The notes beneath the pieces are model-generated. The model was not told the origin of the DNA. It saw only the letters and a program-made list of their open reading frames with translations, and made no database searches. Below are positions 1 to 64,000 of a DNA stretch of 64,000 nucleotides, one piece after another (position 1 is the stretch's first letter; every line of letters begins with the position of its first letter). Source of the DNA: a virus. Taxonomy: Duplodnaviria > Caudoviricetes. The stretch is from IMG/VR virus record IMGVR_UViG_3300009424_000011, positions 32,805 to 96,804 of that record. One strand, written 5' to 3'. The position numbers were made by a program, and so were the translations under genes.

Positions 1-231
1 AAGGACCTCACTACCGGTCGTTACAACGTCTCGCTGGATAACGAAGGCGGTGATCCGACCGGTCACAGCCTTCCTACCACGGCTCAGGTCGTTGGCACCT
101 ACATGCGTTACCTTCTTACTGATGTGGATTTCCGCAACGCGGTCTGGAAATTCGCTGAGGAATACGTGGCCCAGAACGGGTCGGCGAAAATCGCCAACGC
201 GGATTCCGCTCCCTCTTCGATCGCAGCCTAA
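1..231 (+). CDS. 3' end of a hypothetical protein (gene starts before the window)
   Basis: Frame 1 is open from base 1 (KDLTTGRYNVSLDNEGG...SSIAA) to TAA at 229-231, directly before the RBS of the next gene. Confidence 0.7.
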   Translation, partial: KDLTTGRYNVSLDNEGGDPTGHSLPTTAQVVGTYMRYLLTDVDFRNAVWKFAEEYVAQNGSAKIANADSAPSSIAA

Positions 232-241
232 GGAACTCGCC

Positions 242-811
242 TTGAATCTGACGCACCCCGAACTCGTTGCCGCACTGGCGAAGCCCGGCAACGACATCCT
301 TGCATCGTTGACCCCTGAAAAGGTCGATATGTGGCACGCTGCCACCGGCATCTCCGGTGAGGCTGGTGAGATCACCGAGGCTCTTTTCAGCTTCGAACTG
401 AGCGACCGCACCGAACTCGATCTGGAAAACCTGATCGAAGAAATGGGCGACATGGAGTTCTATCTCCAGCAGCTTCGCACCAACGTCGGCATCACGCGTG
501 AGTTCCTTTACGAGCAGCGGTTCGATTTCTACCAGTCGGACCAGCCGATGGTCGTCGCGGCTCTGATCAACATGGCTGCCAGCCAAATCCTCGATCAAGT
601 CAAGAAGCATGTTGTCTACAACAAGCCGCTCGATCGGGATGCTCTGACTGTGGCCCTGTTCCGTATGGAATGCCAACTCATCATCATGCGCTCACTCTCC
701 GGCGTCAAGCTTGAGACGGTTCTGGACCAGAACATCGCCAAGCTCAGCGTCCGCTACGCCGGGATGAAATACACCGACGCCGATGCCCAGAACCGCGCCG
801 ACAAGGCGTAA
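242..811 (+). CDS. MazG-like nucleoside triphosphate pyrophosphohydrolase
   Basis: HAATGISGEAGEI...LIEEMGDMEFY is the MazG-type ExxE...ExxD motif. The C-terminal half (DQVKKHVVYNKPLD...NIAKLSVRY) is typical of phage MazG proteins. TTG start follows AAGGAA. Confidence 0.8.
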   Translation: MNLTHPELVAALAKPGNDILASLTPEKVDMWHAATGISGEAGEITEALFSFELSDRTELDLENLIEEMGDMEFYLQQLRTNVGITREFLYEQRFDFYQSDQPMVVAALINMAASQILDQVKKHVVYNKPLDRDALTVALFRMECQLIIMRSLSGVKLETVLDQNIAKLSVRYAGMKYTDADAQNRADKA

Positions 812-833
812 TCCTCAACAAGGAAATTATTAC

Positions 834-971
834 ATGCCCATGAACAGTTTTGAGAAGGCTCAGGCCACGATCGGCTGCGTTGCGATTCTGATGTGGCTGG
901 GTGGTATTGGTGTCGTCATCACCATCGCTGTCCTGATCATCAAAGCTCTCTTGAAGTATATCGGCTCATGA
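834..971 (+). CDS. small membrane protein
   Basis: AAGGAA RBS; 45 aa with one hydrophobic helix. Confidence 0.6.
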   Translation: MPMNSFEKAQATIGCVAILMWLGGIGVVITIAVLIIKALLKYIGS

Positions 972-1099
972 GCCGCTTCAATCTCCGCCGGCGCTTCAAG
1001 CGCTTCGTCTCGGCCATCACGGGCCGGTTTGTCAGCCGCAAATACGCCGAGGAAAATCCCGCCGAGACGTATGAGCGCACCTTCGAAGTGGACAAGTGA
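968..1099 (+). CDS. small basic hypothetical protein (SAITGRFV...ENP.ET motif)
   Basis: Overlaps the upstream stop as ATGA and the downstream start as GTGA. Confidence 0.6.
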   Translation: MSRFNLRRRFKRFVSAITGRFVSRKYAEENPAETYERTFEVDK

Positions 1100-1320
1100 T
1101 GGACCTTCTCCGCTTCGTTGACAAGGACAACGGACCCTACTTCATTGACGGCCGGGCATTGTTTGCTCTTTGTCCGGACGCCACCCAGCAAGAGACCAAG
1201 TTGGTCGCCTTCGGTCAGTTCGGTGTGATTGCATCGCTGGACCTTTCGGCCGATGTCGAAGAAGTCGCCCTGATGATTGAACGTGCCGTTCCCGGTGCGC
1301 GGATTCATCGAATCGATTAA
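1096..1320 (+). CDS. hypothetical protein
   Basis: Translationally coupled 74-aa ORF. Confidence 0.6.
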   Translation: MMDLLRFVDKDNGPYFIDGRALFALCPDATQQETKLVAFGQFGVIASLDLSADVEEVALMIERAVPGARIHRID

Positions 1321-1327
1321 CTTTCGA

Positions 1328-1356
1328 TTGACAACCACCGCCATTATGGATATGCG
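1328..1356 (+). promoter_or_regulatory. sigma70-type promoter with CACCGCCATT box in the spacer
   Basis: TTGACA(1328-33)-N17-TATGCG; CACCGCCATT at 1336-45. Confidence 0.6.
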
Positions 1357-1381
1357 GTGACTTGAAAACAGGGGAAAGAAA

Positions 1382-1477
1382 ATGGATAGAAAGCTTTCTT
1401 GGATTCAGGCCACCGCGATCCTTCTGCTCGCTGCTGTTGGTCTCGCCGTAGTGATCGATGTGGTAGCCGGCAAGTGA
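1382..1477 (+). CDS. small membrane peptide (31 aa)
   Basis: GGGGAAAG RBS; MDRKLSWIQATAILLLAAVGLAVVIDVVAGK. Confidence 0.5.
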   Translation: MDRKLSWIQATAILLLAAVGLAVVIDVVAGK

Positions 1478-1671
1478 TCACTCACATGGACATGGAATCC
1501 TATGGATTTGACGAGTGGGATTCCACTGGCGCTTTGTTCGACATGAAGTCCGGTTTGACTTTCGTTGACAACATCGATCCCCGATACGCAGGCTTGAACC
1601 GGGCCCAGCGACGCAAGGCAATGGCTGTCGAGAACCGTGCATTTCGCAAGAGGATGAAGAAGCGTGGCTGA
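1474..1671 (+). CDS. hypothetical protein with C-terminal NRAQRR motif
   Basis: Coupled ORF (GTG at 1474 or ATG at 1486). Confidence 0.55.
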   Translation: MITHMDMESYGFDEWDSTGALFDMKSGLTFVDNIDPRYAGLNRAQRRKAMAVENRAFRKRMKKRG

Positions 1672-1957
1672 TCCCGATGAGACCATCGACGCCCTGCTGG
1701 GCTATCACAAGGCTGTGATCGCTCGCGGTGTGTTCGGTGAGGACTCCAAGATTTACGAAGAGATCGACGAGTTCGCCGATGCTCTTGACCAGAACGTCCA
1801 GATCATGGCGCTGGTCGAACTCTCCGATGTGATCGGAGCGATCGAAGGGTGGCTGGTAAAGCATCACCCGACTGTGACCCTTGCAGACCTTGCCGCGATG
1901 GCGGCTGTCACCAAGCGGGCTTTCGAGTCGGGTGTGCGGGAGAACCGTGATGGCTGA
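1664..1957 (+). CDS. small MazG-like / all-alpha NTP pyrophosphatase-fold protein
   Basis: SKIYEEIDEFADA...LVELSDVIGAI carries an EExxE...ExxD acidic motif. Confidence 0.55.
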   Translation: MADPDETIDALLGYHKAVIARGVFGEDSKIYEEIDEFADALDQNVQIMALVELSDVIGAIEGWLVKHHPTVTLADLAAMAAVTKRAFESGVRENRDG

Positions 1958-2309
1958 GGCCATGGTCATGGAGCAGTGTCCGTTCGATCTTCGGCTTGCC
2001 CGGACGCCTTACTTGGTGCTGCCCAAGCTCGCACTGCAAGTCATGCCCATGGAATGGCGCAAGCGCTTCGAAGCGCTTCTGGTCGAGATGGAAGACGCCG
2101 GGATCGAAACGCCGGATTATCACGTCTTTCGTGACGATGGGCAGGGCGAGCGATATACCCGAGCCCGTGTGGTCAACGAGCAGACCGGCTTTGTCCGTCT
2201 CGTTGGTGGTGAAGATGATCCGTGGGCGGATTACCGATACGATCAGCATCGCAAGGTCGCTGAGCTTTGCCCTGAGTTTGCCGCGAGGCAGGAGAACTGT
2301 GATGACTGA
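1950..2309 (+). CDS. conserved phage hypothetical protein
   Basis: Coupled ORF with a YLVLPKLALQVMPMEW...DDPWADYRY pattern. Confidence 0.6.
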   Translation: MAEAMVMEQCPFDLRLARTPYLVLPKLALQVMPMEWRKRFEALLVEMEDAGIETPDYHVFRDDGQGERYTRARVVNEQTGFVRLVGGEDDPWADYRYDQHRKVAELCPEFAARQENCDD

Positions 2310-2541
2310 GATCAAGGCCCAACCGGTTTTCTATCCCGAGATCGTCGAGACGGCTGAGGGTCGGTTCCTTGTTGACAAGGACGGTAAGGTCCTCGAACGG
2401 ATTCCCGATCCTGACGAATGCATGGAGTGTGGTGATACCGGTCCGTGGGTCGATGAATGCACCCAGCTTTGCGAGATGTGCAGCGACTTCATCATGGGGC
2501 CAGACGATTTCGGCGACGAAGACCAAGAGGACGATGACTGA
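2302..2541 (+). CDS. hypothetical protein with CxxC...CxxC and an acidic tail
   Basis: CMEC...CEMC; GGAG RBS. Confidence 0.55.
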   Translation: MTEIKAQPVFYPEIVETAEGRFLVDKDGKVLERIPDPDECMECGDTGPWVDECTQLCEMCSDFIMGPDDFGDEDQEDDD

Positions 2542-3151
2542 TATGACACCCATGATCGACTACGCGCTACTCGGCCGGGCGGTCACGGAGTATCAGAAAC
2601 GCGGCTACGTCTACAAGGAAGTCCCTTGGCTAGTGCCTGAGGCACCGATCCGCGCCACCTTACCGCCGGAGTTTCCTGTCTACGTTGCCGGTCCCCGTTT
2701 TGACCACCGCGACCATGATGGTAAATGGATCGGCGCGACTGATGCCTTCGAAGAAGCCCACTACCTCGTGGGGTCTGCCGAGCAAGGCTTTTTGTCCATG
2801 GGTCTCAAGCCCGGCGCATACATCGGTGTGACACCTTGTTTCCGCCATGAGCCAGTCCAGAACATCTTCTACCAGACTGGATTCATGAAGGCCGAACTCT
2901 TCGTCACTGTCGAAGATGCGACTGTCGATCGCGTCATGCATGACGCCCGCGAAGTGGTCGGTGTCCTGAGTGGGATCGATCCGGATATTGTTGCCACTGA
3001 CATTGGCTTCGATCTGGAACTCGCCGAGATTGAGATCGGCTCCTACGGTGAACGGGTCCACCCAGAGTTCGGTCGTTGGGTCTACGGAACTGGTCTGGCG
3101 CTTCCTCGGTTCAGCGTAGCCAAGGGTCTCTCCACCGTCCTCCAGCACTAA
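2534..3151 (+). CDS. stand-alone class II aminoacyl-tRNA synthetase-like catalytic core (SerRS/ProRS-like)
   Basis: Motif 1-like GYVYKEVP, LVGSAEQ, motif 2-like TPCFRHE...FMKAELF and motif 3-like YGTGLALPRF. No tRNA-binding domain. Confidence 0.7.
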   Translation: MTDMTPMIDYALLGRAVTEYQKRGYVYKEVPWLVPEAPIRATLPPEFPVYVAGPRFDHRDHDGKWIGATDAFEEAHYLVGSAEQGFLSMGLKPGAYIGVTPCFRHEPVQNIFYQTGFMKAELFVTVEDATVDRVMHDAREVVGVLSGIDPDIVATDIGFDLELAEIEIGSYGERVHPEFGRWVYGTGLALPRFSVAKGLSTVLQH

Positions 3152-3193
3152 TTCGTGTCAAGCGGTATATTTGCTGCACAGCAAATTTACTCC

Positions 3194-3222
3194 TTGATCA
3201 CCACCGACATTTTCGCTATACT
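3194..3222 (+). promoter_or_regulatory. promoter of nrdA with CACCGACATT box
   Basis: TTGATC-N17-TATACT; CACCGACATT at 3202-11. Confidence 0.6.
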
Positions 3223-3262
3223 GTGCGGCCGTTTTCACTTCATCTACGGACACCCAAAACTC

Positions 3263-5029
3263 ATGCCAGTCTCCCCGAACGAGGTCATTATCGATCTCGG
3301 GCGCGACGCTCTGCTCGCTCCGCACGCCATTGAAACCCTACAAGATCGCTACATGGTTGAAGGGGAGACCAGTCCTCAACATGCGTTCGCCCGCGCCTCG
3401 GCAGCCTTCGCCGATGACGCCGCACATGCCCAGCGACTCTACGATTATGCTTCCAAGGGCTGGTTCATGTTCGCCACCCCGCTACTCTCCAATGGCGGCA
3501 CCGAGCGCGGTCTTCCGATCTCCTGCTACCTCAACTACATGGCCGACAGCCGCAAGGGCATCAACGCCCACTACGAAGAGACTTCGTGGCTCTCCAGCCT
3601 CGGTGGTGGTGTTGGTGGCTACATCGCTGTGCGCGGCGCGGAAGGCACATCCAAGGGTTCGGCGTCGTCCGGCGGCATCCCGTTTGTCTGCATCCTCGAT
3701 CGCTACATGCTGGCGTTCTCGCAGGGTAAGACCCGGCGCGGTAGCTACTGCGCCTATCTCGACATCTCGCACCCGGAAACGGATGAGTTCCTTGAGCTTC
3801 GCAAGCCGTCGGGTGGTGACGCAAACCGCAAGGCACTGAACCTTCACCACGCCATCAACATCACAGACGACTTCATGCGCGCCTGTCTGGCCGATGCTGA
3901 GTGGAACTTCCGCAGCCCGAAGACCGGCGAGATCAAGAAGACGGTCAACGCCCGCGCTCTGATGCGGAAGATCGTCGAGACGCGCCACCAGACCGGCGAG
4001 CCCTTCATCCTGTTCAAGGACACCGCCAATCGTGCGCTGCCCCAGCCTCTCAAGGACAAGGGCCTCAAGATCAATCACTCGAATCTCTGCACGGAGATCA
4101 TGCTTCCGACGGCCGAAGATCGCACAGCGGTCTGCTGCCTGTCGAGTCCGAACCTCGCGGCCTACGATGAGTGGAAGGATCACCCGCTCTTCATCGAAGA
4201 CCTCATGCGGATGCTCGACAACACGCTGGATGACTTCATCGCGAAGGCTCCTCCGGAACTGTGGCGTGCTGTCGCCTCAGCAAAGAACGAGCGGTCGGTC
4301 GGTCTGGGCGGCATGGGCCTCCACACCTACTTGCAGGATCACGGGATCGTGTGGGGCAGTGACCTTGCTCGCGCCTACAACGTGATGATGTTCGAAGACT
4401 TGCAGAAGAAGACGATCGCGGCTTCGCTCAAGCTCGGTGCTGAACGCGGTGAAGCGCCAGACATGGCCGGCACCGGGCATCGCTTCTCCCACCGCATGGC
4501 TGTGGCTCCGAATGCTTCGTCGTCGATCTTCGTGCCGCAGGGTCCGATCTCGCCGTCCATCGAACAGTGGCCGGAGAACATCTTCATCCACAAGACTCTG
4601 ACCGGTTCGCACACCGTTAAGAATCCGTCGCTGGTTCGCCTGCTCGAAACCAAGGGCAAGAACACCAAGGAAGTCTGGAAGGACATCCTGCTCCACGAAG
4701 GTTCGGTCCAGCATCTGGACTTCCTGACCGATCAGGAAAAGGCTGTGTTCGCCACCGCCTTCGAGACCGACCAGCGCCTGACCATTCAGATGGCGAACGA
4801 TCGTTCCGGCTACGTCGATCAGGGCGTTAGCCTTAACATCTCGGTGCCCGCATTCGTGGACGCCGACTACATGCTCGAACTGCACTTCATGGCTTGGGCC
4901 GGTGGTAGCAAAAGTATGTATTATGTGCGGTCCAAGGCTCCCAAGAAAGCTGAGAACATGAACACCAAGGTGGCTGCGCTGGAAATGGTCATGCCCGAAG
5001 ATGAAGGATGCCTCGCCTGTGAAGGATAA
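3263..5029 (+). CDS. nrdA: ribonucleoside-diphosphate reductase class Ia, alpha subunit
   Basis: ATPLLSNGG, ISCYL, SNLCTEI (catalytic NLCxE), AVAPNASSS, SMYYVRS and a C-terminal CLACEG. Confidence 0.95.
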   Translation: MPVSPNEVIIDLGRDALLAPHAIETLQDRYMVEGETSPQHAFARASAAFADDAAHAQRLYDYASKGWFMFATPLLSNGGTERGLPISCYLNYMADSRKGINAHYEETSWLSSLGGGVGGYIAVRGAEGTSKGSASSGGIPFVCILDRYMLAFSQGKTRRGSYCAYLDISHPETDEFLELRKPSGGDANRKALNLHHAINITDDFMRACLADAEWNFRSPKTGEIKKTVNARALMRKIVETRHQTGEPFILFKDTANRALPQPLKDKGLKINHSNLCTEIMLPTAEDRTAVCCLSSPNLAAYDEWKDHPLFIEDLMRMLDNTLDDFIAKAPPELWRAVASAKNERSVGLGGMGLHTYLQDHGIVWGSDLARAYNVMMFEDLQKKTIAASLKLGAERGEAPDMAGTGHRFSHRMAVAPNASSSIFVPQGPISPSIEQWPENIFIHKTLTGSHTVKNPSLVRLLETKGKNTKEVWKDILLHEGSVQHLDFLTDQEKAVFATAFETDQRLTIQMANDRSGYVDQGVSLNISVPAFVDADYMLELHFMAWAGGSKSMYYVRSKAPKKAENMNTKVAALEMVMPEDEGCLACEG

Positions 5030-5288
5030 TTTTCTCGATAGCTATGCTGATGCTTTTCCCGATTTCAAGGGCGATCTGGTGGGTCGGGTAGTCGGTTACG
5101 AATACCCCCACCAGCCCCACCCCAGCCACATCAAGCCGGGGCGGACTCCTCGTCTCAAGCGCACCATTTGGGGGAGGGTCTATGCTCAGATTCACCGTCA
5201 AAATCACGTTATGCTCTATACCGAAAGTGGTGAGATTCGGGGGTGTCAAATCACCGATCTGCATACCATCATGCCGGAGACCTACTGA
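5019..5288 (+). CDS. hypothetical protein
   Basis: ORF coupled between nrdA and the next gene. Confidence 0.5.
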   Translation: MKDNFLDSYADAFPDFKGDLVGRVVGYEYPHQPHPSHIKPGRTPRLKRTIWGRVYAQIHRQNHVMLYTESGEIRGCQITDLHTIMPETY

Positions 5289-5479
5289 TGGGTATCGATC
5301 CCGACTTCCTCCCCGTCGTCGGTGACATCGTGACGCTTGGAGATGAGCCCGACTGCATCATCCCACCCGGTGACTACGAGGTCACCCAAGTCAACCCCGA
5401 CGGTTCCTTCCATGTGGGCGGGAACACCGCTGTCTGGCCGCGCCGGATCATCGCCCGAGAACACCGCTACCGGCTGTGA
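5288..5479 (+). CDS. hypothetical protein
   Basis: TGATG overlap with the upstream stop; GGAG RBS. Confidence 0.55.
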   Translation: MGIDPDFLPVVGDIVTLGDEPDCIIPPGDYEVTQVNPDGSFHVGGNTAVWPRRIIAREHRYRL

Positions 5480-5973
5480 CCAGCTTCCAAGGACAGCGCG
5501 GTCTCACCAACAATGAACGTTTCGACGCTATGTTCAAAGTGTCAGAAACTGGTTGTTGGGAGTGGCAAGGATCATTGGACAAGGACGGCTACGGGTTGTT
5601 CTGGGACGGTGAGAAACAGAAGAACGCTAGGGCTCATCGCTTCGCTTACGAGCGTTTACACGGTCCCCTAGGTAATCTCCAAGCCTGCCATCGTTGCGAT
5701 AACCCTGCATGTGTTCGTCCAGAGCATTTGTTCGAAGGCACGAACAAGGACAACATGGATGACAAAGCTGAAAAAGGAAGAACTCTTGGCTTCGCCGCTA
5801 TGAAAGGCGAACAACATACCCAAGCAAAGCTTACCGAAGTCGATGTATCTCAAATTAAACGCCGCCTAGCAAGCGGAGACAAGCAAAAAGAAATAGCAAG
5901 AGATTACGGCATAGATGCCACAGTGATTTCTCGCATTAAGACAAGAAAGATTTGGAAAGATGTCCATTTTTAA
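5476..5973 (+). CDS. HNH homing endonuclease (HNH_3-type) with C-terminal HTH
   Basis: CWEWQG...GYG...RAHRFAYE...CHRCDNPACVRPEHLFEGTNKDNMDD; lower GC than its neighbours; free-standing between nrdA and nrdB. Confidence 0.9.
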   Translation: MTSFQGQRGLTNNERFDAMFKVSETGCWEWQGSLDKDGYGLFWDGEKQKNARAHRFAYERLHGPLGNLQACHRCDNPACVRPEHLFEGTNKDNMDDKAEKGRTLGFAAMKGEQHTQAKLTEVDVSQIKRRLASGDKQKEIARDYGIDATVISRIKTRKIWKDVHF

Positions 5974-6970
5974 GAAGAGCGCTGCATACAAGCCTTTCCA
6001 GTTTCCGTGGGCGTTCGAAGCTTACGATATGTTGCAGAAGACTCATTGGCTTCCATCCGAAGTTCCTCTTCAAGAGGATGTGCATGACTGGAACTCAAAG
6101 CTCACCCCATCCGAGAAGAATCTTCTCACCCAGCTTTTCCGCTTCTTCACCAAGGGTGATGAAGACATCACGCACGGCTACCTTGATGTCTACATCCCGA
6201 TGTTCAAGCCGACCGAGATTCGCATGATGCTCTCGGCAATTGCGACGCAGGAAGCCAACCACATCCACTCGTATTCTCAGTTGATCGATACGGTCGGGAT
6301 GCCGGAGTCCGATTACAGCGCCTTTGCCGAATACGCCGAGATGGCTGAGAAACACGAGTATATGTTCGCTGATCGGACCGAAGGGACTGACGGCCGGCGG
6401 TTCACCCCGCGTGAGCGTCTGGCGCTCGATCTGGCGGTGTTCTCGGCCTTCGGGGAAGGTATGCAGCTTTTCTCCAGCTTCGCTGTCCTGCTGAGCTTCA
6501 AGCGCCGCAACCTGATGAAGGGCATGTCCACCATCGTTGAGTGGTCGCTGCGTGACGAGACTCTGCACGTCGAATGTATGCTCAAGCTCTTCCACACCAT
6601 GATCAAGGAGAACCCGAAGCTCTGGAACGAAGATGTCAAGGCAGCCATCCGCCAGATCGCCAAGGACATGGTGCGGCTCGAAGACCGCTTCATCGACCTC
6701 ATGTTCGCCATGGGCGAGGTCGCCGGCATCACGGCCGAGGAGACCAAGACCTACATCCGCTACACGGCCGATCGCCGCATGATCCAGTTGGGTCTCAAGC
6801 CGATCTACCGCCAGAAGGAAAACCCACTCGACTGGATCGACGAGATGATGGCTGCCCACACGCACACCAACTTCTTCGAAGGCCGATCGACCGAGTATGC
6901 CAAGGGCGGCGTGACCGGCTGGGATGAGAATACGTGGAACTTCGTTTCCAAGTTCGAGGATAACGCGTGA
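5960..6970 (+). CDS. nrdB: ribonucleoside-diphosphate reductase class Ia, beta subunit
   Basis: HWLPSEV, FFTKGD, EANHIHSY, EGMQLFSSF, RDETLH and a C-terminal NFFEGRSTEY. Confidence 0.95.
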   Translation: MSIFKKSAAYKPFQFPWAFEAYDMLQKTHWLPSEVPLQEDVHDWNSKLTPSEKNLLTQLFRFFTKGDEDITHGYLDVYIPMFKPTEIRMMLSAIATQEANHIHSYSQLIDTVGMPESDYSAFAEYAEMAEKHEYMFADRTEGTDGRRFTPRERLALDLAVFSAFGEGMQLFSSFAVLLSFKRRNLMKGMSTIVEWSLRDETLHVECMLKLFHTMIKENPKLWNEDVKAAIRQIAKDMVRLEDRFIDLMFAMGEVAGITAEETKTYIRYTADRRMIQLGLKPIYRQKENPLDWIDEMMAAHTHTNFFEGRSTEYAKGGVTGWDENTWNFVSKFEDNA

Positions 6971-7230
6971 TGCAGATCGTCGTCTACTCCAAGCTCGGGT
7001 GCCCGTTTTGCTCGCTCCTCAAGATGGAGCTTGTGAAGCGTGGCTATACCTACACCGAAGTCGATCTGACCGATGATTCGCTCCGTCAGGATTTTTATCA
7101 GAAGACCGGAACAAACACTGTGCCTCAGGTCTTTATCATGGATCAGGACGCCAGTCTGACTGATCCAGTAGGGAAGCGGTTAGGCGGATACAGCGATCTG
7201 TCAAAAGATTGGTCCGTCTTGGAATCCTGA
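6967..7230 (+). CDS. glutaredoxin
   Basis: CPFC active site, TVPQVF and GGY motifs; follows nrdB. Confidence 0.9.
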   Translation: MMQIVVYSKLGCPFCSLLKMELVKRGYTYTEVDLTDDSLRQDFYQKTGTNTVPQVFIMDQDASLTDPVGKRLGGYSDLSKDWSVLES

Positions 7231-7301
7231 TATATTCCTCCTATTTGACGGGTCAAAAATGCAGTTGAGAACATTCTAAATGATCTTGACTGCATTTTCG
7301 C

Positions 7302-7339
7302 TTGACACCGAATCGGTCTTTGCCCTAGTAAGCGAATCA
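7302..7339 (+). promoter_or_regulatory. promoter of the XRE regulator with two GANTC sites (same design as the early-array promoters)
   Basis: TTGACA C CGAATCG ... TAGTAA G CGAATCA; an upstream inverted repeat AAAATGCAGT/ACTGCATTTT lies at 7256-7298. Confidence 0.55.
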
Positions 7340-7363
7340 CCGAAACAAATGGAGAAACTAGAC

Positions 7364-8119
7364 ATGGCTGCTCACGCAACCCTTACGAAGCCTCCCGGCG
7401 GACGTGTCACCGGGAAGTCCAAAGCAAAAATCCAGATGCACGCTGTGCCTGCTGTTGCACGCCGCTCTGATCTCGCTGGTTCTGACAGCGATCTCGATCT
7501 CGGATCACTGGGCGGGCGACTGGCCTATGCCCGACTGCGTGAAAATGTGACGCAGGATCAACTCGCCAAGGCGGCCGACAAGTGCCGTGGCACCATCGTC
7601 GCTTACGAACGCAACACAATCATGCCGCCGATCCCGATCGTCGAAGCACTGGCGCGGGTCCTCAAGGTCTCGCCATCCTTCCTCGCATTCGGGGAACACG
7701 GCGTCAAGGCCGTCGGCGACATGAATGCGGCCGAAGCGACCGTCAATGTGGACGAGATCACTTTCGGCCGGGATGGTTCCTACAACAGTGGAACTTTCGC
7801 GATGCCGCGATCGCTGGCCGAGAGTTACGTGGAAAGCGTCCGCACGCTCAAGGTCTACGTCCTCGGTCACAATGCCGATGCGTTCGGCTTGCGTCAGGAC
7901 ACTCGCCTGTTCGTGGACTCCAGCGTCCAGTCCGTCTCGAACGAGTTCGATACCTACGTGATCGAAGTCAACGGCGGTATGGAAGTGATCCGCATCGCCC
8001 CGTCTTTTGCCAAGTCGAGCAAGGTCATGGTCGAAGGCTCGCGGGGTGACAAGCAGGAAGTCGCCGCCAAGGACCTCAAGATTTTGGGTGCAGTCGTCTC
8101 GACGCTTCGCCCTCAGTAA
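7364..8119 (+). CDS. XRE-family helix-turn-helix transcriptional regulator, CI-like architecture
   Basis: LGGRLAYARLRENVTQDQLA...RGTIVAYERN...LARVLKVSPSFLAFG is an HTH_3 domain. The beta-rich C-terminus ends ILGAVV (S24-like fold, catalytic residues not obvious). Confidence 0.8.
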   Translation: MAAHATLTKPPGGRVTGKSKAKIQMHAVPAVARRSDLAGSDSDLDLGSLGGRLAYARLRENVTQDQLAKAADKCRGTIVAYERNTIMPPIPIVEALARVLKVSPSFLAFGEHGVKAVGDMNAAEATVNVDEITFGRDGSYNSGTFAMPRSLAESYVESVRTLKVYVLGHNADAFGLRQDTRLFVDSSVQSVSNEFDTYVIEVNGGMEVIRIAPSFAKSSKVMVEGSRGDKQEVAAKDLKILGAVVSTLRPQ

Positions 8120-8140
8120 TAAGCGTTGGCACGCTTTGGG

Positions 8141-8174
8141 AAAGGCCCGCTGGAGCGATCCAGCGGGCCTTTTT
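8141..8174. terminator. bidirectional intrinsic terminator between the convergent arms
   Basis: AAAGGCCCGCTGGA-GCGA-TCCAGCGGGCCTTTTT. Confidence 0.85.
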
Positions 8175-8176
8175 GA

Positions 8177-8344
8177 TTACCGGGCCATGAAGTGATCGAT
8201 CGATTGATGGGGCGGGGTAAGCTCGCAGCGAACACAGGCCCAGTTCCCATCGCGCCATGGGAGCCGCATATTCCAGCGCTCACACTTGCGGCAATAGAGC
8301 GGGTCCTTGTGCTGCCGCCAGAGATTGATCAGGAAACGTTTCAT
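8177..8344 (-). CDS. small zinc-ribbon protein (55 aa, not in the ORF track)
   Basis: MKRFLINLWRQHKDPLYCRKCERW...WACVRCE...; ATGA overlap with the upstream gene. Confidence 0.55.
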   Translation of the reverse strand: MKRFLINLWRQHKDPLYCRKCERWNMRLPWRDGNWACVRCELTPPHQSIDHFMAR

Positions 8345-8580
8345 GCGAGTTCTCCGAGTGCCCTACCGGTCAGGTAGCAGCAGATGACCATGATGATCGG
8401 CAGCGCAAGCAAATAGCCGGCCGTAAGTTGTCCCATAACATCCTCAGCGAAGTCGCCGAGATGGAACAGGATGTTGTTGTCACCATCGTATTCGATGAGG
8501 GGCGTGAGGATATACCCGGCAGCTATCAGAACCATTCCGATCACCAAGTAGCCAAGACACAGGTATCCCAGCGCATCCAC
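8341..8580 (-). CDS. small two-TM membrane protein
   Basis: GTG start coupled to the upstream stop; two hydrophobic segments. Confidence 0.55.
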   Translation of the reverse strand: MDALGYLCLGYLVIGMVLIAAGYILTPLIEYDGDNNILFHLGDFAEDVMGQLTAGYLLALPIIMVICCYLTGRALGELA

Positions 8581-9200
8581 TACATCACCGGTCCGAGGTA
8601 AGCGTCGCACAGGGCTTCGGCGTTCTTGGTGCAGGTCGGCCACTCGATCTTTACGATCTCCAGAAGCGGATCAGCCAGAGCCCGGCAGGCTTCGATGTGG
8701 TGATCGGAGTCCTCGAAGAACACGAACTGACGATCGGGCCAATCCTTGCGAAGCTCTGCCAGCAAGAGCGCCTTGGATGCCCGGCCGAGACAGAAGACCT
8801 CTTGAGGGTAGATCAACTGCTGTTGGGTAAAATCGAGCAGCCTACGGACCGCCCAAAGCCCGCTACGTGCCGTAACGATGAAATATGGGTCACCACTGTC
8901 ACTCAGCGATCGAGCGAAGCTGGTGGCCTCCTCGTGGGCGTCTGGGACCGATCCCCACGCATACCCTTGGTAGACCATGTGCCGAAGGTAGTTGGTGCTA
9001 GGATAGAGGGCTGCATCTACAGACGCAAAGGGGGCTTTCTCCTCCAACCGACGACGCTCCATTGGACGTTCATCCATTCGGAAAATCTTCTCCTCGCACT
9101 GCGTGGCGAGAACGCCATCGAAGTCGAAAAAGAAGATCGCATCGGACGAATAATGATTCCGCTGGAACGCCTCGTTTGCTTGTTGAATAATATATCCCAT
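8580..9200 (-). CDS. HAD-superfamily hydrolase/phosphatase
   Basis: FFFDFDGVL (motif I DxD), IVTAR (motif II) and FFEDS (motif IV). Confidence 0.75.
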   Translation of the reverse strand: MGYIIQQANEAFQRNHYSSDAIFFFDFDGVLATQCEEKIFRMDERPMERRRLEEKAPFASVDAALYPSTNYLRHMVYQGYAWGSVPDAHEEATSFARSLSDSGDPYFIVTARSGLWAVRRLLDFTQQQLIYPQEVFCLGRASKALLLAELRKDWPDRQFVFFEDSDHHIEACRALADPLLEIVKIEWPTCTKNAEALCDAYLGPVM

Positions 9201-9535
9201 CACGGCTCCCAATGTGTGAAGAAGTTGTTTAGGAATCCGTTAAGCCATTCGGCTGCAACCGGGTTCTTCGAATGAATGGTGTAGGTAAAGTCACCAGTCA
9301 GGCGTCCATCCATGATCTCATCGACCAGCCATTTAGCGCAGTGAATCCCTTCCTTATCACCGTCGGCGAGGTCGTTGTCGAAAGAGATATGAACTGGTAG
9401 CCCGAACTCACCAATGCAGGATCGGAACTCATCGTAGCTCCTGACGATCACGTATCGAGCCGGCGGGATTTCTACCCAAGTAACATCACCGGGCATACGA
9501 ACATCATCAAGAAAGAGATGGTATCCCATGATCAA
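9200..9535 (-). CDS. cyclic-phosphate-processing receiver-like domain protein
   Basis: LFLDDVR.P...VRSYDEF...ISFDNDL...G..CAKWL...IHSKNPVA pattern. Confidence 0.7.
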   Translation of the reverse strand: MIMGYHLFLDDVRMPGDVTWVEIPPARYVIVRSYDEFRSCIGEFGLPVHISFDNDLADGDKEGIHCAKWLVDEIMDGRLTGDFTYTIHSKNPVAAEWLNGFLNNFFTHWEP

Positions 9536-10197
9536 TCCTTGATGAAGTCGGAGTTCTTGAACGCCGGGTGGTTGCGGACTTCCTGTCGATCGACAAGAGG
9601 CCAGTGAGTCTCAGGCAAGAGGTGGTTCACCGAATTGCCTTTGAGGTTGTAGCGATCCCGGCTCAGGGAGACCTTCACGAAGGTCCGCATCCCAGCCTCG
9701 AATCCGGTGGGTGATCTGTGCAGAACCGTGTTGTCCAGACGGAGCAAGTGCTTGTCCGGGTAGGTGCGGAGACCTACGTGGTCGAAGGCTTCGGCATAGC
9801 GGCCGATCTTTGCCATCTGGCGCAACGACTCGTCGCAGTCCTCGGACAGCATCCAGCGGTTTTGCTGGATGAGAAACACCGTCGGGGCCCGGTCAGACCA
9901 GATGTAGTTCACATCATCCGTCCCGTAGCCATCGATGTGCCAGCCGGGTCGGTTGCCGATGTATCCACCTTCCACCCAGAGTGTCTTCGCGGTCAGATAG
10001 ACGTAGCTGTCCATCCATCGGTCCGGATCGTCAGCGCGCACAGCCGAAAGGATGGGGTCGAACTGTCTGAGGTTATGTGGCACGAGCGCCAGCATATTCC
10101 CCGGTTCGGACACCGGAAGATACATCCAGAACATCATCTCGCTGGGTGTGAGAGCTACCAGTCCGAGGTCCTTGGGAGGAGCGCCAGCGGGTTTCAC
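9532..10197 (-). CDS. putative 2-oxoglutarate/Fe(II)-dependent dioxygenase-fold protein
   Basis: RPGWHIDG (HxD), a distal VLHRS His and RTFVKVS (Arg). Confidence 0.6.
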   Translation of the reverse strand: MKPAGAPPKDLGLVALTPSEMMFWMYLPVSEPGNMLALVPHNLRQFDPILSAVRADDPDRWMDSYVYLTAKTLWVEGGYIGNRPGWHIDGYGTDDVNYIWSDRAPTVFLIQQNRWMLSEDCDESLRQMAKIGRYAEAFDHVGLRTYPDKHLLRLDNTVLHRSPTGFEAGMRTFVKVSLSRDRYNLKGNSVNHLLPETHWPLVDRQEVRNHPAFKNSDFIKD

Positions 10198-10418
10198 CGC
10201 ATGGCTTCCACAGGGAACTTAGGCGGGCTGGACAGGATGTCATCCATGATCGTCAATGGTGTGAGCGGGTGATCCGCACCATACCACTCATTGGCGTTCT
10301 GAGCCCACTCCCACGCCTCTTCTGAGGTCGGGAAGATGGCAAGGACGGTCATGACGTAACCAGCTTGGTTGCGCTTGACGACGGCGGAGCAGCGGGGATC
10401 GGCATCAGATGTATCCAT
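10194..10418 (-). CDS. hypothetical protein
   Basis: Coupled ORF. Confidence 0.55.
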   Translation of the reverse strand: MDTSDADPRCSAVVKRNQAGYVMTVLAIFPTSEEAWEWAQNANEWYGADHPLTPLTIMDDILSSPPKFPVEAMR

Positions 10419-10626
10419 TCTCTTCGAGTTCCTGCCGGGTGGCGGCGCGGAAGGTTACGACGCGCTCACGCGGCATCGAGCGTTCATCGATCGTGACATC
10501 TTCGACGACGACAGCGGTGTAGGTCGGGTGATCGAACACATCTCCTGCGAAGATCGGCGGGCCCTTCTCAGGCTCCCGGACCTTGAAGGTGGGCATTATC
10601 TCCTTTGAGCTGATGATCAGCGTCAT
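10405..10626 (-). CDS. hypothetical protein
   Basis: ATG at 10626 overlapping the upstream TAA; GGAG RBS. Confidence 0.55.
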   Translation of the reverse strand: MTLIISSKEIMPTFKVREPEKGPPIFAGDVFDHPTYTAVVVEDVTIDERSMPRERVVTFRAATRQELEENGYI

Positions 10627-10855
10627 TAGTTTTCTCCTATGGTTGAAGGAACATCCTGCCAACGCAGGGGCTCACGTTTCGTGGAACCGCCCAGCCAGCG
10701 ATATTGCTTGGTCGCGGCCGAAGACAGACTGGCGTTGATCTTGCGGGCGATCTTGTCGAGCGCTCGTGCCTGATCCATATCGCCTTCGTCCTTGGCGCTG
10801 GCGGCTGCCAAAGCGACCGCGAGGAAATCGTCTTCACCGACGTTGATCGTAGCCA

Positions 10856-10856
<1 letters not shown>
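10626..10856 (-). CDS. hypothetical protein
   Basis: GGAGG RBS; coupled ORF. Confidence 0.6.
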
Positions 10857-13140
<2,284 letters not shown>

Positions 13141-13212
13141 TCAGTCTCCAATTAGAAAGGCCCACTTCCAGTGAAGGAGGCGGGCCTGTCTGTCAAGTCA
13201 GAATTGCAGTGG

Positions 13213-14082
13213 TTAACCGATAATGGCGTCCATGTTTTCACCGGTCAGCGTCTTGCGATACTGAATCCAGCCGGCAAGGTTGCCATGAAGTTCGGGTTTA
13301 TCCCATCCATTGAACCGGCGTTGGTCAGGAGTCGCCTGATGCTCGGCCGGGCTGGCGTGGATCGGCTGATCGACCAGCAGCATATCGTGCAGCTTGAGGT
13401 CCGCTTCGGGCGTCGTCTTGGTGCCGTCGTGGTTGTTGTAGCTCACACGGGCGCACCGGGCGGTGCTGATCTTCTTGCACAGATTGATGCCGTGGATCGC
13501 AAGCTCTTCCTTGGTGATGTAGGGCAGGTGCCATTCACCCATCGGCAGGTCTTGCGGGACCGAGTTGGTTCGTGCTTCGTGAATCGCTTCGGCCAGCGCA
13601 CAGATAGTGGGGTCAGCGGCACCATGCCGGCGAAGGCCATCCCAGTTGCCCCAGTAAACGCTCGTGAGGACGACCTTGATGTGAGCGAACGGCTCTGTGA
13701 TGCGGTTGACCACTTGCTTGTGGATGCCCAATGCATCCATCGCTTCGGCGTGACGGATCGCATCTTCCATCGCGGCGAGCCAGATCGTCTGGGCAGCCAG
13801 CGTGGTCTCTTCGGAAGCGACTTCGTAGCCCTGCATACCCGGCTGGTTCATACGCCACGAAGCGGGCACGGCCGGGTTCTCCCGGATCATCTTGATCGCA
13901 CGCTTGGTCGGGATAGCGCGGCTCGATGAAGCGTTCCGGGAGAACACGCGGTGGGTCATCAGTTCAGAGTGAATGAAGCGGGGGTAGACCAGTTCCATGG
14001 TCGTCAGACGGACGCCGGCGGGCGAGATGGAGTCGGCAAGGATGGTCGCGCTGACCAGCGGGGAGAGAATCACAGAGGTCAT
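13213..14082 (-). CDS. thyX: FAD-dependent thymidylate synthase
   Basis: RFIHSELMTHRVFSRNASSSRAIP (ThyX motif variant), ARCARVSY and HASPAEHQA. Confidence 0.9.
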   Translation of the reverse strand: MTSVILSPLVSATILADSISPAGVRLTTMELVYPRFIHSELMTHRVFSRNASSSRAIPTKRAIKMIRENPAVPASWRMNQPGMQGYEVASEETTLAAQTIWLAAMEDAIRHAEAMDALGIHKQVVNRITEPFAHIKVVLTSVYWGNWDGLRRHGAADPTICALAEAIHEARTNSVPQDLPMGEWHLPYITKEELAIHGINLCKKISTARCARVSYNNHDGTKTTPEADLKLHDMLLVDQPIHASPAEHQATPDQRRFNGWDKPELHGNLAGWIQYRKTLTGENMDAIIG

Positions 14083-14173
14083 TGGGTTTCCTAAGGACGG
14101 GAGCTACTTGGCGGGACGTGTGACCCCGGAGGGTGAGTGACGTTCCCCCGCCGTTCGCTCTTGCAAGGCGGAC

Positions 14174-14202
14174 TGTATATTCAGAATGGCGGTGATTGTC
14201 AA
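14174..14202 (-). promoter_or_regulatory. promoter of thyX with CACCGCCATT box
   Basis: TTGACA-AT-CACCGCCATT-CTGAA-TATACA on the - strand. Confidence 0.7.
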
Positions 14203-14543
14203 TCTTTTTTCGGGTCTTTACCGGCGTTGATTGCCGCTACCACCTCGTTGAAGATTTCGATCTTGGTTTTCACCCGGTCGAGGCGCTGGCGGCAGTCTTC
14301 ACCAGCTTCGTCGATTCCGACAACCCGCTCGATTGCGGTCACCAGCGCCGTGTCAGATGGAAGCTGGCCGGCCGGTGCATCCATGCAGACCAGTTCATCC
14401 GACCGGAACGTCGGCGTCAGGAACTCCACCCGTGTTTCTCTGCTGGCGCAGGCGGTCAAGCTCATTGAGAGTATCAATGAGCAAAGGAGGGGCTTGAGCA
14501 TCGCGCTCTTCAACCGGGGCATCTTCGATTTGGTTTCGGACAT
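14199..14543 (-). CDS. o-spanin (Rz1-like outer-membrane lipoprotein)
   Basis: Signal peptide with lipobox LTAC; overlaps the i-spanin in another frame. The start may be a downstream Met. Confidence 0.75.
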   Translation of the reverse strand: MSETKSKMPRLKSAMLKPLLCSLILSMSLTACASRETRVEFLTPTFRSDELVCMDAPAGQLPSDTALVTAIERVVGIDEAGEDCRQRLDRVKTKIEIFNEVVAAINAGKDPKKD

Positions 14544-14829
14544 TGGCGTAATCCTTGATGGTCTGCCGCTGGAGGTCTTCGAAGCGGCGGTCCACTTCGA
14601 TCGTGCGGGTGTTGATGGTTTCCTTGGTTTCGTAGGTCTGGATCGTAGCGTTGGAATCGGCTGCTTCGACGGCTGCTGAGACAGCCTCTTTCTGTTGGTG
14701 ATTCAGATAGAGGTAGGTGCCGCCCCCGATCGCCAACAGCAAGGTGATGATGGCGGCCGGGATCAGGAACTTCTTGCTCTTGAAAAAGAGCTTTGCGGCT
14801 GCCCAAGTCGGGATTGAAACAAGTGGCAT
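14395..14829 (-). CDS. i-spanin (Rz-like)
   Basis: N-terminal TM helix followed by coiled coil; directly after the endolysin. Confidence 0.75.
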   Translation of the reverse strand: MPLVSIPTWAAAKLFFKSKKFLIPAAIITLLLAIGGGTYLYLNHQQKEAVSAAVEAADSNATIQTYETKETINTRTIEVDRRFEDLQRQTIKDYANVRNQIEDAPVEERDAQAPPLLIDTLNELDRLRQQRNTGGVPDADVPVG

Positions 14830-14832
14830 GGT

Positions 14833-15666
14833 TTACCCTTTCTTGAGGAATTGATCTGCAAGGTAGCCGCGTTTTCCCGGAGCGTATTCGACATGACTCC
14901 ACGCTCCGAGGTCTTCGATCACCACCACCTCAGAGCCGCCCGACAGGGTAGTCAGGATCGCGCCTGATCCGTTGGGTGCGGCCCGGACGTTGAGGCGCGG
15001 GGTGTTGACAAGGAAGCGGCTCTTAGCCGGCTGCATCCCATCGGCGCGATCTTCGCCGCCATGGATGACGGCCTTGAAATCACCCATCGGGAAAGCCGGG
15101 CCCGGATCGGTCTTCCAGCCCCGTGTGTCGATGTCTTCATGACCGGCGATCAGTGTGATACCGTAAGCCTCCTTGATGGCCTTGAGAGCTTCGAGGCCGG
15201 CGTTGATCTGGGCCTTGGAATACCCCGGCCAGACAAAAGTCCCGCCTCCCACACGGCGGTTTGGCGCACGTAGACTGAGATCGAAACGGTCCAACGTTGC
15301 CTTCGGGACGGGTCGCTTGCCTTCCCAATCCATGATTGTGCCGTCCTTGGCGATCCGGAAAAATCCCGGATTAACGAACTCGAACCCGATCGTGAAGTTG
15401 TTGCATCCGGTCCGGCCAGCCAGCTTCGACGGTCCGGCGTGCCATGCAACCCGGTTGAAGGGGACAAGCTGCGTGATCGTTCCATCAGTATCGATCACCA
15501 AATGTGCAGATACCTTGGCAGCCGGATTTGTCAAGGTTCGAATTGCACTATCGGCATTGAAACTGGCGGTGTAGTGCATGATTGCACCAGTCGGTGTCAT
15601 GAACCCGGAGATGTTGGGAGACCGCACGACGCGCACGCCTTCGAGGATGTGGTTTTTGACTTGCAT
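14833..15666 (-). CDS. endolysin: N-acetylmuramoyl-L-alanine amidase (Amidase_2) with C-terminal SH3b
   Basis: IMHYTA, VSAHLVI, AWHAG, IGFEFVN, GHEDI...KTDPG; LNVRAAP...GAWSHV...GYL SH3b domain. Confidence 0.9.
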   Translation of the reverse strand: MQVKNHILEGVRVVRSPNISGFMTPTGAIMHYTASFNADSAIRTLTNPAAKVSAHLVIDTDGTITQLVPFNRVAWHAGPSKLAGRTGCNNFTIGFEFVNPGFFRIAKDGTIMDWEGKRPVPKATLDRFDLSLRAPNRRVGGGTFVWPGYSKAQINAGLEALKAIKEAYGITLIAGHEDIDTRGWKTDPGPAFPMGDFKAVIHGGEDRADGMQPAKSRFLVNTPRLNVRAAPNGSGAILTTLSGGSEVVVIEDLGAWSHVEYAPGKRGYLADQFLKKG

Positions 15667-15678
15667 GGTATCTCTTTC

Positions 15679-16266
15679 TTATCGCAGACCGAGGATCATC
15701 ATCGATCCGCCGGTGATGTTCCCAGCAGCGCTGAGCAGGAGCCGAACGGCATCCACCTTCGCGTTGCTGGCTTGGAAAATAACGTTACCTTCGTTGCTCT
15801 GGATAACCTTGATAGCCCCATCGATGTTAGTCGGCAGGCGCATGAAAATCGTTCTTTGACCGTTGTTGGTTCTGACATGGCTGGCGGCATTATTCCTGTT
15901 GGTCAGGGTTCCTGTATTCGCCAGAAGAGTGTAGTCAGTTGCACCAGAAAAGTAGCTCACTCCGTTATTGGTGCTAAGCTGTAACAAACGAAGAACAGAA
16001 GCACTGGTTGAAATATCTTTACAGATAACAATCAGTTCTTTGTAATCGCCCAGATTGTTTGCATCGACCATCGTGACGTTAGTCGTCCACGTCCACTGGA
16101 AAGCGATCTCCCACTTAGGACCAAATACCGATCCGGGATCGCCCGCGAGAGCGGCAATGTCGCCGGCACTCGTCCTCACGCTCTCCCCGTCCTGAACGAT
16201 GTGAACCTGCTCTGAGCCATCCAGCAGGCCCGCTACGTCTAATGCTAATGTGTCTTTATCAGCCAT
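15679..16266 (-). CDS. tail fibre-associated virion protein
   Basis: Lies at the end of the tail module; beta-rich, lower-GC C-terminal part. Confidence 0.5.
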   Translation of the reverse strand: MADKDTLALDVAGLLDGSEQVHIVQDGESVRTSAGDIAALAGDPGSVFGPKWEIAFQWTWTTNVTMVDANNLGDYKELIVICKDISTSASVLRLLQLSTNNGVSYFSGATDYTLLANTGTLTNRNNAASHVRTNNGQRTIFMRLPTNIDGAIKVIQSNEGNVIFQASNAKVDAVRLLLSAAGNITGGSMMILGLR

Positions 16267-16278
16267 TTCAATTTCCTT

Positions 16279-19200
16279 TTAGGTAAGGATTCCACCAGTG
16301 TCTCCGGAGAGTAGCAAGCGCCCGGTTTCGCCATTCAACAAAAGCGACCCAGAAGGCAGCTTGGTCGGGTAACGATTGCCCGGAGGTGTGAAGTTTTCGG
16401 TGTATCGTTCAACGTCTTTGGTAATCCGAATTTCGTCGTAATACCCGCACCATCCGAAAACATTGGATGCGACATTCCATTGGCCGATCCGGAAAACCCG
16501 GTTCCACAACGTTGCAAACGCGGTTCTACCGATATTCTGACGTTCGCCGTTTACGAACAGAACCGCTCTACCAGTTTCGTCACGACAATAGGCGATGTGA
16601 TACCACTGATCGATGATGCTTTGGACGTTTGTCGTCGTCACACCATCCATCAGGATACCAGTAGTCGCGCCATCAATAGCGCCGTTATTACCGTTTAACT
16701 GGTTGTGAATACCGATACTCGGTAACGCTGTGTTAACTGGATGAGTTCTGTAGAACCAGCCCTCGAAAGTCATCTGGGGACCAAAGGCCCCTCCTTCAAA
16801 GTCAGCCAGTTTGACTTCGACATAGAACGAATTACCTGTCACCAGAGACAAGTTGGACGCTATGGCTGTGTCTCCGAATGGAGAATCGATCGAGGCTACG
16901 GACACACCGACCGGAGCGATGTGTTCTCTGTATCGGGGGTTACCCAGATTCTCGATCACCCCATTACGGGTAGACAGAAGGCAGACTACGTTATCCCAAT
17001 GCTCATCCCCTGCCGGAGTCGGCGGGACCGGGATTACTGGCATCTCCCCTGACGCCGGGATGTAGCAATATGCCTCGTGGAAGTTCGTCGGGAAATTGAT
17101 CTGGTTGGTGCCATTCACGACTTCGCCATAATTCATCGAGCCCATGATAGCCATGACGACCTTACGGGCACCGACCGGGATCGGACAATCGACATTGAGA
17201 CCCACAAACCTTGGCGATGCAACCCGTGGGTTAGGTGAACTGAAAACCCGGCGGCCGACTACTTGATCTGACACATCCAGAAACTCGACATAGGCCCACC
17301 CAAAATCATCGACCTCATTCTGAGTTGCGATAGCCTTAAAACGAAAAGCCGCCAGTCCGTTGTCGATGCTGGTGAAGTAGCTGCTCGGAAGATCATCCAC
17401 ACACCGAAGGTCCATCACCCTCTGGGTTGTGGTCAGCGAAGTAGCCAGCCAACTCAGGTTTGCTGTATCGATAATGGTGCCGCCGCGAGCGTCGGTCCAT
17501 TCCGTATTGTCAGTCTTGATGATCGAGCCCATCAACTGAGTCGGTTTGCTGAGATATTCGCGAGCATCCTCAAACCCGTCAACGAGACGGGCAGAGATGC
17601 GGCTCATGACGTAGTTACCTTGGAAAGCACTCAACCCAGCTAGGATACCCACCTCAACGGTCCGGGTTCCCACTGGTAGGAACATAGCCCCTTGCGTGTT
17701 CTTGAAAGTCTTATCCGTCACAACAGCGTCGCTGCTGGATGCGTTTAGCATTTGACTATTCTTATCCAACGCGAGCGCCACGAGGGTGCCGTTCCCAGCG
17801 TGATCGAAAGGGGCAGCCGCTAGTGCGGAGTATTCAAGGAAGACTCCACCTGCATCAATGTCATCAAGATATTGAACAGGGATAAGGAGTCTATGATAAT
17901 CCAACAATGTGGTGGAAGAATTTCCTGTAGCCCAACGCCAGCGATCATTCGGGTCTTCTTCGTAAAGAACACCAGAAGTATGGATAGTCCTAGGGGACGG
18001 GCTGGCACCGACAACGCTCCGCCAAGTTACTGCTCCGTCCTTGGGATCAGGGAATGCCAAGTCATAGGGGTATGTCGCATCCGGGAGGATCGGGGCGGCA
18101 TAAGCCGGCCCACTACGCGGGGGCGGTAAATCCGCGATCGGGCTATTGATGAAGTCTTCTTCCCGGTAACGAACGGCGTCCCACGTCATCCGCAAGCAGC
18201 GGATTACGCGAGCCGAGTCAGCATTGATGGTCAAATCAGCCGTCGGTGTGTCAGGTGCAAATGGAGCCACGGCGCTACCCATGTATTTACCCTGCTGGTA
18301 GAACCGATAAACCCCCATCTCGTCACGGGTAATTATTGTGGTTTCAGTGGCTCTGGGGAAATACCAGTCAGCATCTATGTTGGGCCACGAAAACACCTCA
18401 ACAAAAGATGTCCCATTCCAGACGCGAAAGGCTATAACAGAAGTTCCGGTAGCGAGGTGCCAGTTGCCCGGACAAATAATCTGAACGACACTGTTACCCG
18501 AAGAACTATTCCAACCAATATCGACTTCAAAGGTGAAAGGCTCCGTCCGCCCACCAAAGTTCCATTGTCCGTCCACATGCGCTATGGTTCCGACGCCGCT
18601 GAATTGTAAGCTACTTGCGGTTAAACCAGTGATCGTGGCTCCGCGCTTGTAATCAATAGCAGCACCATCGAAAGGATCGAGGACACACGTAGTCTTATCC
18701 CAGAAAGGATCGGTATTGAATGGCTCGTAGTCAACAGGGCCAATCGGATTCGGGGCTGTTGGAATGACAAACCCGGCATCAGAAGCATACCGAGCAACCC
18801 CCTTTGTTACCCGGAAATCATCCAATAAGCCCTCAAAATTATTCATACCACCAATAGACGATGAGTGGTTTCTACCCATCAAGATCAGCTTAGTATCAAC
18901 CTTTCGGATTTCATTTGGAAAAGTCCCAGTTGCCACGGTTTGACCGTTGACATACATACGGACCGTCCCCTCGATGTCGCGCTCTACGCAGATGTGAGTC
19001 CACGTATTGGCTGGTAAGTCCGCTCCTTCGAGATTGAAGAAGTTGGCTTCCGTCCCATCGATCGAGGCTCTGAAAGTCAGGGCGTTGTTGTTGGTCCCAA
19101 TGAACCAAGAACGCTCCGTTTTCAGATACCAGTTACCCATGATATAGCGGAAACCGCTAAACGCCGGACGATTGATCCAGCCCTCAATGGTAAAAGCCCC

Positions 19201-19638
19201 GCGTCCGAAATCGAACCGCTCTGGATTGCGATCGTAACGGATTCCCATGGTGTTACTGGAGACAGATTCAAATGCCTTTAGGAACTTAGCCGGCGTGTCC
19301 CGGATGAACAAAAACCCCCTATCTCCGTTCACATAGTCATTGTATTTCGACAGGTCCCGAAACCCCTTATCCGCTTGGAGAAGAAGAGAGACTTTGTTGT
19401 AGTAAGGATCACCGGGAATACCTAACGAGGCACTGGTCGTGGCTTGCAGGAGTCGTGTGGTGGGTTCAATTTCGTCGGCGTTTTTATTATTCCGGGCAAG
19501 CGCCTTGATACCCAATTGGCTGACGCGCACGTCGGGGATATTCTTGACAAGGCTCTGCACACCGATCTGAGCCAGACGTGCGTCAGGATCGCCCTTTACG
19601 AGCCCTTGGATGCCAATCTGAGTAACGCGTGCCGTCAT
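16279..19638 (-). CDS. tail fibre / receptor-binding protein with LamG/ConA-like domains
   Basis: DP.(Y/W)..V.LL...FTIEGW...W.H....R...(Y/F)VNG...G..D..R.TK.V.RY modules at the N- and C-termini, plus a degenerate central copy. Confidence 0.7.
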   Translation of the reverse strand: MTARVTQIGIQGLVKGDPDARLAQIGVQSLVKNIPDVRVSQLGIKALARNNKNADEIEPTTRLLQATTSASLGIPGDPYYNKVSLLLQADKGFRDLSKYNDYVNGDRGFLFIRDTPAKFLKAFESVSSNTMGIRYDRNPERFDFGRGAFTIEGWINRPAFSGFRYIMGNWYLKTERSWFIGTNNNALTFRASIDGTEANFFNLEGADLPANTWTHICVERDIEGTVRMYVNGQTVATGTFPNEIRKVDTKLILMGRNHSSSIGGMNNFEGLLDDFRVTKGVARYASDAGFVIPTAPNPIGPVDYEPFNTDPFWDKTTCVLDPFDGAAIDYKRGATITGLTASSLQFSGVGTIAHVDGQWNFGGRTEPFTFEVDIGWNSSSGNSVVQIICPGNWHLATGTSVIAFRVWNGTSFVEVFSWPNIDADWYFPRATETTIITRDEMGVYRFYQQGKYMGSAVAPFAPDTPTADLTINADSARVIRCLRMTWDAVRYREEDFINSPIADLPPPRSGPAYAAPILPDATYPYDLAFPDPKDGAVTWRSVVGASPSPRTIHTSGVLYEEDPNDRWRWATGNSSTTLLDYHRLLIPVQYLDDIDAGGVFLEYSALAAAPFDHAGNGTLVALALDKNSQMLNASSSDAVVTDKTFKNTQGAMFLPVGTRTVEVGILAGLSAFQGNYVMSRISARLVDGFEDAREYLSKPTQLMGSIIKTDNTEWTDARGGTIIDTANLSWLATSLTTTQRVMDLRCVDDLPSSYFTSIDNGLAAFRFKAIATQNEVDDFGWAYVEFLDVSDQVVGRRVFSSPNPRVASPRFVGLNVDCPIPVGARKVVMAIMGSMNYGEVVNGTNQINFPTNFHEAYCYIPASGEMPVIPVPPTPAGDEHWDNVVCLLSTRNGVIENLGNPRYREHIAPVGVSVASIDSPFGDTAIASNLSLVTGNSFYVEVKLADFEGGAFGPQMTFEGWFYRTHPVNTALPSIGIHNQLNGNNGAIDGATTGILMDGVTTTNVQSIIDQWYHIAYCRDETGRAVLFVNGERQNIGRTAFATLWNRVFRIGQWNVASNVFGWCGYYDEIRITKDVERYTENFTPPGNRYPTKLPSGSLLLNGETGRLLLSGDTGGILT

Positions 19639-20672
19639 AGTGTCAAACTAACTCGTGGTTGTAATGCATTTACAGAAAGAGGTGTCCAAGTTACATCACC
19701 ATCAGGGTCTCTATTGAACACAGCTATCACAGGCCCATAGCTGGTCGATAATGTTGTCTCCAAACCTTCCGACACGATCCCGTTACTGACCACACCTAGC
19801 TTAATTGCCCGGTCACCTAATCCATCTTTACGAGCTATACCGAAGACCTTCACCGCCAAGACCTCGGTAGGGTTGCTGGCTAAGTCAGTGACTCCGAAGG
19901 AAGCTGAGCCCCCCACAGTTGAGCTTGAGATGTAAGTGGTGTCGCCATCCTCGCTGGTATCGTCCACAGCTTCCCACGCCGTTCCGGTGTTGGGAGTCCA
20001 CCCGGTGATGGTCCCGTCCGCATTTGCGAACAAAGTCTCAACTTCGACATCCCCTAGGAAGTCATTGTTCTCGTCACCAGTTTCATCCCATAAGGTAATA
20101 TCATCAATATCAACCACACCACCGAAAGCAAAAGCTAGGTTTAGCCTCACTGAATCCACCGAAACCGCACCGTTTACGTTGTTTGTGTCTCTTTCGATGT
20201 AAATGATGGTTTTTCCGTTGAGCTTTACTTCAAAGAATCCACCATCGACTCCGAAGTCGGCTGACCTACCTTTGACTTCGATATGATACCACTGCCCAAA
20301 AACCAGCGGGACAGGGTATGTCACGTTGGGATTACCTGTTCCACCGGCTGTGGTCGTATAAAGTCTACCGATGTTATCCATCTGTAAAGAGTATTGAGCA
20401 ACACCATCACGCTCTACGCGATACAGGATGCGTCGGTTCGATTGACTTTCCATGCTTATGACACGGACACGGAAAGAAGCACCCATTACTGTCAAAGGCG
20501 GCGGGGATACAGGGACGAGAACCGAGCCACCACCGGAAACGATCCGGAGGGCTTTTCCTCTCCCAGATTCTGTATCGGTTACCAACGAGCAGCCTGCACC
20601 TACAGTTGAAAAAGTCCTTTGAACATCTTCAAGTGTCTCGAACTCGTCAAAACCAATTAACTCGTAAATCAT
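19635..20672 (-). CDS. virion structural protein (lectin-like N-terminus)
   Basis: WYHIEVK...EVKLNG...IDDITLWD lectin-like signature; in the tail module. Confidence 0.6.
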   Translation of the reverse strand: MIYELIGFDEFETLEDVQRTFSTVGAGCSLVTDTESGRGKALRIVSGGGSVLVPVSPPPLTVMGASFRVRVISMESQSNRRILYRVERDGVAQYSLQMDNIGRLYTTTAGGTGNPNVTYPVPLVFGQWYHIEVKGRSADFGVDGGFFEVKLNGKTIIYIERDTNNVNGAVSVDSVRLNLAFAFGGVVDIDDITLWDETGDENNDFLGDVEVETLFANADGTITGWTPNTGTAWEAVDDTSEDGDTTYISSSTVGGSASFGVTDLASNPTEVLAVKVFGIARKDGLGDRAIKLGVVSNGIVSEGLETTLSTSYGPVIAVFNRDPDGDVTWTPLSVNALQPRVSLTL

Positions 20673-23600
20673 ACTCTTGTTCCTGCGAAACTCACCGAAA
20701 GGTTAGCTAATTCACTAACATCAGATGGACTAACCACTGACAAACGGTCTCCAGCAACAAACGATGCACCCTCAGCGGCTACGAATGTTCCTGTATTTTC
20801 TCCAAAAGCGAAGCTTACGGTTCCGATAACCGTGTCATTCTTCTTGATCTGGAAAGTCACAGGACCGATGGGTGTGATATTTGCGTAAGCGAACGATCCT
20901 TCGAAATTGATTGGGAGCGTGAAGTCCCGTGTAGCGGTGTAGGTGAACACTTCGAAAAGACCCGGAGGAACACCTTGGAAATACGAAGAAATATCGAAGT
21001 CCAATAAGGTGGAGGTCACCACACCAATTAGAGAGACAACTGCTGAGTATCGTCCGGGGCCGGTGGCGGAAGAAGTGGCGTTGTCTTGGATTATGACCGG
21101 TGGGTTGTTCGAAATACGACCAAAAACGCTTGAGCCATTAGCGGCGTTGACAGACGCCAATGTCGTCCAGTTTGCTGGTAAGCTGTTGTTTGAAGCTGCT
21201 CGATTGAAGGCAAAACCAAGTGCCAAATCTCGGTCAGAAGAACTATCACCATTCAAAGGAATGGTAGATGCAGCCGAACCACTTCGGAACCCAGTTACGC
21301 TGCGAATACCGGCCACTGTGCTACCAACGATGCTGACTGCTTGGACCACGCCGTTGAACGAGCCTCCAAAAGTTACGGTCACAGACCCGGACGATATATC
21401 AGCAGGTGTCATGATGCGTCCAAGCACAGCACCGTTTGATCCTGTTCCAATAAGGTTTGCGTATTGTGACCAACCAACAGGTGCTAAGGTTTCCCAGCCA
21501 TGTCCTGTGAAAATAAGAACCAAATCACCAGCCACCGTCCCGCTCGGCCAATTGACCACAACGGAATTTGCGTTGAAAGCCTGTGCCGCGCTGGTTGCCC
21601 GGATACTAGGTGGGTTCGCCAAAGAGCTACCTACAACCCCACCGCCGGAACCACCGGTGACGTTGATCTCGACTTCACCTGCACCTGAATCGGTAACGGT
21701 AACACCGTCGCCGGTAAAGTTCAGGCGCGAAGCCTCGGAGATGACTTCCACCCCTTCATCTTCGATCGCCACAGCGCCGCCGCCGCCGCCCCCGCCTCCA
21801 CCGGGGATGTTGACTTCTACCTGACCACTACCAGCGTCAGTGACAGTTACCCCGGCACCAACGAAGTTTATGCGGGCTGCCTCAGGGACGACCTCAACGC
21901 CTTCGTCGTCGATCCCTACAGCGCCATTACCGCCGCTGAAATAGGTCTGAGCGTAGCGGAACTGAAACCAATTAACGTAGGGAGAGTTGGAAGTGCTTCC
22001 CGCTGTCTTGGTGAATCGATAATATCTGAAAGCCGCCAAATTGGCGAACTCACGTTCAAGGTAGACAAGGCCGGCGACAGTGATAGGGGTCCAGTCCCAA
22101 CCAGCATCAACGTCTACCCAGTTAACGTCATCGTTGCTCCCTTGGAAGCTCCACGTTCCCTGAGAAACACCGTTATTTTGGAAAATGCGAAACCCTTGAA
22201 TGATCTTGGTATCACCCGATCCGAAATCGATCTTGACGATCTGTGATCCAGAAGAGCTTGAGAAGTAAAAATCATTCCGTGGCATCGTATCAAACGATGC
22301 TGAGATATTTCCCCCCCCCAGTCCGGAGAAGGTGATTTCAGCGCCGGGCTCCCAGCGTTGACCATATTTCCACGGGTTCTCATCGATCGTGAACGTGCTT
22401 CCGTCCGCGATTAAGGAATCAACTGTGATCGTGTTCGCCACATCATCGTGGGTGATCAGGATGTTGCTTCCCGCCACCAGCGCGGTAGCGATGGTGTCCC
22501 GGACGAACTCAGGGTCCGAAGCGGCCGTGATCGTGATCGTATCAGCCGCGTCGTTCGGGGTAATGGTGATGTTAGCCCCGGCCACCAGAGCCGAAGCCAT
22601 GGTGTCTCGGATCGTTTCCGGGTTTGTCGCCGAACTGATCGTGATCGTGTTGGCCGCATCGTTGACATCGACAGTGATGTTCGTGCCAGCCACCAGCGTA
22701 GCACCGATCGTGTCGCGCACCGCTTCGGCATCCAGACCGCCGGATGCTGCGATGGTGATCGTATCGCCTAGATCATTTACAGTGATCGTGACATTGGCAC
22801 CGGCCACCAGCGCGGTCCCAATCACATCACGCACGATTTCCGGGTCGGTCGAGCCTCCCCCGCCCCCGCCAGTCGCGGTGATTGTGATGGTATTTCCCGC
22901 GTCGTTCGGTGTGATGGTGATGCCATCACCAGCCACCAAGGCGGAACCAATCGTGTCGCGAATGACTTCCTGATCCATCGCCACCGAAACGGTGATGGTG
23001 TTCGCTGCGTCGTTGTGGACGATCGTAACGTTCGAGCCCGCGACCAGAGCGGAAGAGATCGTGTCCCGGACAACTTCCGGGTCGGTGGTCGAGTCGATCG
23101 TAATCGTGTCGGCTGCGTCGTTCACGTTGATCGTGATATTGTTCCCAGCGGCCAGCGTAGCGCCAACCACATCGCGGACTTGCTCAGCGTCCAGACCTCC
23201 TCCGCCCCCGCCTCCGAGCGAGTCTATCGTGATGGTTCCGGTCACGTCGTCATAGGTGATCAAGGTGTTCGAGCCGGCCACCAAGGTGTCCGCTACGATG
23301 TCTTGAATGACCTCGGTGTCCATCGTCGCAGCAAGCGAGATAGTGTTCGCCGCGTCATTGACGCTGATCGCCATGTTGGCACCGGCCACGAGAGACGCAC
23401 CGATAGTGTCGCGAACCCCTTCGGCATCCAACGCACTAGTCGAGATCGTGATCGTATCCCCAGCATCATTGATCGACCACGACAGGTTTGTCCCGGCGCG
23501 TAGCGCCGCTCCTATCGTATCCCGAACCTGTTCGGCATCCAGACCGATCGAAGCAGCCGAGATGGTGATCGTGTTTGCCGCATCGTTGTTGACGATCGTA

Positions 23601-25360
23601 ACGTTGGTGCCGGCCACCAAAGCTGTTGCCAGCGCATCGCGGGCGTTCTCGTCGGTGTAAGTAACCGGCGGTGTAATCCATTCGATACCACTGGCATCCG
23701 GCTTGACCGCCAGTAGCTTGTTCTCATTACCGATGATCGGCGGAATATCTTCCGCGCCCACGCCGCCTGACGACACAGTGTCGCCAAACACATCGTAGAC
23801 ATCGACAGCTACGCGCTTGATCCGCACGGTGCCATTTAAGGGCACAATGAGCGATCCACCGGCCGGTGCATTCACTGTTACGCCCGGTGCCGGGACAATG
23901 CTCAAGGCGGCTCCGACCGCCACGTAGACATACCACTCACCATCCGCTGGAGTCGGATGATCGATGTTCGCTCGGATATTGAGTGTCTTGGTGCCTTCGT
24001 TGATGTAGCGCCGATACTGGAAGGTCTGAGAAGCATCGAGATTGCTGGTGGTCGTGTTGTCTGAAACGACCTCGGCGTTGATCTTCAACCACTCGCCGTC
24101 GATCCGACCATACAGCGATCCGTTCGACGGGGCTTCCTCAAGGAAGTCCAGCGGGATACCATTGATCTTGAACGTCTGGGGAACCCCAGATTCCCAAGGT
24201 GCCGGCGAGCGGTCACCTAAGCTGATCCAAGCGCTTCCGTCCCAATACTGGATCAGGAAGCGTGTGGTGCCGTATTGCGGGAAGGAGTCGATCGAAGACA
24301 GCCGAACGCGGCGCGGAGCCACAGGAGCCCCAAAGTCGTATTCGATCCAGACTTCACCGACGTAGGTGGCTTCGGTCAGCCAGCCGTCAGCCGGGTCAGT
24401 GTTGTTGTTGAATGCCCGGCTCGGTTCGTTTCCCGTCAGGAAGTTGGAAGCCGTAGCGGTCCCGGTCCCGGTGAGATCGATTCCATCCTGATCCAAGAAC
24501 TCGACTTCACCGAAGCCTACCTGATCGGTCTGCTCAATGAACTCAGGGTCTCCCGGCTCCACACCCGGAGGGTTCTCAGGCCACACACCCGGCTCAAGCA
24601 GGAGGATGCGCCAGCGGCTGGCTTCTTGGAAGTTGACCGCTTCGGCGTCCGACGCTTCCACGAACTCAAGGCCAGTGGCAAGATCATTTACCCTAACGAG
24701 CTTTCCACCTTGCCCAGCATAGCTGGCCGGTGTGTCGGATAGCTCTGTGAAAGCACCAGCAAAATCAATTTCTGACCACTCGACACCGGTGGCTCCGGAA
24801 TTGACTTTCAAGAATCGGTTAGCGTTACCTGCGAGTGTCGGGAACACAGCGGCGTCCGTGAACTCCAGAGCGGTTTCGGTCTCGTTGACGGACAAAAACT
24901 TCCCAGTCTGACCGGTGAAAGTCTCAGGGGCATCAGTCAGGGACAGAAACGTAATGACGCTCGGCGGTTCAGCCGCAACGCTCATGTCGAGCCCATCAGC
25001 GGCACTGATCAGGCGCGACTCTCCGTTCGGGATCGTGACGGTATCACCACCACCCGAAACAAAGCGAACGGTAAGGCCGTGGCCGCTAACATTCCGAACC
25101 ACGATCACACGATTGTATGGGTTACCGTTGACCTCGATCGGAAAAAGCAACTCACTGGCTTCTGTTGCCCCGGCGGCTGTGAAAATGAAGTTCCGTGTTG
25201 CTTCGGGGACGCTCAGAGTAACGTTACCAGCAGCCATCGACACGGCCAACTTTGCGTTGGTCGCGTTTTCCAACGCGATGATCGCGTCGTTGATCGTGGT
25301 CTCTTTCCCGTTCTGAGAAGTCGAAACCTGCGTGATACCGAGGATGGGTGTGCTGGGCAT
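20669..25360 (-). CDS. long tail fibre with internal repeats and two discoidin/F5-8-like domains
   Basis: N-terminal adaptor paralogous to 28978-29379; 11 repeats of about 36 aa; WIEYDFG and KIDFG...SFQGSND discoidin-like segments. Confidence 0.75.
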   Translation of the reverse strand: MPSTPILGITQVSTSQNGKETTINDAIIALENATNAKLAVSMAAGNVTLSVPEATRNFIFTAAGATEASELLFPIEVNGNPYNRVIVVRNVSGHGLTVRFVSGGGDTVTIPNGESRLISAADGLDMSVAAEPPSVITFLSLTDAPETFTGQTGKFLSVNETETALEFTDAAVFPTLAGNANRFLKVNSGATGVEWSEIDFAGAFTELSDTPASYAGQGGKLVRVNDLATGLEFVEASDAEAVNFQEASRWRILLLEPGVWPENPPGVEPGDPEFIEQTDQVGFGEVEFLDQDGIDLTGTGTATASNFLTGNEPSRAFNNNTDPADGWLTEATYVGEVWIEYDFGAPVAPRRVRLSSIDSFPQYGTTRFLIQYWDGSAWISLGDRSPAPWESGVPQTFKINGIPLDFLEEAPSNGSLYGRIDGEWLKINAEVVSDNTTTSNLDASQTFQYRRYINEGTKTLNIRANIDHPTPADGEWYVYVAVGAALSIVPAPGVTVNAPAGGSLIVPLNGTVRIKRVAVDVYDVFGDTVSSGGVGAEDIPPIIGNENKLLAVKPDASGIEWITPPVTYTDENARDALATALVAGTNVTIVNNDAANTITISAASIGLDAEQVRDTIGAALRAGTNLSWSINDAGDTITISTSALDAEGVRDTIGASLVAGANMAISVNDAANTISLAATMDTEVIQDIVADTLVAGSNTLITYDDVTGTITIDSLGGGGGGGLDAEQVRDVVGATLAAGNNITINVNDAADTITIDSTTDPEVVRDTISSALVAGSNVTIVHNDAANTITVSVAMDQEVIRDTIGSALVAGDGITITPNDAGNTITITATGGGGGGSTDPEIVRDVIGTALVAGANVTITVNDLGDTITIAASGGLDAEAVRDTIGATLVAGTNITVDVNDAANTITISSATNPETIRDTMASALVAGANITITPNDAADTITITAASDPEFVRDTIATALVAGSNILITHDDVANTITVDSLIADGSTFTIDENPWKYGQRWEPGAEITFSGLGGGNISASFDTMPRNDFYFSSSSGSQIVKIDFGSGDTKIIQGFRIFQNNGVSQGTWSFQGSNDDVNWVDVDAGWDWTPITVAGLVYLEREFANLAAFRYYRFTKTAGSTSNSPYVNWFQFRYAQTYFSGGNGAVGIDDEGVEVVPEAARINFVGAGVTVTDAGSGQVEVNIPGGGGGGGGGAVAIEDEGVEVISEASRLNFTGDGVTVTDSGAGEVEINVTGGSGGGVVGSSLANPPSIRATSAAQAFNANSVVVNWPSGTVAGDLVLIFTGHGWETLAPVGWSQYANLIGTGSNGAVLGRIMTPADISSGSVTVTFGGSFNGVVQAVSIVGSTVAGIRSVTGFRSGSAASTIPLNGDSSSDRDLALGFAFNRAASNNSLPANWTTLASVNAANGSSVFGRISNNPPVIIQDNATSSATGPGRYSAVVSLIGVVTSTLLDFDISSYFQGVPPGLFEVFTYTATRDFTLPINFEGSFAYANITPIGPVTFQIKKNDTVIGTVSFAFGENTGTFVAAEGASFVAGDRLSVVSPSDVSELANLSVSFAGTRV
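22412..23656 (-). repeat. 11 tandem repeats of about 36 aa (D.E.VRDTIG.ALVAG.N.TIT.NDAANTITI) in the fibre
   Basis: Counted in the translation; poly-Gly linkers separate some units. Confidence 0.85.
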
Positions 25361-25383
25361 TAGGGCTCTCTATGAGGCGACAG

Positions 25384-25412
25384 TGTATAGTCAAAATGTC
25401 GCTGGATGTCAA
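25384..25412 (-). promoter_or_regulatory. promoter of the long fibre gene with CAGCGACATT box
   Basis: TTGACA-TC-CAGCGACATT-TTGAC-TATACA. Confidence 0.65.
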
Positions 25413-28400
25413 TAAAATTCGGTCTGGTTCCAGCGTCCCTCACCTACCCGCTCGAAAGCGATCCACTTGGCGATGCCATCCACCACACCTTGTTCGGTGA
25501 TCCGGGCCACAAAATTTGTGGATGATCCCAGTGTCGAGAGTGGGAAGCTGATTTCCAACGGAAGGTCTTGCCCGTTGGAATCAAAGATCGGGACATGCTC
25601 AACCAGCGTAGGTGGGAGGTTTGTATCGATCACCTCGAAGCCTCGACCCGGCCACACCTGACAGGCGATCTTGGACGTTTGCTTTGCACCTTCCTTGAAG
25701 TGGATGTTGCTAATCCCATCCTGCAACGGAGCAATAATCCGCGAACGACGTTGAACCATGATGGTGATGTCAGAACCATCGTCGTCGATCTTGATGTCTT
25801 CCGGGGTGTAAGGCATGAGATCGCGAGGCTGGAGGTCTGCCCGGACTGGGATTGCATCTGCAATAATCTGCCCAGCGGTGACAGCAACGATCTCAGTCGT
25901 AGTCACGTAGGATTCCGGCGGCCGGACAAACGAGGTAATTGCCTGTGGTTCCAGAAGCAGAAAGAGTTCGTTCGGCTTGTGACTACGCAACGCATAGTTG
26001 GTGCCGCGTCGCGCCCGACGGAGCCCGGTCAGCCACCACTCACCGTTGGGCTGCTGAACAGCGTCCCGGAACTGAATGACTTCCTCACCAACCAAGGCCG
26101 CGTTCATGTCGAAGTTGAGCATGTCTAGTTGCGTCACAGACTCAAGCTCATCGTTGGGGTTGTTCAATACTACCCGCAAGACAGTAGTTTCATCCGTCGA
26201 TTCGTAAGCCGTGGTGTAGGGGAGTTCGTTGATCACCACCCCACGCGTAGTGTCGGCTCCGATGAACCCAATCCGCTGATCTTCGATACCATCGTAGACA
26301 TAGATTGCTGCTCCACTGAAAGTGAAGGCATTTGTTCCAGCGGAAACGAAACATACAGATGAACCACTTGTGTCGTAATCTTCATCCCGCAATAACGGTG
26401 TGTTAATCACGATCGGATAGGCTGGGTAACCATCTTCAATTGTTTGCTCAGGGGATTCGACCCGGCTACCTACTTTGGTCGAGACATAGGCGCTGGCTTT
26501 CTCAGTCACCCCGGACGCTTCGATCGAGAAGTCCTGCCCGATCGTAACCTCAGTCAAGCGTGTGAAATAGACAGCCTTATCGGTGGTGATCGTGATCACG
26601 TCCGAAGGCTCATATTTCAGGTAGCGCCACGGCAAGCTGAATTGCAGTCCGACGCGGTTTGCCCACGCCATCTTGAGAAGCTTGTCAGCCGATTGCTTAG
26701 CCATATCCGGCGTCCATACCAGCGGCAAGTCAATGATGTCTTCCTTGGCCGTCCACATGGTCGGAAATGGGCCGGAATTGCGGCGAGACGACTGCGATCC
26801 CTGTTGGTGATCACGCGAAGTATCATAGTAGTTCACCGTGACCTTGAGAGGCATTTCAAGTTCCTGAACAAGGTTCTCCTTGATCATCTCGTCGCCCGGC
26901 CGAGCAAGCCAATCTTGTGGAATGACAACTTCGGAGTCGCGTCCTCGCGTCCGGAACTTGAGCTTGTAGTCACTCTCGAACGCGTCGAACATATAACCAG
27001 TAGCCAACTGCTTTAGAGCATCGGCTGCTGACGATTGCCGATCAATGGAAAAACCAATGATCTCCTCGTTGAACAATCCGGTGGTGTCAACATCATCAAC
27101 AGTCAGAACGTTGGACTTCGTAGCAATATCCCTGACCACATCAGAAAGTCTGACAGCTTTCGCACTGTCGTTGAACCAGATACGACGGAAATTGTATCTG
27201 GTTGTAGTGATAATACTACCGCTAACATCATCCCAGTATTGCCGACCGCTGATATAGATAGGGCCACCCCAAGTGCTACCATAAGGAACGTCTTTTACGA
27301 TCGAACCATCCTGTAGGCTGATCTGCTGCAAGTTTACTTTAAAGTTACGGTTAAGGCTATCAGCAATGTAACCAAAAGTTCCACCATTTAAGCGGGACCA
27401 TTGCATAGGGCCACTTGGGACTATGATTTCCGGGTCGGCATTGATGAATTTATATAACCCCGTTAGCGGATTATATTTGAATGCAACAGCGATGGATCGT
27501 GTTCCATCGTTCGAGCGACCAACAGAGAAAAAATGTCCGTCAGATGGATCGTAAAGACAAAGCGATGCAATGTAAGTTTCACCCGGTAACGGACGCAACG
27601 TCGTGTTGAAAGCAAGGCTACCACCTTGTCTCCAAAAGACATTTCCGTTATTATCAGGCGGAGCTAAGGTAAACCCTCCAATCCCACCGCTCAAGAAGTC
27701 AGCGATCTGGAGGCCGTTGTTTCCATTACGCCAGCCCCACACAGAGCCAAGGGCTGGGAACAAGTGTTGCGGAGACCAAGCTGATTCATACCAGCCCACC
27801 GGTTGCCCGCCCGGTGTGATGATCCAGTTATCGCGTGTCCACCCTGCCAGAACGATGTATCGCCCATCCAAGGTTGCGGTAGCTTGGTTACCAAAATTAG
27901 CACCCATAGCTAAAGCACCTTGGTCCGGTCCACTCTGGACATAAAATCCAGACAGAGAGCGGGAACCAACACCTACAAGATTGATACGAGCGCCAGTGCT
28001 GAGGCTATAAATGGCTAATGGACGCGAGTTACCAGACCCGGCGTCCTCGAAGAAAATACCAGCCCAAGGCGCAAAGCCATAGCGTTTAGTCAACCACATA
28101 TCCGATCCCGACCAACTCTGCATTTGCTGCATGGTATTGAGATCAAACACCTGTGTGGTGTCATCCCCGATGATGCTGGAATAGACTTTGCCGTTTTCCC
28201 AGTCAGGAAACCAGAATCGTCCATCGGGCCGCTCTACCGGGCCGGCCGGTCCTTCTTTGACTTCGACAGAAGGAAAAGATTCGGCAGGAGCCTTAGTGAC
28301 TTCCATTGTGAACTGGGGAATCCGGTTACCGAAATCCTCAAGCTGGAGTCGCTCAAACACGACATAAGCCAAGCCGCGATGAGCCGAGACGTTCCCAACA

Positions 28401-28957
28401 CCCTTATCGGCTTCGATCAGGGAGTCTGGAAGCTGCTCTTCGTTACCGAGGTAGATACGCATATTGACCCGCTTCTTCTTTGTGCTTCCGGTTCGGAAGG
28501 ACAGAAGAATGGGTGCGAGAATACCTGACTGACCTGCGTTGAGCGGGTTACGGGTGCCATTGCTGCTGACATCGTAAATGAGCTTGCTGTCAGCCCAGAT
28601 ACGAAGAACTTCCCGGATCGGGCCCTTACACAGTCCTAGGGCAAAGGAAGCATCGTAGGAGTAGGTTTCGATCTTCGGGCCACCCTTACCGGCGCGGCGT
28701 GTCTTCTTGGTTTCCTTGATCCCGGTTGTCCAGATCAAGTTCGTGCTGAGCCGAACGGTTCCGTAGATTTCAGGGATCGCAATCCCGTAGGTCGAGGAGG
28801 AAACCTTGAGATCGTTGAGGCGCGGTCCCTTGATGGTCGGACCGAACAAGGTAGCACCAATCATACCACCAAGTGCCATACCGATCGACGCGCCCATCGG
28901 GCCGCCGATCAAGAAGCCGATGACGCCGCCGGCGATGGTGGTAACAAGTTGACCCAT
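25409..28957 (-). CDS. tail tip / host-specificity protein (GTA-like, J-like), paralog 2
   Basis: GPRLNDL.V..STYG..IPEIYGTVR, IWADSK, AHRGLAYVVFE.L.LE.FGNRIPQ and RARRGT motifs. Confidence 0.85.
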   Translation of the reverse strand: MGQLVTTIAGGVIGFLIGGPMGASIGMALGGMIGATLFGPTIKGPRLNDLKVSSSTYGIAIPEIYGTVRLSTNLIWTTGIKETKKTRRAGKGGPKIETYSYDASFALGLCKGPIREVLRIWADSKLIYDVSSNGTRNPLNAGQSGILAPILLSFRTGSTKKKRVNMRIYLGNEEQLPDSLIEADKGVGNVSAHRGLAYVVFERLQLEDFGNRIPQFTMEVTKAPAESFPSVEVKEGPAGPVERPDGRFWFPDWENGKVYSSIIGDDTTQVFDLNTMQQMQSWSGSDMWLTKRYGFAPWAGIFFEDAGSGNSRPLAIYSLSTGARINLVGVGSRSLSGFYVQSGPDQGALAMGANFGNQATATLDGRYIVLAGWTRDNWIITPGGQPVGWYESAWSPQHLFPALGSVWGWRNGNNGLQIADFLSGGIGGFTLAPPDNNGNVFWRQGGSLAFNTTLRPLPGETYIASLCLYDPSDGHFFSVGRSNDGTRSIAVAFKYNPLTGLYKFINADPEIIVPSGPMQWSRLNGGTFGYIADSLNRNFKVNLQQISLQDGSIVKDVPYGSTWGGPIYISGRQYWDDVSGSIITTTRYNFRRIWFNDSAKAVRLSDVVRDIATKSNVLTVDDVDTTGLFNEEIIGFSIDRQSSAADALKQLATGYMFDAFESDYKLKFRTRGRDSEVVIPQDWLARPGDEMIKENLVQELEMPLKVTVNYYDTSRDHQQGSQSSRRNSGPFPTMWTAKEDIIDLPLVWTPDMAKQSADKLLKMAWANRVGLQFSLPWRYLKYEPSDVITITTDKAVYFTRLTEVTIGQDFSIEASGVTEKASAYVSTKVGSRVESPEQTIEDGYPAYPIVINTPLLRDEDYDTSGSSVCFVSAGTNAFTFSGAAIYVYDGIEDQRIGFIGADTTRGVVINELPYTTAYESTDETTVLRVVLNNPNDELESVTQLDMLNFDMNAALVGEEVIQFRDAVQQPNGEWWLTGLRRARRGTNYALRSHKPNELFLLLEPQAITSFVRPPESYVTTTEIVAVTAGQIIADAIPVRADLQPRDLMPYTPEDIKIDDDGSDITIMVQRRSRIIAPLQDGISNIHFKEGAKQTSKIACQVWPGRGFEVIDTNLPPTLVEHVPIFDSNGQDLPLEISFPLSTLGSSTNFVARITEQGVVDGIAKWIAFERVGEGRWNQTEFY

Positions 28958-28977
28958 GGGTTTTGGCTATCTGATAA

Positions 28978-29379
28978 TTAAGGCGCAGAAACCGCGATCA
29001 TGTCCAACCCGTTGACAGCGAGAATCAAGCGGGCCTGTCCGTCCGGGATTTCCACGGCAGCACCAGCCCCGGTCTCGAAGCTTACAGTCAGAACAGCGCC
29101 GCTGGTGTTGCGGACGCAGACGACCCGGTTGAAGTTCGCAGCACCGATCGTGTTCGGGAATCGCAAAGTGCTTACTCCCGTCGCGTCGATCGCGGTGTAG
29201 ATGAAGTTTCGGGTAGCTTGGGTCTGGGTCAGAACAACGTCGTTGCTGCTCGTAAAGGAAACATCCAGATTCGCATTCGTCGCATTTTCCAATGCGAGGA
29301 TCGAGTCGTTGATGGTGATCTCTTTGTTGTTCTGAGAGGCCGAAACCTGCGGGATGTTGAGGAGCGGCGTGTTGGGCAT
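28978..29379 (-). CDS. stand-alone tail fibre adaptor domain protein
   Basis: MPNTPLLNIPQVSASQNNKEITINDSILALENATNA is nearly identical to the N-terminus of 20669-25360. Confidence 0.75.
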   Translation of the reverse strand: MPNTPLLNIPQVSASQNNKEITINDSILALENATNANLDVSFTSSNDVVLTQTQATRNFIYTAIDATGVSTLRFPNTIGAANFNRVVCVRNTSGAVLTVSFETGAGAAVEIPDGQARLILAVNGLDMIAVSAP

Positions 29380-29401
29380 CGGCTATCCTAAATGAGGAGA
29401 G

Positions 29402-29430
29402 TGTATAGGGAAAATGGCGGTGGTTGTCAA
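29402..29430 (-). promoter_or_regulatory. promoter with CACCGCCATT box
   Basis: TTGACA-AC-CACCGCCATT-TTCCC-TATACA. Confidence 0.7.
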
Positions 29431-32400
29431 TATAATTCGAGGAGGTCCCACCCGGCTGGACCATTTCGGATGGCTTGCACCCACTTGGGCGTGCCTGTCA
29501 CTTCACCGATCTCTGCGAGTTGGATCAGGATCATGTCCTCGGCACCCAGAGAAGCCACAGGGAAGGTTGCTTCCACAGGGATGTCTTGACCGGCGGCGTC
29601 GAACAAATAGTTTGTCAAGGTCAGGTCTGGATCACCGACGGTGTTCACATCGGACAACCCCTTGCCGAACCAGACCTTGGTAACGATCCGGGCGCTGAGC
29701 ATATCCCCTTCCTTGTAGTGAATGGTGCCCAGACCGTCTCTGAGAGGCGCTGTGACACGCGAGCGGCGTTCGGCGCTGATCACTACATCAGTGGCGTCAT
29801 CGGTCACCTTGACCGCCTCAGGGGTGTAAGGCATGAGGTCTCGCGGGATCAAGTCCACCGAGATAGGCACCACGTCCGACAACGGCACTGAAACAGGGGC
29901 TGCCTTGAACAACCGAGTTGTCACATAGCTCTCAGGCGGGCGAGAGAATTTTCCCGTCGAGAGGCTGTTGACCAACAGGAAGTTCTCACCCGGCTGGTGG
30001 CCCAGCACAGCGTAGTTGGTGCCCCGACGGGCACGCAGGATGCCGGTCAGCGCCCACTCTCCGGTCGGCAGCAGTGTTGCGTCCCGAAACTGGATGATTT
30101 CATTTCCGATCAAGGCCGAGTTGGCTTCGAAATTCAGGATGTCATCCTGAGTGACCGACTCAAGCTCCATGCTTGGATCGGACAGCCGCACCCTCAGGAC
30201 CGTGGTGTCGTCGGTGGCTTCGTAGCTATTCGTATCCGGAAGAGCCTCTACGACGTATCCTGTGGTCGTCTGGCTATCGATGACACCAACGGACTGATAG
30301 TCGCTACCGTCATCGATATACACTGCCGCCCCGTTGAAGGTGACTTCATTGGTGCCGGCCGAAAAGTAGCAGATAGAGGAGCCAGTGGTGTCGTAATCGA
30401 CATCACGCAGCAGCGGTGTATTCATGATGATCGGGAAGGCCGTCCCATCACCCTCAACGGTCTGGATAGGAGCCGGCGACTGGGCCCCGGTCGCGGTCGA
30501 GACATAAGCGGTCGCAACTTCGCTAACCGCCATCGCCTCGATCGAAAAGCTGGACCCGATGTTCGCTTCGGTCAGACGCAGATTGTAAGTCGTCTGGTTT
30601 TCCATCGTGATGGTGACGACATCGGTCGGATCATATTTCAGATAGCGCCACGGCAAGCTGAACTGATGACCGATCCGATTTGCCCACGCCATCTTGAGCA
30701 ACTTGTCTGCACACTGCTTGGCCGAGTCCGCGTCCCATGTGATGGGCAGGTCGATCAAGTCTTCCTTGGCCGTCCACATGGTCGGGTAAGGGGCAACCTT
30801 GCGCTTCGCGGTCTGGCTGTTCTGCTGGTGATCGCGAGCAATGTCGTAATAGTTGACGCTGATCCGAACCGGCATTTCAAGCTCTTGCGTGATGGTCTCT
30901 TTGATGACACCATCCTCGCCTTCCCGGACCATCCAGTCTTCCGGGATGTTGACAACCGAATCCCCGCCCCGCGAGCGGAACTTGAGCTTGTAGTCACTTT
31001 CGTAGCCGTCAAACAGAAACGCTGTAGCCATCTGCTTCAAGGCGTCGCGAGCCGTGGTCATCCGGTCGAGAGAATAACCGACCAGAGGCGAGGCATCCAG
31101 TTCAGTGATGTCAATGTCTTCTGGTGCCAAGACACCAGTGCGGAGACAGATGTCCTCGACAATAGCTGGAACGGTCACCTGTGACACGCTGTCACTCACG
31201 CGCAGTCGGTAGCTATTCGTTTCCCCTCCGACGATCCTGTCGGCGAAGATGCTGTCCGTTTCATCATCCCAATACTGGTCCCCGTCGCCGGTCAAGCCGG
31301 AGCCAAAATCGTCCTGTGCCTCAAAGAGATTTTCAAGGCCGCCGGTTTGCAGACTCACTTGATTGACTGTGGGAGCCCCAACAACCGGTTTACCTACCCA
31401 TCCGAATGTGCCACCGGCGACCCTAGAGGCGCGCATGTTCTGCGTCAGGCCACGAGGGACAGGCGTGCCAGCGTGTCTAACCAGAAACTTGTAGGTCTCG
31501 GTCGCCATCGAGTATTTGAACACGATGACGCCGCCGCCGTTGCCGAACGAACCCATGTCATTGTATTTGTCAGGATCGACACCCAGACAGAAGAAGTGAT
31601 CATCGGTTGGATCATAGACCAGAACCAGCGGCTGGAATTTCTCATCGGGGTATGGTTTGAGGTTGATGGTTTTCAACTCAAAGTCTTCTTGAGGAACCCA
31701 CGTCGTGGTCGCGCCATCAGATATGGTGGTATAGTTCGCGGATGATCCGATCTTGACCTCGAACATTTCGAGGCGATCGTTGGCAAACCGCCAACCGATG
31801 ATCTGCGAGTTGGGCGCGTCACGTCGTCCTTCGAGGAATACGTCTGGCTGGAACGGAGCATCGACCTCGTTGAGCAGACGGCCTTCGCTGTCCATCAAGA
31901 AAGTCTTGCCGGTCGTGTCGGTATGGACGACGTGCAGGCCGCCTGACGTTCCTGACACAAATCGGCCGTGTCCGATCTTGCCATTCGTTGCCAGTGTTAT
32001 ATCCTGCTCCTCCGGGTCCCAAATGTTGGAAGTTCCGGTGGAGGAATTGTATTCCTTGATCTTTGTCAGAATCGCAGTGTTGTAATAGGAGAAACCTACC
32101 CCGCTGGGGAAGTTGGCAACCAGCAATCCGTTTTGACCATCAACCAGACTGTAGGACTTGTCGCTCAGATCGAAGTCCATCGACTCGTCTTCTGCAATCA
32201 AGGTGTTGTCCGCTGTGTTGTAGAGCTTGGTGCCACCCCCGCTTCTGTCGAAGCTGAGCAAACGCCCGGACGCAAAGTCTGGGAGCCAATCGCGGTTTGC
32301 AGTGTCCTCGACGACGCCGCTGCGATCACGCACGGGAAGGGCAGACAACCCACGCGTTCTCGCCTTGGTAACCTCGAAGGTCATCTGAGGAATGCGATTA

Positions 32401-33026
32401 CCGAAGTTCTCCAACTCCAGTCGTTCGAACACGACATAAGCCAACCCACGGTGAGCCGAAACGTTGCCCACGCCCTTGTCTGCTTCGATGAGAGAATCGG
32501 GAAGTTGGTTTTCGTCGCCACGGTAGAGACGAAGGTTGATCCGCTTCTTCTTTTTCTTTGCGTTGAGGATTTCCACGAACAAGGTCTGGAAGACACTACC
32601 GCCGCTCGGTGCCGGCGTTCTGGTCGTCCCTCCGGTTTTGTCGTAGATGATCTTGCTGTCAGCCCAGATACGCAAAATCTCTCCCACTTCCCCTTTACAC
32701 AAGCCCATGGCGAAAGTGGCATCGTAGGAATAGGTTGTCTGCTTCGGTCCGCCCTTACCGGGGCGCGAAGACTTCTTGGTTTCGCGGATGCCGCTGGTCC
32801 AGATGAGGTTTCCACCCACCCGGACGGTCCCGTAGATTTCAGGTATCGCGACCCCATATGTTGAGGCTGTGACCTTGAGGTCGTTGAGGCGCGGGCCATG
32901 GACCGTCGGACCAAACAAAGTGGCACCGATCATGCCGCCAAGCATCATCCCGACCTGAGCCCCGAAGGGCCCGCCGATTGCAAAGCCGATGACGCCGCCA
33001 GCAATGGTGGTCGCGAGTTGTCCCAT
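29427..33026 (-). CDS. tail tip / host-specificity protein (GTA-like, J-like), paralog 1
   Basis: Same motifs as 25409-28957; canonical position after the NlpC/P60 gene. Confidence 0.85.
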   Translation of the reverse strand: MGQLATTIAGGVIGFAIGGPFGAQVGMMLGGMIGATLFGPTVHGPRLNDLKVTASTYGVAIPEIYGTVRVGGNLIWTSGIRETKKSSRPGKGGPKQTTYSYDATFAMGLCKGEVGEILRIWADSKIIYDKTGGTTRTPAPSGGSVFQTLFVEILNAKKKKKRINLRLYRGDENQLPDSLIEADKGVGNVSAHRGLAYVVFERLELENFGNRIPQMTFEVTKARTRGLSALPVRDRSGVVEDTANRDWLPDFASGRLLSFDRSGGGTKLYNTADNTLIAEDESMDFDLSDKSYSLVDGQNGLLVANFPSGVGFSYYNTAILTKIKEYNSSTGTSNIWDPEEQDITLATNGKIGHGRFVSGTSGGLHVVHTDTTGKTFLMDSEGRLLNEVDAPFQPDVFLEGRRDAPNSQIIGWRFANDRLEMFEVKIGSSANYTTISDGATTTWVPQEDFELKTINLKPYPDEKFQPLVLVYDPTDDHFFCLGVDPDKYNDMGSFGNGGGVIVFKYSMATETYKFLVRHAGTPVPRGLTQNMRASRVAGGTFGWVGKPVVGAPTVNQVSLQTGGLENLFEAQDDFGSGLTGDGDQYWDDETDSIFADRIVGGETNSYRLRVSDSVSQVTVPAIVEDICLRTGVLAPEDIDITELDASPLVGYSLDRMTTARDALKQMATAFLFDGYESDYKLKFRSRGGDSVVNIPEDWMVREGEDGVIKETITQELEMPVRISVNYYDIARDHQQNSQTAKRKVAPYPTMWTAKEDLIDLPITWDADSAKQCADKLLKMAWANRIGHQFSLPWRYLKYDPTDVVTITMENQTTYNLRLTEANIGSSFSIEAMAVSEVATAYVSTATGAQSPAPIQTVEGDGTAFPIIMNTPLLRDVDYDTTGSSICYFSAGTNEVTFNGAAVYIDDGSDYQSVGVIDSQTTTGYVVEALPDTNSYEATDDTTVLRVRLSDPSMELESVTQDDILNFEANSALIGNEIIQFRDATLLPTGEWALTGILRARRGTNYAVLGHQPGENFLLVNSLSTGKFSRPPESYVTTRLFKAAPVSVPLSDVVPISVDLIPRDLMPYTPEAVKVTDDATDVVISAERRSRVTAPLRDGLGTIHYKEGDMLSARIVTKVWFGKGLSDVNTVGDPDLTLTNYLFDAAGQDIPVEATFPVASLGAEDMILIQLAEIGEVTGTPKWVQAIRNGPAGWDLLELY

Positions 33027-33442
33027 TAGATGTATTCAAGTCCTTTGAATGCACGGACCTCAACCAGCTTGTTCGGCCAGTCGTGGATGAAGACTTCTTC
33101 CATGACGATCCCGGTTCCAGCATAAGCGTGGATCAGCGAAGTTTGACCGTGCATGGTTGCGAAGATACCAACGTGACACGGCTGGGTTCCATCTCGGAAG
33201 ATACCGAGAGTTCCGGGCGCTGTGCTTTCGGCTGGTAATGAATTGTTTCGGATATGCTCGACGAAGATCGGATCAGGTGTTCTCCGGTATCCCTGCATGT
33301 CCGGTGCTGGGATTCCCAGATCAGCCAGACTGCAAAGGACCAGACCGACACAATCTACTCCCAATCGATTTCGTCCCTGATGTCGCCATTTTACCCCCAT
33401 GTAGGAACGGGCTGCTGCGATAAAATCGTCACTGTTTGGCAT
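33026..33442 (-). CDS. NlpC/P60 tail-associated peptidase
   Basis: WRHQGR...GVDCVGLV...HVGI...IHAY. Confidence 0.9.
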   Translation of the reverse strand: MPNSDDFIAAARSYMGVKWRHQGRNRLGVDCVGLVLCSLADLGIPAPDMQGYRRTPDPIFVEHIRNNSLPAESTAPGTLGIFRDGTQPCHVGIFATMHGQTSLIHAYAGTGIVMEEVFIHDWPNKLVEVRAFKGLEYI

Positions 33443-34283
33443 CGGGATACTTCATGAGTTCGTCGTTGCCGGGGACGTAATCCTCGGCGCGGCGGTTGAT
33501 GACATTGTTGTAGAGCTTGCACCGCTCAAGCGATCCGTCGCAACCGGGAGCAACCACGATCGCTGTCCCGGTCGTGATTTCGTAAGCCACGCTTTCGAAC
33601 AGTTCGACGGTGCGGGTGTCAGTGTTGTATCCTGTGATCTCAACTGTTCGTCCGGCATTCGGTCCATCGACGAAACGAACAGTGCCCGGCGCTAGTCCTT
33701 GCGAAGGCGGCACAAAATTGACCGGGAGAACGAAGGAGTCCCGCTGAAAGGCAACCAAGACGGTCGTCGGGATTTCGTAATCTTCGATGTTGAGCTTGCA
33801 TCTGAAATCGCAGAAGTCGGCCCGGCATTCGGCCGCATAGACTTCGATGAAGTTGTGCGACAGAGCCTGTGCCAGACCACGAATTTCGGTAGTGAACATC
33901 CCGGTATCGGTGATCGTCACTTCGCCAAACCATCCCCGACGGACCTTGAGTGGGCCATATTCCGGGTGTTGCCAGTTGACGATGAAGACGTAGACATCAG
34001 CCCGGTTGAAGAGACCGTTGCGCATGTCCTCTTCGCTAATCTTCTCGGAATCGAGAATACCGGCAACGTCCATGTTATCGACGCTCATGTCCGAACCGTT
34101 TGCTACCGCCGTTCGGTCGTAGCTCGATTCCGCTTCGTAGGTGTTACCCTCGAACACGATGTCTTGGTCATGGTCAGTGAAGTAGAACTCACGGCCGTCG
34201 CGTCGAACCACGCGCCAGCATGATGCCAAGGTGGTGACCTCGCCATCCAGATGGTTTGAAAGTTCAATGCTGATGGATTTCAT
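33429..34283 (-). CDS. baseplate hub protein (DUF2163 / BR0599-like)
   Basis: TTLASCWRV.RRDG...FTDHD, C.ADFCD..C and PGCDG...C...NNV.N. Confidence 0.9.
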   Translation of the reverse strand: MKSISIELSNHLDGEVTTLASCWRVVRRDGREFYFTDHDQDIVFEGNTYEAESSYDRTAVANGSDMSVDNMDVAGILDSEKISEEDMRNGLFNRADVYVFIVNWQHPEYGPLKVRRGWFGEVTITDTGMFTTEIRGLAQALSHNFIEVYAAECRADFCDFRCKLNIEDYEIPTTVLVAFQRDSFVLPVNFVPPSQGLAPGTVRFVDGPNAGRTVEITGYNTDTRTVELFESVAYEITTGTAIVVAPGCDGSLERCKLYNNVINRRAEDYVPGNDELMKYPDAKQ

Positions 34284-34286
34284 GGC

Positions 34287-34889
34287 TTATCGCGGACGCA
34301 GTTCGATGAGGGGGATGGAAGGCCACGACATCAATTCCCAGTCGTCGTGGGTGATGTTGATTTCGTCGGTGTCGAAACGAACCGGGACATCGAACTCACA
34401 GGCAACTTCGAATGTCTGACCAGCGTAAGTGGTCGTGTTGACGAGACCGGTTCCAGTGTTAACCAGCAGCGGTGAGAGTTCGACGCCATTTGCCCACACC
34501 TGCACCGTCCCCGGAACGATCTTCATGATCGGGCGATCGTAAAAATAACTGGTTAGTGGCTCGTAACGCTTGAAAACTTGGAGCGTGTTTGTGCCGCCGG
34601 CTACCCCGATCGCCTGACGATCAAGAACGAAATCCATCCAGTCTTTGAACCGGAAGCCATAAGCCTTACCCCGGCGCGCATAGAAGAAGTCAAGCACTTC
34701 CTCCATCTGCTCGCGGGTCTTGACGCCGTAAGAGGCGTCATACTTGGCGCGGGCCAAGGACCAGTTGATGTTCCGTTGTTCGTGTCCGGATGCCAGATCG
34801 ATGACGCTGGTATTGAATCCCGGTCCGCCGGACGAGCCGTAGCTGATGTCCTCCGGGAATCGGACATCGTGAAAGTTTGCAATTTCCAT
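34287..34889 (-). CDS. distal tail protein (DUF2460, GTA-like)
   Basis: FHDVRFP..ISYGSSGGP.F.T...SGHEQRN..W; FF.AR.G...GFRFKDW.D; FDVPVRFDTD. Confidence 0.9.
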   Translation of the reverse strand: MEIANFHDVRFPEDISYGSSGGPGFNTSVIDLASGHEQRNINWSLARAKYDASYGVKTREQMEEVLDFFYARRGKAYGFRFKDWMDFVLDRQAIGVAGGTNTLQVFKRYEPLTSYFYDRPIMKIVPGTVQVWANGVELSPLLVNTGTGLVNTTTYAGQTFEVACEFDVPVRFDTDEINITHDDWELMSWPSIPLIELRPR

Positions 34890-34901
34890 AGAGGGTCCTT
34901 C

Positions 34902-34940
34902 TGACAGTCACCGTCTATTCAAAATAGCGGTGACTGTCAA
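34902..34940 (-). promoter_or_regulatory. promoter with CACCGCTATT box embedded in a 12-bp inverted repeat
   Basis: TTGACA-GT-CACCGCTATT-TTGAA-TAGACG; arms TGACAGTCACCG / CGGTGACTGTCA. Confidence 0.6.
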
Positions 34941-34947
34941 GGGAAAA

Positions 34948-37900
34948 TTAGCCGTGGTTGCGGCGGTAGGCGCGGCCGGCTTGCATGTGCATCTTGGTCG
35001 CGATCTGAGTTTCGCTCTTACGGAACGAGTTCGCATCTGGGCTGTTGATCATGAAGTTGTTGTTGATCGTCTGCCCACGGCTTCCCCCGTTCATCTCAAC
35101 AGCAACCTTGCGGCCACGGCTGAGAGGGATCACCGCTTCATTGTCGTGCAGAATAGCCGGGTGACCGCCGCTGGTGTTCGGCGTGCCTTCCGCATAATGC
35201 GGGGCGTTGGTGAATGCCGACGGGTGGACCGAAGCCCGCGCCACCGGCGATCCCGGAAAACCACCTTCCTTGAAGATGCCCGGATTTGCTGCGATCGTCT
35301 GAGCCGCGCTACCTGCCAGAGAAGCAAGAGGACCCGCGCCGCCGCCAAGTGCCGACATGCCGATGTTGAGCAGACTTCCAAGGATGCCACCAGCGCCACC
35401 ACCAGCACCTCCGCCCATCAAGCTCCCGGCGATCTGGCCGAGGATACCACCAATGCCCTTGACTTCGTTACCCCACTGGTCACGGATGATCTGTCCGACC
35501 TGATTGGTTCCGCTGATCAAGCTGTTCACAGCGTTGCCAACAGCTTCCTCAGGGGTGCCACCAGTTTCCATGATGACTTCACCGGTTTTTCTGATCAAGT
35601 TACCGGTGCCACCATCGATGATGACGTGCATCGGGCGTCTTGCAGTTCCGAGTGGGTCGGTAGTGCCAGCTTCGTGTTCAAAGCCCATCGCCTTGAAGAG
35701 GCCGCCCAGAAGGCTCGGGGTTCCGCCCTCCAATTGATCCCCGCCGAACAGCTTGCCCAGCCCTTCCTTGAGGATGTTCTGGGAAGCGAAACGAATCAGG
35801 CCCTGTTGGAGCGTGTCAAAGATAGCTTGGAAGCTGAACTTCCCAGTCGTGCCGAGGCTGAACAACTGATCTTCCAACGACTGGAGGACGTTCTTGTCCA
35901 ACTCGTTGATCGACTCACCAACGCTCTTGATGTCGTTGATGTAGCTGCGAACCCCGTTGTTCTCGAAGAACTCCTTGTTCCGCTGCATCTGGTTAGCGAG
36001 TGCCTGCTGCGCACGAACTTCCTCAAGGAGGTTGTTGATAACCTCCTGAGAAACCGGGCCGCTCTTAGCGCGCATCCGGTTAACTTCTTCCATTACCGTC
36101 GTGTAGGCTTCCGCCTCCTGCGAAGACATCTGGAGGAGCTTGATTTCGTTGTTGCGCTGCTGGAGCAGTCGTTCACCGAACTGCATATCCAACTCAGCTT
36201 CGGCGCGTGCGTTTGCATTCGCCGCGACGCGATCACGATTTGCTTTCGCAACTTCGGCCGGGTTGGTGTTGGAAGTAGCGAAAAACTGGCTTGCGGTTGC
36301 CGAACGCTGGTTTGGATCAGCCATGATGGCTTCCAGCTTATCCATCGCTTCCGCTGCTGAAAGCGCACCTGAACGAACGTCGCTGAGGAACTTAACAAAG
36401 CCCTCATTGGCAGGCATGACAAAGCGAGCCAGACCTTCAATAGTTTGAAGGTTAGCACCCAATTCAGCCACAGCGGGGATGCTATCCCCAACCATGGAAA
36501 TACCACGCGACAGCGAACGGAAGGACTTATCCAATTCCTTGATAGCCGCGTCGGTGTAAGCTTCTTCCAACGCCGCCTGCTGTTCTTTGAGCAGGTTTAC
36601 GATTTGGTCGCTGGTCTTACCATACTTGTCTTCGATCAGCTTCAAAGCACCGGCCGAGGTGGTTCCACTGGCCTTCATCACCGAAATCAGTGACTCGACC
36701 GAAACCACACCGTCCTTGTTCTGCGCCTTGACGTTGGCAACGAACTGTTCGTAACCCTTATCGTTGAGCAGGACTCTAGCCTGATCACCGAGAGTTTCAA
36801 CAAAGTCCTGATAGAGCTTCCCGATCGGGTCGTTCTCCATCAAGGTTCCCATGATCTGGTCTACCGAGTTAGCCAGACGCTCAGCTTCGCGGGCTGCCTT
36901 GTTGACGCCCGAAGAACCACCACCGCTACCAGCTTCGGTCGGCGTGGACGCACGCGGCGGCTTACCACCGAACCCTTGGGCTCGGAGTCTGTCCATACCG
37001 GTGTCGAGAGATTCCGATTCTACCTCTTTTTGCAGCGCAGCCAGTTCGTCCCGCTGTGCTTTGAGTCGGTCAATCCCTTCGTTGACATCCTTTTCACGCG
37101 CACGGTCACCGATGTTGCGGAGACCCTGCATACCTTGGTAAAGCTTGGCTCCAGCACCGGTGAAATAGTTACCCTTCGCGAACTGTTGATCAGCCAACTG
37201 ACCAAGCTCCCGGACGGAGTTGGTTTGCAGGCTGGACAGCTTCTTGGTGATGTCGGCTTGCGCCAACTTCAACATCTCGACGCGGGTTTGACGCGCCTGT
37301 AATGCCATCGAGAACAACCCGTTGGTTGCTTCATCGGCCTTCTGGCGGAATCGCTCCATGAACCCGCGTGCAGTGTCCATCGAGATACCATAGAGGTTGG
37401 TCGCACCCGTCGCGGTGTCGGTTGCCGTGCTGCCGAATGCTAAAGAAGTGCGTGTTTCATCGATCAACTTTCTGTTCTTGTCGATCGTGACGTTCGCCTC
37501 TTCGAGCGTTCTTTTGTGCGAGTCCCAAGCATCCACCACCCGGTAGATGCTGTAACCAACAGCCGCCAGTGTAAGCAGGAGCGGACCACCAAGCAAGGCA
37601 ACCAGCCCACGCAGGCCGGCGACAGCCCCGGCGATACCGGTGGTCGCCAATGCCAGCATAGCCGCACGCAGACCGGCGACGCTCACAGTAGCACCGCGCA
37701 TAGCTACGATCGTAGCAGCCAGAGATGCACGGAACTGGAGCATCGACACAGCAGCGGCTCTAGCGCTGCCTGTCAGGCCCGCCATGGCACCGACAGCAGC
37801 ACGGGCGCTTGTTGCGAAGGTCACACCCAGAAGGGCCCCAGCGGTCCGTAAACCACCTAATGCCGGTCCGATAGCCATCAGCGGCTGAACGATAAAGCGG

Positions 37901-39720
37901 CCAATCTGGAGGGCGCTGGATACAATCATCCACTTACCGAGGAGTTCCAGGGTTGCCGAAAGCGGGCCCTTGATCGAATCCCAGTTCTGATACAACCAAT
38001 CGAAGGCCGCCGACAGACTATCGACCGCGTTTTTCAGGCCCTCACCGATCGCTACTGCATAGCGTTCGATGTCTTCGGGCTTCATCCGCTCGTTGATCTT
38101 CGCGAGCAGGTTTGCGAACGCGTCGTTACCGCCGTTCTCGCCGATGGCGATGAACAACTGATCGATGTTGTTACGCAGGATATTCATCTGTGCGGCCGGG
38201 CGCATCAAAGCAGCAGCCACAGAAGGACCGAAGTCTTCCTTCATCCGCTGTGCAATATGGGCAAGCACACCAGCGGCATCCAGCGCCTTGGTCTTCAAAC
38301 CCTTTTCCAGAGACAGTCCGAGGCTGTTGGCATACTCGGTAGCATAAGCCATCGCACCCGGCAGCTTTTCGTTAAGCTGCTGGTTGAGTTCTTCGGCCGA
38401 CAGATAGCCCTTGTTCATGACCTGTTGCAGAGCCAACCACACATCGCCCTGCCCAGCAGTGGTCGTGCCCAGAACCGTCATGGCGGTGGACAGACCTTCG
38501 AAGATGTGACGCGTCTGCATGACGGTCATGTTGGATTTATCAGCCGCGATGCTGACCTTGGCGAAGCCGGTGGCCGCCGCAAGCATGTCCGTTCCGAAAG
38601 CATTGGCTGTGTTTCGGACATAGGTCATCTGAGCGTCGGCGAATTGAAGGTCCTTGTTCAGGACGCCCATCTGTGCCTTGAATTGGATAGCTGCGTTGGT
38701 CGCTTCAAAGAAGTTGCGACCAAGCTCAGCAATGGTCAGCGATCCCAGAAGCGAACGCAAAACAGAGCCCACTTGGAACGTGCCAGAGAAAGCGTTCTGG
38801 AGACCCATCATCTGGATCGAAGCGCCGCGTGCCTGTCCTCCCAAGTTACCGAGGCTGTTACCGAGGCTGCCTACATTGCCGCGAAGACCTCGCATCGCGT
38901 CACTTGCCCGACCGACCGCCCCTGCGATCCGAGCCAGTGCGGCTGCGACCGCATCCGCGTTCTGGGGAACACGCATGTTGGCAACAGCCGTTACGAACGA
39001 CTGGAGGTTACGAATCTGTGCTGCTGTTGGGGCCCGGAAGTTTCCGATCGCGGCCAGCGCAGCATAAAAGTTCCCCGAACCTTGAAGGTTGGAGAAGTTT
39101 AAGGAGCGCATTGCAAGGGCAAAATTACCAAGGTTGGTAACCTGACCAGCGGTAGGGACTCGGAGATTTTGGAATGCAGCGCCGAGCAGCGCCAGTTCAT
39201 TAGCGACCCGCGCTGTGCCAGACACGCTCTTGAGGCTATTGAAAGCCGGCGCGGCGGTCCGCATTGCATTGGCGAACGCCGTGAGATTTTTGGAAGCCCC
39301 AGCCGGTGGTGCCTTGAAGCCCGCCAGCGCGGTCTTCAAGTCGTTCAGCATCTTGATCGAACGGTATGCGTTAGTCAGGTCTGGGAGCGAGTTACCCAGA
39401 ACATTGAAGAAGCGCTTGGTGTTTGCTGTCTGGGCGCTGGAGGGGGCCTTAAAGCCCTGCATGGCAGCCGACAGCGCCGACAGCTTGCGGGCTGCCGACG
39501 TGTCGATGTCTACCTTCGCAAAGGCGCTGACGGCCTTCTTGAATGCGTTGAGTGCTTGTGGGTTAGCCGAAGCCTTAGCAACCCCCTTCATCGTCTTATC
39601 GACGTGGGCTTCGAACTTGGTCAGGGAAGCGAAGATGCCATCGACAGCCGACTTGTAGTCGCGAAAACCCTTCGCGACTCCAGTCGTGTCAACGACAAAC
39701 TTCATGCCATGGGTATCCAT
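34948..39720 (-). CDS. tape measure protein
   Basis: 1590 aa, Ala-rich and helical, with a tape-measure domain (ALQQVMNKG.LSAEELNQQL.E.LPGA); follows the tail chaperones. Confidence 0.92.
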   Translation of the reverse strand: MDTHGMKFVVDTTGVAKGFRDYKSAVDGIFASLTKFEAHVDKTMKGVAKASANPQALNAFKKAVSAFAKVDIDTSAARKLSALSAAMQGFKAPSSAQTANTKRFFNVLGNSLPDLTNAYRSIKMLNDLKTALAGFKAPPAGASKNLTAFANAMRTAAPAFNSLKSVSGTARVANELALLGAAFQNLRVPTAGQVTNLGNFALAMRSLNFSNLQGSGNFYAALAAIGNFRAPTAAQIRNLQSFVTAVANMRVPQNADAVAAALARIAGAVGRASDAMRGLRGNVGSLGNSLGNLGGQARGASIQMMGLQNAFSGTFQVGSVLRSLLGSLTIAELGRNFFEATNAAIQFKAQMGVLNKDLQFADAQMTYVRNTANAFGTDMLAAATGFAKVSIAADKSNMTVMQTRHIFEGLSTAMTVLGTTTAGQGDVWLALQQVMNKGYLSAEELNQQLNEKLPGAMAYATEYANSLGLSLEKGLKTKALDAAGVLAHIAQRMKEDFGPSVAAALMRPAAQMNILRNNIDQLFIAIGENGGNDAFANLLAKINERMKPEDIERYAVAIGEGLKNAVDSLSAAFDWLYQNWDSIKGPLSATLELLGKWMIVSSALQIGRFIVQPLMAIGPALGGLRTAGALLGVTFATSARAAVGAMAGLTGSARAAAVSMLQFRASLAATIVAMRGATVSVAGLRAAMLALATTGIAGAVAGLRGLVALLGGPLLLTLAAVGYSIYRVVDAWDSHKRTLEEANVTIDKNRKLIDETRTSLAFGSTATDTATGATNLYGISMDTARGFMERFRQKADEATNGLFSMALQARQTRVEMLKLAQADITKKLSSLQTNSVRELGQLADQQFAKGNYFTGAGAKLYQGMQGLRNIGDRAREKDVNEGIDRLKAQRDELAALQKEVESESLDTGMDRLRAQGFGGKPPRASTPTEAGSGGGSSGVNKAAREAERLANSVDQIMGTLMENDPIGKLYQDFVETLGDQARVLLNDKGYEQFVANVKAQNKDGVVSVESLISVMKASGTTSAGALKLIEDKYGKTSDQIVNLLKEQQAALEEAYTDAAIKELDKSFRSLSRGISMVGDSIPAVAELGANLQTIEGLARFVMPANEGFVKFLSDVRSGALSAAEAMDKLEAIMADPNQRSATASQFFATSNTNPAEVAKANRDRVAANANARAEAELDMQFGERLLQQRNNEIKLLQMSSQEAEAYTTVMEEVNRMRAKSGPVSQEVINNLLEEVRAQQALANQMQRNKEFFENNGVRSYINDIKSVGESINELDKNVLQSLEDQLFSLGTTGKFSFQAIFDTLQQGLIRFASQNILKEGLGKLFGGDQLEGGTPSLLGGLFKAMGFEHEAGTTDPLGTARRPMHVIIDGGTGNLIRKTGEVIMETGGTPEEAVGNAVNSLISGTNQVGQIIRDQWGNEVKGIGGILGQIAGSLMGGGAGGGAGGILGSLLNIGMSALGGGAGPLASLAGSAAQTIAANPGIFKEGGFPGSPVARASVHPSAFTNAPHYAEGTPNTSGGHPAILHDNEAVIPLSRGRKVAVEMNGGSRGQTINNNFMINSPDANSFRKSETQIATKMHMQAGRAYRRNHG

Positions 39721-39723
39721 TGG

Positions 39724-40161
39724 CTACGCTACCTGTTTTCGAGGGGGTGCTTTTCGTCCACCGCCGCGAGGGGGCGAGTGGGATGGTGGTGGGGGTGTGC
39801 CTTTCGAAGAATTGTTCTTCTTTTCTTCACGCTCGACGTAAGCCTTGATCCATTCATGATCGAGGATTTCGAGGAGACGCAGCAAGCGCTCACGTTCACC
39901 GAGGGAGTAAATGCCTTTGAGCCGGCAGTAGGCTTCGATCTCGGTGTAGGAGAATGGTAGAAAACCTCCCATCCCTGCAACCGGTCGCCGGCTGTTGAGA
40001 TCGGTGAAGGCTTTCCAAATCCAATAGAGATGTGGAGAGAGAACGGGTTCGTCCTCAAGGGTTTTGATCTTGATGCCTTTCTCAGCCTCAATCTGGCGCA
40101 GCCAGTCCGACTTTTTAGCAGTCGGACGCTGCGTCCAGTTGAGGTAGGCTATCAGTTTCCC
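39724..40161 (-). CDS. tail assembly chaperone, -1 frameshift extension (gpT-like)
   Basis: The -1 frame is open from the GGGAAAC slippery site: KLIAYLNWTQR...WKAFTDLNSRR...PFSYTEIEAYC... Confidence 0.8.
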   Translation of the reverse strand, partial: GKLIAYLNWTQRPTAKKSDWLRQIEAEKGIKIKTLEDEPVLSPHLYWIWKAFTDLNSRRPVAGMGGFLPFSYTEIEAYCRLKGIYSLGERERLLRLLEILDHEWIKAYVEREEKKNNSSKGTPPPPSHSPPRGGGRKAPPRKQVA

Positions 40162-40553
40162 TCGTCTGCTTCGGCCTTCTTGGCTTCGAACGAGGCGTCG
40201 TTCGATGCCATACGGATGATCAGAGCGAAGAAGCCCGCCAGCTTCTCATCGGAGAAGAGAGCCGTAGCAGCTTCCGGGCTGAACTTGATTTCCTTGCCTT
40301 CGCGATCCTTGATGCCCTTCCAGCCCTTGACGATGTTCTCAGCGTAGAACCGAACGTTCAGCGCCTTGTTCTCTTCGTCGGTGAGCTTGCCGCCGGCGTT
40401 CAGGCGGACACTGTAGGGTTCCATCATGCGCTCGAAGGCCCGGCGCGATTTGTCGCCAGCGATCGGCATCAGTGTGATCGACGCCGTGTCCGAGAGCGGG
40501 AACTCCTTGGCGGTGTCGTCGAGGTTGCTTTCAAATGCTTCGTAGAGGTTCAT
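40152..40553 (-). CDS. tail assembly chaperone (gpG-like)
   Basis: MNLYEAFESN...IVKGWKGIKD...ADEGN; ends in G GGA AAC TGA; lies between tail tube and tape measure. Confidence 0.85.
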   Translation of the reverse strand: MNLYEAFESNLDDTAKEFPLSDTASITLMPIAGDKSRRAFERMMEPYSVRLNAGGKLTDEENKALNVRFYAENIVKGWKGIKDREGKEIKFSPEAATALFSDEKLAGFFALIIRMASNDASFEAKKAEADEGN

Positions 40554-40787
40554 CGGGGTAATCCTTGTCGGTTGTCGGGAGGGTGGGATGCAGCCTCCCG
40601 ACAAGGCTGCACCCCGTTTCGCCAGCGAAATCGGTGTCGGGGAACTGGATACTCCACCCGTCGTCCGCACAGAGCCTAGACTGTATGCGGGGACTATTAC
40701 CGGCTAACCGGGGTGGCGGAGGACAAGGACCGAAGTCCTTACCTCAAATCGCGCCGGTGGGTCGGGGGAACCCACCGGGGCTCACGA

Positions 40788-42581
40788 TTACAGTGCAGTA
40801 ATCGGAGCGGTGGACGAGAAGCGATCGATCTGCACCATGCAGGCCGTGGTCGCGTCGCGGAAGGCGCTGAACTCCAGCGACTCCATGACATCCTGATCGA
40901 GGCCGCCCGGTGCGATCGGATCGCTGGTGACCTTGAATGCTGGGATGGTGAAGTAGTAGGTGTTCTTGTCCTGATCGATGATCGGGAAGGTGAGGCTGAC
41001 CGTCTCGTGGTTGATGAAGCGATCATACATTTCACCGTCGGCGAAGTAGGCTTCGATCGTGCCAGTGAGGTTCAGACGGCCAGCAGCGATGCCGACCGGG
41101 AACTTCGAGCCGATGGCCTGCTGGTTGCGCAGGTTGCCTTCGATCGAGAACTGGATCGAGTTGATCGCGGTTGCCTGTTCGACACCGTTCACGGTCAGAG
41201 CGCCGACGTTCGCAGTCGCCGAAACGACTTCGGTTGCCGGGGCTTCGAGCGCGGTATAAGCAGCGCCAGTCAGCTTCTCGGTCGAGGCGCGCTTGGTAGC
41301 GCGGCCCATGAGAGTGGACTGACCGGTGACGATCGAGCCGGCAGCGACTTCCATTTCGATACCACCGCAACGCAGGCCGTCCACGGTGAAGAACTGGCTC
41401 ACGTCTTGGAAGCCGGTTTCGATCGATGCCGATTGCGGCGTAATGTCGGCGCTGTTGCCCGGATTGCGGAGCATCGAGCCCTTGATCGTGATCGGGCCAC
41501 CAGCAGCGATTGCCGGGACAGCGCGATCCAGAACGAGGGTGTCATCGGTCAGCGAAACGATGGTGTAGAAGCCGCCGTCCGTTGCCGAGCCACCAGTGAA
41601 GTCAACAACCGCGAGGGTTGCCGCGTCTTCGGTCAGGACGCCGCCGACCTTGAGGAGGTTGCGAACCGTAACGACGCCCAGTGCCGAAGTGGCCGAGAGA
41701 GCAACGGTTCCGGTCGGGCGCAGCGCGTTGATTGCAGCCGCCAGATTGGTTGCGGTTTCGGTGTCGTCCGCGCCGATGTCGAAATCGAGGTCGGCTTCCA
41801 GAGTAACGGTATCAACGCCGTCAGACAGCGTGACAGTATCACCGGCGACAACAGTGTTGGCCGTGATGGTTCCGGTCTCGTAGCCGATGCCTTCGACGAA
41901 GATGCGCTGACCGGTCTTCAACTGACCAGCAGCGATCGCAGCAGCAAACGGGTTAGCGCCTTCACCGTCGATGGTGTTCGGCGAGTTACCGAAACGAAGG
42001 GTGGTCGCACGCAGGATGATGACATCGTTTGCGTCGGCGACAGTTGTGTTCGGAGAACCGGCTTCAACCACCAGCGAAGTGCCAGTGACCACGATGTCGG
42101 TGTTTCCACCCGCGAACGCGACGCTGCTGATCTGGAGATAGTCGTTGTTCGACGGGTTCACGAAACCGCTGGTCTTGATACGACGGCCGACAGTGAAGTA
42201 GGCTGCCACATCAGCGCCGCTGATGCGGACGGTGTTGTTGGCTGTGATCGAGACAGTCTTACCACGGAACACGTCCCAGTCCATCGGACGCGACCACGCA
42301 CCCATGAGGGTGCGTTGGAAGTCGAGGTCGGTCGTGCCGGCTGCAAATTCCCAAGCGATCTCGCCGCCCGACATTGCAGCGGTTTCGATGACCGAGGAGA
42401 TCATGCGGTCGTCCCGGATTTCCTCCGACTCAACGGTCTCCTTCGAGGCCGTGATCGAGGACGTGCGGAAACGACGGGCGCGGGTAACACCTGCTGCCGG
42501 GGTCTCGCCCCACGCGTTGTTGGATTCGATGATCTCGCGGAGCGAAGCGCGGTTGCTATCGGCGAGCAGCTTGTTTGCCAT
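40788..42581 (-). CDS. major tail tube protein (with inserted Ig-like/extra domain)
   Basis: ESEEIRDDR...GGEIAWE, SIETGF.DV.QF...G, I.G.IEAYF...YD.F pattern of phage tail tubes. Confidence 0.85.
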   Translation of the reverse strand: MANKLLADSNRASLREIIESNNAWGETPAAGVTRARRFRTSSITASKETVESEEIRDDRMISSVIETAAMSGGEIAWEFAAGTTDLDFQRTLMGAWSRPMDWDVFRGKTVSITANNTVRISGADVAAYFTVGRRIKTSGFVNPSNNDYLQISSVAFAGGNTDIVVTGTSLVVEAGSPNTTVADANDVIILRATTLRFGNSPNTIDGEGANPFAAAIAAGQLKTGQRIFVEGIGYETGTITANTVVAGDTVTLSDGVDTVTLEADLDFDIGADDTETATNLAAAINALRPTGTVALSATSALGVVTVRNLLKVGGVLTEDAATLAVVDFTGGSATDGGFYTIVSLTDDTLVLDRAVPAIAAGGPITIKGSMLRNPGNSADITPQSASIETGFQDVSQFFTVDGLRCGGIEMEVAAGSIVTGQSTLMGRATKRASTEKLTGAAYTALEAPATEVVSATANVGALTVNGVEQATAINSIQFSIEGNLRNQQAIGSKFPVGIAAGRLNLTGTIEAYFADGEMYDRFINHETVSLTFPIIDQDKNTYYFTIPAFKVTSDPIAPGGLDQDVMESLEFSAFRDATTACMVQIDRFSSTAPITAL

Positions 42582-42661
42582 TTTGGAATTGCCCTTCTCA
42601 GTTATGGTGGAGTGATGCGTCTAAACGCAGCCCCATCCAAAGGGGCGGAATTAAGACGCCA

Positions 42662-42725
42662 ATGGTAAACGAAAATGGTTAACGTGTCAAGCGAGAATGT
42701 CGTTCACGCAGCCATAATGTCGGTG
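42662..42725 (-). promoter_or_regulatory. tail tube promoter with two upstream boxes and a TTAACCAT in the spacer
   Basis: CACCGACATT...GAACGACATT-CTCGC-TTGACA-CGTTAACCATTTTCGTT-TACCAT. Confidence 0.6.
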
Positions 42726-42735
42726 TTGCCTAAAA

Positions 42736-43176
42736 TTATTCGCTGATCTGGACAGTCTCAATTGAATCCCGCTGGAAACTCACCCGAACCACATAGCATT
42801 CCCAACCCACTTTGGTTTCCGGGTTGTAGTCTTGGAGGACACCGAACTTGTAGCTGGATTGCTCAGCGTCACGCCCGAGTTTGAACTGGAAGATTTCCTT
42901 GAACACATCCTGAGCAAGGGCGGCCTTCTTAGTCCCCTTGTCCTTGGGGATGTAAACCGTAAGCTGCACCATACCGACGTAGCGGACTCTGATACGTCCC
43001 TTACCTTCACCCCCGACGATGATGGGCTTTGGCCCTGACATGATGTGAAACTCACCATAGATGTCATTGACTGGGATGTTGAACTGGTGATTGGGATAAG
43101 AGATCGGGAATCCCAGTTCGTCGGCCCGAGCCTTCATCTTGTTGGTCAGATAGACCCGCTCTGCTTCTTTACTCAC
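42736..43176 (-). CDS. tail terminator-like protein
   Basis: Position before the tail tube; YPN..F..P...G.VQLTVY.PK..G pattern. Confidence 0.7.
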   Translation of the reverse strand: MSKEAERVYLTNKMKARADELGFPISYPNHQFNIPVNDIYGEFHIMSGPKPIIVGGEGKGRIRVRYVGMVQLTVYIPKDKGTKKAALAQDVFKEIFQFKLGRDAEQSSYKFGVLQDYNPETKVGWECYVVRVSFQRDSIETVQISE

Positions 43177-43667
43177 CTGAGTATTCCTTGTGCTTTGATC
43201 AGCGCGTTGAAGTAGGCTTCGGTGACGCCGAACATTCCGCGAGGCGAACGTGATTTGAAAGGCGGGCCCGGTAGGATACCCATTTCAAGTCCCACGATGT
43301 CCGGAGAATTGTTGGTCAGGTAGATCACCCCGAACGGATTGCTCATCAACCCAAGGGTGTTCATGCTTTCGGCGGCCGCTGCTTCGTTCACACCACGCCG
43401 GGGTTCGGTCCCCAAGGCCATCTGGTTGGTGCGGCCGGGATCGCCATTATTGATCGCTTGATAAACAACCGGGTTTGGGTTGTTGATCGACCAGATATAA
43501 TTGCGAACTGCTTGACCGGTGTTGACCGGGGTCAGCGCCTTGATGTGATGGTCGATTTCTTCCACCAGATTCTGGATGTTCTGAGCGAACTTCCGTTCCA
43601 GCGCTTCGATCGATGCCATTGCTGCTGCATGGGCCTGCTGCCGGCCTTCGAGACGTGCGCCGGCCAT
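43173..43667 (-). CDS. tail completion / neck protein (HK97 gp10-like)
   Basis: TPVNTG..VRN...S...IYLTNN.P.I..LE.G...S...P.GM pattern. Confidence 0.75.
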   Translation of the reverse strand: MAGARLEGRQQAHAAAMASIEALERKFAQNIQNLVEEIDHHIKALTPVNTGQAVRNYIWSINNPNPVVYQAINNGDPGRTNQMALGTEPRRGVNEAAAAESMNTLGLMSNPFGVIYLTNNSPDIVGLEMGILPGPPFKSRSPRGMFGVTEAYFNALIKAQGILR

Positions 43668-43668
43668 A

Positions 43669-44052
43669 TTAGGTCCGATAGATGAAAACCAGCCACACCG
43701 ATCCGCCCGGAACGCCGACGACCTTGCGGACATCCCATTCCTCGCCGTTTGCCCGGATCACCTTATCGGTGTCAGCTTGCGGCTCTGCTGGAAGTAGTGG
43801 ACCGGCGATCACCAGCTTGACATCAGCCATGACCACCTTGTGGTTCTTCATGTCGTCAAATGTCGGCTTGGCGACCAGAGCAATGACATCCGGAACGTCG
43901 TTGAACTGCGGCACTGCCGTATCTTCCTCAACATCGAATACACCGTCGGCGACGAAATACTTCATCGTGATGGACTCTGTGAGACCACCCGGTGCTAGGA
44001 TGTTGGTGAACGCATTGGTCACCTGCTGCTTGATGATGTCGTTGAGTGCCAT
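43669..44052 (-). CDS. head closure / head-tail joining protein
   Basis: Position and size in the head-completion block. Confidence 0.65.
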   Translation of the reverse strand: MALNDIIKQQVTNAFTNILAPGGLTESITMKYFVADGVFDVEEDTAVPQFNDVPDVIALVAKPTFDDMKNHKVVMADVKLVIAGPLLPAEPQADTDKVIRANGEEWDVRKVVGVPGGSVWLVFIYRT

Positions 44053-44055
44053 GAC

Positions 44056-44565
44056 TTAGTGCTTGATGATCTTCTTGGGCCCACCACGGCCGAACGACAT
44101 AAAGCCGAGTCCGTAAAGGATTTTCGAAAGGTTGGGCGGGAAGCGTTCGGCATCGAGGCGGGCGTCGAACTTGATCATAACCACATCGACTTGTAGCGCC
44201 GTGATGTTCGATCCGGTGTTTGCGGTCTCAGGGTCACCGGCCAGAAGATGGTCGGCAAGCTCAGCCGTAGCAACCTTGACAGCCAACGGCACAACGTTGT
44301 CTTCGATCAAGAGGCCTTCGCGATCTTTGACCATGACGCGAGGCCATGCCCGGCCGCTGGTGGGGTGGGTCTTTTTACCGAACCACTTGACGCGTTCATC
44401 AAGGATGCGGCTGGCCCATTGGATCAGCTTTTCCTTGGTCTCCACATCAACGATAAGGCTCCACTGTGAGTGGATGTTGACACCCAGAATTTCATCGACC
44501 TCTTCGACCGATGCATAGGCATTCGCGGTGACCACACCGGTGCCATCTTCAACTACGAGTGCCAT
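44056..44565 (-). CDS. head-tail adaptor (DnaT-like family)
   Basis: MALVVEDGTG...ANAYASV...W.G......Q/G.AWPR...VP..VK.A..ELA. Confidence 0.8.
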   Translation of the reverse strand: MALVVEDGTGVVTANAYASVEEVDEILGVNIHSQWSLIVDVETKEKLIQWASRILDERVKWFGKKTHPTSGRAWPRVMVKDREGLLIEDNVVPLAVKVATAELADHLLAGDPETANTGSNITALQVDVVMIKFDARLDAERFPPNLSKILYGLGFMSFGRGGPKKIIKH

Positions 44566-44974
44566 GGGTTGCTCCTGCTTGTTTATTCCGGTAAACCCCG
44601 TCGCCATTCATCTTGGTTTTCAATCGATGACAATTTGCGCACAAGGTTTGTAGGTTTTTGGGATCATGGTTGTTATGATCTCCATCAATATGATCCACAT
44701 CGAGTTGACAGGGGTCTTGTGGTATAAAACCACATTCCTCGCACTTGTCCTTTTTGTGGCTTCTGTAACTACTTCTTTTCCAATTTTCCCAGTATCTTTC
44801 TGGGCGCTTGCTTGGCTTCTTTTGTGGATTTCTTTGGTGAGTGCATTTTCCGCATAAGGATGAAAATTTAGTTTTTCCATCTGCTCTTTTACCAGCGCTT
44901 CTTTGAGGTTTTTCACCACATTCGATACAGATACCACGGACTGTGTTGGGTTCTGGTTTTAGGTGCTTTCCCAT
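44549..44974 (-). CDS. HNH endonuclease
   Basis: CEECGF...QLDVDHIDGDHNNHDPKNLQTLCANCHRLKT; AT-richer than its neighbours. Confidence 0.9.
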   Translation of the reverse strand: MGKHLKPEPNTVRGICIECGEKPQRSAGKRADGKTKFSSLCGKCTHQRNPQKKPSKRPERYWENWKRSSYRSHKKDKCEECGFIPQDPCQLDVDHIDGDHNNHDPKNLQTLCANCHRLKTKMNGDGVYRNKQAGATHGTRS

Positions 44975-45056
44975 GAGAAAGTCCTTGAAAAGGAAAGGGC
45001 TTGGCAAGCTAATTGCCTGCCAAGCCCGGAGCCGCCTTAGCGGTATTGATTGTTGA

Positions 45057-45539
45057 TTATTCGCCCGTTGCGAGTTCGATTGCCTTGGCAACGAGGCCGT
45101 CGCGACCTGCCTTGTGGTGGGGCTTGAAGTCAGGGAAAGCGCCTGCCAGATAGACCACCACATCTTCACGATCGGTCATTCCAGCGAACTGCTCTTCGGT
45201 TGTGAAGATGACCGGATCGGTCAATACATCTTCTTGTTCCGATCCCGGCGTTTCGCCGCTGGTGCTGCCTTCTGTCCCTTCGCCTTCGCCATCTTCGGTT
45301 TCACCGGTGGCATCAGCTTGCCCGCTTCCTTCGCTGTCAGCTTCGGCATGGGTTTCTTCCTTGGTTTCGACCGGTGTTTCGGTCTTGATCTCAGCGGGCT
45401 TTTCAGCCTTGACCGGCGGAACAGTCAGCGGCGACATCGACCAGCCACGGTGGCTGCAAAGGTCGCGTGCGTTCACACGGCTCATTTCGAACGGTTCGCC
45501 CTCAGGGCTGTAGACCGTCACGGTGTTCGGGTTCTGCAT
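45057..45539 (-). CDS. hypothetical head-module protein with an acidic low-complexity linker
   Basis: AGGAG RBS; 160 aa. Confidence 0.7.
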   Translation of the reverse strand: MQNPNTVTVYSPEGEPFEMSRVNARDLCSHRGWSMSPLTVPPVKAEKPAEIKTETPVETKEETHAEADSEGSGQADATGETEDGEGEGTEGSTSGETPGSEQEDVLTDPVIFTTEEQFAGMTDREDVVVYLAGAFPDFKPHHKAGRDGLVAKAIELATGE

Positions 45540-45567
45540 GGGTTACTCCTAAGTCTGGGTCGGGCCG

Positions 45568-45592
45568 AAAAGGGCCGGTGTTACCCGGCCCT
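45568..45592 (-). terminator. intrinsic terminator after the capsid decoration gene
   Basis: AGGGCCGG-N6-CCGGCCCT followed by TTT on the - strand. Confidence 0.6.
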
Positions 45593-45599
45593 CTAAGAC

Positions 45600-46043
45600 T
45601 TAGCGGATGATCGCGCCGCCGATGAAGGCAACGAAGTCGATCGACGGTGCAACGCCGGTCACGTCAACGGCGATACGCAGAGCAGCAGCGTCGGGAACCG
45701 ACTTGCGGACAGTATCGATGTCAACGAGGAAGACGTGCTGGCCGGTTTCGAGGACCGTGATGGTCCCGACCACAGTCGAGGTTGCGAAGCCAACCGGGCC
45801 TGCCACGAGGTTGAGAACATACTCTTCATCGGCACCGGCGGTGGCGAGAGCGTTGACGTTCACGACGATCGCGAAGGTGCTGTCGGCGAGTTCGTTGTTG
45901 TCGTTCCAGTAACCGTCGAGGGTGTCGAGAACGATTGCAGCAGTGTTGCCGTCTGCGGTCAGCGGGGCAGCGGCAGCGTCACGGAAAGTGATCGACGGTG
46001 CAGCATCCAGCATATACTTGAAGTTGGACTTGAGCTTTGCCAT
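45600..46043 (-). CDS. putative capsid decoration / minor capsid protein
   Basis: Directly downstream of the major capsid gene; beta-rich; strong RBS. Confidence 0.6.
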   Translation of the reverse strand: MAKLKSNFKYMLDAAPSITFRDAAAAPLTADGNTAAIVLDTLDGYWNDNNELADSTFAIVVNVNALATAGADEEYVLNLVAGPVGFATSTVVGTITVLETGQHVFLVDIDTVRKSVPDAAALRIAVDVTGVAPSIDFVAFIGGAIIR

Positions 46044-46117
46044 TTGAATGACTCCTGAGGTAGGTTTGGTGGAGGAGGGTCAGTGGGGAAGTCCGAAGAC
46101 CTCCCCCACCTACCAAC

Positions 46118-47044
46118 TTAGCGAACGATCGCCGCGTTGGTGATGCCCCAGATGCGGGCCACTGCCTTGCCGTGCATGACGGCCATGGCAATCAGCCACT
46201 CGACGCGGGTGCGGTAAACCGGCATTGCGTCGATCTCGCCCAGATCGCGGACATCCATGATGCCGTTCTGGAGGCCGACGATCTTGCCGTCGCCCATGCT
46301 CACGACATAGACGGACTGGCTGACTGCACCACCGGCCGGGCCGGCTTCGTTGAAGTCGATGATCTTCTCGCCCTTGTCGTCGTCCTCAGTGATGAGGATC
46401 GGCAGGTCGTTGTAGAAGCCAACGCGACGGCCGAAGTCGTCCTTCGACCACTGGAGGTCACCGCCGACATCCTTGTCCTTTGCGGCCTGCGAGAGCAGGT
46501 TGCGCATACGCTTGGACATGATGATGTGGGTCGGATTGTCCACACGGTCGATCGCTTCGTCGAGCGTTGCGAGGCTCAGCGGGCCGTTTGCGGCCGGGCT
46601 GTCTTCGTCGGCTGCCAGAAGCTGGTAACCATTGACGCGGGCACGCAGACCATCGAACGAAACGCCATCGCTGGAGTCGCCGTTGATGAAGGCTGCGGTG
46701 ATCTTGGCACCCATTGCCTTGACCTGCATCGCTTCCTGACGGGTGCGAACACCGATGCCGTGCGTCTTGACGAGCGCGGTATCGACATCCAGTTCACCAC
46801 CGGCGATGCGGAGGGTTTCGGACTGCGGGTTGATCACGCCGATCGACGCGTCATAGCCTTGGTTGTAACCACGGAACCCGACGCTCGGCAGCTTCGCTTC
46901 CTGAGCGTAGCTATACGAGTTACCCGGAATATCCATGAGGGGCAGAGCGGCCATGAGATCGGTCGAGCCAGCGAACATCTCGATGATCGCCTGACGCTTG
47001 AGATCACCATCGACGAGCTTGGATGCCTCGTGCAGAGTGAGCAT
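46118..47044 (-). CDS. major capsid protein (HK97 fold)
   Basis: MLTL.EA.K...IIE.F...L...LP...LP..GFR..N..Y...GG..DVD...FDGL...RTRVEW pattern; AGGAG RBS. Confidence 0.88.
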   Translation of the reverse strand: MLTLHEASKLVDGDLKRQAIIEMFAGSTDLMAALPLMDIPGNSYSYAQEAKLPSVGFRGYNQGYDASIGVINPQSETLRIAGGELDVDTALVKTHGIGVRTRQEAMQVKAMGAKITAAFINGDSSDGVSFDGLRARVNGYQLLAADEDSPAANGPLSLATLDEAIDRVDNPTHIIMSKRMRNLLSQAAKDKDVGGDLQWSKDDFGRRVGFYNDLPILITEDDDKGEKIIDFNEAGPAGGAVSQSVYVVSMGDGKIVGLQNGIMDVRDLGEIDAMPVYRTRVEWLIAMAVMHGKAVARIWGITNAAIVR

Positions 47045-47169
47045 ATTGAAAAACTCCTAGAGAGTGGTGGTTGGTCGTCGGTAGCCTGAGGGGTTGATTG
47101 ACTAACCCCGACAGGCTACCAAAGCCGGGGTGATCTCGTGGAACTGACGACCGACCGAAGCCGTTAACC

Positions 47170-47958
47170 TTAACGACCCTTGTTGCCGTTGGTCTTGTTC
47201 GCCAGTTCAAGGCGTTGCATGGGCGAAAGCTGGGCGATCTGAGCAGCGGTCATGCCGCCAATCTTCTCTTCCTTGCCACCAGCAGCGCCGCCGCCGGTAT
47301 TGCCCTTGAAGTAGTGGGGCGCTTCGTCGCGGAGCTTGATGAGCCATTCGGAAACGCTCATCGGGCTTGCGCCGTCGCTGCCGTAAATCACGCTTTCGCC
47401 GCGCTTCGGAACCAGTTGTCCGTCCTCGATCTTGAAGAGACCGTAGGCACGCTGGAGAATGTCCGGCAGGGCCTGAGGCTGGACACCACTTTCCGGCACG
47501 ATGACGGCCGCTGTGACTTCCTTGTCGATAACAGTGCGGTTCAGTCGCTCGGTGAGCGTCTGGGCCTTCTGCTGGTATTCGGTCAGTTCCTTGCGGAGCG
47601 CCTTCGAGTTTTCGTCGTAGCCATCCCGGAGAACCTTGATGCGGTCCTGAACCGCAGATTCGATCTGGTCGTCGGTCTTGAGTTCCCCGTCCTTCACCCG
47701 CTGGGCGATGTCGCGGAGACCGTTGAGGTCATTGACGAAGGCATCGAGGTCTTCGCCGGCGATTTCCTGAACACGGGCGAGGGTCGGAGTGACCGCTTCG
47801 AGCCGCTTGCTCAGGTCGATATTCTTTTCACGAAACTCGACGAGCTTCTGGTTGGGGACGACATTGACGGCGAACTTGCCGGACTCTTCGTCAGCCTTGG
47901 CATACTCGCGGAGTTCCGCCGGAACTTCTTCGAGGGTGTTGAAATTGATAATGGGCAT
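47170..47958 (-). CDS. capsid scaffolding protein
   Basis: Coiled coil; LEEVP...Y...G.F...EFR..NI.L and APHYF...GGGA.G pattern; directly upstream of the capsid gene. Confidence 0.75.
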   Translation of the reverse strand: MPIINFNTLEEVPAELREYAKADEESGKFAVNVVPNQKLVEFREKNIDLSKRLEAVTPTLARVQEIAGEDLDAFVNDLNGLRDIAQRVKDGELKTDDQIESAVQDRIKVLRDGYDENSKALRKELTEYQQKAQTLTERLNRTVIDKEVTAAVIVPESGVQPQALPDILQRAYGLFKIEDGQLVPKRGESVIYGSDGASPMSVSEWLIKLRDEAPHYFKGNTGGGAAGGKEEKIGGMTAAQIAQLSPMQRLELANKTNGNKGR

Positions 47959-48190
47959 TGGAAATCCTCACCGAGGGTTCTGGAGATGAACGCGTCTCAC
48001 ATCGCGACCTCCGGACCCTCCAGAGGATTTCCAGAACAAGAAGGCTGACTGCCGGCGCACCGACGCGTTACTTCTTGTTCCGAACCTTGGGGGATTGGGT
48101 AGAGGCTCCCCCGGAGCCATGTTTGTGGGAAAATGGAAGAAGCGGTTGATCCGGACCCCGGTAAACGCTTTCAATTCCAATATGCCGACA

Positions 48191-48234
48191 AGGATACGAG
48201 ATTTTCCATGCACTGTCAAGCTAAAATGGCGGTG
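48191..48234 (-). promoter_or_regulatory. head operon promoter with upstream CACCGCCATT box
   Basis: CACCGCCATT-TTAGC-TTGACA-N17-TATCCT. Confidence 0.7.
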
Positions 48235-48248
48235 ATGGAATAAAAAAG

Positions 48249-48425
48249 TTACTTTTTTGCCTTCTTCCGTTTCTTCCTAGGTTTTGGAGGGCCTAGTTCT
48301 TCGGCTATGGCACGTTCAATATCATCCAAATCTTCCCCGTATGGGAACCCGGACTCTCCATCATCATCGAACAAAGAATTGAACTGGCCGCGATCCAAGT
48401 GGATGTCGTAGTCCGGGTTACTCAT
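48249..48425 (-). CDS. small protein, acidic N-terminus and basic C-terminus (58 aa, not in the ORF track)
   Basis: MSNPDYDIHLDRGQFNSLFDDDGESG...PPKPRKKRKKAKK. Confidence 0.55.
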   Translation of the reverse strand: MSNPDYDIHLDRGQFNSLFDDDGESGFPYGEDLDDIERAIAEELGPPKPRKKRKKAKK

Positions 48426-48428
48426 AGG

Positions 48429-50195
48429 TTACGCCTTTGGTGCCGGCTTTGGCGCTGGTGCCGGGGCGTCTTTTTGCATTGCTTGCTTTGCGGTCGCTGG
48501 GACAGGAGCGATCTTCGGCTGTTCCTTGGCAACCTTCTCGGCGGACTTGCGGGCCTGTTCGGCAATCGCTTCGTCCGATTCCAGTTCGCTGTCGAGGCGG
48601 CCGGTTTCGTTGTCGTCGAGATCGCGAGCCAGTTCGTCGGCGCGCTGGGTCCGGGCATCCGGGAACCCTTCCTTGCGGCTGGCGAAGTCCGGGTTGTTCG
48701 GGAACTGGGCCTGATCTTCCAGCATCTTGGTGAAGGTTTCCAGAGTCACATACTCCGGGATAACATCCGCCTTGAGGAAGTATTCATAGATGATCTCGAT
48801 GCCGATGAGCCCGGCCTGATACATCATCGTGATGGCGCGGAACTCACGGGCGGCGGCCTGATCGAGCAGGAAGTCTTGGTTGACGCGGAACTCCAGACCT
48901 TCTGAGCGCTCGTTCATCCAGTTACCGAGGATGATCAGAAGCTCAGTGAAGTTCTCGTTGAGGACCGTGGTGACGTTGAGGAGCAAGGATGCTTCGTTGC
49001 GATCCTTGAGCTTGACCTGATTGTCCGACTGGCCGGCGGTCGATGAGTCTCCCAGCAAACGCCCACCCAGCGAAGCGACTTGCGTCTCCTTCTGCTGCAA
49101 GGCATTCTCAAGGCTCTTCATACCAGAGCCGTTGAACTCGATGATACCAGCCTTCTCGCCGTTTCCGATTTCCCAGACGACCGAGGGGCCGATGTGGTAT
49201 TCGTCGTCTTCCTGTCCGCCCGACACATAGTAGACCGGGTTGGCAGTGTAGAAGCGGCCATGCTCAAGCTGAGCGTAGCTCTTGTAGTGCGAGAGGTTGA
49301 GGGTGAGGATGTCGAGGATCGGCGGTTTTTCGATGTCGCCGAGATTGGTCGTGGCATTGAAGAAGCGGAACGGGATGCGCTTCATTGGGACGCCGAATAC
49401 CATCGGGGTCGTGATGATCGGCTCTTCCGAAAGATCGGCATCGGCCGAACCACGGGCGTAGAGTTCCTGCCGGTATTCCCAGCGATTATCCATGTCGTTG
49501 TAGACCAGACGCAGGACGCGGTAGACAGTGAACAACTGCCCGTAGGTGGCATTCGGCACCACTTGATCGGCAACCATTTCGAAGAAGCGGCGATCGACGC
49601 TGAACTCTCGCAGGAGAATGTAGTCGAACTCGTCGCGTCCTTCGATCTCGGTCGTCGTCCAGTCCAAGATGTTCTCGCAGGTGTAGCCGGCGAGGTAAGG
49701 CTTGGCGGTCACGCTGTTGGCGTCATCAGTCTTGTCAACCAGAACGCCGTAGCGTCCGGTCGAAAGCATTTCCTGAGTGATGACCTTGGCGAACAGCTTG
49801 AGGGACAGACCGTCCTTGGAGATGCGCTTCGAAAGCTCACGGACCTTGGGACCAGCCTTCATCAGGCGCGGGTCACGCCGATAGATCGCACCGGTAAGGC
49901 CGGTGACGGTGCGGTAAACCATGTTGTAGAAAACAGCGCGATCGAGGTAGGCCGAATACTGGCTCTCGTCCATGCCTTCCGGCTGGGGTAGATATTCGGT
50001 GCCGTGCTTCTTGATCTCTACTTCACCGATCATGGCGTGACGGATCGCCAGCCAGATCAAGCGCCAGTTGGCATAGTCCCAGTTCGCGAAGAGCGGGACA
50101 TTCTCCATCATCTGCTGCTTCGACTGACGCGTAGCATAGAGCGCCTGTCGCTGAGCGAAGGTGCGGGCTTGCCGCTTTGTGATTTTATCAGCCAA
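48429..50195 (-). CDS. portal protein (DUF4055-type)
   Basis: YLP......Y..YL.RA.FYN...RT..GL.G, GRYGVLVD, IPF.F and PP.LD...LNL.HY..A motifs. Start uncertain (TTG 50195 or ATG about 50112). Confidence 0.88.
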   Translation of the reverse strand: MADKITKRQARTFAQRQALYATRQSKQQMMENVPLFANWDYANWRLIWLAIRHAMIGEVEIKKHGTEYLPQPEGMDESQYSAYLDRAVFYNMVYRTVTGLTGAIYRRDPRLMKAGPKVRELSKRISKDGLSLKLFAKVITQEMLSTGRYGVLVDKTDDANSVTAKPYLAGYTCENILDWTTTEIEGRDEFDYILLREFSVDRRFFEMVADQVVPNATYGQLFTVYRVLRLVYNDMDNRWEYRQELYARGSADADLSEEPIITTPMVFGVPMKRIPFRFFNATTNLGDIEKPPILDILTLNLSHYKSYAQLEHGRFYTANPVYYVSGGQEDDEYHIGPSVVWEIGNGEKAGIIEFNGSGMKSLENALQQKETQVASLGGRLLGDSSTAGQSDNQVKLKDRNEASLLLNVTTVLNENFTELLIILGNWMNERSEGLEFRVNQDFLLDQAAAREFRAITMMYQAGLIGIEIIYEYFLKADVIPEYVTLETFTKMLEDQAQFPNNPDFASRKEGFPDARTQRADELARDLDDNETGRLDSELESDEAIAEQARKSAEKVAKEQPKIAPVPATAKQAMQKDAPAPAPKPAPKA

Positions 50196-50558
50196 GGAGA
50201 AGAACTTCCGGGAAAAGGACCCTCTCGATCCGAGGAGCGAGGGGGCCAGTCTGGGAGGAGACAGGCCGATGACGGGGCCAACCGCCGGCCGAAGCCGGTA
50301 TCTGAAACAATCCCCGCGCTTCGAGCGGTCTTGTAAGACCTACCACGCGTGAGAAGGGGCTTACCCATCTGGCCCCACTGGAACCGGGCTCACCTACCAC
50401 ATCAAGCACTTCGGTAAATGACAGTCCGCCTTTTCGATCGCAGATTGGTCCGTCTCGGGGTTCGGTCCGACCAAGGACTTACTACCTCCAACTCGCCTCC
50501 CCGTGGTCTCGATCTTACAACGAGATGTCGCCTAGGCGCGTGATGCTACATTTGATTT
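50196..50558 (-). ncRNA. candidate large structured RNA / 5' leader upstream of the portal gene
   Basis: Own promoter, no convincing ORF, many hairpins including a cUUCGg loop, and two loop-mediated long-range complementarities. Confidence 0.45.
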
Positions 50559-50564
50559 GATGTA

Positions 50565-50608
50565 AACCTAACAGAATGTTCCACCACTGTCAAGTAATAA
50601 TGTCGGTG
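50565..50608 (-). promoter_or_regulatory. promoter upstream of the structured leader and portal
   Basis: CACCGACATT-ATTAC-TTGACA-N17-TAGGTT. Confidence 0.65.
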
Positions 50609-51114
50609 ATTCCGAAGCGGCGCTCCAACCGGTTCCATACATCCAGACGCTCCAGCACCGGGTTGCACCATTCAGTCAGGATGCAGTAGTTCCGGTTCTG
50701 GGGTGGTTTGTGGTGCCGGGCATGTGTTGGGATAGACTGGATGACACCAGTTTGTTGAATGACCTTGATCCAACCGGTGGACTTCTTGTGAGTCCAGTAG
50801 TGGACCTCGTTCTGCAACATCCCACCGGCGTAGGCAAACAGGAGAACAACAGACGGTCCGAACGCCAAGAGCCACAAACCGGCGGCTACACTGGCCGCCA
50901 CAAAGGTCGTCGAGTTGCGGTTGAAGAAACCATGAGCGGTGAACGCCAGCGGGTCAGCGTGGTGAACCCGGTTCGGGGCCCAGACTGACTTCTCCAGCCA
51001 ATCCCAGCGCGGCCGGGCAACCCTATCGAGATACCAATGAACAAAACCGCCCAGCAGATCAGCGATGATCCAGCCGACGACAGCTTGCCCGAGAAGGATG
51101 AAGAAGGTTTCCAT
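50590..51114 (-). CDS. CarF/TMEM189/FAD4-family membrane lipid desaturase
   Basis: ADLLGGFVHWYLD, RVHHADP, NEVHYWTH, THARHH and NYCILTEWCNPVLE histidine boxes; TM helices. Confidence 0.8.
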   Translation of the reverse strand: METFFILLGQAVVGWIIADLLGGFVHWYLDRVARPRWDWLEKSVWAPNRVHHADPLAFTAHGFFNRNSTTFVAASVAAGLWLLAFGPSVVLLFAYAGGMLQNEVHYWTHKKSTGWIKVIQQTGVIQSIPTHARHHKPPQNRNYCILTEWCNPVLERLDVWNRLERRFGITDIIT

Positions 51115-51117
51115 GGT

Positions 51118-51285
51118 TTAATATCCGCGTGGCTTCTTACCGAAGAGCATCCACGGCACACCGACCGGGACATCCTTGGTGATGATGTCTCGTCCTGCTT
51201 CCATCCAGCCAACGTAGACCATCGCCGGAAGGAACCAGATCGGAAGGGTGAGCAAGAGGAGAGTGACTTGCCAACGAGGTCTCAT
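51118..51285 (-). CDS. small membrane protein
   Basis: MRPRWQVTLLLLTLPIWFLPAMVYVGW...; GGAG RBS. Confidence 0.55.
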   Translation of the reverse strand: MRPRWQVTLLLLTLPIWFLPAMVYVGWMEAGRDIITKDVPVGVPWMLFGKKPRGY

Positions 51286-51286
51286 A

Positions 51287-51817
51287 TTATTTCTCCAGCT
51301 TCTCTTTCCACTTGAGGACCCAAGCGGCGTTCGCCTCATACTTGCGTTGGGCGTAGGGCACCTTCTTGAGCATCCCGGCTTTGATCCGGTCGAGGGTCCA
51401 ACCCTTGAACTGCTTGTAGTAAGTGAGAGAGCCGGCTTCCATGTTGAAGCGCTCTTCGAAATCGACACCATAGGCCCGATGCGCTGCGACAGCTTCGCAG
51501 GTCTTACCCCGAAGCTCCATCTCACGGGTGACCGGCGTCAGGTAGATCGGGCTGGCGATCCCCAGCAGAACGGACAAGAACATCCAAAAACCCAACTCGA
51601 CGTTCGAGGGGAAATCGATGAGCAGATAACCAGCGCCTCCCACCAAGACGGGGATCATCAACATGATCGGAACGATGAACTGCCACTCCACCACTTCTTG
51701 CAGCAAGGTGGCCGCTCCGCTGACAGCCTTGCGCCAGATTTTGATCCGGAACAGATTGTGATTGGCGTTCGCGCCGCCGGGGCGGCTCTCGGTTACGAAG
51801 ATGGGTGGGTGAAACAT
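51287..51817 (-). CDS. membrane protein, hypothetical
   Basis: Two TM segments; AAGGA RBS. Confidence 0.6.
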   Translation of the reverse strand: MFHPPIFVTESRPGGANANHNLFRIKIWRKAVSGAATLLQEVVEWQFIVPIMLMIPVLVGGAGYLLIDFPSNVELGFWMFLSVLLGIASPIYLTPVTREMELRGKTCEAVAAHRAYGVDFEERFNMEAGSLTYYKQFKGWTLDRIKAGMLKKVPYAQRKYEANAAWVLKWKEKLEK

Positions 51818-52006
51818 GGGATTTCCTTGAGGTGGATGCCGGCGGCATTGTTAATGTGTGGGAAAGGTTCTTGACGTAGGGGAATTGTTGAGATACCGAC
51901 GAAGAGATCGGTTACCCGATTCCGATCGTCCGAAGCCCGCCATACCCCCGGCCGGCTTTGTCTGTGGGTGCGGCCGCCCCCAAGAACCGCCGCACCCACC
52001 TTTTTC

Positions 52007-52828
52007 TTACTCCTCGTAGAGGCTCAGAACGTCATCGATCACCTCGTGACGCACAATGTCCTTGCGACCAAGACGCACGACGCCGATGCGGCTGTGACGC
52101 AGCCGGGGCGTCTCTTCGTCCTCATCACTCGCAACGATCGATCCGGGAATGGCCGCCTCGAAACGCGTCCGTGCTTCCTTTTCCTCGATCCGGCGGATCA
52201 CGTCGGCGAGACCCGACTGGCCGTGCGGTCGGTCGTGCTGTTCGATGTCGCCCGTGATGACCATCCGCGAGCCCGAGCCGATACGCGTCATCAGCATCTT
52301 CATCTGCTCGATCGTGCAGTTCTGGGCTTCGTCGGCGATCACGATCGCGTTCTTCAAGGTGCGGCCACGCATGATGGCAAGGGGAGCGATTTCGATCTCC
52401 TCGCGGTCCAGCATCTGCTCGACCTCATACTTGGTATAGAACTCCTTGAAGATGTCGAGGAGCGGGATGCACCATGGTGCCACCTTCTCCATCACGCCGC
52501 CCGGCAGAGTGCCAAGCTCTTCACCACCAGCACCGACCATGGGACGCGTGATGATGATCTTGGTGCAATCGCCTCGGCGGAACTTGATGATGGCATCGAG
52601 AACAGCGGCGTAGGTCTTACCGGTGCCGGCCGGGCCGACGGCGAAAAGAATGTCGTGGTGGTTCTGGGTAAGCTTGCGGATGTAACCTTTCTGACCGGGG
52701 GTCTGCGCTTTCAGGACTGGGACCGGCTTGGGCGGCTGCCGGCTGGCTGCGACCTTCTCGGCGACGTGAACAGGATCGGTGGGAAAGAAAATCTGCTTCT
52801 TCTTGTGGGCCACGGGTATTGGGTCCAA
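52007..52828 (-). CDS. phoH: PhoH-family ATPase
   Basis: GPAGTGKT, IIITRP, LGTLPG...EK..PW, MRGRTL, IADEAQN, TRIG and GDIEQHD. The start may be GTG at 52813. Confidence 0.92.
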   Translation of the reverse strand: MDPIPVAHKKKQIFFPTDPVHVAEKVAASRQPPKPVPVLKAQTPGQKGYIRKLTQNHHDILFAVGPAGTGKTYAAVLDAIIKFRRGDCTKIIITRPMVGAGGEELGTLPGGVMEKVAPWCIPLLDIFKEFYTKYEVEQMLDREEIEIAPLAIMRGRTLKNAIVIADEAQNCTIEQMKMLMTRIGSGSRMVITGDIEQHDRPHGQSGLADVIRRIEEKEARTRFEAAIPGSIVASDEDEETPRLRHSRIGVVRLGRKDIVRHEVIDDVLSLYEE

Positions 52829-52927
52829 TCATTTTGGTGGGGAAGATAGGCATCCGTCAGGAAGACACCACTGCATCACAGCTAAGGTGCATCACTGTCA
52901 CGTAATAATGGCGGTGTATCGCCATCG

Positions 52928-53305
52928 GGGTCCCCCGGCGATGGGTCCCCCTCCTTTGGGTCCCCCGGTGGGTCGCAAAAATACATATCATCACGACGGC
53001 TATTACCGGATCGTCATGTCACCATTTTGGTCGGTTTGCCGGTTCGCCGGTTTGCCGAGATGGGAGTGATGAGGGGATCAAAGCTTTAGTGGGCGTGATG
53101 AAAAAATATATAATATACGGGTGGTTTTGTTGGGAGTTGGGCGTGATGGGAGGGTCGTTGGGTCCCCCTCCACTTGCTGCATGATCTTAGTTGACCATGG
53201 ACAGGGATACTAGCACAGCTATATGAGAATGTCTACCTGTTTTGATTCATGTAGGAGCTAAGAGGGCCGATTTTTTCAGGTGGGGGTAAACCCCTTTGGG
53301 TCCCC
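52928..53305. repeat. five GGGTCCCC motifs in a non-coding boundary region
   Basis: At 52928, 52943, 52958, 53160 and 53298. Confidence 0.7.
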
Positions 53306-53361
53306 TAGGGGGTCAAATTTTTTCGCAAAGGAACGAATCGATTCGATTCGCACGCGAATCG

Positions 53362-53393
53362 GAAGGGCGAGTCGATCACTCGACTCGCCCTTC
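53362..53393. terminator. perfect 14-bp hairpin ending the cassette array
   Basis: GAAGGGCGAGTCGA-TCAC-TCGACTCGCCCTTC. Confidence 0.6.
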
Positions 53394-53421
53394 GTTTAGG
53401 TTAACGTTTGTTAAGGTGGGC

Positions 53422-53694
53422 TTATTCGCCCGCTTTCCAGCGGGCGATTTCAGCGGCACGGCGTGCCTCAAAGCCGGGGGTGGGGTAGGGGCTGCGGCCA
53501 TGGGTGAAGCTGCTGTCAGCGCGCTCCACACGGCCGCTAGTGCTAAGGCGGCGCTCCATGTCAGCCTTCATGACTTCGCAGCGGCCATACTTGCCGTATG
53601 CGCGGGCATGGGCCTGCTGTTCGGTGGTTGCCGACACGGTGCCGACAAGGACCTTGTTCTTGTAAACGCGGAAGGTGGGGATCAGGTTGGTCAT
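53422..53694 (-). CDS. early hypothetical protein
   Basis: GGAGA RBS; N-terminus paralogous to 58152-58256. Confidence 0.7.
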   Translation of the reverse strand: MTNLIPTFRVYKNKVLVGTVSATTEQQAHARAYGKYGRCEVMKADMERRLSTSGRVERADSSFTHGRSPYPTPGFEARRAAEIARWKAGE

Positions 53695-53700
53695 GTTGTT

Positions 53701-54059
53701 TCTCCGTTCGCTTTCGATGTCCCTTTATCGCAGGGATTCGTTACCAAATCAATAACAAAATGAATTATTTTGTTAGTTTGTTTTTCCACTACTTAGAACG
53801 TGGCGGGCACTTCTACGCAATGAGTCATTTGGTTGACGATACGCAAGCCCGAGTCGTTACCACGTCCACAAGCTACCATGCCGAGCCCGTAGTCTGCCCC
53901 AGCGCGGGTTTCATAGCTACCAAGGCATTCGCTGTTGTTTGCGGTGTCAATGATCTTGAACATGGTCTTGTCTCCGTTCGCTTTCGATGTCCCTTTATCG
54001 CAGGGATTCGTTACCAAATCAATAACAAAATGAATTAGTTTGTGAGTTTGTTTTTCCAC
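53701..54059. repeat. 89-bp direct repeat (53701-53789 and 53971-54059) containing promoter and RBS
   Basis: First 67 bp identical; 2 mismatches overall. Confidence 0.9.
53793..53963 (-). CDS. early hypothetical protein (56 aa)
   Basis: MFKIIDTANNSECLGSYETRAG...; GGAGA RBS. Confidence 0.65.
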   Translation of the reverse strand: MFKIIDTANNSECLGSYETRAGADYGLGMVACGRGNDSGLRIVNQMTHCVEVPATF

Positions 54060-54061
54060 CT

Positions 54062-54187
54062 CGTGCGCGCCTAGGCAGGCACGCGCACACATGCACACAC
54101 ACACGCAGGCGCGCACACCCGCAGGCGCACGCGCCCGCACAGGCGCACGCACAGGCGCACACGCACGCACGCGCACACGCACGCATA
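54062..54187. repeat. alternating purine-pyrimidine (GCAC/GCGC/CACA) low-complexity tract
   Basis: GCACGCGCACACATGCACACACACACGCAGGCGCGCAC... Confidence 0.85.
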
Positions 54188-54257
54188 CCTAAAATGACCT
54201 TGATCCATAGCAGCCGAGAGCCGCGCACACAGCCTAGGCCGGGCAGGACAGAGTAGG

Positions 54258-54413
54258 TTAGGGTAGGGTGTCTAGGGTAGCCGTGGCGCTGGCAAGGGTG
54301 CTGCTGATAAGGTCGCTCGCACACAGGCCCACATAGAGCGCCAGTCCTGCACCATAGAGGCGCACAGCGAACCCCGAAATAAGGCCCCCGATAATCGCTT
54401 CCATGGTGATCAT
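54258..54413 (-). CDS. small hydrophobic early protein (51 aa, not in the ORF track)
   Basis: MITMEAIIGGLISGFAVRLYGAGLALYVGLCASDL...; GGAGA RBS; own promoter module. Confidence 0.6.
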   Translation of the reverse strand: MITMEAIIGGLISGFAVRLYGAGLALYVGLCASDLISSTLASATATLDTLP

Positions 54414-54551
54414 GTCATTTCTCCGTTTGCGGTGATTCGGTTTTTCCAGAAAAGGCCGATTCGGTCAAGCACTTTTTCCAGAAAATCCCGATTTTTAGGG
54501 TTAACGAATTTCGCCGTTTTATTAAGGTTAACCAGAGATTACCGCCAAAGA

Positions 54552-54580
54552 AAAAGCCCGATTCGGCGAATCGGGCTTTT
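54552..54580 (-). terminator. intrinsic terminator
   Basis: AAAAGCCCGATTCG-G-CGAATCGGGCTTTT; the stem itself contains GANTC sites. Confidence 0.75.
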
Positions 54581-54586
54581 CCGGGA

Positions 54587-54862
54587 TCAGGCTTCCGGGG
54601 CTTTCACCGGATAGGCCCGAATCATCGGGCACAAACGGCCCTCGGCATTTTCCGGGTAAAATTCGGTTCGCACCAGATCGGCGACCTTATCGGCAGCTTC
54701 CCAGCTTTCAGCGCTGAAACGAATCGTTTTCGGCTGATTCGACCAGCCGAAGTGATAGGCGAGTCGGGGATTGTGAAGGCCGCACTTTTTCGCGGCGGCA
54801 AGCAGTTTTTCCGGATTCTGCCCGTCGCTGATGCCCGAGCCTGTCAGTTCGAATCTTTCCAT
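54587..54862 (-). CDS. early hypothetical protein
   Basis: GGAG RBS; own promoter module. Confidence 0.7.
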   Translation of the reverse strand: MERFELTGSGISDGQNPEKLLAAAKKCGLHNPRLAYHFGWSNQPKTIRFSAESWEAADKVADLVRTEFYPENAEGRLCPMIRAYPVKAPEA

Positions 54863-55050
54863 GGTCTGGCTCCGTTTCCAGTGATTCGGGTCTAAACGCG
54901 CCAGCCGATTCGGTCAAGCACTTTTTCCACTTTGATGGTTAACGATTTCGGCCGATCGGTTAAGGTTAACCTGAATTTACGATTTTGGAGCCCGGCCCCT
55001 TTTCTCAGTGAATTAGGGTCCCGGCCCCTGTTGTCAGGGGCCGGTTCCTG

Positions 55051-55248
55051 TCAGGCCATCAATTCGGCGAGTAATTCATCATCGCTCAGCTTGTCAGTCC
55101 CAGACTCGGCGTTCATCCGGGCGATTTCTGCGAAACAAGCCTTGCGGTGGGCGCGGGCCTTGCGCTTGGCGGCAGGCGTTCCGAATGCAAGGATCATGTC
55201 GCAAAGGTCGAGGTCGGCGGCCATTGCTTGTTCGGTGGAATTGCTCAT
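55051..55248 (-). CDS. early hypothetical protein
   Basis: GGAGACAGACC-ATG; own promoter module. Confidence 0.7.
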   Translation of the reverse strand: MSNSTEQAMAADLDLCDMILAFGTPAAKRKARAHRKACFAEIARMNAESGTDKLSDDELLAELMA

Positions 55249-55404
55249 GGTCTGTCTCCGTTTCCAGTGATTCGGGTCTAAACATACCAGCCGATTCGGT
55301 CAAGCATTTTTTCCACTTTGATGGTTAACGAATTTAACCGTTTTGTTAACCTTAACACCCGGTTACCAGACAAAGAAAAGGGCGGGATTTCTCCCGCCCC
55401 TTTC

Positions 55405-55599
55405 TCAGATGATCCGGCGTCCGGTCTGTTGGATTTCCCGGCCATGTGCGGTGAAGCGCGGGCCGGTGTATTCGGTTGGGTTGGGGATATGCTTGCTTGC
55501 CTGTTCGGCGGCGTGAGCGGCGAGTTCGGCGCGGGCCTTGATGATTGCCACGGTGGCGGTGATCAGGAAGGCGATTGCGAGGATCAGGATGGTGGTCAT
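55405..55599 (-). CDS. early single-TM protein
   Basis: MTTILILAIAFLITATVAIIK...; GGAGA RBS. Confidence 0.65.
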   Translation of the reverse strand: MTTILILAIAFLITATVAIIKARAELAAHAAEQASKHIPNPTEYTGPRFTAHGREIQQTGRRII

Positions 55600-55666
55600 T
55601 TGCTTGTCTCCGTTTCGATGATTCGTTTTCGCATAGTCCATCGATTCGGTCAAGCACTTTTTCCAC

Positions 55667-55867
55667 CTAATAGACATATTCCTGATGAAAATCGCCGTTT
55701 TCGTCCGTCCAGTCTTGGCGAATATCGACGTGCAATTCTTCGATCTCGTCCGGCTCATAATGGCCGCGCTGATAGGCGAATGCCTCCCGCAAGGTGAGAA
55801 AGTGGGTGATGTCTTTTTCGCCTTCATATCCGGCGTTTTCCACGATAACGAATCGGCGGTCTGTCAT
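55667..55867 (-). CDS. early hypothetical acidic protein
   Basis: GGAGG RBS; coupled to the upstream gene. Confidence 0.65.
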   Translation of the reverse strand: MTDRRFVIVENAGYEGEKDITHFLTLREAFAYQRGHYEPDEIEELHVDIRQDWTDENGDFHQEYVY

Positions 55868-56028
55868 TGATCTTCCTCCCGGCGGATGGTCTGGCGGCGC
55901 TCTTCCATCTTACCTTGTGCGATGATGTCAGCCACGCATTGATTGACGTGGCGGCGGCGCTCTTCGCCCATGCGGCGTTGAACGATTGCCCGGTCGCGCT
56001 TGTGGCGATATTCTGCCAGCGTTTCCAT
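55864..56028 (-). CDS. early basic hypothetical protein
   Basis: METLAEYRHKRDRAIVQRR...; TAATG overlap. Confidence 0.55.
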   Translation of the reverse strand: METLAEYRHKRDRAIVQRRMGEERRRHVNQCVADIIAQGKMEERRQTIRREEDQ

Positions 56029-56270
56029 TAGCGGCGATTCTTGCGATAGCGGTGGGGATACTGGCGGCGCAAGTTTGCGTCGTCGTGCAGCGCCAGCATC
56101 GACAAGGCGGGCAGGCAAAGCCCGCACATAGCAAGGGCGTTAAAGAGCATCTGGGTGACGGTCCGGGCCTCAGGGGCGAGCGGGGTTAGGTCAATGTTCG
56201 CTGTCATGTAGAAAGCACCATAACCAGCTAAAAGGCCGAGGGCCATAAGGGTTGCAGAAAGAAAACGCAT
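56028..56270 (-). CDS. early two-TM membrane protein
   Basis: GGAGACAGACC-ATG; two hydrophobic helices. Confidence 0.65.
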   Translation of the reverse strand: MRFLSATLMALGLLAGYGAFYMTANIDLTPLAPEARTVTQMLFNALAMCGLCLPALSMLALHDDANLRRQYPHRYRKNRR

Positions 56271-56393
56271 GGTCTGTCTCCGTTGTTTGTGATTCGGGTC
56301 TAAGGTGATTCGCTGATTCGGTCAAGCACTTTTTCCAGCTAATTGGTTAACTAATTCGGCTGATCTGTTAACCTTAACACTGGGTTAAGGCCA

Positions 56394-56418
56394 AAAGAAA
56401 AGGGGCCGAAGCCCCTCC
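56394..56418 (-). terminator. recurrent terminator AGGGGC-TTCG-GCCCCT-(C/T)TTT (similar copies near 57321, 58131, 59290, 62291, 63611)
   Basis: UUCG hairpin (UUUG in the 62291 copy) plus U tract on the - strand. Confidence 0.8.
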
Positions 56419-56420
56419 CC

Positions 56421-56633
56421 TTATGCTGCCCGGTAGTGTTGCAGGCGAGTGATCCGAAGCCCCTGCTGTCCCGAGCGATCCAGCGACTTACGCCAGCCAG
56501 CAAACTCTTCGCTTGTGATGTTGTGCAGGCTGCAAACGTCTTCGAGGGTGGTGGTGCCGTTGTCCACATCGGCGATGATGGCGGCTTTGCGCTTTGCGGT
56601 GTAGCGAGCGGTGGTCTTGATCTTGATCTTCAT
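56421..56633 (-). CDS. sciP: SciP / DUF1153-family CtrA inhibitor homologue
   Basis: RYTAKRKAAIIADVDNGTTTLEDVCSLHNITSEEFAGWRKSLDRSGQQGLRITRLQHYR matches the DUF1153 pattern RW..RRKA.VV.AV..G......AC..Y.L..EEF..W...I.R.G..GLR.TR.Q.YR (recalled, not searched). Confidence 0.8.
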   Translation of the reverse strand: MKIKIKTTARYTAKRKAAIIADVDNGTTTLEDVCSLHNITSEEFAGWRKSLDRSGQQGLRITRLQHYRAA

Positions 56634-56753
56634 TGTGTGTCTCCGTTGCTGTTGATTCGTTTCTAGGATGGTTAACTGATTCGGTCAAGCACTTTTTCCA
56701 CTTTATTCTTAATTCGCGTTAACCTTAACAAATTCATCAATTCCGTTAAGGAA

Positions 56754-56972
56754 TTAGCGCTTTCGCGCCAATCCCCTCGCGGTCAGGGCTGCTGCCAGCC
56801 GAGTCCAGTCGTCAACGGTGTTGTGCCAAGGGCCGATGTTGAGAGCCCGAATCATGTTGTTGAAAGGCACGGTGCCGACTTGGCGGACGTAGTTTGCGGC
56901 TTGGCGATCAATTTCCTCCTCCGAGGCTCCAGCCGCGATTGCCTTGGCGATGGCATCTTTCTTGCTGATCAT
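56754..56972 (-). CDS. early hypothetical protein
   Basis: ATGA overlap; GGAG RBS. Confidence 0.65.
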   Translation of the reverse strand: MISKKDAIAKAIAAGASEEEIDRQAANYVRQVGTVPFNNMIRALNIGPWHNTVDDWTRLAAALTARGLARKR

Positions 56973-57130
56973 GCCGCGATCTCCACGATGATGAACGTGA
57001 CGGGCCCAGCATAGGCCACGGAAAGGATTTCTTCGCCTTCCACTGCCAGCACGTTTGCGGCGATGAAAGCGGCGTTGATGTGATTGGCTTCGACCTTGTA
57101 GGTCCGCAGGGTGGTCTTGACTTCGAACAT
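56969..57130 (-). CDS. early hypothetical protein (53 aa, not in the ORF track)
   Basis: MFEVKTTLRTYKVEANHINAAFIAA...; AGGAGA RBS. Confidence 0.6.
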   Translation of the reverse strand: MFEVKTTLRTYKVEANHINAAFIAANVLAVEGEEILSVAYAGPVTFIIVEIAA

Positions 57131-57337
57131 AGCCTGTCTCCTGTGTGAGTTACCGGGCGAGCCTTGCTGCTGCTCTGCCAGTCAGTAGGTGCCGCCCGGT
57201 GATTCGGGTCTAGGGCGATTCGCTGATTCGTGCAAGAACTTTTTCCACTTCAATTTCACTTTGATGGTTAACAACTTCGCCCGATCGGTTAACCTTAACG
57301 TGGGGTTACCGGGCAAAAAGAGAGGGGCCGAAGCCCC

Positions 57338-57682
57338 TCATTTCCAGCGCGGATGCGATCCGGGATCGACTCCAAGTTCTTCCATGATGAGGCGGCGAAT
57401 CCTGCTGTGTTCCGCATTCATCACCATGGAAAAATGAACGCCTGACACGTCGTCGCAGTCCCTGCCGCCGCGTAACGCTATTGCAATGTGATCAAGCCCC
57501 TTGAGAGCCCACCAGAGATGCATAAGAGCATCTTCCATGTCGAAGGGGTCCGACTTCTCTCCGGTCTCTTTCTCGCGCTCTTTGAGGCGACAGAATTGCG
57601 AAGCGGCTATGCCGATGATGCGAGCAGCAAAGGGCTCGATCTGGGCCGAGTCGAAAGTCACGGGGCGGATGCGGTCGCTCAT
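57338..57682 (-). CDS. early hypothetical protein
   Basis: Coupled ORF ending at a terminator. Confidence 0.65.
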   Translation of the reverse strand: MSDRIRPVTFDSAQIEPFAARIIGIAASQFCRLKEREKETGEKSDPFDMEDALMHLWWALKGLDHIAIALRGGRDCDDVSGVHFSMVMNAEHSRIRRLIMEELGVDPGSHPRWK

Positions 57683-57861
57683 GCTGCCATGCTCCAGCGG
57701 TCGCGCTCATACAGACGGGCGATTTCCTCAGCGCCCGAGCGGGTCGAGTCGCATCCGAGCCAATCACCACAGAAGCGGGCAACCCATTGCTGCGTCGCAC
57801 GTCCGCACCATTCGAGGCGCACGCTATAGCGGGAGTCGAGGGTGTTGCGAGCGCGGCTCAT
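57679..57861 (-). CDS. early hypothetical protein
   Basis: ATGA overlap; YSVRLEWCG...WVARFCGDWLG. Confidence 0.6.
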   Translation of the reverse strand: MSRARNTLDSRYSVRLEWCGRATQQWVARFCGDWLGCDSTRSGAEEIARLYERDRWSMAA

Positions 57862-57989
57862 GCCGCCACTCCCCGATGCTTGGGGTTGCGGCGGAAAGAG
57901 CCCTTGCCTTTACGAGCGCGAACCTTGCGAGGGGCGAGGTGAGCGCTGGCGAGCGAGGCGGCAATGGGATTCTTGCGGATGTTTTGCAT
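57858..57989 (-). CDS. arfA: ArfA-like alternative ribosome-rescue factor (43 aa, not in the ORF track)
   Basis: MQNIRKNPIAASLASAHLAPRKVRARKGKGSFRRNPKHRGVAA; N.I.A.L...R.....KGKGS(Y/F).R..KH with ArfA spacing; GGAGA RBS; first gene behind a promoter module. Confidence 0.7.
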   Translation of the reverse strand: MQNIRKNPIAASLASAHLAPRKVRARKGKGSFRRNPKHRGVAA

Positions 57990-58151
57990 GATCTGTCTCC
58001 GATTGATGATTCGTTTTCGCACGAGTCACCGATTCGGTCAAGCACTTTTTCCACTTTGATAGTTAACCCCAAACGTCAATTTGTTAACCATATTCGTTAA
58101 GGTTAACAAATTTCACCGGGCAAAAAGAAAGAGGGGCCGAAGCCCCTCCCC

Positions 58152-58256
58152 TCAAACCTTGGCCTTAGCGCGCTGGCGCGCTTGCCGGTAAGACACCGCC
58201 GAGATGATCCCGGAAAAGGTGTTGTTGATGTAAACGTGGTAGGTGTTGATCTGCAT
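58152..58256 (-). CDS. 34-aa early peptide (not in the ORF track)
   Basis: MQINTYHVYINNTFSGIISAVSYRQARQRAKAKV; GGAGG RBS; own promoter and terminator. Confidence 0.6.
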   Translation of the reverse strand: MQINTYHVYINNTFSGIISAVSYRQARQRAKAKV

Positions 58257-58368
58257 GACTGCCTCCGTTGCTGTTGATTCGTTTCTAGGCGAACCAACCG
58301 ATTCGGTCAAGCACTTTTTCCACTAATTACAAAAAAAAAAGTTTGGTGAGGGACCTAAGCCCCTCGCC

Positions 58369-58635
58369 TTAGTCGTCTGCCAGCTTTCCAACGTAGCAAT
58401 ACGAATTGTATTGTTCCGGGTGAATTTCGCCGTCCTTACACAGCATGTCCGACCAGTTGCTAAATTCTTCATTGATAGCAACCGAATCGTTTTCGCCGTA
58501 GTGTGCGATCACATCGGGAAGCACTTCTTCGTCAAAGCGCTTGGAAAGCTCCTCTTCGCTGGCAATCTGGCCGTTGTCCTCGGCGTAGAGTTCCACCATT
58601 TCGAGGGTGTCCACGCGATCCCAGAAGCCAGCCAT
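58369..58635 (-). CDS. early acidic hypothetical protein
   Basis: MAGFWDRVD...NWSDMLCKDGEI...; TAATG overlap. Confidence 0.65.
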   Translation of the reverse strand: MAGFWDRVDTLEMVELYAEDNGQIASEEELSKRFDEEVLPDVIAHYGENDSVAINEEFSNWSDMLCKDGEIHPEQYNSYCYVGKLADD

Positions 58636-58721
58636 TAGCGGCGGCCCTTTGCGATCCACGAGGAAAGAATGGCGATGCGCGCACGCTTGGCGGCAAGGCG
58701 GCGTTTCTGGTGTCGGCTCAT
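58635..58721 (-). CDS. 28-aa basic early peptide (not in the ORF track)
   Basis: MSRHQKRRLAAKRARIAILSSWIAKGRR; GGAGA RBS. Confidence 0.5.
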   Translation of the reverse strand: MSRHQKRRLAAKRARIAILSSWIAKGRR

Positions 58722-58888
58722 AGTCTTTCTCCGTCCGCTTGATTGCGGTGATTCGTTAGTGCCAGTCTAAGCCGATTCGGTCAAGCAGTTTTTCCACTTA
58801 CTTTTCACTTTGATGGTTAACAAATCCCGGCCGACCGTTAACCTTAACAAACCGTTACCAGCCAAGAGGCGGGCCGAAGCCCGCTCCC

Positions 58889-58981
58889 TCAATAGAGATG
58901 CGATTCGCATTCAGGTGAAACAGGGTCGCCCCAATCGCAATCCAGTTCCTTGATCTGGCTGTCCAACCATTTACCATTCGG
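58889..58981 (-). pseudogene. 5'-truncated gene remnant between an intact promoter and terminator
   Basis: The frame PNGKWLDSQIKELDCDWGDPVSPECESHLY* has no RBS or start and begins right at the promoter's CCGAAT. Confidence 0.4.
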
Positions 58982-59210
58982 GTATGGACCGATTCGCTGA
59001 TTCGGTCAAGCACTATTTCCACTTTGATGGTTAACAAAATCAGCCAATCTGTTAACCATATTCCTTAACGGATTCGGCCGCCGGCGTTAACCTTAACAGA
59101 TTGGTCAGTTTCGTTAACCATCTGCTGGTGGGGAGCGTGGGGCTCGGTCGGCTGGTTCGGTCGGTCGGTCCGGGCTCCTGCAAAATGGCGGCGATCATGA
59201 AAATCGAAAT

Positions 59211-59272
59211 GATCCAAACCCAAAACCGGGGCGATCCAAAGTCGCGTCGATCCAAAGCGGCGGTGATCCAAA
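59211..59272. repeat. four GATCCAAA direct repeats
   Basis: At 59211, 59233, 59249 and 59265. Confidence 0.75.
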
Positions 59273-59310
59273 ACGACCAAAAAGCAAAGAGGGGCCGAAG
59301 CCCCTCTCCC

Positions 59311-59586
59311 TTAGTCGCCTTGATAGTCCGGTGCAGCTTCATAGACGAAGTTGGCTTCCGCCCGCCGGATTAGTTCGGCTGTGTTCCAGCCTCTTTCGTG
59401 GGCCACATGGAGCAAATCACCGATAAGGTCTTGGATGGCCGTGTAGTCGTCACCCTCACCTTCTTCGCAGTCGGCGCATTGCGCTTCAAGCGTCGAGTAA
59501 GGCCGTCCGCCATAGGTTTCGATGGTGAAGGTATCGAGGGCGTTCTTTGCCCAGTCGATCCGGGATTGATTGGCTTCGTGCATCAT
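59311..59586 (-). CDS. early hypothetical protein
   Basis: AIQDLIGDLLHVA...A..NF..E motif; coupled ORF. Confidence 0.65.
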   Translation of the reverse strand: MMHEANQSRIDWAKNALDTFTIETYGGRPYSTLEAQCADCEEGEGDDYTAIQDLIGDLLHVAHERGWNTAELIRRAEANFVYEAAPDYQGD

Positions 59587-59870
59587 CCTACATCCTCTTC
59601 TTCGCCGGTCAGTTCCTGCACCAGACAGACATAGGGGCGAGTCGCGCTGTGGTTGATGGTCATAGCAGGGCTCAGCGACAGTTTCGGCATATCAGGGCCA
59701 TAGGTTTCGCCGGTCACGAACAGGTCGTCTGCCACTTGCTGGCGGCGGTCGGAAAATTCGATGTAGTCCCCTTGAAGGGCGCTAATCTTTTCCCGTGCGT
59801 CGTCTTCGTTCTCAGCGATCACATAGGCGGTCGCGGTGATGCTAATGTCCGCATTGTAAAGTTTGGGCAT
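59583..59870 (-). CDS. early hypothetical protein
   Basis: MPKLYNADISITATAYVIAENEDDAREK...; AGGAGA RBS. Confidence 0.65.
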   Translation of the reverse strand: MPKLYNADISITATAYVIAENEDDAREKISALQGDYIEFSDRRQQVADDLFVTGETYGPDMPKLSLSPAMTINHSATRPYVCLVQELTGEEEDVG

Positions 59871-60087
59871 TGGTCTGTCTCCTGCGCTTGAGTGCGCCTG
59901 ATTCGTTTGCCCGTTCCCAGCGATTCGGTCAAGCACTTTTTCCACTTTAATAGTTAACTCATTTCATCAATTTGTTAACCTTAACGATTGGTTACCAATT
60001 TGGAAACCCGGCCCTTGTTCTCAGTGGGCCGGGTCCCGCCGGTGTTTGGAAACCCGGCCCCTGTTCTCAGGGTGCCGGGTCCCGGTA

Positions 60088-60393
60088 TTAGATGGCGTAG
60101 AGCCGGGCATGGAGCCCGGTCAAAGCTTCCACATCAATGGAGCCGCCCAGATCGTAATTGCTCTGACGTGCAACCCGCTTGCTGAGGTCTGCCATGGCCC
60201 CGCTCAGACGTTCCGCCGGTGTGCCCGAGCAGTAGTAGCCGCCACCAAAGTAATTGCGTTCGGTGCCTGTCTCCCGGTCGGTGTTGTAGTTGTGGACCAC
60301 AAACTCTTCGCGGTTTTCGTTGTAGCGCAGCGCGATGCCGCCCGGCATGGTCATGTCATCGCCACGGGTCGGGATTTCAAAAAGTGTCTTCAT
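60088..60393 (-). CDS. early hypothetical protein
   Basis: MKTLFEIPTRG...; AGGAGACAGACC-ATG. Confidence 0.65.
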   Translation of the reverse strand: MKTLFEIPTRGDDMTMPGGIALRYNENREEFVVHNYNTDRETGTERNYFGGGYYCSGTPAERLSGAMADLSKRVARQSNYDLGGSIDVEALTGLHARLYAI

Positions 60394-60562
60394 GGTCTGT
60401 CTCCTGTTTTCCGGTCTCTTCCGGTAAACCCTGATTCGCATTTTCCAGCGATTCGGTCAAGCACTTTTTCCACTTTGAAGAATGGTTAACACGATAGACC
60501 GATTCCGTTAACCTTAACGAATGTTTACACCCAAAGAAAAAGGCGGGTTGCCCCGCCTTTCC

Positions 60563-60961
60563 TTATTCGCCGAGATAGAACATTCCGACAAAGGCTTGCA
60601 GGGCCTCGTCTTCCTGTTCGGTGGTGTCATGGTAGGTGGTCCACGGCGTGCCCCAGTCCTGCCACTGCAAGAAAGGTTCGCCGCCGATGTCACCATATAC
60701 CCGCAAGGCCGGTCCGCCGGTCGAGAGCAGAATCGCGAACTCTTCCGGCTCCGATTCGCCGCCCGGTGCCCGCCATCCGTCGCGCACTTCCACGGAAAGC
60801 GGCATTTCCTGAATCCGGTTCTGCACGTCGTCCGGGTCGGTGAAGGTCTCCCCGTCGAACTCAGCCGATTCGGCTCCGTCGTTCAGGGCTTCCAGCGCGG
60901 CCATCGCCCCGACGATTGTCGAGAGCCAGCCCCGTGCATTGCTGATTGCGTGTTCGCTCAT
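60563..60961 (-). CDS. early acidic hypothetical protein
   Basis: MSEHAISNA...ILLSTGGPALRVYG...LQWQDWGTPW; GGAGA RBS. Confidence 0.7.
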   Translation of the reverse strand: MSEHAISNARGWLSTIVGAMAALEALNDGAESAEFDGETFTDPDDVQNRIQEMPLSVEVRDGWRAPGGESEPEEFAILLSTGGPALRVYGDIGGEPFLQWQDWGTPWTTYHDTTEQEDEALQAFVGMFYLGE

Positions 60962-61182
60962 TTGGTTTGTCTCCGTTGTTGGTGATCCCGGTCTAGGGTG
61001 ATTCGCTGTTTCGGTCAAGCACTTTTTCCACTTCAAAGTTGGTTAACAAGTGAAACACTTCTGTTAAGGTTAACGAACCGTTACCAGAAAGAAAAATGCC
61101 GGGGTGCATGATGCAACCCCGGCGGCGATGATCAGTAAGAACACACCCAGCAGCAGCCGGGCCACGGCGTCAAGGCAGCCCA

Positions 61183-61539
61183 TCAGCTTCGCAACTGTCG
61201 AGGGTCGCGATCCCAGCAAAAGATACGCGCAAGGCGTTCGTAGCTTGCCGGTGTGATGTTGTCCGACGGGTGCAGCGATTCATAGGTTTCAGCACCTGTT
61301 TGATAATCGCGGTCCGGGTCAATTGTGGAAAACCAGCGACCGGAATCCTCCATGCCATTACGGCCTAGGTATTGTTCAGCGTCCCGCAAGCTCCACTCCA
61401 AGTCTGAGTCATCCAGTTCATCGACCTGTTCGATTGATACCTTCATATGGAAGAAACGAGCCGGAAGGACGAATCCCCGTTCTTCGGCGTCGCCTTGTTC
61501 GGCGCTTTCCGGGGTCACAATTTCGTAAGTGATTCGCAT
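61183..61539 (-). CDS. early acidic hypothetical protein
   Basis: MRITYEIVTPESAEQGDAEERGF...; AGGAGA RBS. Confidence 0.7.
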   Translation of the reverse strand: MRITYEIVTPESAEQGDAEERGFVLPARFFHMKVSIEQVDELDDSDLEWSLRDAEQYLGRNGMEDSGRWFSTIDPDRDYQTGAETYESLHPSDNITPASYERLARIFCWDRDPRQLRS

Positions 61540-61709
61540 GGTCTGTCTCCTTTGTGGTGATTCGTTGGTGCCATTATCCACTGATTCGGTCAAGCACTTT
61601 TTCCACGATTAACAACCCACCCCTATTTGTTAAGGTTAACGGGTCCCTACCAGAAAAAGGTGAGGGGCAGGGCGACCAAACCCTGCCCCTCTGCCGAGAG
61701 CCCGAAGGC

Positions 61710-62156
61710 TCAATCGGCCGGAGTCAATTCCTTGTGGCGCTCTTTCTCCACGTATTCACGGGCGACAGCGAAGCCCATATATTCACGGGCCGTTTCCTGC
61801 CACGCCGCCCCAGCGATGAACGGGGTTTCGAGCGTCGCCACGTCTGCCTTGACGACAGCCTTGGCGTATTGATCCAGCGCCTGAAAGATGAAGGCGTGCA
61901 TCAACGGGGTCTTGCACCACGTCATGACCAGATTCATGAACTCGACATTGGTCAGCGCGGATTCCGGGTGCGGGTGCAACTCGCATCCATCAACCCGGTG
62001 GGTCTTGCCGTTCACGTCTGTGACGGTCCAGATGTCTTCGTTTTCATCAACACACCGCCCGATCGTGACGGTCTGCTTGGGGATGTAAACCCCAGTGGTC
62101 GATTCGCCGCCGTTGAAGGTCGTTTCGCGGCGCTTGAAAAGTGAGGCGTCTTGCAT
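61710..62156 (-). CDS. early hypothetical protein
   Basis: MQDASLFKRR...TNVEFM..VM; AAGGAGA RBS. Confidence 0.65.
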   Translation of the reverse strand: MQDASLFKRRETTFNGGESTTGVYIPKQTVTIGRCVDENEDIWTVTDVNGKTHRVDGCELHPHPESALTNVEFMNLVMTWCKTPLMHAFIFQALDQYAKAVVKADVATLETPFIAGAAWQETAREYMGFAVAREYVEKERHKELTPAD

Positions 62157-62312
62157 GGTCTTTCTCCTTCCGGCTCCGTGCCGGTGATTCGGTAATAGGC
62201 CGGTGATTCGATTCACGCAAGCACTTTCTCCATTTATTTTTCCAGTGGTTATCGGGCTGTTAACCTTAACGAATTTTTACAGACAAAAAGAGAGGGGCCA
62301 AAGCCCCTCCCC

Positions 62313-62564
62313 TCAGCGCGGGTTGGCCGGTCGAGAGCCGCCAACCCGTGGGAGATTGACCCCGTGCCATTCGAAGGCATGGGGCTCTTCCCGTGATCCG
62401 ACCGGGCTCGCGCCAGCTACCTTGAAGATCATTTCGGGCGTTTCGTCCGGCATTTCGTAATGGTCTCGCCAGACTTGAGTCACTTCCGCCACCGTGTTGG
62501 CAACCACGAACAAGTCGTAGTTTTCGCCGTTGAAGTGAGCAACGAAAAATAGCTTCATGTTCAA
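62313..62564 (-). CDS. early hypothetical protein
   Basis: GAGGAG RBS; coupled ORF. Confidence 0.6.
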   Translation of the reverse strand: MNMKLFFVAHFNGENYDLFVVANTVAEVTQVWRDHYEMPDETPEMIFKVAGASPVGSREEPHAFEWHGVNLPRVGGSRPANPR

Positions 62565-62833
62565 TACTCCTCGTGGCCGGTCCAGAACTCAGCGTGCCGT
62601 TCGCAGAGGGCGTTAAGCGCCTCTTTGTGATCATCCGAGAACCGATCCCAGAAGTCAGCGACCGAATCCATACCGTGGCAGGGCTCTTCCGATACTTCCG
62701 GCGACGGGGCCTTGTAATCGTTCACACAACCCCAAAGGGCGCTGTAAAGGCCGGGAACGGCGTCAACACCATCCCAACACTCAGCTACTTCGTCCGGGCG
62801 GATGTGGCTGAAATCTGCTGCTGCTTTGATCAT
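62561..62833 (-). CDS. early acidic hypothetical protein
   Basis: GGAGACAGACC RBS; own promoter module. Confidence 0.65.
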   Translation of the reverse strand: MIKAAADFSHIRPDEVAECWDGVDAVPGLYSALWGCVNDYKAPSPEVSEEPCHGMDSVADFWDRFSDDHKEALNALCERHAEFWTGHEEY

Positions 62834-63024
62834 TGGTCTGTCTCCGTTTCAACTGATTCGTTTCTAGGCGGTGCAAGCGATTTGGTCAAGAACTTTTTCC
62901 ACCGAACTCCACTTGTTGTTAACCTTAACGAATGGTTACCAAAAGAAAAGGGGCTGGCACGCGGCCAGCCCAGTTGCAAGGATAAGGAAGAGGACGCCCA
63001 CACCTAGGCGGGCGAGTGCGTCGA

Positions 63025-63474
63025 TCAATCCGATGTCTCGTCCTCCTCTTCCGGAACGTTCCACGTAATGAGGAACCACGCTTGACAGTATTCCTCGCAG
63101 CCGAAGCCGTCGTCCTCTTCGTCGCGGAAATCCAGCGAAGGATCGAAAGCTTTCCGGTCCAGTTCCATGGGATGAACGTCCACAAACGCACGCAGGATCG
63201 CTTTCCGAGCCTTGTCGTGGTCATAGCCAGCACGCTCACCAGCCAGATCGTAAGCCACCGAGTCGAACTCGCTCAGCAGTTCGTTCTTGACTTCACCGAT
63301 GGAAGTATCGCCGAAGACGATTGCGCCCAGCAGCAATTCGCCATCGCGATTGTGGTGGTCATTCAGAAAGGATGAAAGACAGGTATCGATATGAACGCAG
63401 GCGAAGCCGTCGTCCGATTCGTCGCGGCGAGCTTGTAGTTGCTCTTGCACCGAAGGTAGGAAAGGTGATGACAT
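63025..63474 (-). CDS. early acidic hypothetical protein
   Basis: MSSPFLPSVQEQ...; GGAGA RBS. Confidence 0.65.
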   Translation of the reverse strand: MSSPFLPSVQEQLQARRDESDDGFACVHIDTCLSSFLNDHHNRDGELLLGAIVFGDTSIGEVKNELLSEFDSVAYDLAGERAGYDHDKARKAILRAFVDVHPMELDRKAFDPSLDFRDEEDDGFGCEEYCQAWFLITWNVPEEEDETSD

Positions 63475-63633
63475 TTGGTCGTCTCCAAGCGCGGAATTGC
63501 GCTGAACTCTTGATAGGCGAGTCGTAGGTGATTCGCAAGCCAATTCGTCCAGAAGTTTTTCCACTTAGTTACCACGCTGTTAAGGTTAACGGCTGGTTAC
63601 CGGGCAAAAAGAGAGGGGCCGAAGCCCCTACTC

Positions 63634-63873
63634 TCAATCTTCGAAGTAGAGGTCCAGCAAGGCTTGTGCGGCCTCTTCCGTGGTGTCGAAGGGACCGCTC
63701 CAATCAGTGCAATCGAGATAGCCCGGAGCCGAGAGGCGTGCATAAATCTTGTCGTCTTCCAGATCGAGCCCGGCTTCCATAATCGCTTCCTGAATGTCCG
63801 CACCCATGTAGGATTGCGGCTTCATGAATGAGTCCTTGGCGGCTTCCTTGAGGCGTTCAATAGCTGTTTGCAT
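63634..63873 (-). CDS. early acidic hypothetical protein
   Basis: MQTAIERL...YARLSAPGYLDCTDWSGPFDT.EEA; GGAGACAGACC-ATG. Confidence 0.7.
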   Translation of the reverse strand: MQTAIERLKEAAKDSFMKPQSYMGADIQEAIMEAGLDLEDDKIYARLSAPGYLDCTDWSGPFDTTEEAAQALLDLYFED

Positions 63874-64000
63874 GGTCTGTCTCCGTTTCAACTGATTCGT
63901 TTCTAGGTGACCCAAGTGATTCGGTCAAGCACTTTTTCCACTTTGATGGTTAAGAAGATCGGCCGGCACGTTAACCTTAACGATAGGTTACCGGACAAAA

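Follow-up and report, generated by a model that had tools for sequence, protein, structure and literature searches.

What is encoded in the 394 nt that lie directly upstream of the portal gene of this phage? The window (the whole 64,000-nt stretch analysed here, taken from a record that is itself a 96.8-kb partial phage contig) has this arm's genes on the minus strand. The gap at 50196–50589, which runs from the TTG start codon of the portal gene at 50195 to the stop codon of a desaturase gene at 50590, is ORF-free. All features described below are on the minus strand unless marked otherwise. The original prediction saw here a long non-coding gap ahead of a portal gene and proposed that it encodes a folded non-coding RNA or a regulatory leader. 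The first part of that description is correct: the downstream gene (48429–50195, 588 aa) matches the phrog_145 portal family (E 2e-102) and the Pfam domain DUF4055. We looked for a translated ORF in the gap and found none conserved in relatives. The 73-aa and 86-aa reading frames that can be traced there gave no match in a family search, and neither their position nor their length is kept among relatives on either strand; a protein-coding explanation of the gap was rejected on these grounds.

The closest records by portal identity are XM05 (90%), vB_EliS-L02 (72%), Lacusarx (68%) and RXM (59%), all of them large siphophages of 104–152 kb. Their full names give the hosts Erythrobacter (XM05), Sphingobium (Lacusarx) and Citromicrobium (RXM), and vB_EliS-L02 is an Erythrobacter phage. 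The window phage is a large Lacusarx/XM05-like siphophage of Sphingomonadales. None of these four GenBank relatives has an annotated feature in the gap, and the papers on Lacusarx and vB_EliS-L02 are silent about this region. The gap of XM05 aligns with that of the window over its full length at 80%.

Upstream of the gap lie a lipid-desaturase-domain gene (50590–51114; PF10520, E 9e-34), missing from this position in XM05, vB_EliS-L02 and Lacusarx, and a PhoH gene (52007–52828). Downstream of the portal gene come a 58-aa ORF, a scaffold gene and a major head gene. The 58-aa ORF (48249–48425) is directly 3' of the portal gene, corresponds in position to an annotated small hypothetical ORF in relatives, and is followed by an A/U hairpin and not by a GC terminator.

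Distribution of the locus

Homologous loci were gathered by portal-guided scans of IMG/VR, metagenomes and GTDB genomes, which gave ∼17 distinct versions; a two-part DNA pattern scan of viral contigs was discarded as too unspecific, its matches being mostly due to chance. The ∼17 distinct relatives show the same promoter–RNA–terminator unit directly upstream of the portal gene, with an inferred RNA of ∼266–440 nt. Their alignment begins with an A/T-rich stretch and an invariant −35 element, followed by a variable 5' domain and a strongly conserved core; its 3' half leads from a hairpin that is variable or absent, through a short G-rich segment that is conserved and a CU-rich stretch that does not vary, to a GC hairpin with 4–5 U and the portal start. 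Every relative with a portal identity of at least 57% has a gap of 250–590 nt before the portal gene, and the gene upstream of the gap varies. There is one copy of the RNA per genome, seen solely beside the portal gene and never elsewhere.

One member of the clade that has the RNA, L227, is a whole 144-kb contig in the assembly of the isolate Sphingobium sp. MK2. A portal relative of 57% identity (L229; OZ245896.1, 263801–267886) lies within a 3.68-Mb record that bears the title of an Erythrobacter MAG chromosome, where it could be either a prophage or a mis-assembly.

The RXM-type phages, whose portals are 57–60% identical to that of the window phage, have neither the core nor the U-run. These phages (L004, 2186–2434; L142, L228 and L229) carry a different conserved portal leader, with a 9-bp long-range helix near the 5' end, a strong final hairpin whose loop contains a CU-rich motif, and no U-run.

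Fold of the RNA and its conservation

A two-hairpin core of ∼97 nt was delineated by RNAalifold and by an explicit count of pairs over 11 sequences. Its first hairpin, P1 (50358–50394), consists of stacked helices (50394–92/50360–58, 50389–86/50366–63 and 50385–80/50376–71) with a 3' bulge, and shows covariation. The second, P2 (50311–50354), has a 9-bp lower stem with one bulge (50354–51 and 50349–45 with 50319–11), a near-invariant asymmetric internal loop of 4 nt on one side and 7 nt on the other, and an apical stem of 4 bp (50340–37/50330–27), the 50327–40 hairpin of the original prediction, closed by a variable loop. At most positions of the lower stem of P2 several standard pair types occur (up to six at one pair), and double changes are seen in eight of its nine pairs. 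On a plain MAFFT alignment 93% of the core's cells are paired, against 29–54% when the partners are slid by 1–3 columns, and the covariation score of the core was reached by none of 500 shuffles.

We built a covariance model, R1, from 11 sequences, leaving out Lacusarx, L141, L144 and L227, whose P1 and lower P2 stems are entirely different. R1 nevertheless matched all four in full length (E 1e-8, 5e-5, 4e-6 and 2e-11, respectively). In a 16-sequence alignment fitted to R1, which leans towards the model, 22 of the 26 core pairs show double changes. The model found no match in 44 loci with portals at most 45% identical, in 151 sampled genomes from the order of the Erythrobacter MAG G001, or in the RXM-type loci. 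Our conclusion from this set of searches is that the RNA family is limited to one clade of Sphingomonadales phages and is tied to the portal gene.

The frequent G–U pairs in these helices (at one position, 14 of 16 sequences) would be A–C mismatches on the other strand, and thus the folded strand is the minus strand. Folding of the whole gap, compared with dinucleotide shuffles, gives z = 0.05 for the minus and −1.57 for the plus strand. Since this energy is at the shuffle level, thermodynamics alone gives no signal, and the support for the fold is comparative. A shuffle-level energy is also what favours reading the gap as a DNA-level element (a pac site, an origin or protein-binding sites) or as a neutral spacer with no RNA function. 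Such a reading is opposed by the strand-specific G–U pairs, the compensatory changes, the hairpin inserts of variable length and a conservation above that of synonymous sites, and we give it almost no credence. On the last point, identity over the 98-nt core is 98, 78 and 74% with three homologues (L005, L002 and L012), as against 74, 46 and 46% at those four-fold sites of the neighbouring portal gene where the residue is identical; by this comparison the core is under purifying selection beyond that acting on portal synonymous sites.

The 5' domain is less uniform. Its 5' hairpin (50507–50525; 5 bp, 9-nt loop) stands directly ahead of an invariant 6-mer and is present in the closest relatives, but is not evident in L009 or in the homologues of group B, and L012 and L006 apparently have another 5-bp hairpin at the same site, judging by an alignment read by eye. 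RNAalifold applied to the 5' domain of seven sequences was weak overall, with one hairpin, P0 (50465–50478; stem 50478–75/50468–65), alone convincing. The 6-nt loop of P0 (50474–69) is identical in all 11 of the group A, group B and L019 sequences examined, while the stem varies from one relative to another. The same local hairpin is favoured, by RNAalifold and by single-sequence folds, over the nested helices originally drawn here (50423–27/50475–79 and 50445–50/50469–74).

Several other elements of the original fold met with mixed fortunes. The minus strand does contain the hairpins at 50507–25, 50327–40, 50249–62 and 50285–98 and a repeated 8-mer. The proposed kissing loops are indeed complementary in the window, yet over 11 relatives only 47–70% of the cells are paired, a range that includes a 10-bp extension of the loop pairing, and in XM05 the second loop has changed with no compensation. 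Pairing of the CU-containing loop (50249–62) with a G-run at 50496–501 does no better (52% paired, no double change), and the GGGGC/GCCCC helix at 50356–76 shows no covariation, that G-run pairing instead with 50385–80 in P1. We also considered, and rejected, a long-range pairing of the 5' hairpin with P2, which occurs only in the closest relatives.

The loop–loop pairing and the position beside the portal gene had suggested an analogy, and no more than that, with the pRNA of phi29; a reading in the same vein is a packaging or assembly RNA that works together with the portal. Both RNAs are phage-encoded structured RNAs with a conceptual link to the portal, and the portal-adjacent position and complex fold are all that favour the idea; apart from position, the analogy found no support. 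No pRNA model matches, the proposed loop pairs do not co-vary, so that no intermolecular loop pairing is conserved, the RXM-type relatives do without the core, and phages of this group encode TerS/TerL terminases (PMC9127768). The phage type differs as well, and here the RNA is the portal's own leader. A role in packaging or assembly of the phi29 pRNA kind seems to us very improbable.

Between the core and the terminator lie a peripheral hairpin, a pseudoknot and the CU-rich stretch. The hairpin, P3 (50285–50298; 5 bp with a UUCG loop), is variable: at its site relatives have a hairpin of 40 nt or 100 nt, and those of group B have none. The H-type pseudoknot (50264–50284; S1 50284–82/50275–73, S2 50279–76/50267–64), which like the terminator had not been part of the original prediction, has 97% of its cells paired in groups A and B, against 37–74% when slid, with double changes in four pairs. 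In Lacusarx, L141, L144, L227 and L019 its topology is kept with other, longer stems; the pseudoknots of the distant relatives end 0–2 nt before the CU stretch, and at most two of 300 shuffles were as good. The pseudoknot loops are semi-conserved. Compensatory changes above controls were found, then, in both the core and the pseudoknot of syntenic relatives, and such changes also support P0 and the variable hairpin.

The CU-rich, anti-Shine-Dalgarno-like stretch (50253–50262) is placed between the pseudoknot and the terminator. It is near-invariant in groups A and B, and its CU core is present in all relatives. The window has one exact copy, near-matches in it are rarer than chance, and it contains no extended complement; when 1804 candidate start regions in the phage contig were scanned for duplexes with it, there was no outlier target. 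In L227 a second CU-rich motif forms the 5' arm of that phage's own pseudoknot. In one homologue, L007, the 5' domain and the core are gone, and what is left beside its portal gene is the pseudoknot, the CU stretch and the terminator; this natural variant ties the 3' module to the portal gene in cis.

The RNA corresponds to no family in Rfam. At the gathering score, Rfam gave no family in the window or in 14 homologous loci, and at E ≤10 nothing relevant in the region, with two chance-level alignments only; the Burkholderia anti-hemB sRNA, which has the same loop motif, scored 15.8 bits against a gathering score of 49.5 (E 0.84). ARAGORN found no tRNA or tmRNA in the window or in the 14 loci, which together with the Rfam result led us to reject a tRNA or tmRNA identity, in agreement with the original prediction, which did not recognise it as tmRNA. 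Lacusarx does have a tmRNA, at 74819–75212, elsewhere in its genome. We conclude that the RNA family is without a match in Rfam, and that, on comparative grounds, the gap encodes a real and well supported multi-domain structured RNA, previously unannotated.

Predicted promoter, terminator and transcript

The promoter of the original prediction, with its 17-nt spacer, is present and is conserved in relatives. This predicted sigma-70-type promoter (50565–50593) has a consensus −35 element at 50593–50588, which overlaps the stop codon of the desaturase gene upstream, and a −10 element at 50570–50565. The −35 element, and an A/T-rich stretch ahead of it, are invariant and present, respectively, in 16 aligned relatives; as far as sequence can tell, its two hexamers, with a spacer inside the 16–18 nt range, and its conserved position mark it as of the sigma-70 type. 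A 10-nt box of the CACCG-A-CATT type (50599–50608) precedes the −35 element by ∼5 nt, within the 3' end of the desaturase ORF, and in the 96.8-kb contig such a box lies upstream of the −35 element in at least eight promoters, including that of the scaffold gene. Examples of this CACCG-A/C-CATT box are at 50599–50608, 48220–48233 and 42691–42704. In at least four other promoters (1328 on the plus strand; 29430, 25412 and 14202 on the minus strand) the box sits inside the −35/−10 spacer, and a single factor that turns one set of box positions on and the other off would fit this pattern.

At the other end lies a predicted intrinsic terminator (50213–50247), formed by an imperfect GC hairpin (50247–50217) and a U-run (50216–50213). 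In all 17 homologues 4–5 U immediately follow a GC-rich hairpin on the transcribed strand, though the stem sequences are unrelated; these are the features by which an intrinsic terminator is recognised in sequence; the 48 nt before the U-run fold with −19 to −27 kcal/mol. From the terminator to the portal start the distance is 13–35 nt in these homologues and 17 nt in the window. The RNA deduced from promoter and terminator would thus run from ∼7 nt after the −10 element to the U-run, ∼346 nt in all (50213–50558). The portal start region (50193–50209) has a weak Shine-Dalgarno-like GGAAG at 50209–05 and the TTG start at 50195–93; in relatives the start is an aligned TTG, ATG or GTG, with a weak GGA-type motif ahead of it.

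Three points concern portal transcription. First, 17 nt between U-run and start codon leave no room for a promoter, and by this anatomy the portal mRNA must come from read-through. Second, given that the scaffold gene has its own promoter of the same class (48219–48191), the portal gene and the 58-aa ORF make up a separate small unit. Third, we found no conserved antiterminator pairing: alternative partners differ between homologues, and the cost of blocking the 3' arm of the terminator is 9–25 kcal/mol. With no conserved competitor pairing the terminator looks constitutive, which predicts a discrete ∼345-nt RNA and a minor read-through product; with no RNA-only antiterminator, regulated read-through would need some further factor.

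The third point bears on a ligand-sensing riboswitch, in which the pseudoknot or the core would bind a metabolite and control the termination or translation of the portal message. In small pseudoknot riboswitches the pseudoknot directly precedes the terminator, as the H-type pseudoknot does here, and its loops are semi-conserved. No Rfam riboswitch matches, however, a conserved and mutually exclusive terminator/antiterminator switch is missing, and the metabolite logic for a portal gene is not obvious. We regard a riboswitch as unlikely to a considerable degree.

The absence of an RNA-only antiterminator is, on the other hand, what factor-dependent processive antitermination would lead one to expect, in the manner of lambda pR'–tR'/Q or of HK022 put: RNA polymerase would be modified by the core or by the pseudoknot, with or without the help of a phage protein, and would then get past the terminator at the appropriate moment. 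The late leader of lambda consists of pR', the 194-nt '6S' RNA and tR', with antitermination by Q. Shared with it are a constitutive promoter, a short terminated RNA, a terminator before late or structural genes and the requirement for read-through, and the window likewise has promoter, conserved RNA and terminator at the head of a structural-gene unit. The lambda leader, however, is not known to be a conserved fold in its sequence and is controlled at the level of DNA and promoter, whereas the present RNA is strongly conserved and structured, and no counterpart of Q was identified. The putL and putR RNAs of HK022 are ∼70-nt cis-acting antiterminators, close to the promoter, that make polymerase resistant to terminators. 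The ∼97-nt two-hairpin core recalls them, by description only, as a phage RNA of two stem-loops with conserved internal loops upstream of a terminator; in contrast to them it lies ∼160 nt from the start, and so is not promoter-proximal, within a 345-nt RNA that also has a pseudoknot and a CU stretch. Furthermore, the unit past the terminator comprises only the portal gene and the 58-aa ORF, the scaffold gene having its own promoter; transcripts arriving from upstream would carry the element too, so that the terminator would discriminate nothing; and no antiterminator protein was identified. We consider antitermination of this kind doubtful.

An aquifer metatranscriptome offers a weak hint of transcription. 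One 181-nt contig (from run X21, the source of this single short contig inside the RNA) matches 50344–50524 with one mismatch, and nothing matches the flanking genes within 1.2 kb. It is important to note that such contigs show neither ends, strand nor level, and that DNA carry-over is possible. The matches from runs X17, X18 and X22 are probably DNA or relatives.

A proposed leader for the portal message

The reading that we prefer, though we would put it at about an even chance, is that the RNA is the 5' leader of the portal transcription unit, with a constitutive terminator that frees a discrete RNA and throttles portal expression. Host RNA polymerase would start at the sigma-70-type promoter of the phage family and transcribe ∼345 nt, comprising the 5' domain, the two-hairpin core, the variable hairpin, the pseudoknot and the CU-rich stretch, before reaching the stand-alone terminator 17 nt ahead of the portal start codon. 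The majority of transcripts would stop there and accumulate as the discrete RNA, the read-through fraction being the sole source of portal mRNA; the weak ribosome-binding site and TTG start would then hold portal output low, leaving portal protein scarce relative to the scaffold and capsid proteins, which would be served by their own downstream promoter. The core and the pseudoknot would probably be bound by a protein, or by RNA polymerase, as a docking site that sets the level of read-through.

Some of this is observed: the anatomy is conserved, the RNA is folded, and there is no space for a second portal promoter. The transcript ends, the partial termination and the throttle we infer from that anatomy. 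Supporting the leader are the synteny with the portal gene despite a varying upstream gene, the conserved promoter of the scaffold class, the terminator hairpin and U-run 13–35 nt from the start in 17 of 17 homologues, the core covariation and recovery of left-out sequences by R1, the G–U pairs that fix the minus strand, core identity above that of four-fold sites, the single copy per genome, and L007, which keeps the 3' module beside the portal gene. The weak ribosome-binding motif and the start codon other than ATG are in keeping with a gene whose expression has to stay low, and the RNA probably limits the amount of portal protein. There are four difficulties. A plain attenuator needs no ∼300 nt of conserved structure; the sole RNA datum is the 181-nt contig, possibly carried-over DNA; no conserved antiterminator pairing was found; and the RXM-type relatives manage without core and U-run. 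Attenuation alone does not explain why core, pseudoknot and CU stretch are so strongly conserved, and the options that are still live for these parts are a bound factor that sets read-through and a role of the CU stretch in trans.

The second option leads to a trans-acting riboregulator, whose product would be the terminated ∼345-nt RNA and whose single-stranded CU stretch would pair with ribosome-binding sites on phage or host mRNAs and block their translation. No segment is more invariant than this stretch, and its CU core recurs even in the RXM-type leaders, within a hairpin loop; the apparently constitutive terminator and the promoter with its consensus −35 element would suit such a product, and the sole weak Rfam alignment, far under threshold (E 0.84), involves a Burkholderia sRNA that shares the loop motif. 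In Alphaproteobacteria, sRNAs with CCUCCUCCC motifs, anti-Shine-Dalgarno sRNAs such as cuckoo/CcsR and NfeR1/alpha-r14, are documented (PMC4615179, PMC8034643, PMC10746234). They resemble the present RNA in having a CUCCUCC-type motif, presumably unpaired, ahead of an intrinsic terminator, and their hosts belong to the same class. They are, however, 70–150 nt long, chromosomal and often beside DUF1127 genes, whereas the present RNA belongs to a phage, is far larger, stays with the portal gene and is matched by no Rfam sRNA family. Against action in trans, the RNA occurs nowhere but beside the portal gene, none of the 1804 start regions stood out as a target, the window has no second copy or extended complement of the motif, and a simple seed mechanism leaves the large core unaccounted for. 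We hold this to be possible but unlikely. It does not exclude the leader, adjacency to the portal gene then merely feeding read-through. A bolder form, to which we would attach similarly little weight, makes the terminated ∼345-nt RNA a new class of large phage ribonucleoprotein or riboregulator, either an anti-Shine-Dalgarno-like decoy that reprogrammes the translation of the infected cell or a partner in portal or procapsid assembly, with the portal gene riding on read-through.

To our knowledge, large structured phage RNAs are rare, and most are without known function. GOLLD and ROOL, both in Rfam, are likewise large, multi-helix and phage-borne, and belong to those without known function; the present RNA matches neither model, is smaller, and is confined to one phage clade and one genomic position. 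Two classical systems of dosage control in phages are the leader pseudoknot of T4 gene 32 and the autoregulation of the P22 scaffold. As with T4 gene 32, a pseudoknot followed by an unstructured stretch lies in the leader of a phage gene whose dosage is set, and the neighbouring scaffold leader is conserved too; here, in contrast, a terminator comes between the pseudoknot and the ribosome-binding site, and the portal protein is not known to bind RNA.

The earlier observation was thus borne out in part and its interpretation supported in part. The alternatives of folded non-coding RNA and regulatory leader both stand, on the strength of covariation in several helices, a conserved promoter and terminator, selection and the lack of a conserved ORF. 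With a clear transcription unit, a pseudoknotted fold backed by covariation and the cultured members XM05, vB_EliS-L02 and Lacusarx, the RNA is directly testable. If it gates portal synthesis, an RNA layer is added to the question of how the portal:scaffold:capsid ratio is set; if the terminated form works in trans, Alphaproteobacteria would have a regulator of translation that is carried by a phage.

Conservation in XM05, vB_EliS-L02, Lacusarx and RXM extends to the gap before the scaffold gene (47959–48219). This gap has a promoter of the portal type (−35 at 48219–48214), a GC hairpin near 48118–48104 and a 7-bp hairpin near 48027–48003 with compensatory changes. A further hairpin, at 47976–47966, buries the scaffold ribosome-binding site, and the element may be a translational operator.

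Follow-up and report, generated by a model that had tools for sequence, protein, structure and literature searches.

The window (the whole 64,000-nt stretch analyzed) harbored an array of promoter cassettes on the − strand that extended from position 54430 to the contig end and contained 19 promoter modules (Table 1); because the array was cut by the contig end, this number was a minimum. The initial annotation had proposed about 19 repeated modules on this strand, and motif scans against shuffled controls agreed with it: (i) 24-mer GTGGAAAAAGTGCTTGACCGAATC (≤3 mismatches) gave 17 matches, all on the − strand at 54458–63941, versus 0 expected; (ii) GTTAAGGTTAAC (≤2 mismatches) gave 42 matches versus 1.7 expected; and (iii) GTTAACCAT (≤1 mismatch) gave 49 matches versus 7.3 expected, with nearly all matches of the latter two inside the array. 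A looser scan of the whole 96.8-kb contig recovered 18 module copies and, at 63563, a degenerate 19th, with 0 copies outside the array. The high local density of TTAA-N7-TTAA/TTAACCAT sites was likewise confined to one region (nearly all at 54430–64000), and these TTAA-type sites were intergenic and located 5′ of short genes without assigned function.

Each module had been expected to drive one to three short genes, and this held for 18 of the 19 modules (about 28 genes in total) but not for that at 59020, which had no ORF. The array genes were ORFans apart from one short member of the SciP family and one resembling ArfA, which was also found on related contigs. The array followed terminase and preceded the PhoH/structural module in Lacusarx, XM05, and L02, and the same order was observed here, with the contig stopping within the array.

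Table 1. Positions of the cassette array, its two recognizable genes, and the 19 promoter modules
Feature	Position	Strand	Description
Early-gene cassette array, probable terminal-repeat region	54258..64000	−	19 modules and about 28 short genes; synteny; runs into contig end
Short SciP-family (DUF1153) gene, 70 aa	56421..56633	−	Pfam DUF1153 E=6.5e-20; NCBIfam NF051866 'CtrA inhibitor SciP' 67.7 bits
ArfA-like gene, 43 aa	57858..57989	−	PF03889 30.8 bits, cut-off 25.5
Module 1	63889..64000	−	Full site, 12-mer (GG), half-site, UP-like tract, TTGACC, GANTC at −29 and −5
Module 2	63513..63621	−	Degenerate −35 CTGGAC; GANTC at −17 and −6
Module 3	62850..62958	−	First GANTC lost (AAATC); −5 site retained
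Module 4	62181..62289	−	TTGCGT; 3 GANTC
Module 5	61554..61662	−	12-mer CC; GANTC at −29 and −5
Module 6	60979..61087	−	Single GANTC, at −21
Module 7	60421..60529	−	GANTC at −29 and −12; long leader
Module 8	59893..60001	−	Motif scan and per-module tally
Module 9	58970..59125	−	Several TTAAC boxes, both orientations; no SD/ORF 3′; about 130-nt predicted transcript to terminator
Module 10	58745..58853	−	Half-site at −71; additional 11-nt A-tract unit
Module 11	58271..58340	−	Core promoter alone, no TTAA boxes
Module 12	58002..58115	−	Drives ArfA-like gene and two further genes
Module 13	57196..57310	−	TTGCAC; 3 GANTC; 75-nt hairpin leader
Module 14, SciP-like gene promoter	56649..56750	−	TTAACCAT within −35/−10 spacer; no upstream terminator
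Module 15	56286..56394	−	Perfect TTAA-N7-TTAA full site; 3 GANTC
Module 16	55614..55670	−	Core promoter alone; adjoins preceding stop codon
Module 17	55264..55372	−	Motif scan and per-module tally
Module 18	54878..54986	−	Motif scan and per-module tally
Module 19, last	54429..54540	−	12-mer variant, ends TTAAT

The DUF1153/SciP HMM was the best match of the SciP-family product, which kept the core R..RRKA..V..G....E.C....L..EEF..W....DR.G..GLR.TR.Q.YR, was 49% identical to Erythrobacter SciP, and had its nearest full-length relatives all in Sphingomonadales. Compared to SciP (about 90–100 aa), it lacked the N-terminal ~27 residues (profile positions 28–90 of 90 were covered), and its NF051866 score was below the 100-bit equivalog cut-off, with host SciP scoring 140 bits. 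The gene was looked for in L02, Lacusarx, and ΦCbK and was absent from all three; due to the truncation, the sub-cut-off score, and this absence, it was considered an accessory gene and no integral arm of a circuit. The SciP homologue proposed initially was real, but its truncated, lineage-restricted form argued against the feedback arm it had been taken for. The PDB entries 2jrt and 2oa4, examined for SciP function, carried no functional data.

Modular structure of the cassettes

The modules displayed the order terminator, TTAA-type boxes, A-rich UP-like tract, TTGACC, GAATC at −29, weak −10, CGAATCA at −5, and SD–ATG; per-module tallies reproduced the order given initially, with variants such as modules 11 and 16 reduced to the core promoter. 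As for the upstream boxes, 12-mer GTTAA-SS-TTAAC was present in 17/19 modules and a [G/T]TAA-N7-TTAA full site in 13/19 (the other six having no full N7 site), while the upstream TTAACYA half-site was found in 11/19 modules and once more within a promoter spacer. As for the core promoters, TTGACC was found in 15/19 modules, GANTC at −29 in 16/19, and SD plus ATG in 18/19; all 19 modules had at least one GANTC, and 17 had at least two, in the interval −31 to −1 of the predicted promoter. The GANTC sites thus lay within 40 bp of the predicted TSS. The 12-mer had GG at its center in about two thirds of cases and CC in the remaining third, and thus this box was present in both orientations. Both GTTAA-SS-TTAAC and CGANTCG were palindromic.

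The TTAA-type boxes lay 60–125 bp 5′ of a complete sigma70-type promoter and left its −35 uncovered; the core promoter itself combined a strong −35 (TTGACC) with a weak, non-canonical −10, followed by a conserved leader with SD. Information content was only 0.45 bits/position in the spacer 3′ of the first GANTC but reached about 1.75 across −35 and the UP-like tract, indicating that the module copies had diverged where they were free to. Helical phasing of the boxes was not significant after removal of duplicate distances.

Comparison with phage and host promoters

Promoter zones contained 35 GANTC sites per kb, whereas the phage body had 2.9 per kb. The YGAKTCK context was present at 38 of the 40 zone sites, compared to 26% of body sites. 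CGAATCA made up 26 of the 40 zone sites and, read on the opposite strand, is exactly TGATTCG, the published GcrA consensus (Haakonsen et al. 2015, PMC4647560), in keeping with the initial reading of these sites as GcrA words. The paired sites flanked −10 (about −29 to −27 and about −5 to −3, occasionally with a third copy), and their middle base was almost always A. The pair was kept in XM05, L02, Lacusarx, and about 25 IMG/VR contigs, representing about a dozen diverged lineages, and the boxes persisted in the IMG/VR contigs although the UP-like tracts had diverged. Lacusarx had its sites at −30 and −20, the second with G, C, or A in the middle and GA..TC constant. The ΦCbK terminal-repeat promoters, when inspected, contained no GANTC. 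Neither GcrA nor a PF01555 (CcrM-type) methylase was found in searches of the complete relatives XM05, L02, and Lacusarx.

Dense CtrA boxes in ΦCbK-like terminal-repeat early regions, including that of Sphingobium phage Lacusarx, had already been published as a 'lytic deferment' signature (Mascolo et al. 2022, PMC9437464), and hence only part of the motif combination initially taken as undescribed was new; the GcrA-type GANTC pair in phage promoters appears to be previously unreported. CtrA~P binding and an effect on transcription were demonstrated only for ΦCbK gp005/gp018, Delta_120, and Cp1R7A-A1 gp19, with TTAAC-N5-GTTAAC (a close variant of the ΦCbK box) being CtrA~P-bound and CtrA-activated (PMC9437464). 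The array and these repeats shared phage group, genomic position, and short-gene arrays each behind TTAA-type boxes, and the module box form GGTAAC-N5-GTTAAC was identical to the ΦCbK terminal-repeat promoter boxes; however, the boxes in ΦCbK replaced −35, while those here stood upstream of a full UP/−35/−10, and the GANTC pair and (in this sub-lineage) the SciP-like gene were additional to the ΦCbK arrangement.

Caulobacter GcrA-regulon sites also flank −10, with modes at about −20 and +2 to +30 (PMC4647560), and Caulobacter ctrA P1 has GANTC at −29/−28 (Zhou et al. 2015, PMC4287350). The phage promoters resembled Caulobacter GcrA/CcrM sigma70 promoters in having GANTC ≤40 bp from the predicted start on both sides of −10, the consensus heptamer, GANTC at −29 as in ctrA P1, and a weak −10 that would gain from an open-complex-promoting factor; module 14, with a CtrA-type half-site in its spacer plus GANTC at −29, had the very layout of ctrA P1. 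They differed in being phage-borne, present in 19 or more copies, offset in site positions, and associated with a putative sphingomonad host.

CtrA equivalog (about 420 bits versus the 350-bit cut-off), GcrA, full-length CcrM-like methylase, and SciP were all encoded in 5/5 genomes of Erythrobacteraceae, the putative host family; the initial annotation had made its reading depend on a host with such regulators. Host ccrM promoters displayed the structure TTAACCAT-type half-site, 20–33 nt, TTGAC, two GANTC about 11 nt apart, and ACC; this grammar gave 34 matches versus 4 control matches across 61 host genomes and was rare in Sphingobium and Sphingomonas (1/5). The phage promoters shared half-site, TTGAC, and two GANTC with it, the nearest being Lacusarx TTGAC-GAATC-N5/6-GANTC, but the Erythrobacteraceae sites were G-GAGTC-C and G-GACTC-A (outside YGAKTCK) with other spacing, and only the host promoter had a DnaA-box-like TGTGGATAA and more GANTC sites upstream. 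The known role of CtrA in sphingomonads is motility and not cell-cycle control.

Proposed regulation of the early promoters

The explanation that fitted best as a whole, which we hold with middling confidence, was that a ΦCbK-like siphophage with a putative Erythrobacter-type sphingomonad host would have its early ('host-takeover') genes here, in a terminal-repeat region combining CtrA-sensing, GcrA/CcrM-read early promoters, and SciP-like feedback. Its components carried different weights: (i) quite likely, host CtrA~P on GGTAAC-N5-GTTAA-SS-TTAAC and GTTAACCAT boxes would modulate, and most likely activate, all early promoters, tying early expression to the flagellated/piliated, CtrA-active state of the newly entered cell; (ii) with evenly balanced chances, the two CGAATCR words around −10 would be methylated by host CcrM and recognized by GcrA, a sigma70 cofactor that would offset the weak −10 through open-complex formation; and (iii) more tentatively, the truncated SciP-like early protein might feed back on CtrA-dependent transcription. 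Because the phage encodes neither CcrM nor GcrA, promoter activity would vary with methylation of the phage DNA itself, presumed methylated on entry and under-methylated after replication. Since the cassettes carry CtrA binding words and the GcrA-preferred word, the start of the phage program is probably conditional on the state of the host; the 'cell-cycle logic gate' of the initial annotation remains an inference. A bolder version, which we think unlikely, would make the early promoters epigenetic sensors, on for CcrM-methylated incoming genomes and silent on under-methylated replicated copies, giving an early-to-middle switch laid over CtrA motile-state sensing and tuned by the mini-SciP.

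Regulation by CtrA only, in a ΦCbK-type terminal repeat with GAATC words as lineage-specific promoter parts (spacer, discriminator/initial transcribed sequence) and an unrelated accessory SciP-like gene, seemed rather less probable. It would have the experimental CtrA precedent (PMC9437464) on its side, and Mascolo et al. obtained no positional signal with a GcrA matrix on a set including Lacusarx; ΦCbK works without GANTC, the strict phage core pattern occurred at chance level in host genomes (1/61), and CGAATC, with A so constant in the middle, could be the word of another factor. Yet it left unaccounted for why one heptamer, equal to the GcrA consensus, should occur twice and sometimes thrice per promoter at fixed positions around −10 and stay while adjacent positions drifted, why the second Lacusarx site should change N and retain GA..TC, and why host ccrM promoters should likewise pair TTGAC with GANTC. 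The overlap of the −29 and −5 words with the core, at classic repressor positions, would also suit CGAATCR and/or GTTAA-SS-TTAAC as operators of an early/middle phage protein, possibly the SciP-like HTH, that shuts all early promoters together; palindromic boxes fit a dimeric HTH, the 12-mer occurred in both orientations, and the array encodes many ORFans. This was judged improbable: the SciP-like protein was the only recognizable DNA-binding protein in the array, L02 and Lacusarx kept all boxes without it, and the box forms matched host CtrA/GcrA words with experimental support in relatives.

T4-type phages have promoter-early stem-loops, in which repeated promoter plus stem-loop units around small variable ORFs mediate shuffling, and the terminator plus promoter architecture repeated here resembled them. 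Conservation might then mainly reflect concerted evolution of mobile promoter–terminator cassettes that shuffle genes with no regulator beyond sigma70, as relatives differed in gene content and not in cassettes, the genes were ORFans, and such units surrounded almost every one to three genes. Per-position information, however, was very uneven within the cassette, and the boxes were common to lineages with diverged UP-like tracts; this account, highly improbable by itself, was compatible with regulation and no true alternative.

Under the preferred CtrA- and GcrA/CcrM-read scheme, a functional GANTC pair would (i) make this the first phage, in the searched literature, to tie its whole early program to the host CcrM/GcrA epigenetic system, (ii) extend GcrA biology past Caulobacterales, and (iii) explain why the phage GcrA gene present in ΦCbK is missing from sphingomonad members of the ΦCbK group. 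The system lends itself to experiment: both XM05 and vB_EliS-L02 are in culture with hosts, each genome offers 19–40 natural promoter variants, and sphingomonads are expected to tolerate the loss of ctrA. The predicted transcript of module 9 is possibly a small RNA.

Promoter modules and genomic setting

The repeated modules of the initial annotation were confirmed, and the region is probably a variant of the terminal repeats with CtrA boxes that have been published. Two additions distinguished it: (i) a GcrA-consensus GANTC pair in nearly every core promoter and (ii) boxes placed upstream of a full promoter; a truncated SciP-like gene was a further addition in one sub-lineage. The accompanying interpretation was partly supported: its cis-elements, host regulators, and SciP homologue were found, but the CtrA component of the combination held to be undescribed had already been published, as dense CtrA sites in ΦCbK-like terminal repeats (PMC9437464).

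The modules displayed a fixed order on the − strand: GC hairpin, then T-run; GGTAAC-N5-GTTAA-SS-TTAAC; GTTAACCAT (usually present); A-rich tract GGAAAAAGTGC; TTGACC with GAATC directly after; variable spacer of ~12 nt; weak −10 (CTAGAA, CTAGAC, or worse); CGAATCA; and conserved leader ending in GGAGACAGACC-ATG. The 24-mer scan (see table) gave no match in shuffled sequences, and a looser scan of the whole 96.8-kb contig recovered 18 module copies plus one degenerate copy, with none elsewhere. In-register comparison of the 19 modules bore out the initial description and added that the 12-mer occurs in both orientations: the 12-mer GTTAA-SS-TTAAC was present in 17/19 (with centre GG or CC), the full site [G/T]TAA-N7-TTAA in 13/19, the upstream half-site in 11/19, GANTC at −29 in 16/19, two or more core GANTC in 17/19, and SD-ATG in 18/19. 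Eighteen modules drove one to three genes each (~28 in total), and the module at 59020 had no ORF. An E. coli-type promoter scan detected none of the modules because their −10 lacked the final T, and an Rfam search gave no match above gathering score.

The window was the final 64 kb of this IMG/VR virus contig, which had a CheckV completeness of ~57%. The closest records were Erythrobacter phages XM05, which matched parts of the array at ~80% identity, and vB_EliS-L02 (L02), described in PMC9127768 as the first CbK-like phage of Erythrobacter. These two phages and Sphingobium phage Lacusarx had a common layout of RuvC, terminase, and then a short same-strand gene array, and the corresponding array of Lacusarx is a terminal repeat of roughly 10.5 kb (PMC5648845). 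Downstream of the window array, genes for PhoH, portal, major capsid, tail tube, and tape measure proteins were found, as at the beginning of the Lacusarx record. Given the terminal repeat of Lacusarx and the shared gene order, the window array is probably the terminal-repeat early region of the phage, cut by the contig end; the low-complexity tract next to it may mark the repeat boundary.

Several minor features were recognized in and around the array. The leader sequence of module 57246 was kept in XM05 and L02 (comparison sequences L002, about 9893-9960, and L003, about 12300). Peptides resembling the two hydrophobic ORF tails were also present in XM05 and Lacusarx; these tails may represent small membrane or lipobox-like peptides, or they may arise by chance from the hairpin sequence.

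Coordinates of the features in the window
Feature	Position	Strand	Observation
Array	64000 to 54258	−	Run of short genes with near-identical intergenic modules between them (sequence reading)
24-mer GTGGAAAAAGTGCTTGACCGAATC	54458-63941	−	17 matches at ≤3 mismatches, all on this strand
Hydrophobic ORF tails	62951-63024 and 61070-61183	−	Short (..LILATGLAAC.., ..LIIAAGVASC..); overlap post-gene terminator hairpins
Region upstream of module 59020	59040-59300		260 nt, gene-free, with tandem TTTGGATC words
Module-59020 transcript	58855-59020	−	Predicted, ~130 nt up to a terminator; candidate small RNA, with fold z = -1.4
ArfA-like early gene	57858-57989	−	43 aa; PF03889 match (ArfA, alternative ribosome-rescue factor A) at 30.8 bits vs cut-off 25.5; conserved in arrays of related metagenomic contigs L007-L009
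Module-57246 leader	57128-57205	−	75 nt, stable hairpin (z = -2.2), no Rfam match
SciP-like gene	56421–56633	−	70-aa product
Low-complexity tract	54040-54230	−	~170 nt, G/T/C-rich (GCGTG/GTGCGC words), between last cassette gene and PhoH module
Lipid desaturase/fatty-acid hydroxylase-like gene	50590-51114	−	PF10520, 117 bits; amid phage structural genes
Exact GTTAAGGTTAAC	47163-47174		Overlaps stop codon of gene 47170-47958, ~120 nt upstream of major capsid gene 46118-47044; no accompanying UP/-35/GANTC module
Promoter-like site	42640-42700	−	TTGACA-N17-TACCAT upstream of tail-tube gene 40788-42581; GTTAACCAT and GTTTACCAT within spacer and -10

CtrA boxes and GANTC pairs

The ΦCbK-like cluster, including Lacusarx, has dense predicted CtrA sites in terminal repeats, upstream of short unknown genes; CtrA~P binds the sites of ΦCbK gp005 and gp018, which read TTAAC-N5-GTTAAC, and both promoters require CtrA (Mascolo et al. 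2022, PMC9437464). The remaining ΦCbK terminal-repeat promoters read GGTAAC-N5-GTTAAC, the same box form as in the window modules, but the box replaced −35 in ΦCbK, while in the window a complete promoter followed 60–125 bp downstream of it. The 12-mer favoured positions −76, −88, −99, −111, and −123, and the half-site favoured −60 and −71. Helical phasing was strong for the pooled 12-mer distances (R about 0.6 at 11.5-12 bp) and not significant for distinct ones (p about 0.1), and is suggestive only. At the promoter-like site upstream of the tail-tube gene, CtrA at its predicted position would be expected to repress this late gene.

Within the 60-nt promoter zones the GANTC density was 35 per kb, as opposed to 2.9 per kb for the phage body, and 38/40 zone sites had the YGAKTCK context versus 26% in the body (chance 25%), these counts coming from repeated modules and thus not representing independent events. 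CGAATCA, accounting for 26/40 zone sites, was the reverse complement of the GcrA consensus TGATTCG (Haakonsen et al., PMC4647560). The phage sites were at −29 and −5. Methylation sites of the GcrA regulon lie to either side of −10 (Haakonsen et al., PMC4647560), and the ctrA P1 site is at −29/−28 (Zhou et al., PMC4287350). Because the modules are repeats, their uneven conservation was better evidence than site counts: the UP-like tract and −35 carried ~1.75 bits per position, and the spacer after the first GANTC carried 0.45.

The GANTC feature was conserved across lineages, with at least 31 modules in XM05 and ~26 in L02. In ~25 IMG/VR contigs whose UP-like tracts had diverged, most promoters retained TTGAC(C)-GAATC; the anchor used for this survey was independent of GANTC. 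Lacusarx had its second GANTC at −19/−20, with middle base G, C, or A while GA..TC was constant. Unlike the window modules, the ΦCbK terminal-repeat promoters contained no GANTC, and matrices for GcrA, SciP, and DnaA gave no positional signal in Mascolo et al. (PMC9437464). The pair appears to be new, and the literature searched contained no description of GANTC at the early promoters of phages.

GANTC was mildly under-represented in the phage body (positions 1-54000; 158 observed vs 182 expected under a third-order Markov model), and the whole window had 241 versus 362 expected from dinucleotide shuffles. Neither a GcrA gene nor a PF01555 methylase was found in the ~57% complete contig, and because of this incompleteness the complete relatives XM05, L02, and Lacusarx were used instead: none of them encoded either, whereas ΦCbK encodes a GcrA.

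SciP-like gene, host regulators, and host promoters

The proposed SciP homologue held in part: its product matched DUF1153 (E = 6.5e-20), but it was truncated, covering only profile positions 28–90 of the NCBIfam model "CtrA inhibitor SciP" and scoring 67.7 bits, short of the cut-off of 100 bits, and the gene was absent from L02, Lacusarx, and ΦCbK. The product was 49% identical to Erythrobacter SciP, all 51 sampled relatives had the SciP model as best match, and the nearest full-length relatives were all from Sphingomonadales. The gene was found in XM05 and related metagenomic contigs; a single-protein search of genome contigs with it gave no matches. Its promoter, alone among the modules, had TTAACCAT inside the −35/−10 spacer, and the −29 GANTC plus CtrA half-site within the core gave the layout of Caulobacter ctrA P1. 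This spacer word was kept in a lineage with a 71%-identical protein and not in XM05, where the gene was second in its operon. By eye, the Caulobacter SciP motif GCGNC was not consistent between boxes in the window, and no paper giving the SciP contact residues was found.

Each of five Erythrobacteraceae genomes encoded GcrA, a CtrA equivalog (~420 bits, cut-off 350), SciP (140 bits), and a single CcrM-like methylase, which scored 602 bits and spanned the CcrM model from end to end. The array may act as a cell-cycle logic gate, as initially proposed. Outside Caulobacterales and Hyphomicrobiales, however, CtrA has a known role in motility rather than in control of the cell cycle (PMC9437464), so the more conservative reading is that the array would sense the motile, infectable cell state.

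The idea that the phage core copies a widespread host promoter was rejected: the strict pattern TTGACCGANTC-N17-20-CGANTC occurred in 1/61 host-family genomes, at chance level. Host ccrM promoters had a TTAACCAT-type half-site, N20–33, and TTGAC-NNN-GAGTC-N6-GACTC-ACC, and a looser grammar of this kind gave 34 matches versus 4 control matches in the 61 genomes, mostly of ccrM type and rare in Sphingobium and Sphingomonas (1/5 genomes). Unlike the phage promoter-zone sites, the ccrM promoter GANTC was not in the YGAKTCK context. No phage-like GANTC layout was seen in host ctrA and gcrA promoters, and no clear canonical CtrA full site in host sciP upstream regions. The Erythrobacteraceae ccrM promoters (L092-L096) additionally had a DnaA-box-like TGTGGATAA directly past the GANTC pair and 3-4 further GANTC upstream; several phage spacers carried GTGGA-type words at a comparable place, e.g., AGTGGATAA at module 61604.

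Follow-up and report, generated by a model that had tools for sequence, protein, structure and literature searches.

A phage-borne, arm-less relative of SciP and a candidate SciP/CtrA-type switch in its promoter array

Introduction

SciP acts in bacteria as an inhibitor of the master regulator CtrA. Among the regulators of the alphaproteobacterial CtrA circuit it is the least understood one. From the top sites occupied in Caulobacter, ChIP-seq yielded the consensus (G/A)TTAACCAT(A/G) (Fumeaux et al. 2014, PMC4083442). This word is half a CtrA box and often overlaps CtrA sites; whether SciP reads the DNA directly or rides on CtrA is disputed (PMC4083442). R35 and R40 of Caulobacter SciP are reported to be needed for binding to CtrA (Gora 2010, as cited by others).

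Parts of this circuit have been met in phages before. Clusters of CtrA-binding sites are described in alphaproteobacterial phages and are discussed there under the term "lytic deferment" (Mascolo et al. 2022, PMC9437464). That article also cites phage-encoded circuit parts: phages of the phiCbK type carry GcrA, and CcrM-like methyltransferases are known from Sinorhizobium phages. Alphaproteobacterial phages with host CtrA sites, among them a Sphingomonas phage with a GTTAACCAT repeat, and phage copies of GcrA and CcrM are, hence, already known. We found no description of a phage-borne relative of SciP in the literature.

We here discuss such a relative. If the reading favoured below is true, SciP would be the fourth circuit part borrowed by phages, after CtrA sites, GcrA and CcrM, and the idea of CtrA-sensing phages would be extended to marine Sphingomonadales. 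A natural minimal SciP, a dense set of candidate sites and the culturable pair of phage XM05 and Erythrobacter sp. JL475 would make the question of DNA reading by SciP directly testable.

The phage, its relatives and its likely host

The window, i.e., the whole 64-kb stretch of DNA that was analysed, belongs to an IMG/VR virus record of 96.8 kb, a fragment that is 57% complete. The record is that of a phage, as is evident from portal, major head, tape-measure, tail, RNR and NAD-ligase genes (PHROGs). Among 50,697 phage records its only nucleotide relatives are the Erythrobacter phages XM05 and vB_EliS-L02, the latter being a CbK-like prolate siphovirus (PMC9127768). The initial annotation had proposed a survey of phage genomes for the protein family at issue, DUF1153. 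Among the 50,697 sequenced phage records, a detectable homologue of the 70-residue protein is present in XM05 only, where it is labelled hypothetical and takes the second place in an operon. Two other short DUF1153 proteins, used as queries against IMG/VR, brought up no arm-less relatives. In the genome of XM05, between the large terminase and the portal gene (74-100 kb), about 40 small hypothetical genes lie on the same strand, and the packaging/structural module is thereby split by an array of small genes.

The likely host is Erythrobacter- or Sphingomonas-like. The host family was taken as Sphingomonadaceae on the basis of 86% identity to a protein named from Sphingomonas endophytica. A full-length copy of SciP is found in 117 of 121 genomes of this presumed family, and CtrA scores above the NCBIfam cut-off in the one genome of the family that was tested. 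According to the literature, CtrA controls motility in Erythrobacter- and Sphingomonas-like hosts, not an essential cell cycle. The phage resembles those with GcrA or CcrM copies in that an alphaproteobacterial phage carries a host global regulator of the CtrA/GcrA/CcrM/SciP circuit. The regulator, however, is a different one: neither GcrA, nor an N6/N4 methyltransferase, nor an OmpR-type/CtrA-type DNA-binding protein was found to be encoded in the 96.8-kb fragment (57% complete).

In 25 of 30 sciP genes of the presumed Sphingomonadaceae, a conserved element GTTAACC-N6-7-TTYAG-N6-GGCAAA was seen, most often 91 nt before the ATG. It looks like a conserved CtrA-type sciP promoter.

The SciP-like protein

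The protein of 70 amino acids is encoded on the minus strand from 56421 to 56633, stop codon included, as called from the open reading frame and the Pfam and NCBIfam matches. A longer N-terminus is impossible, because the -35 hexamer of the gene's own promoter contains a TGA in frame and no other start codon occurs between this TGA and the ATG. The initial annotation had described a phage-borne protein that keeps the RKA, C, EEF..W and GLR.TR.Q.YR signatures of SciP and appears to lack its N-terminal extension. The reading frame and an alignment with nine close relatives bear this out: the signatures are kept and are invariant, or nearly so, in these relatives. The profile search against DUF1153 (PF06627), likewise proposed there, gave a match with E 6.5e-20 and 71.5 bits (cut-off 23.5), with residues 6-68 covering positions 25-87 of the 87 in the profile; the domain scan of the record itself agrees. 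Since the alignment starts at profile position 25, about 25 N-terminal profile positions are absent, and the TGA bars any extension that could supply them. What is missing is a conserved arm of about 30 residues (VIGP.G.PLTL..LPP..T), which is present in the proteins of Caulobacterales, Hyphomicrobiales and Sphingomonadaceae.

An exhaustive profile search brought up 2,902 relatives, and DUF1153 occurs in 128 of 301 genomes in a class-level tally that includes one unpublished genome. A profile made from the protein and eight close relatives matches two DUF1153 family members in the PDB, the NMR structures 2JRT (E 2e-11) and 2OA4 (E 3e-10). The AF2 model predicts three helices (residues 13-24, 30-36 and 41-58) with a helix-turn-helix (HTH) at a mean pLDDT of 78.5. 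Foldseek against the PDB also lists 2JRT first, yet the match is weak (E 0.56), since a protein of this small size does not allow a firm assignment of the fold.

How close to SciP the protein still is can be judged from the SciP equivalog model NF051866 of NCBIfam. The phage protein scores 67.7 bits (E 7.5e-19), which is below the cut-off of 100, and its relatives score 52-64. Host SciPs reach 140-144, and when trimmed to the corresponding core of 63 residues they still attain 108-110. Truncation alone therefore does not explain the failure, because the equally shortened host cores still pass. The core is about 44% identical to bacterial SciP. Of 38 core columns that are conserved at ≥90% in host SciPs, 23 are retained and 15 are changed; W36>Y, R39>K, E43>A and Y62>H belong to the latter. 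The changed columns and the score below the cut-off suggest that the specificity may have drifted. Retained, on the other hand, are the residues implicated in CtrA binding: R35 and R40 of Caulobacter-type SciP (numbering from the 93-residue Caulobacter segnis protein) align with R10 and R15 of the phage protein, and both are invariant in its nine closest relatives. The equivalent of R40 is missing in the 64-residue subclade of XM05. Judged by these comparisons, the phage protein is a diverged, arm-less member of the SciP family and no orthologue. The earlier designation as a SciP homologue thus stands as far as the family, DUF1153/SciP, and the two arginines are concerned; equivalence to SciP it does not reach, even if the truncation is allowed for.

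A FastTree phylogeny (68 core columns, 225 sequences) unites the phage proteins with one metagenomic 75-residue protein in a monophyletic clade (support 0.90). They form one long branch that falls within no host clade. Outside the phage group, nine of the ten top matches belong to the clade that holds the SciPs of Sphingomonadaceae.

The gene is under purifying selection. Its dN/dS ratio ranges from 0.03 to 0.66 against seven relatives, with dS values up to 0.96.

The promoter array and the promoter of the SciP-like gene

The gene is embedded in an array of 18 promoter-gene-terminator cassettes on the minus strand (54430-64000), which were recognised by promoter core and consensus. The 18-mer core occurs 18 times in the window, with 0.08 copies expected, and it is the same in the array promoters of XM05. 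These promoters are putative, being called from repetition and consensus. A scan for E. coli-type promoters did not flag them, because their -10 boxes are CTAGA-like, not TATAAT-like. GANTC, the methylation site of CcrM, is used by GcrA-dependent promoters; here it is found at +6 in 16 of the 18 promoters and at +30 in 12, and many have a third copy in the spacer. A 12-mer, GTTAAGGTTAAC, consists of a GTTAAS hexamer in tandem and is found in either orientation; its exact copies number 17 in the window (expected: 0). Apart from the SciP-like protein, which is the only array product with a recognisable domain, the 20 other open reading frames of the array are without a Pfam match.

The 12-mer usually lies about 21 bp upstream of a proximal GTTAAC. 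One copy was seen outside the array, at 47163-47174, about 120 nt before the gene of the major head protein.

The promoter of the SciP-like gene can be read on the minus strand from its distal end. The 12-mer GTTAAGGTTAAC (56718-56729) is 12 bp nearer to the -35 hexamer than at its modal position of -53, because the word that is usual at -25 is missing here. There follow an A-rich, UP-like block, GTGGAAAAAGTGC (56689-56701), which belongs to the 18-fold repeated promoter core, and, from the same core, the -35 hexamer TTGACC (56683-56688). A GANTC site (GAATC, 56678-56682) adjoins the hexamer; a second copy (56654-56658) is situated just past the -10-like box. The latter, CCTAGAAAC (56659-56667), is of the CTAGA type and conserved in position across the array promoters; from its resemblance to alphaproteobacterial sigma-70 -10 boxes we presume that it functions as such. 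The 14-nt spacer of this putative promoter holds the word GTTAACCAT (56668-56676), with TTAACCAT at 56668-56675, which corresponds to the SciP ChIP consensus and to a CtrA half-site. Downstream, a Shine-Dalgarno sequence, GGAGA (56640-56644), precedes the ATG by 6 nt as part of a ACGGAGACA..ATG module common to most cassettes of the array. A terminator-like hairpin with a UUCG loop and a U-run (56393-56422, minus strand; -20.5 kcal/mol, z -2.35) overlaps the stop codon.

A little further on, the plus strand displays the full CtrA-box pattern TTAA-N7-TTAA (56374-56388). It is the sole copy in the 64-kb window, and it is kept near the SciP-like gene in three relatives, although the N7 differs. 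Its place is between the terminator of the gene and the distal 12-mer of the next promoter.

The word and its positions

That, among the array promoters, this one alone has a CtrA half-site (56668-56675) between -35 and -10 had been noticed in the initial annotation. Among the 18 array promoters, the SciP-like gene's is indeed the only one with the word in the spacer. What is peculiar, however, is the position only: the word is a half-site, yet it also equals the SciP ChIP-seq consensus and recurs in many array promoters. Relative to the T of TTGACC, it starts at -25 in four of them, at -36 in two and at -29 in one. In the promoter of the SciP-like gene alone it starts at +13, and the upstream copy is missing there. 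The positions -36 and -25 differ by 11 bp, i.e., one helical turn, due to an inserted AAGTGAAA-type repeat. XM05 shows the -25 mode again, and none of its 22 recognisable array promoters contains the word in the spacer. Outside the array, the window has one more promoter of this kind (minus strand, 42662-42690), TTGACA-17-TACCAT, with GTTAACCAT in the spacer directly after the -35 hexamer. It lies upstream of a gene for a minor tail protein (40788-42581), and three related IMG/VR contigs have kept it.

The spacer word has been maintained over considerable divergence. TTAACCAT is identical in all eight distinct relatives that have an own promoter for the gene, with proteins that are 71-97% identical and dS values reaching about 0.96. 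In the same relatives, the single bases on either side of the word vary, as does the stretch from the distal 12-mer to the UP-like block, and the spacers of the two neighbouring promoters differ at several positions. The word itself appears to be under selection, because it is invariant while its flanks and the neighbouring spacers vary. In XM05, the promoter upstream of the homologue is devoid of the word.

By number, too, the word stands out. TTAACCAT occurs 12 times in the window versus 0.95 times expected, a count reached in none of 100 shuffles. The 9-mer GTTAACCAT is found 11 times in the 96.8-kb record, ten of these copies being within about 6 kb of the array, and 34 times in the complete genome of XM05; there, 33 copies cluster in the 20-kb array that also contains the homologue (13% of the genome), and the reversed control word is absent. 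The 3' flank of the word is here C or T, as opposed to the A/G of the published consensus. Full CtrA boxes are scarce: TTAA-N7-TTAAC does not occur in the window, and TTAA-N7-TTAA is represented by the single copy already mentioned. Another SciP motif, TGTCGCG (Tan et al., as cited by others), is found seven times in the window, where 15.7 copies would be expected, and not once in the array.

Three presumed Sphingomonadaceae genomes contain four to ten copies of the 9-mer each, which is not above the reversed-word control. Caulobacter segnis, for comparison, has 11 copies versus one of the control. The 9-mer may be no word of the host CtrA/SciP regulon in the presumed host family.

Comparison with known systems

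The closest known system is SciP of Caulobacter crescentus and other Alphaproteobacteria. The phage protein shares with it the three-helix HTH core, the C-terminal GLR.TR.Q.YR signature and the equivalents of R35 and R40; an association with (G/A)TTAACCAT(A/G), the mark of SciP-bound Caulobacter promoters, may be shared as well, to judge from the location of the sites. It differs in being phage-encoded and arm-less, in its core identity of about 44% and in its score below the equivalog cut-off. The control regions differ as well. The wiring of the phage copy departs from that of the CtrA-activated host sciP: the promoters of the host family carry the GTTAACC-containing element about 91 nt before the ATG, whereas the phage copy has a consensus -35 and the word in what would be a repressive position.

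The phages considered for lytic deferment, among them the Sphingomonas phage vB_StuS_MMDA13 with its TGCGTTAACCAT repeats, resemble the present one in that CtrA-type words are strongly clustered in intergenic promoter regions, as is the case in CbK-like and Sphingomonadales phages, and are positionally skewed (33 of 34 copies in 13% of the genome in XM05). Here, however, the words are half-sites of the SciP type, not full TTAA-N7-TTAA boxes, and they are distributed over a cassette array, not over terminal repeats or a gap region. Moreover, the present phage encodes a SciP-family protein, whereas PMC9437464 reports none for any phage.

A more formal analogy is that to autoregulation by Cro/CI or C-proteins. 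There, as here, a small HTH gene has a conserved candidate operator in its own promoter spacer. The family is a different one, however, and the candidate operator consists of one asymmetric 9-mer, which doubles as a half-site of a host response regulator; this suggests a composite host-phage complex, not a site for a symmetric dimer.

Possible function

Probably, the phage has its own switch of the SciP/CtrA type, because the word is located in the promoter of the SciP-like gene and also next to many of the phage promoters nearby. We give an even chance to the view that the arm-less SciP-family protein is a repressor that acts at GTTAACCAT words, regulates its own synthesis and perhaps silences CtrA targets of the host. 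The protein would dock on host CtrA at the TTAAC half-site, as Caulobacter SciP does, or contact the word itself. At its own promoter, the occupied spacer word would block RNA polymerase and thus establish negative autoregulation; we call the position repressive because a site extending across the -35/-10 spacer is suited to exclude the polymerase. At many of the other array promoters, the same complex, bound at the word about 25 or 36 bp upstream of the -35 hexamer, would modulate and probably shut off transcription. CtrA-activated host genes for motility and pili may be silenced too, since the arginines that contact CtrA are retained. Autoregulation is favoured because the product belongs to the sole family known to be tied to the word and is the sole array protein with a recognisable domain.

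Some of the data presented above count against this view. With 67.7 bits instead of 100 and 15 of 38 conserved core columns changed, the specificity of the protein may no longer be that of SciP. The XM05 subclade is without the R40 equivalent, and the XM05 gene is without the word in its promoter. The lack of enrichment of the 9-mer in the three genomes of the presumed host family and the dispute over DNA reading by SciP count on the same side. Also, the words could be occupied by CtrA and SciP of the host, with no need for a phage protein.

A more elaborate version of the repressor model is conceivable, and we consider it unlikely as a whole. Host CtrA~P, present only in the motile, infectable state, would occupy GTTAAC half-sites at dozens of promoters in the phage genome. 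As the arm-less SciP accumulates, it would join CtrA on the GTTAACCAT words and shut off these promoters, its own and that of the tail gene included, and silence the motility regulon of the host. Without the arm, the phage copy would escape whatever control is exerted on host SciP, e.g., by proteolysis.

Alternatively, the phage protein might, in line with the initial annotation, be directed against the host only, a view that we regard as possible, if on the doubtful side. It would bind host CtrA and silence genes of flagella, pili and chemotaxis, whereas the words in the phage DNA would be read by host CtrA or host SciP as a sensor of cell state, as in lytic deferment; the purpose, by the same tentative reasoning, might be superinfection exclusion or holding the cell in a given state. 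The kept equivalents of R35 and R40 speak for such a role, and so does the presence of CtrA and SciP in the likely host family. Also, the relatives are CbK-like phages, and in other alphaproteobacterial phages clusters of CtrA sites, including the GTTAACCAT direct repeat of Sphingomonas phage MMDA13, are bound and used by host CtrA. Yet a purely host-directed protein leaves unexplained why the word occupies the spacer solely in the gene's own array promoter and is kept there in eight relatives. Nor does the near absence of the full CtrA box fit well (TTAA-N7-TTAAC 0, TTAA-N7-TTAA 1). It is, further, hard to see what would be gained from a diverged copy when the host already has a full-length SciP, and the conserved arm is missing.

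The weaker ties to SciP are taken up by another view, which we deem rather improbable: the protein may be a generic phage HTH regulator, derived from a DUF1153 or IS3-OrfA-like fold, with another site or role and no tie to CtrA, while GTTAACCAT and GTTAAGGTTAAC would be bound by some other host or phage factor. The sub-equivalog score, the many changed core positions, the position on a long branch outside the host SciP clades, and the lack of enrichment of the word in presumed host genomes are all in line with this, as are weak secondary matches to transposase HTH families. It would, however, make a coincidence of the fact that a SciP-family protein and the SciP ChIP word share an array of 10-20 kb in two diverged phages, with the word being conserved in the gene's own promoter, and none of the 20 other array ORFs encodes a recognisable DNA-binding protein. 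The secondary matches could also mean that the gene is a mere remnant of an IS transposase (OrfA-like HTH) with no role in the phage; this we hold to be very improbable. Apart from the JGI name "transposase-like protein", there is just the HTH_Tnp_1 match in Pfam, which at 29 bits is slightly above its cut-off, while DUF1153 reaches a far higher 71.5. No DDE/rve ORF is nearby, the neighbours being small cassette genes, and the gene keeps its own promoter, ribosome-binding site and terminator. It is, moreover, found in syntenic position in at least eight related phages, with a dN/dS of about 0.3. An identity as IS3 OrfA is close to refuted: the NCBIfam IS3 model yields 17 bits versus a cut-off of 160, and the flanks of all relatives are free of transposase ORFs.

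Further observations

Some minor observations on the array may be added. ArfA is alternative ribosome-rescue factor A. A precomputed Pfam match to it was noted for a 45-residue ORF that is located about 1.1-1.2 kb upstream of the SciP-like gene in related arrays. In the window itself, one copy of the array promoter core (57225-57242, three mismatches) precedes about 90 nt in which neither a clear ribosome-binding site nor a clear ATG is seen ahead of the next small ORF; this stretch (57130-57242, minus strand) might represent a long leader or else a small RNA.

The 16-mer TTGACACGTTAACCAT of the promoter upstream of the minor tail protein gene, together with a -10 box at the right distance, was also seen in unrelated viral contigs, an AT-rich group included. 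The number of matches, about 27, could be near chance for a 16-mer; the promoter context, however, recurs.

Follow-up and report, generated by a model that had tools for sequence, protein, structure and literature searches.

A 43-codon gene on the minus strand of the window, the stretch of 64,000 nucleotides analysed here, has been confirmed by sequence comparison as a genuine homologue of the ribosome-rescue factor ArfA. The gene, referred to as mini-ArfA, is carried by an IMG/VR contig with an estimated completeness of 57% (record length 96.8 kb). Its homology, coding status, architecture and distribution were observed directly. The reading favoured here, and regarded as reasonably probable from the comparisons below, is that mini-ArfA would be an early, normally terminated minimal ArfA which recruits host RF2 to non-stop ribosomes. 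The features of the locus are as follows.

57858 to 57989, minus strand: mini-ArfA gene (P0001), 43 codons plus stop, ATG at 57989-57987 and TGA at 57860-57858
57996 to 58000, minus strand: Shine-Dalgarno sequence GGAGA, 6 nt 5' of the mini-ArfA ATG
58013 to 58045, minus strand: putative host-type promoter module with GTGC, a -35 element TTGACC (58041-58036), GAATC and a -10-like element GCGAAAAC (58020-58013)
58151 to 58128, minus strand: terminator of the preceding cassette
57855 to 57902, minus strand: hairpin over codons ~30-43 and the stop, with the loop on the Lys-His codons and GGGGAG in its 3' arm
57679 to 57861, minus strand: 60-codon ORF, whose ATG overlaps the TGA of the mini-ArfA gene (ATGA)
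57338 to 57682, minus strand: 114-codon ORF, last in the unit, overlapping the 60-codon ORF at its stop
57322 to 57339, minus strand: intrinsic terminator, GAGGGGC-TTCG-GCCCCTC followed by a T run, closing the three-gene unit

An earlier note, made from the letters of this DNA, had quoted the peptide and described it as the first gene behind a promoter with a strong ribosome-binding site. The quoted peptide is exact when checked against the frame in the window; GGAGA stands at the distance given above and its spacing to the ATG is kept in eight relatives, and the promoter module upstream is one of 16 copies. A longer frame of 54 codons opening with GTG at 58022 was also considered. Its GTG falls within the promoter's -10 region, and relatives do not conserve this longer frame; the 43-codon reading was therefore preferred.

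The promoter module, GTGC-TTGACC-GAATCGGT, lies ~40 nt beyond GGAGA, upstream of the gene. As GTGCTTGACCGAATCGGT at 58045-58028, it is one of 16 minus-strand copies within 54.4-63.9 kb (54455-63932), against 0.08 expected by chance. Alignment of the 16 modules gives the consensus GTGGAAAAA-GTGC-TTGACC-GAATC...CTAGAMC-GAATCA...GGAGACAGACC-ATG, that is, an A-rich upstream element, the -35 element TTGACC, a -10-like element CTAGAMC/GCGAAAAC, two GAATC sites and a start region GGAGACAGACC-ATG. The -10 element and the transcript start of the mini-ArfA promoter are inferred positions. Each module holds two GAATC (GANTC) sites, and most are followed by GGAGACAGACC-ATG, a small set of genes and a GGGGC-TTCG-GCCCC terminator. 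The same module is found 52-53 nt 5' of the ATG in all related phages, in which the genes downstream of the modules are shuffled and the ArfA-like gene remains first in its own cassette.

Bounded by the terminators at 58151-58128 and 57339-57322, mini-ArfA and the 60- and 114-codon ORFs form one transcription unit. The 60-codon ORF has a homologue in the related contig L010 within a different cassette, and the 114-codon ORF has one in L006 directly 3' of arfA. Neither these two ORFs nor the neighbouring cassette genes match a Pfam family, and their PHROGs matches are weak; an Rfam search of 56-60 kb returned nothing relevant.

The protein matches the Pfam ArfA family (PF03889) with 30.8 bits against a curated gathering cut-off of 25.5 (E 2e-7, profile positions 8-43 of 44), so that the profile search named beforehand as decisive for the label ArfA-like came out in its favour. 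A six-frame search of the whole 96.8-kb record gave the 43-residue peptide as the sole PF03889 match (E 8.5e-8, 29.1 bits). In addition, hhalign of the close-group profile against 13 marine gammaproteobacterial ArfA sequences returned 98.2% probability and E 4.6e-14 over 39 ungapped columns. It might be argued that this short, Lys/Arg-rich protein is a basic peptide serving some other purpose, for instance as an RNA chaperone or in binding nucleic acids, and that its likeness to ArfA is purely compositional; the single-sequence match to ArfA in the PDB is weak (E 0.3), and searches with the 43-residue protein gave no match in NCBIfam and just a weak, unnamed family in PHROGs. This is considered very improbable, for the profile matches are specific and also span the non-basic N-terminal helix. 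Moreover, the best five PDB sequence matches are all E. coli ArfA, with query residues 4-39 aligned ungapped to residues 11-46 of the 72-residue chain, and among 14 control genomes searched with the ArfA profile at E up to 0.01 E. coli alone matched. BrfA of Bacillus subtilis and ArfT of Francisella are likewise small rescue factors depending on a release factor, and BrfA has a KH motif and a channel-binding tail (PMC8012679). However, no sequence relation to either was detectable here, the Pfam and PDB matches being to ArfA only, and a non-stop mRNA serves as the message for BrfA.

Public data contain seven proteins of 43-44 residues with 79-95% identity, and DNA of relatives was obtained from five IMG/VR contigs and six further metagenome contigs. 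The ATG and GGAGA of these genes are as in the window, with a stop after 42-44 codons (14/14 close relatives). When 12 sequences are compared across their first 38 codons, variation is seen at 34 third positions but at just 17 first and 15 second positions, and pairwise dN/dS has a median of 0.17 (range 0.016-0.51; phages XM05 and L02, which need gapped alignment, were left out). The excess at third positions and the low median dN/dS indicate that mini-ArfA is translated and subject to purifying selection. In 11 of 14 relatives the stop and the start codon of the following gene overlap, though that gene differs among phages, and this points to translational coupling on an intact message. The short format extends further: 80 wider viral homologues from IMG/VR loci have a median of 45 codons, and 66 of them end within 13 residues past KGKGS..R. 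One metagenomic relative of 110 residues (P0011) runs from the first 32 mini-ArfA residues into an unrelated acidic protein, whose C-terminal end resembles that of the gene located just before the ArfA cassette of L010; a deletion or fusion with loss of the channel tail is the probable origin.

ArfA is disordered off the ribosome. At an offset of +7 the phage protein corresponds without gaps to residues 8-50 of E. coli ArfA, and the stretch of the E. coli protein given in the earlier note proved identical to the PDB chains. Kept positions include I4 (Ile11), N7 (Asn14) and A11 (Ala18), with L18 standing for Phe25, and the whole channel segment, K27-G-K-G-S31, R34 and K37-H38, equivalent to K34-S38, R41 and K44-H45. 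Within the close group of eight sequences K27, G28, K29, G30, R34, K37 and H38 are invariant, and S31 alternates with Ala. The positions kept (Ile11, Ala18, Phe25, KGKGS, Arg and KH) have been described as functional in E. coli (PMC5378476, PMC8012679): residues 15-24 form a helix at the decoding centre and the KH motif touches the mRNA channel (PMC8012679), whereas Ala18 packs on Ile11 and on C1914 of 23S rRNA helix 69 (H69) (PMC5378476).

The claim that only the active core is encoded, with a proper stop codon, agrees with this span: the stop lies in frame, is conserved and falls 5 residues past KH, and the hydrophobic tail of E. coli ArfA is absent. In E. coli the active form itself lacks the last 17-18 of 72 residues, and on the ribosome the protein is ordered up to residues 46-48 only (PMC8012679). 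The aligned span thus holds all that was modelled on the ribosome for E. coli ArfA (YhdL, PF03889; PDB 5MDV, 5MGP, 5U4I and 5H5U) (PMC8012679). Nevertheless, the two differ in several respects. The phage gene has 43 rather than 72 codons, is without residues 1-7 and the C-terminal tail, does not keep Leu19 and Leu24, and is phage-borne; its stop overlaps the next gene, whereas E. coli arfA has an RNase III/terminator stem-loop followed by more codons. As to the phage protein, marine gammaproteobacterial ArfA proteins (Vibrio, Pseudoalteromonas, Photobacterium and Colwellia; L014-L089) have the KH(K/R)G stretch in common with it and likewise end in an aromatic residue and then Ala; they differ from the phage protein in their length of 59-76 residues, in ~20 extra N-terminal residues with an invariant Arg-Gly in a GRG motif, and in a longer E(S/P)Y..AA ending.

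Two of these differences count against the reading as an RF2-dependent rescue factor. Leu19, Leu24 and Phe25 of E. coli ArfA bind Trp319, Val198 and Phe217 of RF2, and Thr7 and Lys8 contact 16S rRNA helix 44 while the N-terminus contacts ribosomal protein S12 (PMC5378476). In the ungapped alignment two of three residues of this hydrophobic patch are changed (Ser12 for Leu19 and His17 for Leu24), and E. coli residues 1-7, with the N-terminal contacts, have no counterpart. Mini-ArfA might accordingly be an ArfA-derived plug that fills the vacant channel with no productive activation of RF2 and competes with tmRNA-SmpB or ArfB. Such a plug could block the tagging and degradation of phage products, prevent RNase R decay of phage mRNA, or hold host ribosomes. 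The fully kept channel-binding tail, the missing seven residues and the altered contacts to RF2 Trp319 (PMC5378476) would suit it, as would the single channel shared by SmpB, ArfA and ArfB (PMC8012679) and the dependence of most hosts of this class on tmRNA plus ArfB (PMC11633108). It is nonetheless judged unlikely, because the conservation lies elsewhere. Residues R5 to R21, the N-terminal half with the helix region, are nearly invariant in the close group, and the last eight residues are the most variable; together with the kept residues this argues for more than a channel plug. Asn7 and Ala10 are conserved in more than 90% of 84 family members, as is Leu13 in a 19-sequence subset, and a plug needs none of them. 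Furthermore, mutation of Ala18 abolishes RF2 activation, and its phage equivalent does not vary within the close group and is matched by an invariant Ala in gammaproteobacterial ArfA.

The 3' end of the gene coincides with the hairpin, which has a folding energy of -32 kcal/mol and a z of about -2.4 to -2.8 in the window. Among 14 relatives z ranges from -4.6 to +0.9 (mean -1.75), with six below -2, so that about half of them have the hairpin; four, with z between -0.3 and +0.9, lack it. Two controls differ from this moderately: the first 66 nt (5' part) of the same genes are unstructured (mean z +0.9), and the 3' ends of 34 other ORFs of the region have a mean z of -0.76, 21% of them being below -2. 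The site is occupied by either of two pairings, CCGCCGC/GCGGCGG with endings such as Gly-Val-Ala-Ala, and GCCCAAGC/GCUUGGGC with the ending Ala-Trp-Ala. The hairpin of XM05 is the strongest, yet no sizeable gene follows it. No T-run terminator was found inside the mini-ArfA ORF.

In bacterial arfA the message is cut or terminated within the ORF, so that tmRNA normally destroys the product (PMC8012679). A similar regulation is conceivable for the phage gene: if the 3' hairpin were cut, for example by RNase III, most messages would be stop-less and product would appear only when tmRNA is saturated, the in-frame stop being a fallback. The position of the hairpin over the last ~12 codons and the stop, its low z in 6/14 relatives, the two pairings at one place, the unstructured 5' part of the same genes and the case of XM05 all fit this proposal, and E. 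coli arfA employs such a stem-loop (PMC8012679). We consider it improbable, however, on several grounds. The four relatives without a hairpin and the frequency of comparable structures at other 3' ends of the region weaken it, and the stems of 11-16 bp are short for RNase III. KH is invariant while the codons in the loop change synonymously, which indicates that translation reaches at least codon 38, and the aromatic-Ala ending is similar to the one seen in AT-rich ArfA genes of Gammaproteobacteria, so that translation appears to reach the end. The overlap of start and stop with a changing downstream gene also suits coupling through an intact message. Since the 3' arm carries GGGGAG, the likely Shine-Dalgarno sequence of the next gene, the simplest reading is that the hairpin is a coupling hairpin for that gene, the strong hairpin of XM05 being hard to fit to this view. 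From the sequence, constitutive production of mini-ArfA is plausible, and the protein is probably made without tmRNA control.

The ArfA genes of Vibrio, Pseudoalteromonas, Photobacterium and Colwellia (e.g., L014:3938-4135 and L024:3917-4135) end in E(S/P)Y(L/S)xAA with a real stop, a terminus similar to that of the ssrA tag. The phage group (57858-57872 in the window) ends in Val-Ala-Ala, Gly-Ala-Ala or Ala-(Trp/Phe/Tyr)-Ala, and the same bases form the 3' arm of the hairpin. The aromatic/Ala C-terminus may be a built-in degron or a ribosome contact.

Under the favoured reading, host RNA polymerase would transcribe mini-ArfA from its early-type cassette promoter, and translation would proceed from the strong ribosome-binding site to a normal stop coupled to the next gene. 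Where a ribosome has stalled at the 3' end of a broken message, the basic C-terminal half (KGKGS..R..KH) would insert into its vacant mRNA channel. Host RF2 would then be kept by the N-terminal helix in its open form, the one able to hydrolyse peptidyl-tRNA. Having no hydrophobic tail and apparently no non-stop design, the protein would stand outside the tmRNA control typical of bacterial ArfA, so that rescue capacity could be available from the onset of infection and ribosomes caught on degraded mRNA of host or phage would be released. Binding to the ribosome, dependence on RF2, timing and benefit to the phage are what we infer from the kinship with ArfA. A broader version is put forward tentatively, as somewhat short of an even prospect: mini-ArfA may be a deregulated minimal RF2-dependent rescue factor, brought into hosts that mostly lack the pathway and expressed at the very start of infection, which keeps ribosomes available during destruction of host mRNA or blunts mRNA-cleaving abortive-infection toxins, with the 3' hairpin and the aromatic-Ala C-terminus as a phage-specific layer of control in place of that by tmRNA.

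The partner for such a reaction would have to come from the cell. No RF-1-domain protein, Pth, SmpB or RtcB was found in the 96.8-kb record, and with neither release factor nor Pth encoded there, hydrolysis must come from a host factor. In alphaproteobacterial RF2 the Trp of the switch loop (Trp319 equivalent, IGWGHQIRSYVL) is kept in 4/4 sequences examined, and the one RF2 placed against the E. coli chain coordinates also retains residues equivalent to Val198 and Phe217. On the other hand, ArfA-RF2 pairs are species-specific (PMC8012679), which, together with the lack of ArfA in most sampled Alphaproteobacteria, speaks against taking compatibility with host RF2 for granted. The record also encodes 27 tRNA genes on one strand (G000:C1:3122-10279, L103), located upstream of the window and covering 18 amino acids as called by ARAGORN (Val and Tyr not called); no tRNA or tmRNA was detected in the window and no tmRNA in the rest of the record. 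The 27 tRNA genes and the ArfA-like gene together suggest a heavy investment of the phage in translation.

The nearest isolated relatives of the record are the Erythrobacter phages XM05 and vB_EliS-L02, not Caulobacter phages, and the host is presumably of Erythrobacter type, judging by these nearest isolates alone. The suggestions of the earlier note that the factor could counter mRNA- or tRNA-cleaving defences, or intersect with tmRNA and its effect on replication timing in Caulobacter, are speculative. XM05 and L02 share the promoter module, the ribosome-binding site and a gene of 42-43 codons, and the preceding cassette is conserved in XM05. Genes of the mini-ArfA format are common among alphaproteobacterial phages and occur in at least 80 IMG/VR contigs, and a profile search of 1.84 billion representative proteins gave 79 clusters at E <=1e-3, mostly of 32-70 residues. 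A tblastn search of 50,697 phage records, in which the query was the window protein or P0018, a relative of it, gave the following phages, all of which except that of Microcystis infect Alphaproteobacteria.

Caulobacter phage Cr30: unannotated ORF
Brevundimonas phage Kikimora: annotated alternative ribosome-rescue factor
Brevundimonas phage Gurke: hypothetical protein
Roseobacter phage CRP-212: hypothetical protein
Citromicrobium phage RXM: annotated ArfA (PMC8953757)
Pelagibacter phage HTVC027P: ArfA domain noted (PMC12753301)
Microcystis phage Mwe-JY26: hypothetical protein

The kind of phage ArfA described here is therefore already known at the level of annotation in several phages, and the window gene adds a member. 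The earlier note called the gene unannotated. This is correct for the present record, as it is for L02 and Cr30, although genes of this kind already bear the name ArfA elsewhere among phages; the homologue in XM05 is labelled hypothetical and that in L02 carries no annotation. The annotated genes (vB_CbaS-RXM gp10, HTVC027P gp30 and that of Kikimora) are likewise short ORFs of the same family in alphaproteobacterial phages, but their identity is just 41-59%, and RXM gp10 is a 60-codon frame with a different tail. The printed remarks on the RXM and HTVC027P genes are one-sentence annotations without analysis or tests (PMC8953757, PMC12753301), and gp30 of the pelagiphage HTVC027P was found to be expressed early and late (PMC12753301). 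The homologues in XM05, L02 and Cr30 are also more distant (58-64% identity), XM05 having no sizeable gene downstream and Cr30 being T4-like, with an RNA ligase encoded two genes after its copy.

Among bacteria, ArfA has been regarded as restricted to a subset of beta- and gammaproteobacteria (PMC8012679), and in one survey arfA was found in 0/2,376 Alphaproteobacteria (PMC11633108). In an even, class-level sample of 401 alphaproteobacterial genomes, PF03889 at E <=1e-3 matched 10, or 7/398 after removal of three seeded ones. Caulobacter vibrioides, one of the 14 control genomes, gave no ArfA match even at E of 10; the host strain of Cr30 (C. crescentus CB15) belongs to this species. A degenerate-pattern scan of 185,579 species genomes, with patterns derived from the 19-sequence subset of the 84-sequence alignment, recovered 155 relatives, the best 80 of which comprise marine Gammaproteobacteria, ~35 Pelagibacteraceae, Phyllobacterium and three alphaproteobacterial MAGs. 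The gene in SAR11 (Pelagibacteraceae) has 35-39 codons with its own stop and no KH (hhalign 97.5%), and is located at L085:3983-4099 and, in L013, L044, L047, L051, L057, L066, L069, L073, L080, L084 and L090, at ~3983-4111. Its flanks are syntenic in 23 genomes, with a response regulator, a PfkB kinase, endonuclease III and DapB as neighbours, and the SAR11 copy is accordingly native. Like the phage gene it has its own stop and the pattern NPxAxxL...KGKGSF.R; unlike it, it sits in a housekeeping neighbourhood, is without KH and ends straight after the basic run. ArfA is thus rare in the Alphaproteobacteria sampled, SAR11 being an exception with a native copy, and these chromosomal copies contradict the published 0/2,376 (PMC11633108). 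They also imply that a mini-ArfA with a stop codon is no invention of phages. The ArfA-like gene of Phyllobacterium myrsinacearum (L011 / L111) has 54 codons and no KH, and lies on a contig of 118,187 bases for which an equal-sized IMG/VR viral record exists; it is likely borne by a prophage or plasmid-phage and not native.

Since mini-versions are carried by dozens of viral contigs, several isolated alphaproteobacterial phages and SAR11 chromosomes, published accounts, which confine ArfA to some beta- and gammaproteobacteria and count none in 2,376 Alphaproteobacteria, need correcting. Such versions have been missed by DNA-level surveys and by cut-offs on ORF length. If active, the phage peptide would be the smallest natural ArfA, marking the minimal part that senses an empty mRNA channel and switches on RF2 in a class said to be without ArfA, and would provide a natural example of ArfA freed from tmRNA control. 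It would also mean that phages directly manage the availability of ribosomes, here beside the 27 tRNA genes of the same phage. Its value lies in the small size, in hosts largely without the pathway and in the question of regulation.

Further observations concern the surroundings and the composition of related genes. In the early region of RXM (L004:693-2183) the antirestriction gene ardA is followed, three genes further downstream, by the ArfA gene, a location that fits an early or counter-defence region. The ArfA-like ORF of Cr30 (L005:1950-2102) overlaps the start of a 141-codon gene, which itself overlaps the annotated RNA ligase, and this may be a neighbourhood of translation repair. In five IMG/VR sequences (L146, L150, L156, L183 and L131, match ~1501), an ArfA-like N-terminal half is fused to a C-terminal domain of ~60-100 residues with the conserved pattern GNYTKP...GGKGGAPGQWS...KAQ.
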